From: Trichoplax sp. H2
Taxonomy: Eukaryota
NCBI GenBank assembly: GCA_003344405.1
Contig: NOWV01000156.1
Location: 124,001 to 182,060, forward strand
DNA: 58,060 bases
Direction of reading: 5' to 3'
A model generated the notes under the pieces. It had not been told where the DNA came from, did no database searches, and worked only from the letters and a program-made list of their open reading frames with translations. Made by a program: the position numbers and the translations under genes. The number at the start of each line of letters is the position of its first letter. The stretch's first letter is position 1. Positions 1-58,060 of this stretch are shown here, piece by piece.

Positions 1-526
1 CAATATCCTATGTATCTACTATTCATGGATATTATTGAAATCGATTCTATTGTGGCCTTTTAAGTAAATAAATACAAGCAAAATAATGAATAGAGAGAGT
101 AGAGTAAAAGAATTACAAATGAGATCAAAGAAGGGAATAATCAAGTTTCTATCTTTTGAGATATTGGATAGACTGTTGATTGAGAGTAGATTCAAGGTGG
201 TCATACTTTGATCCAAGGGAAATGGGTTGCCATGCGCTAATGTAGACTACTGTAGGTTGTATTCGATCTATTCGTTTTAGACTTATCCTTGGCCTCGACC
301 AAAGTGTCTTCAATGGGATATAGAGTAGTAAAAGGAAATGGATTGGACTTGTAGCAGGGTGTTGATTTTCACTTGAAAGTTACTGTCAAGGTTGATTTAG
401 GAATCTTCCATGTTTGTTATTTGTTCAAGCTGATTTCGCAATTTGCCATAGTGGAAATATTGGAGGATAGGAGAATATTCATTCTTATCAAGATCCTCGA
501 CCAAACATGATGTGGATCGCAACGAC

Positions 527-1400
527 GACAGTATTGGGAAAAGTAGTCCATCATGTCCATGATAATAATACTACTAAATGTAGACATTTGTTTGATATCA
601 ACATCGCCTAGGGTTACTTGATAGGGAATCTACAGTAAGTCGTTGGAGGATAGGGAAAGATTCATTTTTGTCCACATCTTGGACCAAATAGGATGGAGAC
701 AGTATTGGGAAAAGTAGTCCATCATGTCCATGACAAAAATACTACTAAATGTAGACATTTGTTTGATATCAACATCGCCTAGGATTACTTGATAGGGAAT
801 GTACTTTTTTAGATACAGCAAAGCCGATGTATCTACAGTAAGTCGTTGGAGGATAGGGAAAGATCCATTTTTGACATTTGTTTGATATCAACATCGCCTA
901 GGGTTACTCGATAGGGAATGTACTTTTTTAGATACAGCAAAGCCGATGTATCTACAGTAAGTCGTTGGAGGATAGGGAAAGATCCATTTTTGACATTTGT
1001 TTGATATCAACATCGCCTAGGGTTACTCGATAGGGAATGTACTTTTTTAGATACAGCAAAGCCGATGTATCTACAGTAAGTCGTTGGAGGATAGGGAAAG
1101 ATCCATTTTTGTCCACATCTTGGACCAAATAGGATAGAGACAGTATTGGGAAAAGTGGTCCATCATATCCATGACAAAAATACTACTAAATGTAGACATT
1201 AGTTTGATATCAACATCGCCTAGGGTTACTTGATAGGGAATCTACTTTTTTAGATACAGCAAAGCCGATGTATCTACAGTAAGTTGTTGGAGGATAGGGA
1301 AAGATCCATTTTTGTCAACATCTTGGACCAAATAGGATAGAGACAGTATTGGGAAAAGTAGTCCATCATGTCCATGACAACAATACTAAATGCAGACATT
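527..1400. repeat. Tandem minisatellite (~200-bp unit plus ~119-bp truncated units) in TBC1D9 intron 3
   Basis: GACAGTATTGGGAAAAGT(A/G)GTCCATCAT... recurs at ~527, 697, 1138 and 1341. The sub-unit GACATTTGTTTGATATCAACATCGCCTAGG...GGAGGATAGGGAAAGATCC recurs additionally at ~873 and 992. Confidence 0.95.
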
Positions 1401-3063
1401 CGTCTAATATATCCATAACATCAGGTTTCCTAGCCGATGCTTTGAGGATAGGAGAGTATCCATTGCTGTCAAGATTAGAGACCAAACATGATGTGGATAG
1501 CAAGGACTAGCGGCAAAAAAGAGTGCATGCAATTTATGACAACAAGGTTGCATGCCAGCAGGCTAATCGATGAAAAAGGAAAATGGCGAAGAACAACATG
1601 AATGCAAGTCGTCGTTGTCTTGCGTATGGACATATTCCACTGGACAATATGTTCGCCCAGCCTTTTGAACTTGGAAGCAGACAATTTTAATCAAGTGATT
1701 GTCTGCTATTCATGGATTATAGCAGAAATGCAATACTTGCCAATGTCAATAGTAAGGTAGCCGAGTAGAAGACATAGTACTTCCATTGCGATCTGACAAT
1801 GGTCCTTTCTCAGGAGTATTGGTTGCTACCATGCTTGGATAATATGATCTTGTCCATGGCCGATATGGATCTATTGCACTTTGATATTGATTTCCTCCGT
1901 ATTCAATGGAGTAATTAGTGGATATTATTGACAGTTTGCTATCGTGGGAAAATGGACAACATGCATGTTGGATGTTGGCTAGAATAGTTCATCCATGCTA
2001 GGGATGTAAACTATCATTTTCTGATTGACAATCCAGTGTTGATAGCCATCTATTTAGGAACATTATTGCTGACGCTTTACATTGAATTCAATGTAAATGG
2101 CAGTGGGTAATCAAGGGGTGCAAGATTTTACTTGGCACGTTTTCCTCAATCTTGTGCACCCCTTGGTGAAGGAAAGAGAACGATTTCATTGATCGCAGTA
2201 TGCGCTTGCTATGTTATCGTCTATGTTCTAAACATACAGCGAGAACTTGTAGCCATCGTACCATATCCTATTTTGTTTGGTCTATTTTTTTCCATGTTGT
2301 CAAAGTAAAATGAGGATTTGTAGTCATTCTAACCAGTCGCCATTTACTACGTTATCCTTGCTGTTGTGCATTCTTTGATACTAGGGATTACTGGCTCCCC
2401 CTCCCAAAGAAAAAATGGGCGCAAAATAAGCGAGTAATCAAAAGGAAAGTGAGGACTTGTAGTCATTACAACATGTAGAGAATTTGTTCAGCATGCTACC
2501 CTTGCTTAGTCCTCATTTTGCTAGTCTATTTTCTACCGTATTTTTGGAATCCTTTTGTAAGAGTAAAATGACACTGGATCTCATCCATCGCCATAGGTAT
2601 TTTTGCTGAGTGTGCTATCCTTGCGCACCCATTCATGAATCGATCGTTGAACGATTGATTAATCATTGATTGCAGTTCTAGCTCTACACCACTTATTAAT
2701 CATCCACATTGGCAAGAAGATTATAATTTAGACTTGGTTTGGATCCAATACAACGCTATGGTAGTTTGAATGGGTTAAAATGAAAAAAAGAAAGAAAAGA
2801 GTTGTAATCCATGAAGCATGGATCAATATGGTCTATGTGGAAAGGTTGTCTTCAGCTTGTTATCCTTGTAGGCAGCGGGAATCTTGTTATAGTACAGTAG
2901 TCATGGTTTAGGTTGTTGTTGAATAACCGTTGGGTAGTAGTGGACATGTTTTAAATAATAAACAGGCAAATAGAGGGATACAAAAGATGGAAGTAGATGA
3001 GAGATGAACTCAAGCGTATTCCTCCCCCGTTGAAAAACAAAATTAAGCTCCAAATCGACTTAC

Positions 3064-4335
3064 CATAGCTAATTTCCGTGTTGGTTGTTTGAGATAAAAT
3101 TCGGTAAGGCGCCGGCTAATCCATTGGGCAGAAGGAGAAAAGAATCCATTAGGATTAATGAAAAGATAAACAAATGGATAACGGATCTTGCTGTACTGTA
3201 TGCTAAGAGTCATGGGGAGGATAGCAGTTGTAAACTAAAATTGATTACAATTGATGTTGGCCGATAGAGTACAACAACATTGTGGGCCTTAAATTGTCCA
3301 CCCATAAACAGATACAAGTACCCATCTTGACTAGGCTGCCATCGTGGTTGGAAAGTGGAAAAAAGGTGGAAAATGAATTTGTTTGCTGCATGTTTTCATG
3401 AGGCAGTCTGTAGTAGACTAGTCACGATTGACAACTGGACGATAGGGTTAGCCATGATATCCGCATATCATCCAAGAATGTCAACATGGGCAAGATGATT
3501 TGTGATGAGAATGGATGCTTGCAAGATTGATGTATTTGACTGTAGTAGACTGATAAATTTTCCAATGGATACCTTGCATCAGGCCATCGGCCCGATCGAG
3601 GATAAACTAAGGAAGGAAGGATTGCATCCTTGGGTTGAGATCGTTGATTGCAAGTATGCTGTAAAGTATGCATAATTAGGGCTGTAACTAAAGTTGATGA
3701 TGATGGAAATGGAGCATTTTCCATGTACTTTGCGATGTAAGTGGCTGTTGTGTTGATGATGCCTAGCAATGTTGATGTACGACTACTGTATCCTGCCTGG
3801 CTACAAGAGTTGTATAAAGTGATGGAAAAGATTTACCTTTGAATCAAGGACATTATCGATGGTTCCAATAAAGAGCGATGCCAATCCAGTTGAGCCATGT
3901 CCACGCCGGCGTTGTAAGGTAAAAAAGTGATTGGAACGTTCATTCACCCTAGCGAGGAAGAGAGAGAGAAAGAAAGACCATCAATGCAAGAAGGAAATGA
4001 TAGAAAGACCATCCATGCAAGAAGGAAATGACTGGGCGCAATCATGACTATCCTAGCTACAATCTTGTACAATGATGATTTCATCATGGTGGATCATCAT
4101 GGTTGTCGTGACGTCAAGGCAATGAAGAAGAGATCAATTGGCCATCATGACATGTCTACTTACTTTAGGATGGAGACCTTGGCCCCCCCAAAAAAATATG
4201 CTAGACCAGATGGGACAAATATCAATATTGTCACCACTGATGGTGGCAGAAAAGGCAACAACAACAACATGCCATCTTGGCATCTACCTACCATAATGCA
4301 TTGGTTAATAACACTTCATCTGGTTTGATCCACAT
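3064..4335 (-). CDS. TBC1D9: TBC1 domain family member 8/9 (Rab-GAP) ortholog, first three coding exons; gene probably continues past the left edge
   Basis: Exons 4335-4292, 3948-3837 and 3115-3064 have GT-AG ends and compatible phases. They splice to [63 protein letters not shown], matching the TBC1D8/9 N-terminus ([32 protein letters not shown]...GLAGLLVGTLDVVLDS...APYRILYQT). Not in the ORF track. I could not find exon 4 in 1-3063. Confidence 0.9.
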
Positions 4336-4469
4336 AGCGGCGCCGGCCGATCGTGATGCAAGAGGTGGAGAAAGCTGCAATGCCAACGATAACACACAAA
4401 GTGCAATACACTACAAGCAAATTGGAGAAGAAAACATGGACAAGCTAGCAACAGCAATAGCAGCAGGTT

Positions 4470-5520
4470 GGTTTCCAGTCCAACTTGCTAACAAGGATGG
4501 GCAATGACTGAATGGGGCCAATTGGCCGACGGACTTTCTCCACCTGTCGACTGTAGACTGTCGATTGTAGACTGTAGACTGTACAGTACTGTAGACTGTC
4601 GATTGTAGACTGTCGACTGTAGACTGTAGGCTGAAGACTGACGACTGTAGACTGTAGACTGTAGACTGTCGACTGTCGACTGTACTGTAGACTGTAGACA
4701 GTAGACTGTAGACTGACGACTGTAGACTGTAGACTGTAGACTGACGACTGTAGACTGACGACTGTAGACTGTAGACTGAAGACTGAAGACTGTAGACTGT
4801 AGACCGAAGAGTTTCTTGGTTTCCAGTCCAACAACTTGCTAGCAAGATGGGCAATGACTGAATGGGGCCAATTGGCCGACGGACTTTCTCCACCTGTCGA
4901 CTGTAGACTGTCGATTGTAGACTGTAGACTGTACAGTACTGTAGACTGTAGACTGTAGACTGTAGACTGTAGACTGAAGACTGATGACTGTAGACTGTAG
5001 ACTGAAGACTGTAGACTGTAGACTGAAGACTGAAGACTGTAGACTGTAGACTGAAGAGTTTCTTGGTTTCCAGTCCAACAACTTGCTAGCAAGATGGGCA
5101 ATGACTGAATGGGGCCAATTGGCCGACGGACTTTCTCCACCTGTCGACTGTAGACTGTCGATTGTAGACTGTAGACTGTAGACTGTAGACTGTCGATTGT
5201 AGACTGTAGACTGTAGACTGTAGACTGTAGACTGTCGACTGAAGAGTTTCTTGGTTTCCAGTCCAACTTGCTAGCAAGATGGACTGGACAATTGGCCGAC
5301 GGACTTTCTCCGACTGTAGACTGTAGGCTGTAGACTGAAGACTGTCGACTGAAGAGTTTCTTGGTTTCCAGTCCAACTTGCTAGCAAGATGGGGCCAATT
5401 GGGCCGACGGACTTTCTCCGACTGTCGACTGTACTGTACTGTACGTACTGTAGACTGTCGATTGTAGACTGTAGACTGTACATTGTAGACTGTTGACTGT
5501 ACTGTAGACTGTAAACTGAA
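4470..5520. repeat. Composite satellite: (ACTGTAG)n arrays alternating with a ~70-95-bp conserved unit (5 copies)
   Basis: Heptamer ACTGTAG (variants ACTGAAG, ACTGTCG, ACTGACG, ATTGTAG) forms arrays of variable length. The arrays are separated by GAAGAGTTTCTTGGTTTCCAGTCCAAC..CTTGCTAGCAAGATGG...GGCCAATTGGCCGACGGACTTTCTCC at ~4470, 4806, 5053, 5241 and 5351. Degenerate GTAC/CTGTA-rich sequence continues to ~6390. Confidence 0.97.
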
Positions 5521-6124
5521 GAAGACTAGAGACCTCTCGATGAAGCTAAGTTAGCTAACCATGTCATACAGTATCGTGTTGAGTGGAGTACAGTACTGTA
5601 CTGTACTGTACACGTCACATTACTGTACATTGTACACTGTCCGTTGTACTGTAGACTGTTGGCAATTAGCCTACAGTACACTGTACTGTACACGTGTACT
5701 TTCTCCGACTGTAGACTGTAGACTGAAGACTATAGTACTGTAGAGACTCTCTATGACCATGTCGTATCGTGTTGAGTGGAGCTCGTCACATCATTGATAC
5801 ACAGTACTGTACTGTACAGTAAAGTCTACTGTACTCACTGTAGATGGTACACCAATAGTGTAGCAGTGTACAGTACAGTACTGTACCCTACAGTACGCAC
5901 AATCGCACATTATGCATTGGGCGAGACTTGTATCGTAAGCGTACTGTACGGATTGTACTGTAGTGGGTGGTGACGGAAAGGAATGTACAGTACATGTAAG
6001 TTGATACGTTGAAATAGCCAACAGAACGAATTTTCGATTTCATTATTTAAGAAAGTATTATTTTAGCCAATAAAAGATGATTTTATGTTTTTGGGTAACT
6101 ATATCCCACAGTATGGACTGTATG

Positions 6125-6504
6125 GTAAGTCTATCAGCTCCTTTCTCCACTTGGATCCTGTCTACACACTACAGTCACAAGTACTGGATGAGAAGTGGGG
6201 ACTACCCCCAGGATGGATTGACCCTTCCTGCAGTCTACAGTGTACAGTACTGTATTCGTCTCCAAGTCCCTGACTGTAACCTGTACACTGTACGCTCCAC
6301 ACAGTCAGAGACGATGGATGGACAGATCCAATCTGACCAGTACAGTGTACAGTGTACAGTACGCCATTCACAAGTACGGGTGTACTGTACAACCGCAATC
6401 CCCCCTCCCCAACCGCTACTTCCTTGATGTCAGCCAAGCCTTTTACTATAACATCGTCAGCCATGTTTGCTACCCTTGATGACATTTGCAGCCTATTTGC
6501 CTAG
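6125..6504 (+). other. Probable 5'UTR intron of the MINDY gene
   Basis: Strong donor ATG|GTAAGT at 6125 and acceptor TTTGCCTAG|G at 6504, upstream of the ATG at 6644. No transcript evidence. Confidence 0.45.
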
Positions 6505-6643
6505 GTGGAAAAGGAGACAATCAATCCATTGGTGTCTCCCACTCTTAAGCCATTAACTTTGATGGGATAGAATGCAATCCAATTGACCAAATTGATTGGA
6601 AATCATCTTCTATCCATCCTATTGGTGATTATCAAGGCCCAAC

Positions 6644-9600
6644 ATGATGGAAGAGAGTGCACACTGTCATCGCCGTGATCCACTACAAAATGCTACCGCC
6701 AATGATGATCAAACTGCCAGACCAAAACAACTGGAGAACGATCAGCAGCAAGATGAAGAGAGGCAAATAGCCCATGTCGACGTACAACAGACGAATTTAC
6801 TGGATAACCAAGAGAAGGATGCTATCCAATCGTCTATAGACACCCATCAAGTCAGTCATGATATTAGCAAGCTCAGTGGACAACAAGATGATGATGAAGA
6901 TGGAGACGATGCAATCATGCTCGATATGGCCATGGATCAAGCCATCGATGAAGCTTTCAACATCACCTATCCTGATCTATCCCATCAACAGCAGGATCAG
7001 ACACCCATGGATTCCACAACGACAACTCAAGCAAAAGAATACACTCCTAGCGATATCAGTCATCAAGCCCAATGTCGTGATGATGAAAATGTTACCATGA
7101 CTGTAGTTAAAAATGAAGAAACAATCTATCAGCCATGTCCAAGCGATCCCAACCATCAAACTCTTCAAGACAACGATGAAGAAAACAATCAGCCATGTCC
7201 TAGCGATCCCAACCATCAAACTCTTCAAGCCAACGATGAAGAAAACAATCAGCCATGTCCTAGCGATCCCAACCATCAAACTCTTCAAGCCAACGATGAA
7301 GAAAACAATCAGCCATGTCCTAGCGATCCCAACCATCAAACTCTTCAAGCCAACGATGAAGAAAACAATCAGCCATGTCCTAGCAATCCCAACGATCAAA
7401 CTCTTCAAGCCAACAATGAAGAAAACAATCAGCCATGTCCTAGCGATCCCAACGATCAAACTCTTCAAGACAAGGATGAAGAAAACAATCAGCCATGTCC
7501 TAGCGATTCCAACGATCAAACTCTTCAAGACAAGGATGAAGAAAACAATCAGCCATGTCCTAGCGATTCCAACGATCAAACTCTTCAAGACAAGGATGAA
7601 GAAAATAATCAGTCATGTCCTAACGATTCCAACGATCAAACTCTTCCAGACAAGGATGAAGAAAACAATCAGCCATGTTCTAGCGATTCCAACGATCAAA
7701 CTCTTCAAGACAAGGATGAAGAAAACAATCAGCCATGTCCTAGCGATCCCAACGATCAAACTCTGCAAGCCAACGATGAAGAAAATCAACCTTCACCCAT
7801 GGATCCAATGGTAGCTACCAATTTCTATCTAATTAAATGGATCCAATGGAAAGAGACGTCAACACCTATAGTCACACAAAATATTAATGGACCTTGTCCT
7901 CTTATTGCTATTATCAATATTTTATTATTAACGCGAAAAATTACTTTCTCTGCTGAACGAGAGTATATTACCAGTGAAGAATTGATGGAAAATTTGGTAA
8001 ATACATTACTCACACTACGACCAAAGGTAAAAATCATGTCATTTCTTCATTTTTTCCCGCTCGCTCTTCTCTCTTGCTTTCATCTACTGTATAATATACA
8101 AAATCCTCCTCCATTATTTGTTTCCAACGTCATGATATGAAAGGAGATTCCACAGCAGGAGATAGAATCCAACACTACATTACAATAGAAATAGACAAAA
8201 AAAATCAACTTTGACTATTTTTGGAAAGGAAAGACAACAATATACAGTACAAACTAATACCATGGGCTGATGGATCGATGATATCCAAATAGAGCGTACA
8301 ATCAATCGTTCAAAATCATCTTTTTACCAACTCGATCTCACCCATCTTCTACAGTACTGTAGTTTGATTAGCTTGACTAGACTGTCAATCAGCAAGATGA
8401 TGTACTTTGTAAGGATTAACACCTAGATACCAACCAATTGAGATATTGGATACTATAGTATCGAACAGGACTAGATGGATTCCCTCAATCTTTCTATTAG
8501 TTCAAGTTATAAAATTGTTGGATTGGACCGTCAATCTACAATATACTAGTAGAAGGAGCCAAGTACAGTAGTATCATATCGTTCCATTGCGTTGCTAATG
8601 AACGACATGATATCAATTCGGATGAGAAATAACAATCAACCACAGGCCGAAAATGTGGCAGTCTGAAAAAGGATAATTGATTCTATCCATCTCTAGGCTT
8701 CCTACCCATTGTTCTACTTAAGGTAAAAGCGTTTAGCTAAATCATCAATCACCAGCATGATAGTACAAGGATTAGCAACTACTGTAGATACTAGACAATG
8801 GATCTTGCCTGGTGTCAAAAGGATATTTAATCAATTCCTGCTATCCTTGCAGTCGTAGTCGTGTCATAACACCGTTTGATTGAATTGTAAGCTAAAATGA
8901 CAATATCGAATTCAGCTCGGAATTAGCTCCCAGCTACAAGCCGATTATGATATTGGATAGAATAGTATTGAAAAGGATAATCACAGTATGAAATAATGTA
9001 AGGGTAAGGACTAATTGATTCCTTGAATTTTATAGCAATCATGTTAGAGGTGATGGAATTCGACTTGACTGTAAATCAACCATGTATTGCTGCTACAAAG
9101 GTTGTTAGGCAGGCACTGCAGACAGTAATAACGAATACCGGATGTGATCGTCTGAAATGGATTCCTCCAATCTAATAACTATCATGTTTGACATAAAAGA
9201 GTTAAACCTGACTGACTGTAAATCAACTGCAGATTAGGACAGAGATTAAAACTATAGACTCTAGACAGCAGCAATTCATCGATGTTGAATGCAAGAATAA
9301 TGTTATGTCCATTCTTTCCATCATATGGCTATCATATTACACTGAACTTCATCGTCATGCAACAGTATGATGGTGCAAGAGTGCTACAACTAGGCACAAT
9401 TGGTGTTTCGCATATTGAAATAAATAAGTTAGTCTATATCATGTTGAGATTCATATTCTGTAGCAGGGATGATGGCATCAAATATAATGTTTCACTTGCC
9501 ATGTGCTATCGCTAAACCCTTGATTTCCTTAGGATTATCGAAATTATTGTATCAAAGAGCTTTAACCCAAAACTAGGTTAAAATGTTTATCAGAAACAAT

Positions 9601-12600
9601 TCGTGCAAACAATATTTTCTAGACTGGATAGTTAATATTCGTATAGTAGATACGATGGTATGGTATAGTATGGAAAAGAAGAAACCAGCTTTTCCATCTT
9701 TGTAGTCGTAATCATATTACGACACTGCTTATTTTTCAATGTAATATCAGTCAACACAAGAATGAATATTTAGACACAAACCAATGATGATCTATTATCG
9801 AGACACTGCATAGTTAACATACTCGTATAATGGATGCGATAGTATGAAAAAAGAAGAATCGTTCTTTTCCATCTTTGTAGTCGTAATCATGTTACGACAT
9901 TACTTATTTTTCCATGAAATATAAATCATCACAAGAATGAATATTCACAGACACAAATCAATTATCATCTGTTATTCTAGACTGGATAGTTAATACTATA
10001 TATACTGGTACAGTGGATACGATAGTATGGAAAAAGAAAAATCGATCCTTTCCTTGCTTTCTAGTCGTAATCATGTTACGATACTGTTTCTTTTTCGATA
10101 TGATATCAATCAACACAAGAATTAATATTAATTATGATCTGTTATTCTACACTAGATAGTTAACATACTTGTATAGCGGATACGACGGTATGGAAAAGGA
10201 TAATCGATCCTTTCTATCTTTGTACTCATAATCATGTTACAACACTACTTCATGATTTGACGATGTAATATAACATCAGTACAGTACAACGATTAATATT
10301 CAGACACAAACTAATTAGGATGCGGTTATCTTTGGCTTATGAACTCATATTAGCTCATTCAATCGAGATACGAATTCAAGATTGTTGATCTCATAATGCA
10401 AAAATGAATGATTTATATCCAAATGCTTTATTTTATAGGCATTCGAAAACAGCCTTGATTACGATCAAAATGTCAACGATGCTATCTCATCACTTAGTGT
10501 ATTAGAAACTGGTGTCGATATTAACGTCAAATTTGGAGGGTAAGTCATTCAAGACAGAGAAATTTTCAATAAGCTACATGAAAGTTTATAAACCAATATT
10601 TTGAAATCGGTATATTTTAAATGTAGTAATAATTCAATTTATTTTACCCTAATCATTTCGCCTCCATTAGAAATATCTACTCATCTCAATCGATAATCAT
10701 ATCGGAGATTAGATTCTTAAACTTTCAGAATCCATTTCTGTCGCAAAGGATCACTTCAACTCATTGAGCTATTCTTTACGATAAAATTGATGTAATGGAC
10801 CATCTCAGTCTATATAAGTACTAGTGTTGCCTAACTAATTCTTCGACTAGCTAACAGGTCATCTTGTAAAATAGATTTTAGTTCATTTAGTATTTCTATC
10901 AGCATCGAACGCGTTATCAAGTCTACGAATCCCAAAATATTTACAGCAGAAGTAGTGACCAGCAAGTAGGCGACGCAAAAAATGATCAGGATAATTTATT
11001 GTCAGCAATTTACTATTCTAATTTCCTGTCTTAAAGCCGACACTATTGTAATTTATTGTATGATTAGTCTATCCGCTATCTTTCAAAATAGCATATCACA
11101 TTATAGAGCACTTGGAAAACTGTATCGATTAGTACACAAATATTCCAATAATCAACTAAATATCAATCGTACTTTTTCGGCCCTATGTATCCGTCCTAAT
11201 TAATGCGATGAAAAAACAACTGATTGCCACTGAGATAGCAATAGTGAAGAAATTCTGAGTTAACTTACTAGTCTCCTAAAATAAGCTACACTAGAAAACG
11301 ATTGTAGCTACAATATAGTTCTCCGATGAAATATAAAACTAACACTGATACAAATCCATCGAATGGAATAATTAATTAGTAGTATTTTGTTGCATTAAAA
11401 TTATACTACGGTATAAAAAACCTACACTACACCTAATATACTTGTAAGTAATAAATCATGATATCCAAAAAGAGAAATAAACTAACACATAAAAGTCAAA
11501 ACGTTTCAGTAGTCCTTGCAAATAGATTACATTTATCATCAACAACTTCATTTTCCAATTCATACCATTACCATGTGATAGTTTCAATAGAAATTGCTTG
11601 ACGTAGAAATAGTTGATAGCAAAAAATACTACAGTATATTAAAGTAATTGTTCTACTTTGTAATTTATTATATTAAATACTAGCATAAAATCTTCATGGT
11701 AATACATGTAGTCTTAACATAACTAACGTCGCACTTTTATCCTGTAGTATCAATCAGTTTGAATGGACGTGCAATTTGATCGTTTTTGACTTACTTGATA
11801 TCAACCTTTATCATGGATGGCTAGTCGATCCACAGAATCAGGAAGAAAAATCTATTATCGGAAATCGTAGCTATAACGAGCTAGTCGAAATGATTATATC
11901 TTCAAAGTCTAGCAATGATAGTAGCCGAATAACGGAAGGTATCTAAATTTAGAATTGGTGCTGACCCACATTATCGGCGGATACAATTGAATGCGTCCAT
12001 CAACTTGCTTCAGTTTTACACTCTAAGCTATTTTACTTTAATAAATTTTAGGTTTAATTGCGGAACAATTCCTCAACAGCACTGCCTCTCAATTGACTTA
12101 TCATGGTCTCTATACGTTATACGAAGAATTAAAACCTGAACAGTTGTGTGTATTATTCCGAAATAATCATTACAGTACTCTATATAAGCATAAGGTAAAA
12201 TTATCACGTATTCTAAATTCTGAAAACAACTGATATATCTTTGCGATATCCTATCAAATAACTTCATTTGACTATCATTATCCAACAATGACATTATTTT
12301 ATTACGTATATGCTACGTCCTTAGGATGAATTATTCATTCTCGTTACTGATATTGGCTATTCCACCGAAAAAGAAATTGTTTGGGAAACACTATCCAATA
12401 TAGAAGGAGATTCATCACTTGTCAATCACGAATTTAAAACTGTTAGCTCTCAGGGTCGAACGGAAAACTTTGATGTAAACCAGGCAGCACCAGTAGATGA
12501 ACAACGGCTCATAGAGTCAGATATAAATAATGGATCAACAAATTTATCTATCCAGTATGATCCGAATAATGATCGAGTATCACAAGAGAAGTTAGAGTAA

Positions 12601-13370
12601 GTCCAAAATATCTTAAAATTCTTTGCACTAAATTATCAATTACCGTGTTATGCTGCCTGCAACAATTTTTTCCATGATCCTAATATGCGTTGTCGATTAT
12701 CTGCATTTACAGTCATATGATCGCTTTACAAGAGCAGAAGGAACTTGATGGACAAACTACTGGAATAAGTGAATCAGTGCCACATAATGATTCAACCGTT
12801 GTGCCTAAAGCATTACCTGAGACTGTTCCTACGCAAGATTTTACCACTACTGATACAGTGTGTCAAGGAGATGAGTTAAGCAGGTATGTTCTATTTATTG
12901 ATTGTTAGCACATGAATGATAATAAGTTCACCATGCATGACTGTCCGGTAAAAGTATACATTAAAGTAAGACTTTACTTTTTTCCATTGATAAAGTGAGG
13001 CATTAGCATGGCGACTTCAATTTGATGAATATCATCATACTGAAACGACCTCAAAACGCAGCGCTTTACAAAGTAATCCCATAACGGAAATGCCTCCAGC
13101 TAGAGCAAATACATCTTCACGGGGTCAAATGCGAGCTGAAAATCCGACAGTGCAGGCGTCATCTCAATCTCGCCCTGGACAAAGTCAATCTACAGGAAAA
13201 CGAAGCGTAAGATTTTTAAGAAATATTCTTTGTACAGCACTACTTTAATGCCATCAATTGCTTTTAGAAATTGCTATTCTTGATGTTTCTATAATTCAAC
13301 AATACAAAGGGTAGGCTAATATTGCTGCGTCTTTTCGTATTTATAGGATGGCAACTGTTGTATCTTGTGA
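6644..13370 (+). CDS. MINDY2: Ubiquitin carboxyl-terminal hydrolase MINDY-1/2 (FAM63-like deubiquitinase), 8 exons
   Basis: Exons 6644-8026, 10439-10539, 11748-11938, 12052-12194, 12325-12596, 12713-12883, 12996-13206 and 13347-13370 splice in frame. Motifs: TQNINGPCPLIAIINIL (catalytic Cys), FDLLDINLYHGWLVDPQ, LFRNNHYSTLYKH (catalytic His), LVTDIGY, VWETL, two MIU-like helices (DHMIALQEQ, SEALAWRLQFDEY) and C-terminal CCIL*. Probably the single ortholog of MINDY1/MINDY2. Confidence 0.95.
7113..7792 (+). repeat. 60-bp coding tandem repeat (~11 copies) in MINDY exon 1
   Basis: Lines 7141-7741 align at an exact period of 60 and encode QPCPSDPNHQTLQANDEENN and variants. Confidence 0.98.
9610..10320. 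repeat. Degenerate ~175-bp tandem repeat (~4 copies) in MINDY intron 1
   Basis: TTCTAGACTGGATAGTTAA...GTATGGAAAA...TAGTCGTAATCATGTTACGAC...ACACAAGAAT recurs at ~9618, 9798, 9975 and 10145. Confidence 0.85.
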
Positions 13371-14848
13371 AGTACGTAAAACTCACACTTGTTTACTACA
13401 ACATGGAGTATATTTAATAAGTTGACTTTACATAATTCGGTACTATATTCTTACTTATTACAATCCGATTTCCAGTTTCGTAACTACATGTGATGGTGAT
13501 TTACAATGTATGTCTAGAAGTATGCATAAACGACTTAATTTTTCTATAGACCTTGCTTATGAAGTATTTTTGACCTTTATATAAAATGAATACATATATC
13601 TATATAAAATGTACATTAATTAAGATCTATTACTTTGAGATGAAAGAGTACCTCCCGTATGGAACCAGTGATAAATATATATTTTACATATTAACGTATA
13701 TAAATTCTATGTGCCACTACGTGATATATTATGGAAAATCTATAAAATGTAGTATCGTGTAAATTAAATATTTGTAAAAGCTAATAAGAGGAACTACGAT
13801 ACCATATCTCCGTTAATATAATAATGTTGTACTTACGTTTATTCGAAGTACATATACATTCTATGTGGTGTACGAGTTCACTATAAATATATGCAATAAT
13901 TTACTATTTAATTTATTCAATGAAATTAAATGAAGTAATAATTACTTCTTGTATTAAAAAGTCACTTTTATAAGTTCTATAGTGTACTTGGATTCATTTT
14001 TACAAAACGTCATGACGTGATAAATGCCGCATGTATTATATATAAGTTTCGGTAATTTTTTTACAGCAACTGATGTACAATTTGCACCATTCCATATATC
14101 ATACACAATCCAAGGCATTAATATTTTACTTTCGTATGGATACTGTTAAGCAGACTTACGTCGGATCATACTACATAGCGCGTTTCTATTCGGAGATAAT
14201 GCGTTGGTACATCACTTAATCTGACGGGTTATAATTACAACTGATCAAATACTAATATTCAAGCATGCTGTCCTGCACGCCTGCGCTAGTTCAATGACGA
14301 GAAAAATAAGAAATTGTTTAATACGCGTACAGTACAATCTGTTTCTATATCTTAATTACTGCATATGATTTCCACATAACATTGTCATTCCCATGCAAGG
14401 AGACACCGATCAGGATTAGTTCTTCATAACATTTATTCAGACAATCTAATAATTTATCTAGTCAATACTAGACATCTTTTGTACTGGTTATTTTGGTGTA
14501 GAAAATTGCAGATAAAAGAAGTTACTATTTAATCCCCTATGTTGAGGAAATTATGAAATGTTATTTGCAATACCAGTATAACGACAACCTTTAAGCAGCT
14601 AAGGGTTCAATAAGGATACTATCGTACTGTTTCAGCGCTAATACTATGTGAATGAAGTAATTTATACTACAGCGTAAGCTCTTTATTTCTAGATGGTAAA
14701 ATAGCTTATACAATAAAATTATTTATAAGAAATAGAACAGAACAAGTAAGGTAACATAAAGGGATCTTGTTAGCCTAAACTAAATGGAAATTCTGCAAAA
14801 TTTGGAGAATTATTGTTAACAAACATTAAGTTGACAAAACATATTAAT

Positions 14849-17800
14849 TTATGCCACACGTATAACACTATCAAGAAGGGACACGTAATTTGGATTAAAT
14901 TCCTCAACACGCCCGCGCAATATTTTAGGGCCAAAATTCTTGCTAAAAAATTGTAAACATTCACGAGCGGCGTGAGACGTCAACGAGCATTCCGAAGACT
15001 GCAGTAAATAAAGAATCATATTTTGCGATATATTAAAATTAGTTACAAGAAATGATGCCTAACTGATATCATTTAGACAAGGCTATATTATGTTTACCAA
15101 GCTCTCAAACACAATGTCCATGAAATTCATCCAGTAAGGCTTAAAAACACGCTTTCCTAACTTTTCAGCAATGATAGGTAGCTATAGCGATAAAAACTGT
15201 CATTGTAATATCTGCGTATGAAATTGTTTTAGCTAGGTATAGCTTGTACATGGAAATTTATTAAGCATAATTTCTTACCTGTTTGCAAATGGTTTCGTAG
15301 AAAAATACGTGCTGAGAATACTGTTTGTATCTACCAGCTTCAGCAATCGCGGGTAACAACTTGCTTATGTTCGTGTGGAAGGTAGACACTCTGCTTAATT
15401 CAGCTATAAGGTGAACACAGCTATGCAAAAAAAATATTTTTTTAAAAATAGCTATAAACTAAAATGCTAGCAAAGGCTAATAATACGAATATTAAAGCTA
15501 AAGAGTACTAACCCATCTGCTAGTTCCCAAGGCTCAGGTTGCTTGTAAAATTTTGACATTTCGTTCTCAGTATCACCTTTTCCCAGCTTAGGAGCAAGAG
15601 AGCCACATGAATATGTCTGTAATGTTAACGAATTTGAGATCTCAAATTAGAACGCTAATAGGATATGTCTCACCATAATACATTTTATATATAAAATAGC
15701 AAACCATGCGATTAGTATGTAAATCTGCTTCATTATCACGTATTCTTTTTGCAACACTGTACACAGCAGGGCTAGGATCCATTGACGAGTATCTGATAAT
15801 TAATATATATATAATGGTATCACAAATTTGCAATACTAACCGTACTTAGTGCAAATAGTTATTACCTTTTGGCATCAGCTGGTTGATCCTTCATTTTAGC
15901 TAAGCCTTGGATAATTGTTTTCTCAATAACAATGTATTCATCGTTTCCTAAATAAATTTTATAATTATAGGAAAAATTAGCAGCTACGATCATCTTGTGG
16001 ATAACAAAATTTAGGCATTTATGACTATTAACTAACCGTATACTTCTGCTACTTTGGCTAAAGATATAGCAGCGCCTTGCCGAACGGACTGTATACTGTC
16101 CGATAAGTTCTTAACAAATAAATCATGAAGTTCACTCAGGGAAGGTCTACGAAGAGTGGTAATAAAAAATGATAATTGGTTAAGATTGTGGAATGAAATC
16201 AAATTATTACATAAAAAGGATGAGTTGGTAAACCGGCAAGGTTCCGGAAAGCAGCTTATAAAATTTCCACAAGCTAAACATGCAGCTGAAAACAGTAAAC
16301 ATTAACATAAGCAAAAATGATCGATATTTAAAAGTTTCAAAAATGCAATACATCTATAGCTGTTGGAGTCATCAACGAAAACTTACCATCTCTAACTGGC
16401 CAACTTTGATCTTTGAAACATACCAGGAGAGTAGCAATCAATTGTTGCACGAATGGATGTAGACATTCGGGAGAAATCTAGATTAAATTAATCAGTTTCA
16501 TCGTTATACTACATTCTTTATATTAACTATGATCTCGAATAGTAACTTACTTAACTGAACGGAGTATATTTACATACTGTACGAATATATACGGCATAAA
16601 TAAAACGGCATAATTTCCAATTTCTAAGTGATTTATTTCCTGTAGCTGGGTTGACTAATGTTTTGACTTACTTTTTGACCAAGTTCCGCTATACAAACAC
16701 AAGCAGCTTCACGAACAGCATGATTGTCAGCATTGGTTTGCTGCACATAAAACTTTACCTAGAAGAGGTTATTATAATTATTATTTATTAATCTAGCCAT
16801 AATAAAATGCATTCATAATCACCTTATTAGTATATATATATACTGTAATTCATAGTTGTTGAAATTGATTGGTTTGCATCAATGTTATAGCATACTTACA
16901 AAGTCCGCTACGTACGATTCTACCAAATTTCGCCCATCAGGTCCTACAGTTAATCGCCAATTTTCTTGTGAATAATTTCGTACACCTTCAGCGATATAGT
17001 ATCTACAAGGTAAATAGTGATAATTTTTTGCAATCACGTCGTGTACAATTTATCATCGTAAGTTGGTAATGATCAGATTCATATCCATATTCGAGCAATC
17101 TTTAGTTAAATTGTTCATTTTTCTAGATAAGTCGACTATACTATTGTTGCGGATACCTATTCAAGCACATTGGTGGTAGAATGCTGGGAAAATAACGTTT
17201 ACTAGCATCAACATCCGTAAGGATAGTAAGCATTTGGCGAGTGGCAATAGAAGCTGCCAATCGTACCTGATTGATAGAATAATAGGCATAGATTTTAATA
17301 AAAAATCAAAAACAACTTGCTAAATAAAAAATTACTTTGGTAGGTAGAATGTAATTTTGTCTTCATATACATATGTCATAACGTCATACCTGGCTCCAAT
17401 TATCGGATAGTCCAGCGACCAAAACGTCGACAAATTGCGTACCTTTTTCCCAACATTTTGTTTCTTTATAGCCGGGTTGCAGTGTACCTTTCTCTATTAC
17501 ATTGCCGTTAGGTTGATAGTTAGAAGAATTGATCAACTACGATTACTGTATATGCAAGATGATATTTCATACACAATTAGATTGACATGTACCGTTTGAT
17601 CCTAATTCACTTTTGATGAGTACACCGAGTGTTCGAAATCCAATTTCCCTTACACATCGGTTAGTATGTTTTGTTGTTTCAAATAGTAATTCCAAGAGTT
17701 CATTATTTATGTACGGATGAAATTTCTTACCACAACCATCAATCATGCATTCTAAACACCTTGATGAGGAATACATGGAGAATAAGATTATTCTATTGTG

Positions 17801-19057
17801 TCTATGCAAATTATTTGTAACCTGTGGTCCATGATATTCACAGATAAAATAACCATGTTACTAATGTCAGTATTAAATTCTTAAGCAATGTATAATTTAC
17901 AGGGAGCGTAATCTATAGAACGTCAAAATGTATACAATTAAAGAAAATGAACGATGCCGATAAGTTCATATCAAAATGAAACGATACATGTGTTGGTTAG
18001 AAATAACTTGACCTTTTTGCTATTCTTTAAGGCGTTTGATTTTGTTAACAACACAAATAAATAACGAATAAAGATTAGTAACACTTACTGCATGCCTGTT
18101 TCTAATGATTGCCAACCAGCGGTATCGTGTAATATTTTGGAGATAAGATTATCATCCTTTGATTGCGGCTGGATATTGGTTTACACAAATAGATGCGTAC
18201 ATAAAAAAGAGAGAGTATGTTATGTCATTTACAATTTAAAGTGTATTTTTATCGTGCGCATCCGTTAAGCAATGGTAGACGTACTTCATTTTTGATATCT
18301 TTATCAGGAGATTTTGGTAGCATTTTATCCTTTAGTTGTTGCATGGCTAAGGCGTCTAAAAGTTCCATTGAACGTTCCATGTTATCACGAATGGATTGCA
18401 ATACTCCATGTTGAAAGTGTTGATAAGCTACATGGCCAAGACGTTTGCAAAGTGCACCTGCCACCTCACCTATTGTAAATGATGCAAAAAGAAATAATTT
18501 AGTGGTGTCATTTATAAATGGAAAATTGTTCACGTCATCTCGAATAGTCTCTACATCATCAATAGTGCTCCTGTTGAAGTCCATGGAAGTCTATCTACGC
18601 CATGGTTATCGCATAAAGCGTGTCATTTCAAACTGTACGAGTCGATTTCAATGGCATCACATGGATAATTAACCGCGTAAGCCATTGAAGGGATTGACTG
18701 TGAATAAGGAATTCATTTTTGATGCTATATTATCATTTTTTATATCGTACCTGCCGCAAATCGAACTCTTGCTTCGGAATGTTGAAGTAAATGGATGCAA
18801 GAGTCTTGAAGGTGACCAATGAAATCTTGACTACATTGCGGTATATGTAAAAGTAGCAATTTACTTGCTAGCAGTCCACCTTGACATGATTCCCATTGGT
18901 CTGTCGCTTGTATCAATGTTATTAAGCTATTTTCAACATGGGTGATGTCATTGAGGCCAAGGTTAATTTGATCGGTCAATTGGCTTAATCCTTTATCACG
19001 ATCAAGCTTGTTGTGACTACTGAGTAAGGTACACCACTGATCACGATTGGGATCCAT
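14849..19057 (-). CDS. Uncharacterised HEAT/ARM-repeat protein, ~17 exons
   Basis: Exons from 19057-18751, 18469-18285 and 18168-18089 through to 14998-14849 splice in frame with GT-AG ends. HEAT-type segments include HSEARVRFAAGEVAGALC, HTNRCVREIGF, GLSDNWSQVRLAAS, ADNHAVREAACVCIAEL, FKDQSWPVRDAACLAC and LSDSIQSVRQGAAISL. The protein ends ...SLLDSVIRVA*. Confidence 0.88.
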
Positions 19058-19984
19058 TTTATTTCAGAATGATCAACTTGAATTTATCTTTGAAGATAAT
19101 GAAATGATGAAGAAATTATGAATCGTTATCGTCGTTCTCTACGATGAGAAGGACTAAGCTCATCGATTGAATATTATCCGACTACCAATACTGTACTGTA
19201 CAGTGCTGTCTAATAGTAGTATGCCGTCGATGAAACACTATTGATGCTGTGGTCAACAACAACATTTCATCGAGTAGAATATTGTACAGTAATGAAGACT
19301 TGACGATGGCTATTTCGGCAAGGCATGATTTATTCATAATGAACACATCATGGACAGTAGGCATCCAAATTGATGACAGTAGAATAACAAGTTGCAGTCC
19401 ATTGTCCGGACGATTGCATTCAATCTCGTTGGACTAGTACTGTGCCTTGGACAATTTGTTGTTTATACTATCATCCACTGGGTACATCAACACAAATATG
19501 AAATGATCTGATGAAATGCATCTTAATCTATTCTAAACTGGTAACACATGCCTTGGGGAAAGCAAGGCTCCATTGAGCTGGTTACGTATGATGATTATTG
19601 TAATCTAGTGGTTGCTTACCAACAAAGTTTGATGATGGACTTGTGCAATGTTGTACAGCGTGTTGAATTGACAGATTTGCTTGTCGATTGAATCCAGTTC
19701 GATGCTACAGTTCAGGTATTCTCGATAGCCAAGTAATGCTATCTGCAATAGAGCTCAATGCCAACTGTCTACGAGTAGAAGCTATCCAAAATATCAAATC
19801 AATCTTGAATAGGAGCCATTCCAAGTTTCCTGCTGACAATGCAAAGTTGCAGAATACCGTCCACCTAGTAGAAGCTGGTTGCTGAGTCAGCAACGTTTGC
19901 TATCTTGACTGGCTCAGGCTACACTCGATGGAGTGTTTGAGCAGCGAGCTGATGCGGCCGGCTTGTAGGACAATAACAATCGTG

Positions 19985-21110
19985 TCCATTGTACGGTACA
20001 GTACAGCAGGTCAAGGGGCTTCATTTTACAGTGTATGTACTGTATGTGTCGATAGGGGCAAAAGTGTAATGGATCAACTCTCTTAGTTGTACAGTATAGA
20101 AATTGATAATTGATCGAGACATAGTACAGTCTAGTGAAGTCCAATGGACGTCCTGTACAGTACTGTACAATGTACTGTATGGTACTGTACCTTACAGTAC
20201 GATGTACTGTCGAAAAATGGTACAGTACACTGTATTGTACACTGTACACTGTAGACAGGGCAGTACTAATACTATAGTGTACAGTCGTCTCCGGCAAATT
20301 GTAATTAGATACAGTATATTTTACTACCTATTGAGACTACTATACAGTACAGTATACAGTACAGTACAGTCTGTGGTTGCCGACTAGTTTATGGCGAGCT
20401 GGATAAAGGCTATGGGCAAAAGTGAGTGTTGACGAGTTGATACAGTACAGGTGAATCCAGTCACAACTGTCTCCACTGTACAATACACTGTACTGTACAG
20501 TCCTTCTCGAACAGGTTAATCCAGACACAAGTGAGTCCAGTCCAGCTCGAACAGTACCGTAGAGTGTAGACTGTAGACTGTATGTACTGTACAGTAGGCT
20601 ATACTGCACAGTGCACAGTACTGTACTGTACAGTAGCACAACATCCAGTTCGAACAGTACTATACTGTAGAGTGTAGACTGTAGACTGTACAGTATGACA
20701 CAACATCCAGTTGGAACAGTACTGTAGACCATAGACTGTAGACTGTAGACTGTATGTACTGTACTGTAGGCTATACTGCACAGTGCACAGTACTGTACTG
20801 TACAGTAGCACAACATCCAGTTCGAACAGTACTATACTGTAGAGTGTAGACTGTAGACTGTACAGTATGACACAACATCCAGTTGGAACAGTACTGTAGA
20901 CCATAGACTGTAGACTGTAGACTGTATGTACTGTACTGTAGGCTATACTGCACAGTGCACAGTACTGTACTGTACAGTAGCACAACATCCAGTTCGAACA
21001 GTACTATACTGTAGAGTGTAGACTGTAGACTGTACAGTATGACACAACATCCAGTTGGAACAGTACTGTAGACCATAGACTGTAGACTGTACAGTGTACA
21101 GTACTGTAGG
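19985..21110. repeat. GTAC/ACTGTAG-rich satellite with a 172-bp higher-order repeat (~3.3 copies, 20540-21110)
   Basis: GGCTATACTGCACAGTGCACAGTACTGTACTGTACAGTAGCACAACATCCAGTTCGAACAGTAC... starts at 20597, 20769 and 20941 (period 172). Each unit has two related halves (CAACATCCAGTTCGAAC / CAACATCCAGTTGGAAC) and ACTGTAG runs. A degenerate flank covers 19985-20540. Confidence 0.95.
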
Positions 21111-21584
21111 TCACGACATCCTGCGGAAAGTATCGACCGTCGGCGGCTGAAAGCGACGCACACCTGACCTCAAGCCTGCAACGCCAACCCTTGCAGGACG
21201 AACTACCTGATCAAGTCATCCTCCAGGCGAGTGATCACTAGGCCGCGATCGAACGTTCCTTGTCCGTCATACCACTGTTTGTCTATTACTGAGCGTCAAC
21301 TGCGTTGATGACGTACGTGTCGAGGCCCCGGCAGCCCCCCCCCCCCCTCAGTCTGTATAGTCGTGGTTGGGAGGTAAGTGGAACATTGATCAGCAGCAAG
21401 TCGTCGATGCTCAAGCTAAAGTGGAATAGCAGCAATCCATCTTCAACTTTGCAATCGTGCTGATTTTCATCGGTTATCTCCTTCTTCTTCAACAACGACT
21501 GTGCTATTGGCTGACATTATCCACTAGTGGAAAGCAACACGTCGCGAGCGTCAGCAGGCTGGAAGCAATCTGGCCAGCGATCGG

Positions 21585-21711
21585 GTAAGATGACCACGGG
21601 AAAGAAGTGGAGAAAGGATTGAAATGATCCATCATCCATGGATAGAATAGAATGAGTCAAGATCGATGGATAGCAGAGAAATAGTCATCATCATTCTTTT
21701 CTTTCATCTAG
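21585..21711 (+). other. Probable 5'UTR intron of MED25
   Basis: Donor G|GTAAGA at ~21585 (an alternative G|GTAAGT lies at 21374) and polypyrimidine acceptor TTTTCTTTCATCTAG at 21711. There is an in-frame TGA upstream of the ATG at 21789. Confidence 0.45.
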
Positions 21712-21788
21712 GTTGGAGACCATTCTATTGGCCTTGGATACGATCATCATCATATTGACTTGCAAGTGGTAACACATTACTACTTGCA

Positions 21789-24700
21789 ATGGCGGATGTT
21801 GTATTTGTTGTCGAAGCGACCGCTAATTTAGCCGAACATTTCACTCAATTGAAAGAATCCTATTTGCTACCAGCAATGGAGTAAGTAGACAGACTTGATC
21901 TTTTATCCAAGTCAACATTGCTTGCATACTTGAGCCACCAAAATAACCCTTGACTATGGCACATGTTGTTTGAATTGTCCTTTTGCCAACCTCGTACAGT
22001 AGTGTACAAGATTTTTTTTTTTCCTCCTCCCCCCCCCTTTACCTTCACCGTGATCCAATCAATACCATCTTCAATATGGATTGATTTTCCCAATACCTTG
22101 TAGCAAACTCTATACTGTACTTTGCCGCAATAGAATCGTTAGTAAACCTCATTTTCAATATTACTCTCTTCCTTGCTTGCCGATCCTTTCGACATGGACT
22201 ATTCTACTCGATAAAGCAATCGCCGAGATCATTCCTAAATATCCCTCTCAGTCTTGTTGATAACGATTGTTATCCATCCATGCTAGCCATAATACGATCG
22301 TATCCAGTTCAACCTACTGTTTGCGTATCGATCCCTGACTTTCTATCACCACCAACCATGGCTGCAGCCAATGCTTCATCGGCCATCGTTTCGCTTTTTA
22401 GAATTCCATTTCTGAACTGTATTAGCCATTGCAGCCATCATCTTCCTCATAGACTACTTTCATCTCCCATCCAACTCCTTTATCCATTGCAAGTTGATGT
22501 CTTTTCCTCAACGCTTCTCTTTTCCCCCCCCCTCAAAAGTAGTCCCTGCCATTCCTTTCTTCATGGTTAATCCGACCGACGCCATTGCATCCTATCGACC
22601 ACAAGATAAATGCCCTTTCCATCCCCTAGTTTGAAAATATAATGCAATATCGAACGACAATTCTTTTGAATTGTATTGTGCCACACAGATTAGATGATGA
22701 TTTACCGTAGATTCTCAATCGTCTTCAATCATTCTAATAGAAGAATGAGGAAATACCAGTTCAGTTAATATAGAAAATTATCCACTAAATGGTGTTATCA
22801 CTTTGTTGCTGTAGTTTGCTTGATTGCAAGCGATATACCCTAACAGAGCATGATGATTTCACCTTGGTCTTCAAATGGCAACTCCAATAACTTGACTGTT
22901 GACAAAGATTTCCCATCAATACTATTGAAAATGCCCTTCCATCGATGCAATGCAATGCAATGGATATTGCAATCCATCATTGGACTCCAATAACAAAGTT
23001 TGCAAACGTTCGCAAGGTCTACAGCCATCTCTAAGCTGTATCATGAGAAACGATGGTCGGGTTATATCGCTGCCTTCATAAATTCATTAATCGAAACATC
23101 ATTGCCATTCCATTTTTATAAAGCGCAAAAAAATGGTCCATCTGCCCCCCTCTGTAAAATGATCATCGTCCAACTTTGAAATCAGTAACTAACTAATGTC
23201 AAAGTATCCCCCTATTCAAGATGGCGGAAAAAAATTAAAAAAACAGCGTCAATGTCTCTCCACTGAGTTATTTGCTTTTTGCCGATCACCTAGCAAATAC
23301 TGTCCATACTTTTCAAACCTTTTCTATCGCTCTGTTCCATTTGCCTTGATGAATATGCAATGAATTGGACGTTAAGCCTAATGCGTGATGATTCATATTA
23401 TCTTCCATTTGCTCGTGTTAAAAGGACATCCTTATAAACGATCAATGCCTGTTGCTCAAAATGAATCATTACTATTTTGGGGCAGGCCAAATACCCCTTT
23501 TTGGGCAACGGCCAAGATATCATGTATAAGCTGATCGATAACCAATCATCGTTATTCAACGATACGACGATATCATCATCCAGATTTCTACATAGGCATC
23601 TGTACGTATTTCTTTTTCTTCCCTGTTTTTTTCAACCCATGGAAAACACCTTGATGATGATGATGTGAAAAATGCTTAAATCTTGTTGTAGTATTGGATT
23701 GTTAGCCGTCTTTCAACTGATGCTGAATCACAAACACTCTAAAGCCAGTTGGATTTCAAAGCTATCACTATATCCGTATCTAGTCCAGCCTTATATTGAA
23801 TAATAATCCCCAAACGGATAACCCCCAATCAGTTAAATAGATGAACATCGATATTTTACATTCATCTCTGACTTCCAATATGGATTTGATGATGACGATT
23901 CAAGACGCATCCATGGACTGGTTTAGCCCAGCCTTATTTAAAATAAAATTGGCAAAGATGATAATGATGCTGGTAATTAAAGAATCAATTCGCCTACGTC
24001 CAATCGATTAAATGTGAAAATTTCTCATTCGTCTCCCTTACACATGCCTACCTAGACGGCATTCTAGTGTTGTGTGTATATATATATATTCTGAATAGCA
24101 CAAAAAAGCACATCGGTAATACTGTCTTGCACTGACTTGGAACATTGCAAGTTTGTCAACTTTAATGAAAGATACCCCCACCAAAAATGATATTCCGATC
24201 TATTCCCATCCAAGTGTCCACTCTTAGCCAATACGATCATCATCATCGAGTCGTTACTGATTGCACTAGAATGATCCGTGTCATTTCCATCTTCATGATA
24301 TGGCACAGTAAAAGAATAAAATCGCTCTTAATGGTCAAATTGGGCATAAAGATGTACAGCTGCTAGCCATATTTAAAGCCGGTCCATACATACTCTAACC
24401 GCATTGAAAACTTTTTGCACTAGTTCTCTCCTGTTACAAAATAGAACGCATTCAGTTGAAATGTTCTTCTTATTAGTCTACTCTTTCTTTTCTTGCTAGG
24501 GCAGTTTCTTTTTTATTAATAATACCTTCAAACTCGTCCACGCTATCGAACATTTTTCACCCCACTTTGTTCATTGCTATCATGCCAATGCTGAACGGTA
24601 TTCTATCACCTGACATTTTTCTTATATTTCCTCCATCCTTTCATGTAACTATCGAATACTCTCGTAAAATCAATTGCCNNNNNNNNNNNNNNNNNNNNTA

Positions 24701-27700
24701 TATACCTTTTCAACCAACATTTTGAATCTCCATACTCATTTAGTCGCCTATACAATATGGTTTAATCGCTTTTTCAACGCTGCATAATTCACCGGAAAGC
24801 ACAATTTTAAGCTGGAAACCACCGACCAATAATCTGAACGTCTGTAAGCAATGGCTTGACTCTCTAAGGTGCTTGCAAAATCTCATTTTTTGATGTTCAT
24901 GATGTTATATCTTTCCAATGTTTTAGCCTTGATTATATACAATCCTTCATATAATGCTTCAATGTGTCTCGCTGATACACGTGCGATACACTTTTCACTC
25001 CATTTAATGCTTTGAATTCACCGTAATAACTATTTAAAAATAGAGGGAAATATNNNNNNNNNNNNNNNNNNNNTATTAGTCTACTCTTTCTTTTCTTGCT
25101 AGGGCAGGGTTTTTTTTTTTTTTAATAATACCTTCAAACTCGTCCACGCTATCGAACATTTTTCACCCCACTTTGTTCATTGCTATCATGCCAATGCTGA
25201 ACGGTATTCTATCACCTGACATTTTTCTTATATTTCCTCCATCCTTTCGCGTAACTATCGAATACTCTCGTAAAATCAATTGCCAACAATTTCTGAACAT
25301 ACGTTATACTACATAGGATTATCGTAACACACTCATTTTGTCTAAACTAGTTCAAAATCATGTTGACGTATGCCAGAGCTAGGTGCAATTAGAGAAACGT
25401 CGATGAACTATCTCTACTCGTAGTTCATTATAATGGATTACTGCCGTTCTAGTTGACCGAGTTATGTTTTTTGCACCATTTGACGTGTAAAATATACTCG
25501 TATGCTACTATTTGAACTATTAAAAGGGATAAACACTCAATCCATATTTTATTCATTTTGATAGCCAAATTAGCCAGAGAAATGGTGAAAATGAAGCTAC
25601 ACAAGCGCAGGTTGGTTCTTAAACTAATCAGCTAAATGTGTAATCATGTTACTAACAATCATTTTATAGTAATTAATAACACGGTGATATACTCTAATGA
25701 AATGATCGATTGGTAGACGTAGACTTTTACAAGTTTACAATGAGTAAAGAATATCTTTCAGCGATTGTAACTGTTTTGTAATCAAAGTGCGAACGAGAAG
25801 TGATGAAAATGATCTTATGATGATAATCTCGTCATATACAGTAATGCAATTTGTAGAAATAAGAACGACTTTAATTTGTTTTGTCTATTTTACGTATAGC
25901 ATGAATAAATTATAAATCATTTGAAAATTTGTCATGACAACACAAACCAATCATTAAAATAAATCATGTTATGTCGATGTCGGTTGGGCTAGGAACTTTT
26001 AAAGTCCCTGCTTGGGCCTTAATCACCGTTAGTTGTCCAGTTGCTTTCGATATTCTGTTATTTACTTTCTATCATTAGCCTAAAAATTTATTGTACGGTA
26101 AAATATGGAATGATCTAACTCAATCTCCAAAACTTGCAATGGACTGCCTTTAACATCTTTTTCCTTGAAATCATCAGCCCTTGTTGATTTCAAGATTACA
26201 TTGATCGCTAAAATAGTAACCTACCATAGTAATGATATCATGGTTGCGTTAAGTTGTAGCTGAAAACTTTCTAAATTTTGGTACATAAATATTTTATTCT
26301 TGTTTCAATTTAACTATCATCGTATATATATATGTGCAGTATCAATGATGTAGTTTACTCTATCAACATCCATAAATAGGCTATACCATTATGCATAAAT
26401 CACTATCACTCTTATTGAGTGAAAATATTGCGGTAATAAACAAAAAAGGAAATAAGTATGATCAAAGTTTTACTGAATAAAGAATTATCAATGTTCTTTT
26501 ATATACCTTTTCAACCAACATTTTGAATCTCCATACTCATTTAGTCGCCTATACAATATGGTTTAATCGCTTTTTCAACGCTGCACAATTCACCGGAAAG
26601 CACAATTTTAAGCTGGAAACCACCGACCAATAATCTGAACGTCTGTAAGCAATGGCTTGACTCTCTAAGGTGCTTGTAAAATCTCATTTTTTGATGTTCA
26701 TGATGTTATATCTTTACTACGAGTATGTACAGTACTATATCGATACTGTATATATGTATGATAAAGTTGAATTTATATTTTATGATTCAATTTTCCGTAT
26801 AGTCCATGGAATCTCAAATTTAGACAATAATCCAATGTTTTAGCCTTGATTATATACAATCCTTCATATAATGCTTCAATGTGTCTCGCTGATACACGTG
26901 CGATACACTTTTCACTCCATTTAATGCTTTGAATTTACCGTAATAACTATTTAAAAATAGAGGGAAATATTTATGAAAGATTAAAATTATCATGTTCAAA
27001 TCATAAGTGTAACTAACGATCAGAAATAGCTGCCAATCTCAATCAGTGATATGTAATATTTTTGAACTCATTCATAAGTTATAACGGAGTAATATTTCTT
27101 TATAATCTTATTACACCTGTTGTTGACATGAATACCTTTTAAATGTTATGAAAGTAAAAACAAATTGCATGACTCGAAAGAGTTACTTTAATTGTTCTTA
27201 TGAATGCTTGAGTGTTTTTTCAATTAATTCTTTTCATTTTTCGGGTTGTTATTTAGATTTAATGGTGGCGGTGTTGAAGAGTACAGCGCGATTGAGGATG
27301 GATTGGGTGTTGCTTTACAGGTGATCTAAAGCATTGTTAATAAAATAGGATAAAATCTAATTCTGTACTACTAAACCAAAGTAGAAACTGCGTACTAATA
27401 AATGCAAACTAGGTCTACATTTAATCTATTCGAAAATTAACATAATACTACTATGCAGTCAATTGACAATATATTGTATAATCAACCTGATAATATATAG
27501 CTAATATCTTTTAGATCAAATAGTTTGCTAATCAGGATGAGTACTTTATTATTCTCTTCTTGTGCCATCATATCTCGCTCATGCTTTTCTACTAACGACA
27601 ACGATGACACTATTACTTCATATACACCGAACTAAAGAAACTTTGCTTTGGATAGTAATTAATCTATAGTATATTAATAGTTCTAAATATCGGGAAAAAT

Positions 27701-30700
27701 TTTCAATCTCTTTTGTTACAATCTCAATTGGTTATCATAAATTGAAATTATCAACTTTCTATGGATGATTTTTAGTGTTTTGACGATATGCAAGCTAAAT
27801 ATCATAAAGAAAAGTAAGTTTCCTCTACTCACTTTCTGATATTTCACATTATTATAAAATAATTGATTGCAGTCAACTTTTTACACTATAACATCAGCAC
27901 TATAAAGGATATAGCATATTAGGCATATAGATGCTATATCAGTGGCCATTTGAAGGCTAGAATGCCTTTGTATTCAAGATACCAATTGCAGTATTATTTC
28001 TATGTTATTTTAGTGGCACTATTCGTGATAAATTCTGTATCTTGGTCTGCAATTCTTCGCCATGTGGTATTCCGAGTTCGGCTTGTTATCAATATTGCGG
28101 ATACAGTTGTGAAAGAATAGCTGAGTTAATTGGATCTGTAAGTATATTAATCTCACATTTTTATTACGTTGATCAAAAAATTGTTTTACTTATATGCGAT
28201 AAACAATATGGTTGCTCTTCTAGCGCAAAGTCAACTTATCTGTAATATCGCCAAGACGAATCTCTACATTGTGCAAACTTTACGATAAGGTATCATTAAA
28301 ATCGAAAATAATAATTTTTAAGTTCTAGTTATAATAGGTATTATTTATTGATTGATTTATTAATAAACTATGTTTCAATAATAATAATAGAGTATTATCG
28401 AGGATTTGCACGTTATGCCATCACAGGATTATGCAACAAGTCCTCATCATTTAGTCTTATTAAAAGGCTTCAAGCTAGCAAGTAATTGTTATTCATTCTA
28501 AATTCATATATCATAACGCTATTTTTCCGTTAACAAACTACTACATAATAATCAACTTGACATTCATATATCAAAGCGAAAGAACGTTCTGAACCAAAGA
28601 CCACTGTTGAACCTAAACCTCAACCTGTCGTCACTAATGGTACCAAGGAACATCGAACTGTTAATGATGCCACCGCCAATACCAGAAATTTTATCCCTCC
28701 GAGTACAAGTATTAATTCACCTCCAAAAAATACTCCAGTTGTTGTCACAGCTGCTTCAGAAACGATAATGCCCCCTGTACGCTCATCTGTAACTAATGCA
28801 GTTCCTATGGTTGCACCAGTTTCACTTGTAACACCACCGCAAACTGCATTTAATCCAACTCCTCGTGATATCCCACCAGTCAAGGTTGCAAATAGGGATA
28901 AGCCTAACAGCAATGAAGCGATACCAGAAATTAGAAAAGACAACATTTCTAGATCATACCCACATACTAACCCGTCTACTACAAAGGGTATATAGTACAT
29001 TAGATAACAAAAATTGATTAACATGGTACTTAGGTTAATGTGTTGCGTAATGCATTATTCTATATTTATCCATTATTTAGCGAGTCTCGAAATTACTAAC
29101 CGATTTCCTAATACTAATCCAACTGTACCACCAAATGTTAGACATCCGCAACCGAATCTTAACGTCCAACGGGTAATATGAAATAATTATTTTGATCTTA
29201 TATATCAATCCCTTGTGAATATTTGTTTAAAATGTCATATTATAACTTCAATTTTAATGTTTTTATAATAGCATTTAATATGGTCCGGTCTATTATCTTG
29301 GGAAAGACACAATAATAAGGTTTATTTAGGACATTGATTAGTCCATAATATATTATGAAAGATATATATTTTACCATATAATTTTACAATCAATAATTAT
29401 GAACCAACATAACCTTTTCCTTAAAATAGGTTGATCGAAGATCGGGAGAAACACTTAGTGTTAATGGTTATGCGTATTCCAATGAAAATATGTAAATACA
29501 GAATAGATTAAAAAAGGAATTTAGTTAATAAATACTATTCTAGCCGACGTGAATATATAAGAATTACTGCAACCCGTAATATCCTTGTCAAGTAAACCTC
29601 TAAATAGTAGAAATTATATCACTTAACTTGCAGACGTGGCGAAGATTGGCCTAGGCAACTAATATTACGTTTCGTTCCTGGTAATCTTCTGGTAAGCAAT
29701 GTAAAATTGAGTTACATCCTACAACGGTAAATTGCCTGATAATTGAAGTTGTGAATAAAAGTATAATGGATATTTTTACAATTTATAGGCGGAAATGATG
29801 CCTCTTTTGCGCAAATCAATTCAAATCTTATTTCACATATCTATGACCGATAACAATACAAAAAACTTAATTCAAACTCTTACGCAGAATAAAGTTGTAA
29901 GTATAAAAAATTTTAGTATGGTATTTATAGTGTGACTATTGTTGTAATCTATACAACTTGATATCCTCTAGGTGGCTTTTATCTCATTTCAAGGCATATC
30001 GTTGAATCCAGAAGAAAAATTACGTCTGTTAATCCTGACTTATAATCCTAAAAAGAACTTTACAGGATATATTCCTCGTGATCAGGTTACTAAAGCTAGC
30101 CTTGTTATGTATTTATTTTATGATTCGTAAATTTGACAATTCTATATTTCCCTTTGAATAGATGGACTTTGTTCAAAAATTTCAGGTAATAAAACATCAT
30201 TATGTAGGAAATGATAAAATTTTGGTTATAATTATTTTGTGATAATAATCATACTGTTTACAGGTTGTCATGAAAAAATCAAGAGAAACCCAAAAACAAA
30301 AACAGCAGGTATATTCTTCATCCATTAATTAATTATACTACCATGTTAATAATACTATTGAACAGATATATTTTTCCGATCGTACTATAGTTAATGGATA
30401 TGACATCAGCGATTATTGCATTTTAAGAATTACCAATGAGCATAACAGATGATAATTGTTCTCGTAATATTCCGTTATGTAAAACATACTTTACTATCGC
30501 CCTAGTATTTTTGTAGTTATTTCAACATGTATATTTAGAAAAATATGATCTGTACTTATCTATTAATGTATACTAATAAAAATTATATTTTTATCAATAG
30601 ATGCAATCAGGTGGTTATCCTCCACATTCTGTAGGACAGCCTCAAATGTACGTTAACCAACAACAACAACAACCACAACCACAACCGCAACAATCGCTGT

Positions 30701-31405
30701 TGCAAAGTCATTCCATGAAGACTCCTGTAGGAGCACAACAGTTGTCAAGTTTAAGTACCTCACAATCGGGTCCGATTACAAGCACTAAGAATAGTATGGT
30801 TAATATGACGAGATCATCTAACTTCGAACTTGGAGCTAATTCCTTAGTAAGTCTTTAATTACTTGCACTCGATCTTTTTTACAATATGATTATTTCTATA
30901 TTACCTATGACTAGAGTAGATTGACTTTAACCTATTCTTAAACAAAATTTTATAATAATGGCTGACTACCCTTTAACAATAGGGTAAATTGCAGCATTTA
31001 ACTTCGTTGGATTCGCAATCGAAAGATCTGGTTAAGAATTACGAGTCACGAAGTCAAGTTAGTAGCATAGAATCTATTTTACAACAACAACCAGATGTAC
31101 TATCTCGTTTCCAGCATTTAAATCAACAACGACAAGGAAATACAATGCAACAACAACAGCAATCACAAGTTAGAAATTTTCTGAATCAACAGCAACAATC
31201 TAATGTTACACAGCCACCACAGCAGCAACTGCTTAATCAACAACAACAGCAACAACAACAGCGTCAATCAATGTCTCATCAGCATAACTGGGCATTACAG
31301 CAACGTTTGCAACGAATGCAGTCTGCCCAAAATCAATCACAACAATTAGCAAATACTTTGAACTCAGCACAAAATAGAGCGCCTTCAGAGGATTGGTATC
31401 CTTAG
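21789..31405 (+). CDS. MED25: Mediator of RNA polymerase II transcription subunit 25, ~19 coding exons
   Basis: Exon 1 (21789-21880) encodes MADVVFVVEATANLAEHFTQLKESYLLPAM, the MED25 vWA start. Further vWA exons at 25565, 26545, 27257, 27776, 28014, 28224 and 28391 give QYGLIAF, WLDSLRFNGGG, GLGVALQCFDD, CILVCNSSP and LSVISPRR. A P/T-rich linker covers 28577-29172. ACID-domain exons at 29272-30308 give LIWSGLLSW, EDWPRQLILRFVP and LLILTYNPKKNFTGYIPRDQ. A Q-rich tail covers 30601-31405. Confidence 0.95.
24679..25073. other. Two 20-N assembly gaps flanking a 355-bp contig that duplicates ~26500-26970
   Basis: N runs at 24679-24698 and 25054-25073. Segment 24472-24678 is repeated at 25074-25284. 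Segment 24699-25053 matches ~26500-26970 apart from SNPs and a ~116-bp indel. Confidence 0.95.
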
Positions 31406-34400
31406 GTAGAATTTGATGGGATAGTAGGTATAAAAAGAATGTAATTTCAATTTTACTTGAAAGTAATCTTTAATTTATAGTCCACGATGGCATATTTTAA
31501 AGCACGATCTATTGTACCATTATTGGATACATACTTTTATAGTGTTTTAAGTATTTCGGTATTGTATTTCTTCGATAAGACGGAGATCGTCTACGACAAT
31601 AACTTGTAAATTTTGTTGAAATTTGGATCCTTGATTTAGAACTACATGCTATTCCTCTTGGTATATTGTTTATGTATATTTTATGTGTGCATCAATTTAT
31701 GATTGTTACAGTACAAGTAAATACATTAAAAAGAACAATCATGACACATCATTTAATATCCTGCTATCAATAATCTTATTCATGCACAATTTGTTTTGAC
31801 GGTATTTCTTTAATTATGTTGTTATTTTCTCAATATTCCTATCTGTACCTACTTATCGTTATGATTATCCTATATCGCATCTTCTACTGGCTTATTTGGG
31901 TTATTAATGCCTTCGATTCAAATTCTATATGAAATATGTGACGATCATATAAATAATTGATAGTTAATCTTGACTTTCTAAGTAAGAAGACTTGTCTATG
32001 ATAGGAAAGATTTATTCATAAACTGAAGCCTAATGTTCAAAAAGTAGAACGTAACGTATATGTTGGCAATTTTACTTCATTCGCCGACTTAATATTATAT
32101 TTTTTAGTAACTTTCAATTTTTTTCCGTAGTGATGTGTCCATAATTCTAATATTGAATTAGGCTAGTGAATTCTTTCCCGATCCTATTATGAATATCTGT
32201 AAATTGATAGTCTTAGTTTTTATTGAATTAATACGGACAATTACACTTTAAATCAATCATGTAATTATAGCGTATGCAATATTGTTGCAAGCGAATCTTA
32301 TGATATAAATTTCTGCTCCTTTAGGTTATAAAATTTTTACACCCTAAAATATTGATACCTACATGATCAAATTATTAGTAATGCAATAACAACTATTTCT
32401 CGACAATTAATCCTTTCTTTGTTTGAAATTAAATTACCATGAAACATCATCCTACATCTTATCCATTAGTTAGTGACGTCGTATTATTTATTAAAACTAT
32501 TGCAATCAATGGTGCAAACAGGGCAAGCAAGCTATAAACAATTGCTGCACTATCCAATCATTGCTATGTATGCAGAAATTTTATAATACCAAAAATAAAA
32601 TAAAGATTAAATGAAAATACTAGTGTATCGGTATTTTATCTGGCTCATAGCCTATTTTGGCATTATTAATGTGCCAGTTAAGCACACAGTAGTATGTTTA
32701 TTCAAGAAGGCAAACATTCTTATCAATTGCAATTAATCATCAGATTATATTAATACAAGAATGCAACAATCTATCAATATTTGATGGATAAAGTTTACAT
32801 GTACTAATTGGAATCACAATGGAGAACAATATTTGATAAAATTCAGTATCTTATTTTAATTAAAAAGTAAGACCTAAAAATAAGACTATCCATGTTGTTT
32901 AATACCTTGATTATTACAGATCTCCTCTATCAACAGTATACAAATGTCCGTTCACAATGGATTGGAGTGTTTTATCATTTCTTAGCACCTTCTCACATAA
33001 AATTTTCACATGGAAAGGTGTTTACCCCGTCATCGTAGTAGTTTTTAAATCATTAAATCGGTGGTAAAGATTCGATTTCAATCATTAATCACACTCGATC
33101 GATGAAAGCCTACAAGCTACTTGAACGTAAATCATGAAACGACATTTAATTATACAATTACTTAATTACATAAGTTAAGAATTAAATGATCGTCAGTTAA
33201 AACTAGAAGGCTTCAAAAGTACGCCAATACTATGCAAATACTCTTCTTTCTGACTTGGAGATCAATCTGTAAAACAATCGGAAAGTTGTATATTTTCCTT
33301 CGCCACTCAGGTAAAATTTCTAAGTGATAGTACATTCAGACAACTAATTAATAACAATCTATTTCTAGAGTAAGAAATTAAAATATAACTTTTTCTAAAT
33401 ACGAAGAAATTAGCTAATATATAATTAAGTTTGGTCTTTTATTTTACCTTGATGTGTATAAATAAAAAAGCTAAATAACCTTTCGTTCGGAAAATTATCG
33501 GAAATGACAGGTAATTAATAAATTTATGATTATTTACAATACGTTTTTGTTTCAGATATGAAACGTAAACTCGGGCATAATTTTAAGTTGTATATTTATT
33601 TTTGCCCTATAATTGTAATATTAAGTCATATTCGTTCTAATAATACTAAGAGCTAACAGACCATTCCGATTTAAATTTACCCTGCTACACTGTCTTACAT
33701 GTACAAGTGAGATAGCAAATGTTCTTCCTTTTCAACGAAATCAACAGCCACTATAAGTAGCAAATATTATCCTACTGATAGTACTTCTTATTTCAGTATT
33801 ATTAGATCTATATCTAGAGATAATTTGCAGTTATTTTTACTCAAGAAAGTAAAAGATCGATTGGAATTAAATTACGGCTGTCCCAAAATCTAAAATTTAA
33901 GTATTAACACCAGCTAATCTATTTTACTGCAGAAACAAGACAATTTTAACCTATTCAATTAGTTTACTATATGAGTAAAAAATTTGGCGATCTTTCCTTT
34001 AGATAAAGTTAAGAAATTATCTAAATCGCTAAAATTACAAAGCTGCCATACTGTTTATTTCACATCTTATTATATACTTTAAAATACGTATATTTTACAA
34101 ATCATAAGCGCAATTCCAATCATTTATGAAAAAGTAAATTAACAATATAACATTTAATGCATACAAGAACAAGAATATTTTAGTCATTAACTATGGTACA
34201 GGAACAAGCCAATTTTTGATTCATTCAAGCTAGTCAGAGCAATCGGAATATAAAAATCTAATTTTAATTATTTTACAGTACAATTGTACTACTTAATTCG
34301 GATCATTTTCGAGCCGCTATATACGTTTGCCCATAGTAATGTATTACACGGTATCACCCCTTTCTCTACTATCTGAATAGATATATTAGTGTGTTATTCT

Positions 34401-34488
34401 TTTCCCTTATATATTCAGTTAATCATTACTATTTATGTAATTAATTGGTAATTAGTCAACTTAGTTATAATAGCTGGCGCAGCAGTAG

Positions 34489-37400
34489 CTAAAAATATAG
34501 CGATAAATATGCTTCTCGAAATTTTAACTTTTTTAGTTCTCTTTCTGTCATCACCTATGATTACGTAAGATAAATGAAATTAAATATAGATACAACATAC
34601 CGTAAATAAGATAAAATGTCTGTTAAGATGAAAAGTAACCAACTAGAGGGCTTACAGTGTCGTCTTCAGTAAGGTGATATTTTATCTTAATACTATTTCG
34701 CAGTGGCTTCCTACCGAAAGCTACAGGGACAGTAACACGTCGATTTCGATTAATTTCATGTTCATATGCTCCAGGACTGCAAAGTAAAATTTATAAATAA
34801 GTTAGCCTATCATTTAGGTATAATACGATATTTTCATATAGACTATAACTGAAAAATGAGCATTGCAATAATATATTTCGCTCCAAGTTTGCTATTTTAA
34901 TACCCTGGATTCGCGTAAGTTTTCTATCCAATCCAATGGCAAAGATTTAACATCAATGTGCAATGAAAAAGAAAACGATAATTTAATAAACTTTTTATGA
35001 CGTAGATTATATCATCAATAATATTACTTATTAATAATGCTCTGAACTAGTGAGCTAACAGTGGACATACACTTAAAAACTATTAATTTATACGTTATTA
35101 ATATTTTATCAAGACCTTCAGCATCGCCAAAGTGAGACGACGCATTTTAAATTGTCAATTACTAGAGTTTTCATATCGCTTAATGGAAATCATTAAATAA
35201 TAGTACAACATTAAATAATGATATATTAGGCTAGGAATTAAACCAATCCACGAGCTTTTTTAAAATAAAATCTACTTAGAAACTAATGTATTAACATCTT
35301 AGCAATATATGGTTGAAAATTGTTTTAAGTGGCTTAATGTGTATTTTTAAGTCTATGATCTAGTAAGTTATGAACTATGAATACTTTAATTTATCGAGAT
35401 CTCTAATAATGTAATGACGAACAATTTAAAATTGATAAAAGCCTTGTTGATTATTGCTTAACATTTATTATACACAGATTATGTGAGGGAAACATATGTT
35501 TATCCGACAATCTAGACAAGCACATCTTTGATATCCATTAAAATACCATGCCAGAATAAATACTAATATTTATTTTAACTGGCAGTGGTAACGATTCTAT
35601 TTCTTTACTATCTATATGAAGATTAGAGAAAAAGATAATCTTGTCTACTGCAATATTTAGTTTGTTTGAGAAGCTCGTATTACTAAAGCATAACTCCATA
35701 ATCATATAAATATAAATGAATACCCTTAACTGATAGGCTCTCTATAATCTTTGATTGTTACTGCATAAAGGTTCAGTAAATGAATAGCTTAAATAATGCT
35801 TGGTATACGATCTGTAGTACTATTGGTATCTAAGAAAGAAAAATTAATTTTCTACTATGCTGTCAGTTTAAATCTATAACTAAGTACATTTTAGAGGCAC
35901 CGAACACTGATTTACGTGCAAATTATGACTACACATAATGCATCATTATTTAAAGGGCTTTGAATAGCTATAAAACTGATCATAAATCAAGCCATTAGTA
36001 GCGTTGCAGCATCCTAGATTATACTCCTAGCTTAGAATACACGTATACCGCCAGAATATAAATCCTTTCTCACTACCAAATATTTGCTTTGTGATCTTAT
36101 GAAATCACAGAAAATGAATATCATCATCTATCCATTACTAGTTAGGCACATGCACTAATATTAACCATTATATTACAAATATATAAGTGAAATATATTTT
36201 GCTTTACTCCACAAACTGTACAGAAAAAGAAATAAAATACTACATTTTACACTGCATAAACTGTACTTTAGACCATACATTTTAATATATATTTGATTTA
36301 AATTAGACCATTGTCTTACATAATACTGCTTTAACGAAATAAAGGAGATGTTATATTCTTTCAATAGTAATAGAATTTTTAATCAATTCATGTATACTCT
36401 ATTTCAATTAAATTAGAACAGAGGATCCTGTATTGATAGGATGACGAATTATAATGCAAGCAAATTTAATTACTATTTACTAATTGAATCTGGGTACCCG
36501 TAGTACCCAGATTCTACGGGTATGCTCTATCTACTAGATACTATGGGTAAGCTCTGGCTAAATGCAAAGTCAGCTAACATTGACTTGCTTAATAAAAACA
36601 AACTAAATTCATGTTTGAGTTGATCATTTCAACTGTAACTGCAATGCAATTGATGAAATAGTAAATCATTCTTATTATAATAATACAGTTTAAGTTATTG
36701 ATTTTGAATCTATTTCTAGATTAATTGTCTAATATTCTCGATTTATATAGTGCTGGGAAAGATCAAGAGTCAGTTATACTTTAAGGATGAAACAAAATAT
36801 AATATTATAAAACTCAACGAAAGCCCTTAAACAAGTTGAAAAATTTGTAATCATCATCTTGACTAAAAATACATTTACACTTTTAATTATAAATTATAGT
36901 GATTATAGTAGAAGTATCGCAGTAAACATATGCGGTATATGAATATAAATAAACAATCTATACTTATTTCCATCAATTAAAGAAGTTAGCAGCATAATCA
37001 TTCCTTAGCTTAAAAGTAAATAAAATAAAGAGGAAATCTACCCTGACTACGAAAACTACTAATTTTATGTGTTATAATTGCATTAGTACCAGTACTGTGT
37101 ACAACTTGATAAATACTGCATAATGACCAAATAGTAGCACAAATATAGTTAACTGTAGTATTTAACATAATTCAACGATTTTATCCTTTTGATTGCATTA
37201 TAAAGCATACGCTAGCATTTAAGATTTTCTTTCTATGTTGTATCGTATTCAAGTTAATCTGATCATATATAATAGAATGGTTTCAGCATGAAACTTTGCT
37301 GAGAGTAATATAAAATAGAAGCGAAATTAGAATTTAAAGCTAATATAATCTTGATTAAGTATACTAAGTGATTATTTAGCTTTCGTTTCTAACTATATAG

Positions 37401-39141
37401 TTGCTTCAGATCACATGATGGTCGCTACTATTTAGTATCTTTGAAATATTGCTATCGAATAGTAATGTAAAGCATAAAATAGATACGAGATAGTTATAAC
37501 TTAGAGCTTCTTCTCAAATATGCTATACTGTTTTAAAAATATTAATACATCAAAATAAAGAAACCGATGCCGCATTGTACGATTCGAAATTTCTGTTCAC
37601 TTAATTAACTACCTTATACTGTACTATATACTTAAGCTTTGCATTCCTTTCACAAGGGATGACAATTTTACGTCCTGTGATTTTATTAGCCCTTAAATGT
37701 ACTGTGATAGTTATAGCGTGAAACTTTCTCGGCATTCATATAGAGTTATAAACAACTATAGAATAATTTTAGTATGTATATATTGGTCAAATTTCTGTGA
37801 TTTTGTTCAATTGATTGAACTATATTGTATGACTGCACTGACAACTTCTTTTCAAACGTATAAATAACTTAGTATGGCAGTTCTGCGGGACTTCAGCAAA
37901 GTAATCTATTTTAGCCAATATATTTAAAAAGTTTTGATGTCTTCGATCGTAATAAATTGTCTACAAACCTTTATCTGCGGCAACTTCATGGCAGTATTAA
38001 ATGGCTTATATGCCGGCTTTGCAACCGTTAATTTGGGTCTCTGATATTCTGCTGGGCTAGGAAAATCATTCTAATAAAAAAACAGTTATAATTTATTTTC
38101 GCATCAGTAAATTCATATATATTACGGTCGGAAATTAAACGTTAGTGGATTAATAGTCAAAAAGATTCGAATTCTACTCTTATATTTAAAAATAGCTGTC
38201 ATACATTATTAATCTAATTTAGAACCGGAATTAGCATCATTTATAACTTACTATGTGGGGTTTAGGAAATCGTGCCGCTGACCGACTAGAAAATCCATAA
38301 CCTCGATTACTTTCTACATGATTCGCTAGCAATGCCAATGATCGCGTCATCTATAATAATTATAAATTGGCATTAAGAACCATTACAGCCAATCTAAACT
38401 ATGTACGACTTAGTTATCAGCAACTTATGATATTAATGATTCAATATATTGAAATACAATCTAGAGCCAAAACCTAAAAAACATCATTGCATTACATATT
38501 ATATATATTAAATAGTTAATAACCTCTAATATATTAATGCAATACTAAATTTTTAGACTAGAAACATTATCTATCGTGAAATTACTAATTTTCAGGGCTT
38601 TTTCAAATTATATCACCAGTACATTAGTAAGATAAAGTTTAAGGATGTAATGGGATACATGTTTTTTACTGTTCAATCAGGAAAAAATTACTTAACCAAG
38701 TAATCCAACATAATTTAATCATAATGCTATTAGTCAATCTTGATTGATTTAAAAGTCAATAATAGAATTCAGCATAGGCTCTTTCTAGGCTTAAAGTAAT
38801 TTTGAGTGAAACGTTAGTATATCCATTTATATTTACTTCATCATTCTCGTAACAACCAGGTCCAAGATGAGAATCATGATGAAATGCTGTTTCCCCTCCT
38901 AATCGATTCGTTAGAGGTTTCTCGGTAAAAAGGGAACGATTTTGAGTTGTTCCAAAAACTACATCCGGACCTTTAGGCGCTAAAATAAAGAACTGTTATT
39001 AGCTCACTGATTTAAATTTGATTTCTGTAATAACAAAATTTTCAATGATGATAGATAAGCTGCTTCTAGTATCCAGTTAAAAATATTTTAACAATGTCTT
39101 ACAGTATTCTTACCTTCTTGTGATTTTAAGCTAGCCGACAT
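34489..39141 (-). CDS. PIFO: Pitchfork / ciliary microtubule-associated protein 3 (PG-repeat ciliary protein), 7 exons
   Basis: Exons 39141-39114, 38979-38837, 38350-38252, 38070-37969, 34923-34904, 34776-34656 and 34554-34489 splice in frame. The product includes VFGTTQNRSLF, HLGPGCY, RGYGFSSRSAARF, PSPAEYQ, PFN, NPGPGAYEH, VAFG and KFREAYLSLYF*. These are colinear with PIFO/CIMAP3 motifs (FGTCQQRKLF, RGPGCY, GYTLGARTAVRF, SPGAY, AYLSLYY). Not in the ORF track. Confidence 0.88.
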
Positions 39142-40266
39142 CTTGATTTGCTCACTACTTTAACAATTAGCTGATGAGATTTGAGGCAGTTGTTGAGGTT
39201 ATGCTTGGGTTGCTATGGCAACTATTCAATACCAACCTCTTTCTATTTAACAGCTTCTCTCGATGAATATTATTAATTAATATATAAACAATACATTGCT
39301 CGTCATCATATTACAATCAACGTCTTGATTGTATCTTATATCTAGACTTTATCTTATTGGCAAGGGTACTAAGACATTTATCAGTCACTCTGGACGTTAT
39401 AACTCAACTTGATTAATCCCAATTACAACTGTAGCTTAATGAGGCAACTGAGTCAGACTTCTATTCGAGCTTAAAGTATATAATCTCACATTATTTATTT
39501 ATTATAAAATATAGCTTATAAATTAAAGCCAATTCTCCTTTCTATATGGCATAGAGATCAGCTGGAGAAATCTACCTTAACTGATTCCGTGCATACTCAT
39601 ACTGATCCGATTCGGAAAATGAAAATGAGCACATAAAACATTAGTGCATAGTTTTTAAACATATGAATTGGGTATAAGTAGCAGGAGTCAGATCCTCTAT
39701 AATATTAATAATATATGCCAGAGTAGTTTACTTAAAAATAAACGTTCACACTATCAATTTGTTGCCCTAAATTTGACCGTTGTTTTGCTAATCTATCGAC
39801 AAACCCAAGTAGTCATGTACATATAATACGCGATAGTGTGACATACTTTATTATGTAATATGTATAAACGTATCATGTTTCTGGCGTCAAGATAAGAAAG
39901 GGAGCTCAGATAATGATTTTATAGATGTTTCGGAATGTGACTGAATCATCTTTTACTTAATGAACAATAGACTTCTAGTTAAAACGATTTGAAATTATAT
40001 TGTTATAAAATGATTCAGGAACACGATTTTAAATAACACTATATGTTACAGTGTCTTGCTATAGGCTAAATATAGTTAACTCTATAAATTTTCCTTCTCT
40101 GTTACAAAGAGTTAAGATTATGCAAGTTATACAAAGGTGCTAATCCAATACACAAGGAAATGGTAATCAAGACAAACATAAATACATGTACATACATAAA
40201 CGAAGGGATATATGAACAATAAGTTACAAGTTTAGAGTAGAGAAACTAGCAGAAATTAATTTATTC

Positions 40267-43200
40267 CTACAATAGATCATTGTAAGCAGCAAAGGCAGCC
40301 TCTTTGTAAGCAATAGTTGCGGCAAGTGGATCTTCAGCTTGGTATATTCCACTACCAACAATAACAACATCACTCTGCCTATTCTTAATGACCTATTCGA
40401 AATAGAAATAAAAAATATCCAAAGTTACATAAGTAAGTATTTTAACAGAATATGTGCATCCTTCATTACTTCATCCGGTGTCAAATACTGCTGACCAAGA
40501 GTTCCCATTCCAGCTGCAAGCTTAACACCTGAAGCAAATCATGCGTTGTAAACTTTGATTATATCTCGGTTATCACTGCTTAAATAAGAATCAAATTTGC
40601 GCATATTACATGATGTGGCAAATTTACCTGGCGTTATATGAATAAAATTAGGTTTACTAGATAGCTTCTGTCTACAAATAAATCCAGCTACAAAACCGCT
40701 GTGGTCTTCGGCAATCTTAAGAACACCTAATTAATTATATTATGAATATATTGGAATTTCTAACTTCATGTACTAATATCTAATAGCCTTCAATCAGAAT
40801 GACTCAAGTAAGATATCATCAGCAAAAACTACCATTTGTGTAAGCTTCCGAAGCTAAGTTTCCATCGGAACTCATTTGAGCAATTAAAAGGCATGCTCTA
40901 TCTCGATTGCCACTACCCTAAATTTAATAATGTCAATCAAGTAATTAATCAAATCACATCAGTCAATATTTTAAAAGTATCCTAATTGAAAATACTACAA
41001 TATCCAACATTAAACTAATAATTGCACTTTTAATAAGTACCTTCACAAGAGCTTCAATAACACCAGGGCCAGAAACGGCATGAGCAGTTACAAAATCTGC
41101 CCATTCACATATGTGATATCCATCTACATACTGCTTGTAAACTGTATTACCGATATCAGCAAATTTACTATAATAGAAGGGATAGTTCGGCCATGTTAGA
41201 TAAATACTTCAAATAATGTCAGGTTTTGTTCGATAAATAAAGTTTGCTTACCTGTCTTCCAGTATCAAGAAATTTTGCTCGTCTGCTACATTACGCAATT
41301 TATAAATTAGGTCAAGTTTGAAATTTTCAACTGCAAATGTATTTATGTGCGTCTTGATAGCACAAATATGGGGTCCAACAATAGATGCCAACTAAAACAA
41401 ATCAAGAGGTGATGTTATTTATCCGTGTTTCAAAAATTTTTTAAAGTGCAGACAAAATAAGTTTATTACTTCTAAAAAATAATAAAAGCTTATTCCTTAC
41501 ATCGAGTAAGGTATCCAGACTATCAACATCAGCAGAAAAGATTAAATTAGTCGACTTTTGCGTCATAACGTTCAATAGTTTCTTCGCGACCGGATTTGCG
41601 GTTAAAAGCGCTCTCTCTTGAAAGTTAAGCTAAAAGGAAGAAGTAAATTTTGAAGATAACATTATTCAATTCCTTATTATCACTGGTTTCTTCAAACTTT
41701 TAGTTCGCTGTTACTTGTTTAGCTTGCACTGGTGGTTCTTTAGCAACAATCATGTTATTCGCAGAAAGGTACTGTTGAACGTAGTCCTTTAATTCTGTGG
41801 AAATTTTATTATTTTGGTAAAGGATGTCTAACACCTGTGATCCTGTACAGACACTAGTTATCGAATAAATTGATCAATTCTTTGATTAGACTTTTTGACA
41901 CTGAATGAGACAACTCAATTCTAGATGTTGTGCAAACGCGTATGTATGTTTGTTTAACGATTTTTACCAAATTACTAGCAACGAATACCTTGACAAATGG
42001 ACATTATATTCTGTTCCAAGTCTTTCCTTACCACCTTGCTCGCGATCAATAAATGTAACAGCATGAGTTACAACAAATCCTGCATCTCTTAAAGCCTAGA
42101 AGTACGCCAATATTAAATATACAAATTTTACTTTATATCAATTATAGCCGTCAGAAACAAACACTCCCATTTTCCAATGCACAAGTATCAAGCCTTTAAT
42201 CACTTTTTCTTAACTTTAACTTACCGTCACAGTCTCTATTACACTTGTCCCGCTAGTGACAACATCTTCAACAACAAGACAGTTACTTCCTTTTGGTAAA
42301 TCACTATCAACAAGTTTCTAGGATTGGAAGGTACCAAGTAGCGGAGTATTAGTAATAGGTCAATAGGCACAAGATCATTCCGCAGTAAATTGAATATCGT
42401 AAATTGGCGCCAGTGAATAGATATTCTGTATTTCATATCTATATTCTATCGTGCCGCAAACTGAATGTTGCCTGGCGACATTATCTATCTAGTTTTAGTA
42501 TTACTAAGAAATTTTGGTCATCGATCAACCTTGACCTAGCATAGGCACAATCGCATGATAATTTCGACATAAAGTAGAACAGAATCAATACTTGAAAGGC
42601 GTATCAAGTAAATTGAACTGTAGTTGTAGTATATTTCAAACCCATAGACAAGCAGAATAAAATATACAGGTTACTCGATAGATCAGCCGCGTTGATCACA
42701 TTCGCAATAATGATTGCTTCTACGAATATCGACCAACCGGCTACTTTAACAACTAATGCACAAACTATACAAAACAAGATCAAGTACAATCTAGGAATGA
42801 CTGGCTATATTAAGAAAGCGAACGATTATGATGAGCTTTATGTCTAATTTACTTGACATATTATATGAGGCAAGATTGAATAGAGCAAAGAATAGTCAAG
42901 CCCCTGTAATTATAACTGATGTTCAAAGCCTGGCGTACGTTACAGTCTTACCTTGGAAACACCATGTTGTTTGGCAAATGGTCTCTTCAGCACCAATGGT
43001 AGATCATGAGCAAGAGAAATTGCCTATAATCAATCAATTTATTTTTTCCTTTAAAACGTATCAATTGCCTACAACGATCAGATAGCTCTTTTACAGATAG
43101 AAATGATTTCTCTAAGGGTACAGATTAATCCATTCTTATCCTCATGCTATTTACATCAGCATAACAAATTGCTCCAAGCGGTACACCACAGATACAGTCG

Positions 43201-43617
43201 TAGGTCGCGTTGTCACCTAATTGGCAAGCTTGCCACATTAGTCCACTTGCTTCTTCCTATGGAGTACAGTTATAAATCAGAACGATGAGATCAAAACGAA
43301 GCAATTTTAGTCTTATTGTACATCCGTAAGAAAAGTTGGTGATCAAATCGCATACGCTCGATGACCGAACTTGTTGAACTAATTGCAACACCTTGGAGGT
43401 TGCTTTTCTGCACGCATCGATCGAACTGAATGATAGACTAGCTCAAGCTTACCCTTAACTTCGCATTATTGTTCAACGTTCGCAAATTAAAGTATGCAGG
43501 TGACTTTGCTCCAGATTTTAAAGTAAATTCTTGCCCAGGATCGGCAAATTTAATTGCTCCACTATCGAAAAGTTGCAATAAAATACTTCGCAATGAACTT
43601 AATAGAGTTGCAGCCAT
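40267..43617 (-). CDS. UMPS: Bifunctional UMP synthase (OPRT + OMP decarboxylase), 13 exons, divergent
   Basis: Spliced motifs: [34 protein letters not shown] (PRPP loop), [41 protein letters not shown] (catalytic D-x-K-x-x-D), [20 protein letters not shown] and [11 protein letters not shown]. Stop codon at 40267-40269. Confidence 0.95.
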
Positions 43618-43934
43618 AACGGATTGTGACTTGTGATGTACAGTACTACTAGTAAAATAGACCTAGCAGGAACATAAACTGCGCACGCTCTAACGAAATC
43701 TACGCTAAGAACAGCAACCATATGATGTGGGCTTAAGGTGGATATTATCCAACCAAGTGAAGAATAATTTGAACACGAAGTAGAAAGGATATAGTAGAAG
43801 GTTAGAGGGCAAGAAGAAGGCCACCTTCTTGTAGGCCATTATCAATAATATCTGATCACTCATAACTATCAATTTTACGCGTGATATATCATTGTATTAC
43901 GATTACCAGGTATACTGTATGCACCCGTAATAGA

Positions 43935-44500
43935 GGATCTTCTCGTCGTCTGTTAATTATCTAGGCCAGTTGGCATATATTTAAATTAGGTGAATCATAT
44001 AAATTTGAATATTATAAAGAACTGCAGTAATTTATATTGTAGATTAATAATTGTGTACAGGTATTGGAAGATCTTCTCGTAGTCTATAATCTAGGCTAGT
44101 TGTATTATATTTAAATTAGGTGAATATTATAAATTTGAAGATTATAAAGAACTGAAGTGATATATACTGCAGACTAATAATATACTTAGGTATTGCAAGG
44201 TCTTCTCGTAGTCTATGATCTAAGCCAGTCGTAATATATATAAATTAGATAAATATTATAAATTTGAATACTGTATTATAAAGAACTCAAGTATTTTATA
44301 CTACAGATTAATAATGATACACGAGAAGTGAAAGATCTTCTCGTAGTCTATAATCTAGGCCAGTTGTAATATATTTAAATTAAGTGAATAATATAAATTT
44401 CAATATTATAAAGAACTGAAGTGATTTGTACTGCAGATTAATACTTATACGTAGGTTTGAGAAGATTTTCTCAAAGGTCTATAATCTAGGCCACTTGATA
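43935..44500. repeat. Degenerate ~130-bp tandem repeat (~4.5 copies) upstream of UMPS
   Basis: GATCTTCTCGTAGTCTATAATCTAGGCCAGTTG...TAAATTAGGTGAAT...ATTATAAAGAACTG at ~43937, 44068, 44199, 44334 and 44464. Confidence 0.9.
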
Positions 44501-46109
44501 CATATTAAAATCAGCTAAAATCATCAAATTATTTCCTAATTTTAATTTATATCTAATTTTCTTTCTGATAAACATATTCCAATAATCATCAGATCTAAAA
44601 CAATCACTACACAAAGATCTTTACAAATAAACAACACTTTATATTATGCTACTATATAAATTGAGATATAAATTATGACTTGCTTGCATTAATAGGATAT
44701 ATTATTGTCCTCGGAATAATATTATAGCAAACATCACTATGGGTACTTAGAAGCTAAATAAAACGTCTCCTGATGGATATTCTTCGCAACATAATAAAAG
44801 AAAGATAAAGATAATTCGCATAAATCAGAAATTATTTGACTTTATTCACATCCAGTCTCTTATACTATTCATCATTGAGCTTTTAGCTTTAAATTTAAAT
44901 CGTAGGTGTAGCCGATTTCTTTTCATTACATACACGATAATAGCTGTCTTTTTGGCACCGCAAAGTCTGCAAAATCTATATAGCTATAAATTATTTGATT
45001 ATCCTAGTTAAAGACTATGCTTACCTCTATAACGGAATCGCATTTAGATATCATTCAAAATGGTATTTTATAGATATTAATCATCAATTATTTCTTGATC
45101 AATTTGAACCTGATTAGTTTAATTCTATCTATCAATCAGGTGGCAATCAATCGTGTAATTTAGAAGGGCTTAAATTGTGTTTGTTACTGCTAAACGTAAA
45201 TATGACTTACAATATCATATTGTTTCTTCTATCAAATCTCTTACAATAGATTTCCACGTCAGTAGCAATTGCACAATTTTGTCTCTATGTGCTATTGGTA
45301 AACATAAGCTTTTGCATAATAAAGTATAAATATGGCTTTTAGTAAATAAATTCACTTGGCACCCTTTAGCTGATATTACAATTGAGAAAATAGATTGTAT
45401 ATGAAATAAAACGAAGAAATAATTTGAAACAAATTTATTATATACCAAAAACATTGTTCTAAATATTTTCCGGTAGATTTTTATTCAAAAGTCGCAACGC
45501 CAATAGCAACATCATTTATTCAACTTTTAGTGATAATTATGATCAGTAGAAATAGTTTAAAAGCATTAGACTTTGTTAAGTTCTCTACTACCATTTCTGG
45601 TAGTACGAAGGAAGTTCATACATACTGCACTGTAAGTTTTTCGTTGCTAGTGATATAAGATAATCCTTCTTACGGTTTAGTAATTGTAGAAGTTGGCTTA
45701 CAAAGCAAAATTAGCGAGCTTGGGCTATTACAGTAATATAAAATATTTACTGTTCTACCATCAAGACAATTTCTACACGTTAGAGTCTCTTAATGCCATG
45801 ACAAATAATGATAAGATCTAACATTTCTTTATTTTGGTCTTCATGTTGGCCTCAATTTTATGGCAGTATGAAGATTTAAATTTCGAAAACAATCAAAGTT
45901 TCTAGAAGATATTTTTTACTAAATTTACAGTTATATTTAGACTTTTCTTTGCAATCATGCAGTATAAGCCTTCACTTAAGAAGAATGGAGTCGTAATATC
46001 TAAGCCATAAAAATTGAAGCAATATTCGATATTGTAACAGTCCAAGAATAAATGATCAACGTAGAAAAATTTGTCATTTACAATATATATCCGAGCATAA
46101 TCTGATGAG

Positions 46110-46455
46110 AATCATGATCATTTCTGCCATTTCCTCCTTGGATAGGCAAGAAACCCCGTCATTTAAAACTTATATCTAAAAAGAATCCTATCAAATCATG
46201 ATTCCCGTCATTTCTTTCTTAAATAAGTAGATAACATAAGAAAATTTATCATTTAAAACTTATATCCAAGTGCAGTCTAATTTAATGCGGTACCATCATG
46301 ATTCCTACCATTTCTTTTTTAGTACAGTAGGTAGATAATGCAAGAAAAACTTGTCAGTTGTAACTTATTTTCAAACATTATTCAGTTAAAATCATAACGA
46401 TTCTTACCGTTTCTGCCTTGCAAGGGTAGATAATGGAAGAAAATTTTTCATTTAT
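46110..46455. repeat. Degenerate ~90-100-bp tandem repeat (~4 copies)
   Basis: ATCATGATTC..CCATTTCT...TAGATAA..CAAGAAAA..TCATTTAAAACTTATATC recurs at ~46111, 46196, 46296 and 46392. Confidence 0.7.
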
Positions 46456-47704
46456 AGGTTATCAGACCCTGATTAAAATCATAGTAAGATGAACTAATTC
46501 CAATAATTTAATTAAGTGCTGAGATCTTAACGTAGTTGATAGAATAAATCTTTATTTAAAGTGGCTTAATATACAAGTAAATAGTAAAGCAGTAGACTAT
46601 GGACAAATAATCGAATCCTCATCATCAAATTGCCATAGTAAAGCATTATGTTGATCGTTATATACTCGTATAGCGTAAATTATAGGTTTTAGATTTATTG
46701 GAATAATGATATACATATACAGTATATACATGTGCTAAACAGAACCATGAAATTGTAATGCAGCATTTGGCATTTACAATCATTTAATAAAATTACTTGC
46801 TTACATATTATTATCTTCTGGCACTACTCGCATAAACCGCAGGAAAAGTTTTCATGTTCAAATAAAGTCATTTCTATATCATTTCTTTAATTTCATCATG
46901 AATGAAAGATTACAGTATCAATATCTAGTAGGCTATAAATGGAAATAGTTGCAAATTCAATGCCGTATCCTCGACAGAAAATCGGATCGATCGCTAAATG
47001 TTTATACAGAATACAATAAAGTATTAAGAAGCGCAAAAATAGAAAAGTAGGAAAGTTAGGTCAAAAGTCAGGAAATGGCATCGCCTAACATTCATTGCAG
47101 CTATTTAGCTTAGCAATATCAGATTAGTCATAACGGGAGTATAGCTCGATATAATCTTTATTTCAGAATTGAATAATCATAGATAACTCATATTGAACTA
47201 CTTAATCCATATTGATGGGTATTACCGATGCTGTTTGCAATGTAATCATTGATAAAGTAGTTAGAAAACTTAACCTATTATGGATAAGGATGATTATTCA
47301 ACAGAATAGATGACAGAACAAAAAAATTAAAATAAAATCGATGATAGGATAATGCTGTTGAATTTCAAAATTACCATCTATTAATCAATTAAGTGTAAAT
47401 GCCTTTTGATTTAATTTACCAAGCTAAAGTGTGTCACTATTTTGATTGAAGAAGAATTATAATGACTTAAGTGATTGAAAAGCTAGACTCATTGTAGTTG
47501 TTGAATATTAAGTAGATATTGATAATCATTTCTCGGCGATCAACGCCATCCAGTTTGTCGTCAATTGAAATTAAAAGTGGTGTTGCAACTTAGTCATGAA
47601 ATACTTATCGACTACTGTATATTGTCATTATAAAGCCTTATAGGCTATATAGAATACAGAAATAATCAACTCTACGTGTAGTTCTCTTACTGAGCAATTG
47701 AGTA

Positions 47705-47950
47705 TTGAAAGGAGATTAGGAAATATCTAATTTTGTCTTCATTTTGCATCATTTCCACCTCAATCAACAAATTAAATAAAATTACTGTGCAATAGATTCA
47801 TTATTATTACTGATGTTATTATAATGTATTTAAAGAGTGTTAAGAAATGTCTAGTTTTGTCTTCAATTTGCGTTATTTTCACTTTAATCAAGAAAGTGAA
47901 TAAAATTGCTGTGATAAAGATTTATCATTACTAGCTATGCAATTACAATG
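47705..47950. repeat. ~125-bp direct duplication downstream of the GPCR
   Basis: GAAAT.TCTA.TTTTGTCTTCA.TTTGC...TAAAATT.CTGTG at ~47720 and ~47844. Confidence 0.7.
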
Positions 47951-48204
47951 TCTACATTTAATGTTCTAGATAGCGGAAAGACATCGATCATTTCCTTTTC
48001 ATTGGATACCTAGACTTTAGTTGAATTTTAGTTGTTCTATTCCTAAGTGGAACGACTTTTCATCCATACTAATGCGCTTAATTCTCCTTCCCTTCAAGAA
48101 AGATGAAAATCAATTTATCTTATATCAGTGATTAGGATGGAGCAGAAAGCCATTCAATTTGTTCAGTATGGATTTTTAAAGTTGAGAAAAATTTGCCATA
48201 TGTA

Positions 48205-49239
48205 TCATATACTGGAAGTGGCTGATTTTCGACGATTCATAATATTGATTTGATCGATGATATAGCTATCTCGTCTGCCAATAAGGTAAAGAAAGCGTAA
48301 ACGATAACACTGGCATGATGTTATACAAATAATTGGGTTGTGTGATGTATTAAAGATGGCAAACCATTTACATAATGCTAACGGCAATATAAATTGTATT
48401 CCAGTTAGTTTAGTAAACATTAAAACTGTAGTAATGACAGTATAAGGTAACCAACAGATGATGGTCATGACTAAGATTCCAACTAAAATACGCAATGTTT
48501 GCAAATCATGACTACGTAAAGCTGGATGATTTGCTGTTGATCCATGGCGATTACGTAAATATTGGACATCTCGAAAGATGGCAATATAAATGATAACACT
48601 AGCTAAGATGGGCAAGCCATGCATTAAATTTTGTGTAGTATAGTAAAAGCGAGGATAGAGACCAGAATCGTTCCATTTTGGTCGGCATTCTCGTGTTAAT
48701 ATAATAGGTTGTCCATAAAAATCAAATTGCTTAGAATAAAACATATCGGTATGGAGTTTAATAAATAAGGGAATATTGCCTAGCAAGGATAAGCACCATA
48801 CCAATAGAACGATGGCTAGACTATGATTAATTTTTAATATAGGGCTTAACGGTTTAATAATGGCACGATAGCGTATAACCGAGATGACTAATAATTGAAA
48901 GATTGATACAGTAAATAAGACTTTCTCACATACAGGAAGTATAAAGCAAAGAAATGCGCCTAGTGGCCAACGATGGAATAAATAAGTGGATAAACGATAC
49001 GGAATAACAAGACATGCAATGAGAACATCACAGAATGCTAAATTGCATATAAAAATATTGGTGACTGTCTTTAGGCCACCAGTCATATTTTGATAGGCCA
49101 AGCCCATTAATATAATGTTACCAATCACAGCGACAATAAAAGTGATGATGTAAAGCACCGAAAGAAGAACAAGACTGCTATGGCTAACATAAAATTGCAT
49201 CCAAGGGATGCTTGTGGTATTATTAGGTTGATGAGTCAT
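48205..49239 (-). CDS. Intronless rhodopsin-like (class A) GPCR, peptide-receptor-like orphan
   Basis: Seven hydrophobic segments, with GN in TM1, TNIFICNLAFCD in TM2, WPLG..LC (ECL1/C3.25), IRY at the DRY position, W in TM4, CWLPY in TM6 and HNPIIC in TM7. The first ATG is at 49239 (the ORF-track start is TTG), giving MTHQPNNTTS with N-glycosylation sequons. Confidence 0.92.
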   Translation of the reverse strand: MTHQPNNTTSIPWMQFYVSHSSLVLLSVLYIITFIVAVIGNIILMGLAYQNMTGGLKTVTNIFICNLAFCDVLIACLVIPYRLSTYLFHRWPLGAFLCFILPVCEKVLFTVSIFQLLVISVIRYRAIIKPLSPILKINHSLAIVLLVWCLSLLGNIPLFIKLHTDMFYSKQFDFYGQPIILTRECRPKWNDSGLYPRFYYTTQNLMHGLPILASVIIYIAIFRDVQYLRNRHGSTANHPALRSHDLQTLRILVGILVMTIICWLPYTVITTVLMFTKLTGIQFILPLALCKWFAIFNTSHNPIICITSCQCYRLRFLYLIGRRDSYIIDQINIMNRRKSATSSI

Positions 49240-49339
49240 TTCCAAAGCGATGTACCGTAATAAGGATAGGGCAATCCAGGATATGAAGAAGGAAATTGCA
49301 AGCAAAAGCCAATCGATTCTTCTATCAAATCAATCACGT

Positions 49340-49745
49340 TAGAATAGTATTCCAAATGATTTTCGATGCGATTATCCCGTTAATAACGGTAGCTATTAGA
49401 AAAGATTTTCGAAACTTTTATCCCGTCTAGAACGGTAGAATATAAATAATTTTCGATACTTTTATCCTGTTAATAACGAGAGTCCGCTGTTAGAAATAAT
49501 TTTCGATACCTTTATCCTGTCAACAACGAGAGAGTCTGCTCTTAGAAATGACTTTCGATGCTTTTATACAGTCAATAATGATAGCCTGCTGTTTGCAACA
49601 ATTTTCGTTACTTTATCCAGTCGATAATGATAGCCCGCTATTGAAATAACTTTCGGCACTTTATCCAGTCTATGTTGATAGCCTGCTGACGGATATAATT
49701 TTCCACACAAGGATCCAGTCAGTAACGATAGTTGAAATGATTTGC
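49340..49745. repeat. Degenerate ~45-50-bp tandem repeat (~8 copies) just upstream of the GPCR
   Basis: AGAAATxATTTTCGATACTTTTATCCxGTxAATAACGA recurs at ~49355, 49398, 49445, 49493, 49544, 49597, 49643 and 49695. Confidence 0.85.
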
Positions 49746-50049
49746 AATCGATTTGTAAGCTAATTTATTTAAGTTGGCAGAAGTTTCATAAAAGATTTTT
49801 AACGGATCGATGAGGAAAAAGAAACAGAAATGAAAAATTGAATTTTTTCCAAATGGATAAACTAATCCTTAGGTGTGATTCTTAAGGTGATGATCGCTCG
49901 TTGCGTCGATACTTTGTGGATTAATTAAAATTTTTGATTTCTAGATCGTAGAGAAATTCTTATTTCAATCCAATAATTTAACTAGATATAAGCAGATAAA
50001 AGTCGATGAAAGCCTTAATCAAGAGTTATTGCTTAATCAATGGGTAAAA

Positions 50050-50470
50050 AATCACTACTACCTAAGATGCAGATCCACGTCTCGATTTAAAGATGTAGGC
50101 AAAAATTCCTGCGTTCAATAAGCTATAAATCACGAGTACATCAAGATGCAAGTCTCGACGTTAAGCTACCGCTGAAATTCTTTTCTTTAACTTGTTTAAA
50201 ACCACGAGAATCTAAAATGATCTACGTATCCAGAAATAGAACTAAATTCCTACTTCAACAGACTTAACAAACACAAGTACATCCAATCCACGCCTCGATA
50301 CCAAGACGGAGCTAAAACTCTTTCAGTCAACTAATTTAAATTCAAAATGAATATAGAAGACAGATCTCGATCCTACGATGAAACTCCCGGTTCGATAGTT
50401 TTAAAAGTACAAGAATAGAAAATGTGGATCCACGTCTCGATGTAAAGGGATAGAGCTAAAATTCCTAGAC
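50050..50470. repeat. Highly degenerate ~60-70-bp tandem repeat
   Basis: GATCCACGTCTCGAT...AAGA...GCTAAAATTCCT-like segments at ~50072, 50218, 50287 and 50427. Confidence 0.6.
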
Positions 50471-51169
50471 TTCACTGGCTACCACTATCACAAGCTGGTA
50501 AATGACTGCAAGATCTCTTTATTAATGTCCCTCGTAGACTTTTTCACCACTCCGATTAGCCGAAAGCTGGTGAATAGTTCAGGCCTTCCTTCCTAGTAAT
50601 GGAAGCGCAAAATGAGCCAATTCTTCCTTCCTCTTGAAATAAAATGAAGTTCGATGGACGATAAGACCACGCCGGTCAATAACGTTGGATGGAAATCAGA
50701 TCAGAGCGATATTGCAGATTGAAAATGCTATTCTGTTCGATTGGAATAGTACTCAAATCTTGGTGGATGAATAACTACCTATTCAATAAATTTGAAATTG
50801 AATCTGTAGTAATCGTGGAGGAACAATGATGATATTAAATCAAAGGCCGTCGGCGACATAAAATATAATAATATTGTCCAAAACCAGGTAAAAAGGAGAA
50901 AAAAAACAATTCCTTTTTCTTTATACTTTATCGATTGAAATTTCCTTCTTATTTTCCACTCTTTGTTGATTTTTAATCAGTGCGATGTCAATTGAAGTCT
51001 ATTAGTAAACGGCGATAATGATGAACTTCATCAATAGCACTGCACAGATTTCTCTTTATAGCTTGGAAGGTAGATTAAGAGAATATCAATACAGTAATGA
51101 GCTATAGGTCCACTTGGTAAATGGATATTAAACTAGCAAACTTTTCTATCGTAGTTTTTGAGTCATTGA

Positions 51170-51640
51170 AAAAAATTAATGCTTAATCAATGGATGATGA
51201 TAGGGGACGGCTTCTTGAGAGGATGATTAATGAACAGTTTAATCCGTAGTCTCCTTAGTTAAAATCTTGCCAAGGAGAAGGAAACAAAGCCTCTTCGACG
51301 TTTCTGAAGTAATTGAAGATTAATCGATTTCGATTCGTTATGAAGCAATCAAGGCTAAATTATTCATCAGAAATTGGTAAAACTTTAAGCTGGATTAATT
51401 TAATTTATTTTTGCTCAATGAATGTATTATGGTGATCTAGACGGCTTCTTGAGATAATAATTAATTAACAGTTTGAACCCGCTAGCTCCTCGATTAAAAT
51501 CTTGCCTAGTCAGAAAGAAATAAAGGCTCTTCAACGTTACTGAAGCAATTGATAGTTTAATCGATTTCGATTTGTGATGGTGAGATCAAGGCTAAATTAT
51601 TCATAAAGAGAATAGTAAGACTGTAAGCTTATTCCATTCA
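51170..51640. repeat. ~240-bp direct duplication
   Basis: GACGGCTTCTTGAGA...AACAGTTT...TTAAAATCTTGCC...TAATCGATTTCGATT...ATCAAGGCTAAATTATTCAT at ~51206 and ~51440. Confidence 0.85.
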
Positions 51641-53009
51641 AATTATATTTTACTTACAAAGAAGTGTTTTTAAATAGCTTGCCAATACGATCAAACTTTC
51701 AACCTTGAATCAGAAATAGAGCTAATATAAATTATTCTCCATTTGACCTGTGATCTTTTCCTCGCCAATATTTTTAGTAATCAATATTTTATTGATTTGA
51801 ATAATAACTATATAGAATCAATGATGGAAATAATAAAATGAACTAAGATTTCAAGCTGAGTCTCATTAACTACCACCTAAGCTGTTATATAGGCCTTGAA
51901 AAGATCACAAAAGAATGAATATCAGGGTATCCTGAAAAGGTTCCATTGAAAATTGTTAATGGCAGACATAAAACAATACAACCAATTTGCTTTCCATGTA
52001 ATAATTTACCAATATCGATGACTTGGCTCTGTTCTAATGGAGAATTAATCCTTGATGCACCGCGATAGAATAATAATGAAAAATGCCTTGCAGTTTAATC
52101 GACTTTTCGTTGACGTAGCGTCTTTTGAATATAGATCAAAAAGAGGATTAATGGATCCACTACCGGCTAGAGTATTCGTCAAGGGAATGAAGAAGAGTAT
52201 GAAAAAAAGTTCTTGACTCATTCAATAATGGCTTCGTGCAATACTGATTGAAGAATCAAGACTCCATTAACTTTTATCTTCTAAAATAGCACTAAACGCC
52301 TTTTAATTTCAATAGACTCGAATCTAGCTCGTAGCTGCTTGACCACTTCGCCTTTAAATAAGAAGAACTAAAATAGAAACGATTTAATTTAATATTCAAA
52401 AAGGTTGAAGATGGGTATCCAATCTTTAATCGATTTGCTATGCGATACCTTGAAAAAATATTGAGAAAATTACAGATTATTAACTAGAAGAGCCAACTTT
52501 ACTTTCATAACGTTCAATGGCGAAATCATCACGAATATATTATTAATAATAAATGGAGGAAAGAAAAATGTCAGAGAGTATTCCTATATCGAGTTAGTTG
52601 GATCGTGTTTTACACCTAGGCGGACTAATTCATCTCTAGTAATCGAGTTTACTAATCAAGGTAAATATTTTGTCTACAATTTTGACGGCAGAGGTGATAA
52701 TGAGCGGTAGTAGCAAGTGGAATGTTATTGATGTAAGGTAGAGAAGACAATTACTCTTCTCGCTTGATTTAATACAATTATATTGGTAAATTTTGTTAGA
52801 CTGAGATTGGCGAAAAGAGTTTAATAGCAAAGCAACAATAGATTACTATTTCTTATAGTTTAGGAACACTTTATCGGATTGAATGATTGAGTGGATAGCA
52901 GATGCAATAATAACAACAACAACAGCAATAATAAAAATAAAATGAAAAAGAATTTCTGCCTTGAATTTGATCGCTACTACTTCATCATCTAGAAATCAGT
53001 GTTGAACAG

Positions 53010-54100
53010 ATAAGTTACTCTAGTTTACTATGTATTTAAACTTTAAAGGGATCATCTTGCCGATAAAGAAGAGAGTAAAGTAATTGTCATTGATAAAAAA
53101 TAGATTGCTAACTCTAGTTTACTACGTATTGAAATTTAAAAGGATCATCTTACCGGCAAAAAAGGGAATAAATTAATTGTCATTTATAACCATTTAATAG
53201 ATATTTGCAAACAAAATCTATTTCTCTCGTATAAATTACGGGTATATTGTCTAACTACTTGAAAAGATCAAATCATCCGCTGCCTATGAAGGTGTAGATG
53301 ATAGACATATGTAAAGTTTTTAATGGACAGATTTGATACAAATAGAATTGTTAATGGGAAGTAAAAATTGAAAATATACTATAGAACTACTTGAAAAGAT
53401 TACTTTATATATATATATATAATGGTTGTAATGGGTAGATAGATTATATTTAAAATGGAGTTGTTAATGGGAAGTAGAAGTTAGAGGTACGATGTAAAAA
53501 CTACTTGAAAATATCGCTCCATCTTGTTGACAAAGAAGAAGTAAAGGAGCTGATAGTGATAAAGCTTTAATTAGTATTTTTAAAAATTTAACTGCTCATG
53601 TAATAAAGTAAAGTCGATGATATTTTCATATTAAATCTTTTATTAGAGCATAAAATTAGTGATGTAGAATAACTTAAAAATAGGGCGTCATCCTGCTAGC
53701 AAATTAGTCTGCAGTAATTGATATTTATGGCTATATCTATGAAGAGCATAAAATTAGTTATATAATGCTTCAAATAGAGCGCTATCGTACTAGCTAAGAA
53801 GGCATAAACTAGCTAATAATATATATAATTATAAATCTACCCTTGGAAGGTATGAAAATTTGAGATGTAGAACTACTTCAAAATATTATGCTATTTTAAT
53901 TACTAAGAACGAGTAAAAGTAAAGGATACCAATAAAATATGAGTTAATATTTTATATCCCTATTCATACATGACAAGTGCAAGTTTAGAGATATACTTGA
54001 AAATATCGTATCGTCTTCCTCGCTAAGAGCAGTAAATTAGCCGATATTTATATTTAGAAAATATAAAATTAATCAGGTACAACTACCTAAAATATTAAAG
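53010..54100. repeat. Degenerate ~100-125-bp tandem array
   Basis: ACTCTAGTTTACTA...AAAGGATCATCTT occurs twice (53017, 53111). AACTACT(T)GAAAA-like anchors follow at ~53253, 53385, 53499, 53871 and 54081. Confidence 0.6.
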
Positions 54101-57019
54101 AATTTTCCTTCCCATAAAGGATTAAGGCTTATGCTATTTCTAAAATAAGGGTTGACCTAATTTTCATTCAGACTATATATGTGTGAAAAGTATAAAATTA
54201 GAGATACAGAACTATCTGAAATGTCATACTGTTATGCTCCCTAAGATGGAATAAAGTAGCTGATGATAATAAATTTTGCGTTGATTTAATATAAAATCTA
54301 CTGTATTTGTCCATAGGAATTATCTCTTTAGAGGTGGAACTGATTCGTGAAATTGAATATTGTCTATTGTAACATAGGATTATTTCATACTTCTGTAATC
54401 TACAGGGCCGATAACTATTTATCAAACACGATTAATTCTTTCCTTTTCTCGCTTAAATCTTTTCGTTTACTGATCAAAATAACTCCGTAAAATAACAGTC
54501 CGAATAACTGTTTGTTGGATAAATGCTCGTCGTTGTTGTCAATAATATTAACATTCTACGGATTACTTTTCCGATAAATTTTCAATTCAAATCTTTTAAA
54601 TAATGAACGTCAGAACAATAAATCGTAGCCTATTTAATAGTTTAGACAATCCTCTAAATTGATTGTACTTCATAATATATAGTTAATAGTTGCAAGAATA
54701 AAATCAATATTCAACTAGAGACAGGGAGGGAGGAGAGATGCAGACAGGTTAAACAAATACAAAAAAATTGATTCCTATTATCCAAATCAATTGTCCAATA
54801 ACATTACCTAAATCCGACTATTAAGTAATAAATAAATAGGATAGTACATCGCACTGTAGAATATCAATTACCGTCAGAACCATCTGGACAATAAAATAGA
54901 TGATAGTTTGATAATTTAAAAAGAGACAAATGAAAATGTAATAATATACAAGGAATTTAACTTCTATTTAGGATACAACTCTAATCTAATTCATTCGAAA
55001 ATCAGTCCAATCACAACAGAATAGAAATGGCTAGACCGTGGTGATAGAATAGGCAATGAAAGCGATAAAAACGTGTAGAAATTAAAACAAAATTACGAAA
55101 AAAACTCTAATTCAACAGTATCTGTAAAATTCTACATTAAAGATCGCCTTCAAGACTAATTTTAAATTATTATTTGCAAATGGTGATAGTCTATCTACAT
55201 AAGGAAGTAAATATCAGATCATAAAGAATCGCTTACAGAAACAATATAATAATTCAAATCAAATCAAAAATTTATCGTCTACGTATAAAGTTGATGAGTG
55301 CTCGAGTAAAAAGAGGAAAGTATAATCATAAAAGAATAACGGTATAACCTTTTTCATCAGATATGAATAATGCATGGAGGCGAAAGTAATGAATTATTTT
55401 ACATTATCAACTGCGCGTATGGTAGAAAAAGATTAGGAATGGTTCATATCTAACGGCATTCTTCGGCTAAAATAACTCGAGTTTAAACAGGAAGTTAAAA
55501 GACAGCTTTATCTACGTTAAAAGTATCTCATTAAAATTACATTTTTCAAGTACTATTACAAATATAAAGTGAAATAAGATATCGAGTAAAAGCAAACTAT
55601 ATCTATCGATTGAATAGTAGATAGAAAATTTAATTGGTCTACTCTACTAGATTTCTAGCCTTGACAGTACAAGCAAACCCTTTAAAAAATTGACTACGTA
55701 CAAAGAAGTTACAAGGATCTTAATGCCGGAATACTATATATACTTCCATGCTCCAATAGAAATAGGGCCTAGATCAAAAGAATAAAAATTGAACATAAAC
55801 TGGAGTATTATCGGGAACAAGCCGATAAATTTAGCGTCTATACAACTGAAAGAAATTGCAAGTGACGAGACATTAGCCACTATTCTAAAAGCCGCAACTA
55901 CTACTATTAAAACTACCACTACTACTTTATAAATGAATTGCTTGGGCTTATAGCAGAGATATTCATAGTCTAGCTTAGAAAAGAGACAGCAGATAATGGA
56001 GTTTACCCTAGATCTATAGATTATAGGTATGAAAAGCTAAATGCGATTAGGGAAAAAGATAGATTAATGGAGGTAGCTGAAAGACCGAAAAAATTTGAAT
56101 ACGCTTTTACAGATAAGATTGAACGAGAATTCGAGTATTCTGATTGATTACTACCAATAGATGGGATAAATACAGAAGCTAGCAATACCTTTGCCCAAAT
56201 TGGGTATTTTAAATGTTGCTAAATTATTTGAAATCATAATAATGTAATATCTATGTTTTACAGAATAAACTAGACTACCTTTGAGATTGCAAACCGGCTA
56301 AAATCGTATTGTGTTTACAGTTAGGATAGGAATTTGCAAAGGTTATATTATCCATTGACAGAATCGTTGGCCCAATACGAATAGCGTTTACTATGTAGCA
56401 GTCTTGCAATAGATTGATAAAAATGGAATGGAATTGCTAAAAACTTCACCGTAATTAAAAAATGATCAAATGAAAATCGCAACAGTATGCATGAAAAAGA
56501 AGTGAATAAAATAAGAATTGGCTTCTCAACTTAAGATTATAATTTAACTTAAAGGAATCTGAAAATTTTGATGTTTCAACGTATACTGTATAACAGGGCT
56601 GAATTGCTACTTACTACTGCAAGGTTCAAAATGGATCAGTAATAGCAGAGAGAAAGTGTTAAAAATATCGCCGTATTTAAAAAATTGATCAAGCAAATAC
56701 AATCAAGCTATACTTTATAGGAAGCTAATGATGCAGGAGTAGTCTGCTCAAGCTAAGATTGTACATCAAGCCAATTGAATCTGAGAATATTAACTTATAT
56801 AAATGAAAGAGGTTAATAAACTAAGTACTAATGTACTCTATAGTTTGAAGTGGACGAATGAAAGCAGAAAAGAATTATTAATACTCCACCATCATCAGAA
56901 ATTGGTAATAAAAGCAGTAAAACTGTATTTCGATAGAAAGAGAACGAAATAAGGATGCGCCGATCAATTTAAGATCATAGATCAATTCGGATTAACCTGA
57001 ATATTGTGAAGCATATCAA

Positions 57020-58060
57020 TGAAAAATTACTGAGTGCTCGTCTAAAATTTAAAATAGGCAAATAAAAGGAGATAATGTACATCTTGATATCTAAATATAT
57101 GTGAAGTTAAGAAGGCGCTGGTAATGAAATTAAAGCATTTAGTTCAAGTTAAATTCTTCATTCAACTACGACAAATCTCGGAATATTAATGTGCATAGAA
57201 GAAGCAGAAACAAATTGCTAAACATTCTATTTTAAGAAAGCTTAAATGAAAGTACAGTAGATAAACCACTAGTATCGGCAAAGCCAAGAGATTAAAATAG
57301 GCTATTTAAACTAAATTTAAGCCCAACTCAAAGAAATCTTAAAACACTAATGTATACGAACACGAAAGTAAAAAGGATCGACAGAAAATTGCTAAATACT
57401 CCTCTAGAATTTAAAATAGGCAAATAAAAGGAGACAAACTGTGTTTTAGGTCTTCAACTATATATGTGGTTGTGGTTGAAAAGGTGATAAAATTAGAGCA
57501 TATTGTTTAAGTCAGAAATTATAACTCAACTACAACAAATCTAAAAATTTTAATGTGCATGCAAGAAGTCGAAAGAAACATTCTACTTAAGAAAACTCAA
57601 ATAAAAGTAGATAAATCAGGAGTATCAGCAAAGCCAAGAGATTAGAGTAGGCTATTTAAACTAAACTTATAGCCCAACTCGAAGAAATTTTAAAACATTA
57701 ATGCATATGACAGCGCGTTAGTAAAAAGAGTTGACAGAAAATTACTAGAAACATTCTACTTAAGAAAACTCAAATAAAAGTAGATAAATCAGGAGTATCA
57801 GCAAAGCCAAGAGATTAGAGTAGGCTATTTATACTAAACAAGAAATTTTAAAACATTAATGCATATGACATAGCGCGTTAGTAGAAAGAGTTGACAGAAA
57901 ATTACTAAATACTCCTCTAGAATTTAAAATAGGCAAATAAGAGGAGACAAATTATATTTTGATCTCCAACTATAGATGTGGTTGTAGGTGAGAAGGTAAT
58001 AAATTAGAGCATATTACTTAAGTCAGATTATGATGCAACTACAATAAACCTCGAATTTTC
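57020..58060. repeat. ~360-bp tandem repeat with a nested ~175-bp duplication, running off the right edge
   Basis: TCTA(A/G)AATTTAAAATAGGCAAATAA(A/G)AGGAGA at ~57041, 57403 and 57916. AAACATTCTACTTAAGAAAACTCAAATAAAAGTAGATAAATCAGGAGTATCAGC at ~57576 and 57748. Confidence 0.9.

Follow-up and report, generated by a model that had tools for sequence, protein, structure and literature searches.

Promoter motifs and promoter repeats in described systems

Placozoans display thousands of promoter–promoter loops and, to our knowledge, neither the factor nor a verified DNA element that makes these loops has been described. In other lineages, GAGA-type (GA)n microsatellites are found in promoters and insulators of Drosophila, and tandem repeats occur in yeast promoters; both lie in nucleosome-depleted promoter regions, can serve as multivalent platforms and differ in copy number. 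Promoter hubs that share a sequence motif comprise approximately one third of placozoan genes, for the most part housekeeping ones, and a Mutator-like insertion origin has been proposed for the motif (Kim et al., 2025, PMC12221973). In that study, transposons were annotated with EDTA, and Mutator insertions were frequent in GP1 promoters, with the loop-anchor motif located in their TIRs. A deep-learning study using the Chimaera network and Micro-C maps of Trichoplax adhaerens reported a "repeating motif ACAGT" and a companion ACGG motif tied to insulation, and, according to its authors, every motif found had a significant effect on the predicted maps when inserted in silico (NAR 2026, PMC12817080). 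ACAGT is presented there as a model-derived logo and one sentence with no factor assigned, and the text around it is silent on whether the motif passed the shuffled-motif control; it is ACGG, not ACAGT, that the authors identify with the motif of Kim et al. (PMC12817080).

The window analysed here, a stretch of 58,060 nt of Trichoplax nuclear DNA, holds two divergent gene pairs whose spacers contain local members of a genome-wide short-tandem-repeat family built on one core, ACTGT/ACAGT. Like the hubs of Kim et al., which are tied to 3D contacts, these arrays are placozoan, promoter-located, associated with housekeeping genes and made of a lineage-specific repeated sequence; unlike that motif, which is credited to transposon TIRs (PMC12221973), no TIR or transposase was found in the two array regions. 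An 8-mer beside the arrays, CCGTCGGC, does contain CCGT/ACGG, the motif equated with that of Kim et al. (PMC12817080). The Chimaera motif comes from the same species group, shares the 5-base core (as ACAGT, which reads ACTGT on the opposite strand) and is described as repeating, and repeated ACAGT/ACTGT was found in both arrays, whereas heptamer and GTAC arrays, higher-order units, a position between divergent transcription start sites and a strand bias are absent from the published account of that motif (PMC12817080). The Chimaera logo may derive from arrays like these. Compared with the GAGA-type and yeast repeats, which are likewise short reiterated promoter motifs, the arrays differ in motif, in lineage and in their far greater length (1–2 kb), consist of palindromic GTAC tracts alongside an asymmetric heptamer, and have a binding factor that is putative. 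The sequence-only reading had known of no description of such arrays: the core motif is in print (PMC12817080), and the arrays themselves were not found described in the literature. Literature searches by motif letters returned primers or unrelated sequence only, among the matches listed.

Repeat arrays in the two divergent spacers

ACTGT/GTAC repeat tracts span 4544–6400 in the first spacer (locus 1) and 19960–21110 in the second (locus 2). The family takes the form of a 5-mer (GTACA), two 7-mers (ACTGTAG and ACTGTAC) and GTAC palindromes of 10–12 nt. The double heptamer ACTGTAGACTGTAG, allowing one mismatch at most, has 72 matches in the whole window, compared with an expectation of 0.01 from shuffles; every one is confined to 4550–6248 or 20241–21092, and 70 are on the plus strand. 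Exact ACTGTAG occurs 80 times on the plus and 13 times on the minus strand of the window, and 70 of the 80 plus-strand copies lie inside the two ATG-to-ATG intervals (51 at locus 1 and 19 at locus 2), which together amount to 5039 of the 58,060 bases. Inside these intervals the density of ACTGT is 28.4 per kb as against 1.43 outside (20-fold), that of ACAGT 12.5 as against 1.3, and that of GTAC 22.4 as against 2.87; the 206 ACTGT/ACAGT cores in the 5039 bases show spacing peaks at 5, 7 and 14. Both arrays are tandem repeats, micro- or minisatellites with higher-order units, and Tandem Repeats Finder also reports a period of 110 (2.4 copies) in the window. Thus one satellite family does occupy both shared spacers, with its heptamers in the same orientation, as had been claimed from the letters. 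The further claim that such arrays occur nowhere else in the 58 kb was equally borne out: outside the two loci ACTGTA never exceeds 3 per 1-kb bin on either strand, and introns and long AT-rich non-coding stretches, about 50 kb of the window, contain none of the family. The 5' regions of a UMPS gene (near 43.9 kb) and of a GPCR gene (49.3 kb) are also without it; these upstream regions and the introns carry tandem repeats of unrelated sequence. A density scan for ACGG/CCGT revealed no ACGG array in the whole window, and Rfam models gave no match at gathering score over its entire length.

At locus 1, five copies of a spacer S of 70–94 bp (4455–4548, 4806–4898, 5056–5145, 5242–5312 and 5346–5420; all five on the plus strand), each leading into a run of heptamers (ACTGTAG), form a plus-strand higher-order array at 4455..5420. 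Spacer S contains a CCAATTGG palindrome and, on the minus strand, CCGTCGGC; its copy S4 has a hairpin of about 30 nt (fold z = -4.2). The heptamer runs extend over 4544..5522 and are nearly all on the plus strand (51 plus vs 4 minus), with period-7 arrays reported by Tandem Repeats Finder at 4544–5057 (72 copies), 5141–5245, 5312–5355, 5420–5522 and 5707–5744. They include the variants ACTGTCG, ATTGTAG, ACTGAAG and ACTGTAC, and the tract is not self-complementary (fold z = +2.7). The adjoining degenerate tract at 5523..6400, rich in GTAC, ACTGTAC and GTACAGT on both strands, is self-complementary (fold z = -2.4 and -3.7; inverted pairs). Altogether the arrays take about 1857 of the 2308 bases between the two ATGs.

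Locus 2 starts with a degenerate tract rich in GTAC, ACTGTAC and (GTACA)n on both strands (19960..20555), also self-complementary (fold z = -4.4; inverted pairs), and continues with 3.2 plus-strand copies of a 172-bp higher-order unit (20556..21108; 98% matches, Tandem Repeats Finder), in which ACTGTAG runs and ACTGTAC palindromes occur together with two short spacers of unique sequence, TCCAGTTCGAAC and TCCAGTTGGAAC. A plus-strand CCGTCGGC lies at 21137..21144, 29 bases past the array and about 130 bases ahead of the first MED25 RNA end. This 8-mer is common to all the S copies of locus 1, where it points to the left gene, and has 7 exact matches (0.10 expected) at 3 independent sites. Between ATGs the arrays of locus 2 account for 1150 of 2731 bases, and they fill approximately 85% of the 1357 bases that separate the outermost ends of RNA contigs, which lie at ~19915 (HEAT-like gene) and ~21272 (MED25). 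The description of the intergenic regions as largely filled is therefore right for locus 1, and at locus 2 it fails between the ATGs and holds between the RNA ends.

The two loci have unrelated higher-order units (70–94 bp spacers with heptamers as opposed to a 172-bp unit), which supports the view that the two arrays are not one recent duplicated insertion, and in each of them the core is 20 times as dense as background. Aligning the spacers of the two loci yielded a short common TCCAGT/CAG stretch alone, with no convincing homology. Each array has been locally amplified to its own higher-order units.

Position of the arrays relative to transcripts

The arrays fill the spacers between divergent core promoters and leave about 70–200 bp of unique promoter sequence on either side. 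At locus 2 the array sits squarely between divergent RNA contig ends. The HEAT-like gene on the minus strand has a non-coding first exon (19620..19915), where RNA pieces end at 19741, ~19853 and 19915 (joint side lengths of 122 and 234, and a piece of run X18 ending at 19915), and a GT..AG intron in its 5'UTR (19088..19619) whose joint, 19087->19620, was found in two RNA runs; it is a real spliced gene. On the plus strand, MED25 has a non-coding exon 1 (21272..21570) in which RNA pieces start at 21272 and ~21315–21353, followed by an intron at 21571–21710 (joint 21570->21711; runs X16 and X18) and by the ATG at 21789. At locus 1, exon 1 of the MINDY deubiquitinase gene (6535..8140, plus strand; ATG 6644) is covered by an RNA contig that begins at 6535 (run X18, depth 242.7). 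On the other side of that array, the putative first coding exon of the left gene (4291..4335, minus strand; ATG 4335, GTAGGT splice donor) lies next to an RNA contig at 3837–4320. Array edges are 70–160 bases from the RNA contig ends at 19915 (HEAT-like gene), 21272 (MED25) and 6535 (MINDY), these contigs showing neither transcript starts nor strand. Run X16 has a higher depth near promoters, to which no weight was given, since contig depth cannot rank the parts of a gene.

A dispersed and unstable family

In DNA run X6 the array bins sum to a depth of 330–1390, compared with about 40 for single-copy sequence. There are 2812 X6 contigs placed on the window, 1903 of which fit only partly, and 50–106 contigs each were found at 5610–5612, 6340, 21086 and 21104, with continuations that agree at just 0.36–0.41. 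Many other loci with unlike flanks are therefore present, and the arrays belong to a dispersed repeat family, not a duplication. The earlier suggestion of a lineage-specific, promoter-associated satellite fits these many loci with unrelated flanks, the position of array 2 between divergent RNA ends and the ACAGT motif of T. adhaerens (PMC12817080).

The heptamer by itself is not peculiar, since at least 115 unrelated contigs from metagenomes contain (ACTGTAG)3. Among the matches listed, 114 of 115 such loci hold two or fewer ACTGTAC/GTACAGT, none has the spacer 11-mer, and none comes from a placozoan relative; the single rich locus among them (L050) is an unrelated contig with (GTACA)n amid other microsatellites. 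An 18-mer of spacer S gave 15 single matches in bacterial and archaeal genomes, all in unrelated bacteria, where about 17 are expected by chance (2 x 596e9 / 4^18), and was set aside. A 311-aa frame through array 1 gave 12 heptad-like matches from unrelated sources in a protein database, none of the 12 with S-derived peptides; this search is uninformative on the dispersal of S because the window's own frame is absent from the database.

The arrays are young and unstable. Indels relative to another Trichoplax lineage lie inside the array at 5146 and 5173, and heptamer variants such as ACTGTCG and ATTGTAG move together in blocks. Given these lineage indels and 172-bp units that are 98% alike, neutral turnover fits as well as function.

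Function and origin of the arrays

Our best explanation of the whole, which we put forward tentatively, is that the arrays serve divergent housekeeping promoters as a platform of reiterated cis-elements. They would offer a multivalent binding platform to a putative sequence-specific, probably architectural, protein, and may also keep the spacer nucleosome-free. Lying between the two promoters, they would separate them and add to the insulation and promoter-contact signal at placozoan housekeeping promoters, while slippage and unequal crossing-over would renew the arrays with the core motif kept. The UMPS and GPCR 5' regions, which lack the family, count against the platform, as does the number of loci visible in the window, which is two. 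If the arrays are the DNA side of the loop system, they offer a concrete protein bait in the form of (ACTGTAG)n and (GTACA)n probes, a natural copy-number series for how reiterated sites set insulation, and a check on the published transposon explanation.

The closest competitor, somewhat unlikely in our judgement, is that these are neutral micro- or minisatellites that arose by slippage and unequal exchange and persist in promoter spacers as the few long open non-coding stretches of a compact genome, with no sequence-specific function. The near-identity of the higher-order units, the variants travelling in blocks and the between-lineage indels are all as expected for neutral sequence, and so are the unrelated tandem repeats upstream of UMPS and the GPCR gene and in introns, and the wide occurrence of the heptamer trimer in unrelated environmental DNA. 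On the other hand, the two arrays, amplified independently, have one 5-base core in common, which is also found at many further genomic loci, roughly 50 kb of introns and AT-rich non-coding stretches of the window hold none, and a Micro-C-trained model of T. adhaerens singled out repeated ACAGT (PMC12817080). Should the arrays nevertheless be neutral, they would be a warning that palindromic promoter satellites can mimic TIRs and drive motif discovery in contact maps.

A transposon derivation, in which the arrays would have been left behind by, or have expanded within, Mutator-like elements or MITEs that prefer promoters of expressed genes, appears improbable. It draws on the dispersal of the family, on GACGGAC within spacer S and CCGTCGGC beside the array at both loci, on the Mutator insertions with motif-bearing TIRs in GP1 promoters (PMC12221973) and on the assignment of the ACGG motif to that Mutator element (PMC12817080). 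The two regions themselves point the other way: neither 4000–6900 nor 18900–21900 contains a perfect inverted pair of at least 20 nt, and the imperfect pairs consist of the GTAC repeat motif itself. A domain search of 14 ORFs of both regions for a MULE transposase found no transposase domain, only low-complexity coiled-coil-like matches, 15 of 16 under curated cut-offs (for SlyX the score was 31.4 and the cut-off 30, and no stretch was matched). Additionally, the five S copies are tandem and in one orientation, an X6 contig over an S junction is near single-copy depth (48.7 vs ~40), and the two loci differ entirely in their higher-order units. As to a target-site duplication of 9–11 bp, as in Mutator-like elements, the two regions gave no candidate termini, and the flanks of the inverted pair 20156 / 21108 are unlike by eye. 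A structure-based annotator might take GTAC palindromes for TIRs. A bolder version of the platform, which we regard as doubtful, is that placozoan insulation and promoter-hub contacts are in truth determined by ACTGT/GTAC satellites rather than by a transposon. The satellites would be multivalent sites where an architectural protein specific to the lineage lands, their copy number would set contact strength, and some annotated 'Mutator TIRs' at housekeeping promoters would be palindromic arrays; fast-evolving satellites would then be what an animal genome uses to build the 3D architecture of its promoters.

A role at the level of transcripts is more improbable still. CAGT resembles initiator elements and UGUA resembles RNA termination elements, so that the arrays might spread starts or stop upstream antisense transcripts. 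Run X18 has repeat-bearing contigs (depth 58–308) with unlike continuations and almost no intron signal (0–1 in bins 8312–10303), and family members are therefore in transcripts somewhere in the genome; yet these contigs show neither starts nor strand, and the uniquely fitting RNA pieces of the window stop 70–160 bases outside the arrays. The footprint of a recombination hotspot, a replication origin or a centromere-like domain is very improbable: its sole argument is that tandem repeats tend in general to be found at sites of this kind, and the arrays are 1–2 kb long, lie between expressed genes, belong to a family found at many loci and show no GC skew switch of their own.

Identity of the flanking genes

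Among the gene names first proposed, those of MINDY (Pfam PF04424) and MED25 (Pfam Med25_VWA) were confirmed, and both are general cellular genes. The HEAT-like gene is upheld as a spliced gene, but its exon ORFs tested have no Pfam family match. The left gene of pair 1, called TBC1D9 in the sequence-only reading, was recognised only from its 15-codon first exon; the name is putative because Pfam matched none of 57 minus-strand ORFs in 1–4335, with no GRAM or TBC domain. The MINDY fragment is 97% identical to T. adhaerens TRIADDRAFT_18339, which shares a 13.26-Mb contig with the counterpart of the window's own GPCR. A small ACTGTAC cluster is also present at 19188–19210, within the 5'UTR intron of the HEAT-like gene.

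Tandem Repeats between Divergent Promoters

The spacers separating two pairs of divergent promoters of broadly used genes are each taken up by an independently amplified array from a dispersed, lineage-typical family of tandem repeats with an ACTGT core: array 1 (4544–6400) between a minus-strand gene read as TBC1D9 and the plus-strand MINDY gene, and array 2 (19960–21110) between the minus-strand 'HEAT' gene and the plus-strand MED25 gene. The core common to both is the 5-mer ACTGT/ACAGT. The sequence-only reading had placed repeat arrays in both divergent intergenic regions, in the same orientation and nowhere else in the 58 kb, and this holds: the double heptamer ACTGTAGACTGTAG, with one mismatch at most, matches 72 times in the window against 0.01 expected, always within 4550–6248 or 20241–21092 and on the plus strand in 70 of the 72, and none of the window's remaining 1-kb bins is conspicuous for ACTGTAG-type enrichment. 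Exact ACTGTAG occurs 80 times on the plus strand and 13 times on the minus strand, 70 of the 80 falling inside the two ATG-to-ATG intervals that make up 8.7% of the window. Inside and outside these intervals, respectively, the densities are 28.4 and 1.43/kb for ACTGT, 12.5 and 1.3/kb for ACAGT, and 22.4 and 2.87/kb for GTAC; the three cores together cover 34% of the bases of 4544–6400 and 43% of 19985–21110, compared with 2.4% elsewhere.

Locus 1 consists of two parts. In the first (4455–5420), a spacer of 70–94 bp (S) is present in five copies, on the plus strand every time, each leading into a run of heptamers whose length varies and in which the variants ACTGTCG, ATTGTAG and ACTGAAG are grouped in blocks; the second (5523–6400) is a degenerate tract in which both strands abound in ACTGTAC, GTACAGT and (GTACA)n. 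By Tandem Repeats Finder, period-7 arrays lie at 4544–5057 (72 copies), 5141–5245, 5312–5355, 5420–5522 and 5707–5744 and a 110-bp unit at 5202–5468, and many short GTAC-type rows of period 5, 7 and 12 surround the larger arrays. At locus 2 the order is reversed, a GTAC-rich degenerate tract (19960–20555) preceding a young higher-order array of a 172-bp unit (20556–21108; 3.2 copies, 98% matches). Since between the loci the spacers align only over a short TCCAGT/CAG stretch, the arrays must have been amplified independently, which bears out the earlier remark that their higher-order units differ. Every S copy in 4455–5420 also contains a palindrome, GGCCAATTGGCC, that gives a CCAAT box on either strand; ATTGG/CCAAT boxes lie near the MINDY (6568–6600) and MED25 (21508–21514, 21727–21733) RNA starts as well, and all of these we take to be putative NF-Y sites.

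The 8-mer CCGTCGGC occurs seven times in the window (0.10 expected), at three independent sites: once per S copy on the minus strand (five copies, 4525–5410), facing the left gene; at 21137–21144 on the plus strand, 29 bases past array 2 and facing MED25; and at 50847–50854, also on the plus strand, near a third GC-richer stretch. Beside both arrays it thus points to the adjoining gene. It includes CCGT/ACGG, and the part of PMC12817080 available ties ACGG to a transposon-linked placozoan insulation motif; judged by this shared tetramer, the 8-mer may connect the arrays with that motif.

Flanking Genes and Transcript Ends

The four gene names of the sequence-only reading fared unequally. MINDY was identified by Pfam PF04424 (one of its fragments shares 97% identity with TRIADDRAFT_18339 of Trichoplax adhaerens, in line with the window being Trichoplax DNA) and MED25 by Med25_VWA and Med25. 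The 'HEAT' gene proves genuine, spliced and on the minus strand, two RNA runs revealing 13 GT..AG introns, among them one in the 5'UTR (19088–19619); no Pfam match was obtained for the exon ORFs tested. For the left gene of the first pair, the sequence reads as a 15-codon first exon with a splice donor, which may be that of TBC1D9, and no Pfam match was obtained among the 57 minus-strand ORFs of 1–4335 (19 and 38 scanned). Within these genes, MINDY exon 1 carries, ahead of the part encoding the catalytic domain, an in-frame 60-bp (20-residue) tandem repeat at 7128–7785 (11 copies of NQPCPSDPNHQTLQANDEEN or its variants, 95% identity), a MINDY intron holds a 175-bp tandem repeat (9613–10129), and two 20-N runs (24679–24698, 25054–25073) are assembly gaps inside MED25.

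For the HEAT-like gene, RNA contig pieces terminate at 19741, ~19853 and 19915; those of MED25 begin at 21272 and ~21315–21353, and that of MINDY begins at 6535, all of these being bounds and not mapped start sites, since contigs cannot prove where transcription starts. As the outermost RNA ends bound a gap of 1357 bases, array 2 fills about 85% of it, leaving only 45–160 bases of unique sequence on either side; the final GTAC cluster before MINDY stops ~143 bases short of the RNA contig start. The foremost alternative to a functional role, though we regard it as rather unlikely, is that neutral satellites pile up where a compact genome has its only extended open non-coding sequence.

Spread through the Genome and Origin of the Arrays

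Four sequencing runs were compared with window region 3000–22900. In a DNA run from another Trichoplax lineage (X6), single-copy depth is ~40 against array bins summing to 330–1390, and 1903 of the 2812 contigs matching the region fit only in part. At 5610–5612, 6340, 21086 and 21104, 50–106 contigs each run on into non-window sequence, and their continuations agree with one another only at 0.36–0.41; because these disagree both mutually and with the window, ACTGT-core repeats must lie at many loci with different flanks. X6 also shows small indels inside array 1 (5146, 5173), and its short-read contigs are broken within the heptamer arrays.

Such dispersal raises the question of a transposon, which the sequence-only reading had itself named among the findings that would speak against its interpretation. 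No hallmarks were seen at the two arrays: both regions lack perfect inverted pairs of at least 20 nt, the imperfect pairs consist of the GTAC motif itself, and the 14 array ORFs yielded no transposase domain, only low-complexity coiled-coil-like matches (15 of 16 under their cut-offs). Additionally, the S copies are tandem and in a single orientation, and an X6 contig spanning one S junction has a depth of 48.7, near single-copy. Old or non-autonomous elements may lie behind the arrays, and a transposon origin is on the whole improbable.

An RNA run (X18) contains contigs with ACTGT-core repeats at depths of 58–308 that continue into unlike sequence; as its intron signal is nearly nil (0–1 in 8312–10303), transcripts from some part of the genome must contain family members. 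The repeats resemble CAGT initiators and UGUA-rich terminators, and a role at the transcript level, as initiator-like CAGT arrays or UGUA-rich terminators, has a slim chance of being the explanation. As single strands, the GTAC tracts have strong self-complementarity (z = -2.4, -3.7 and -4.4) and S4 has a hairpin of ~30 nt (z = -4.2); in the pure heptamer tract self-complementarity is below that of its shuffles (z = +2.7). The footprint of a recombination hotspot, origin or centromere is the least probable reading of all.

Relation to Published Placozoan Promoter Motifs

According to the sections available of Kim et al. (2025; PMC12221973), roughly a third of T. adhaerens genes, mostly housekeeping, lie in promoter hubs whose loop anchors have a motif in common; GP1 promoters often carry Mutator insertions with this motif in their TIRs, transposons having been annotated with EDTA. 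The promoter motif is there put down to Mutator TIRs, whereas the two arrays described here are without transposon hallmarks. PMC12817080, as far as its available text goes, reports a repeating ACAGT motif, in other words the present core read on the opposite strand, which means that the core is already in print; that text names no factor for it and describes neither its genomic distribution nor any array structure. The available text of Najle et al. (2023; PMC10580291) makes no mention of such repeats, and the literature searched held no further reports on Trichoplax or placozoan tandem repeats, Mutator, promoter motifs or hubs. The supposition that nothing of the kind had been described therefore fails for the core motif and stands, within that literature, for the arrays as such, for the way they are built up at higher order and for where they lie, between divergent promoters; the PDF supplements and Supplementary Data 1 of PMC12221973 may bear on the point.

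The arrays are best regarded as a well-resolved example of something the literature has only recently begun to cover, with a motif already flagged for T. adhaerens. We tentatively favor, at somewhat less than even chances, that they are a reiterated cis-element which would act as a multivalent binding platform or nucleosome-free spacer and so contribute to the insulation and promoter contacts known from placozoan housekeeping promoters. Through them the published ACAGT motif would acquire a physical form, and they provide a tangible starting point for finding a putative architectural factor.

Other Tandem Repeats in the Window

The 5' regions of two further minus-strand genes, UMP synthase (OMPdecase exons 40966–41391; 5' end placed near 43.9 kb from composition alone) and a GPCR encoded in one exon (48208–49329; its best named relative is a receptor of Trichoplax sp. 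H2, a paralogue with 44% identity), lack ACTGT-core repeats and hold unrelated ones instead: a 130-bp repeat (43959–44511, 4.2 copies) and 44–50 bp repeats (49354–49670, 3–5 copies), respectively. Tandem arrays ahead of genes may be a general habit of the Trichoplax genome that extends beyond the ACTGT family. A metagenome contig found via the heptamer (1–2479) is an unrelated eukaryotic one rich in microsatellites, with an extended (GTACA)n array, a tandem repeat of 27 bp and lengthy tracts of ACT/GCT trinucleotides. To the left of the first gene pair lie tandem repeats of 119/203 bp (754–1388), the 119-bp unit holding a single CTACAGT, and a 31-bp tandem duplication (3970–4031) that is 24 bases shorter, with two additional 2-base gaps, in an X18 RNA and an X6 DNA contig, so that either the lineages differ in copy number or the assemblies differ.
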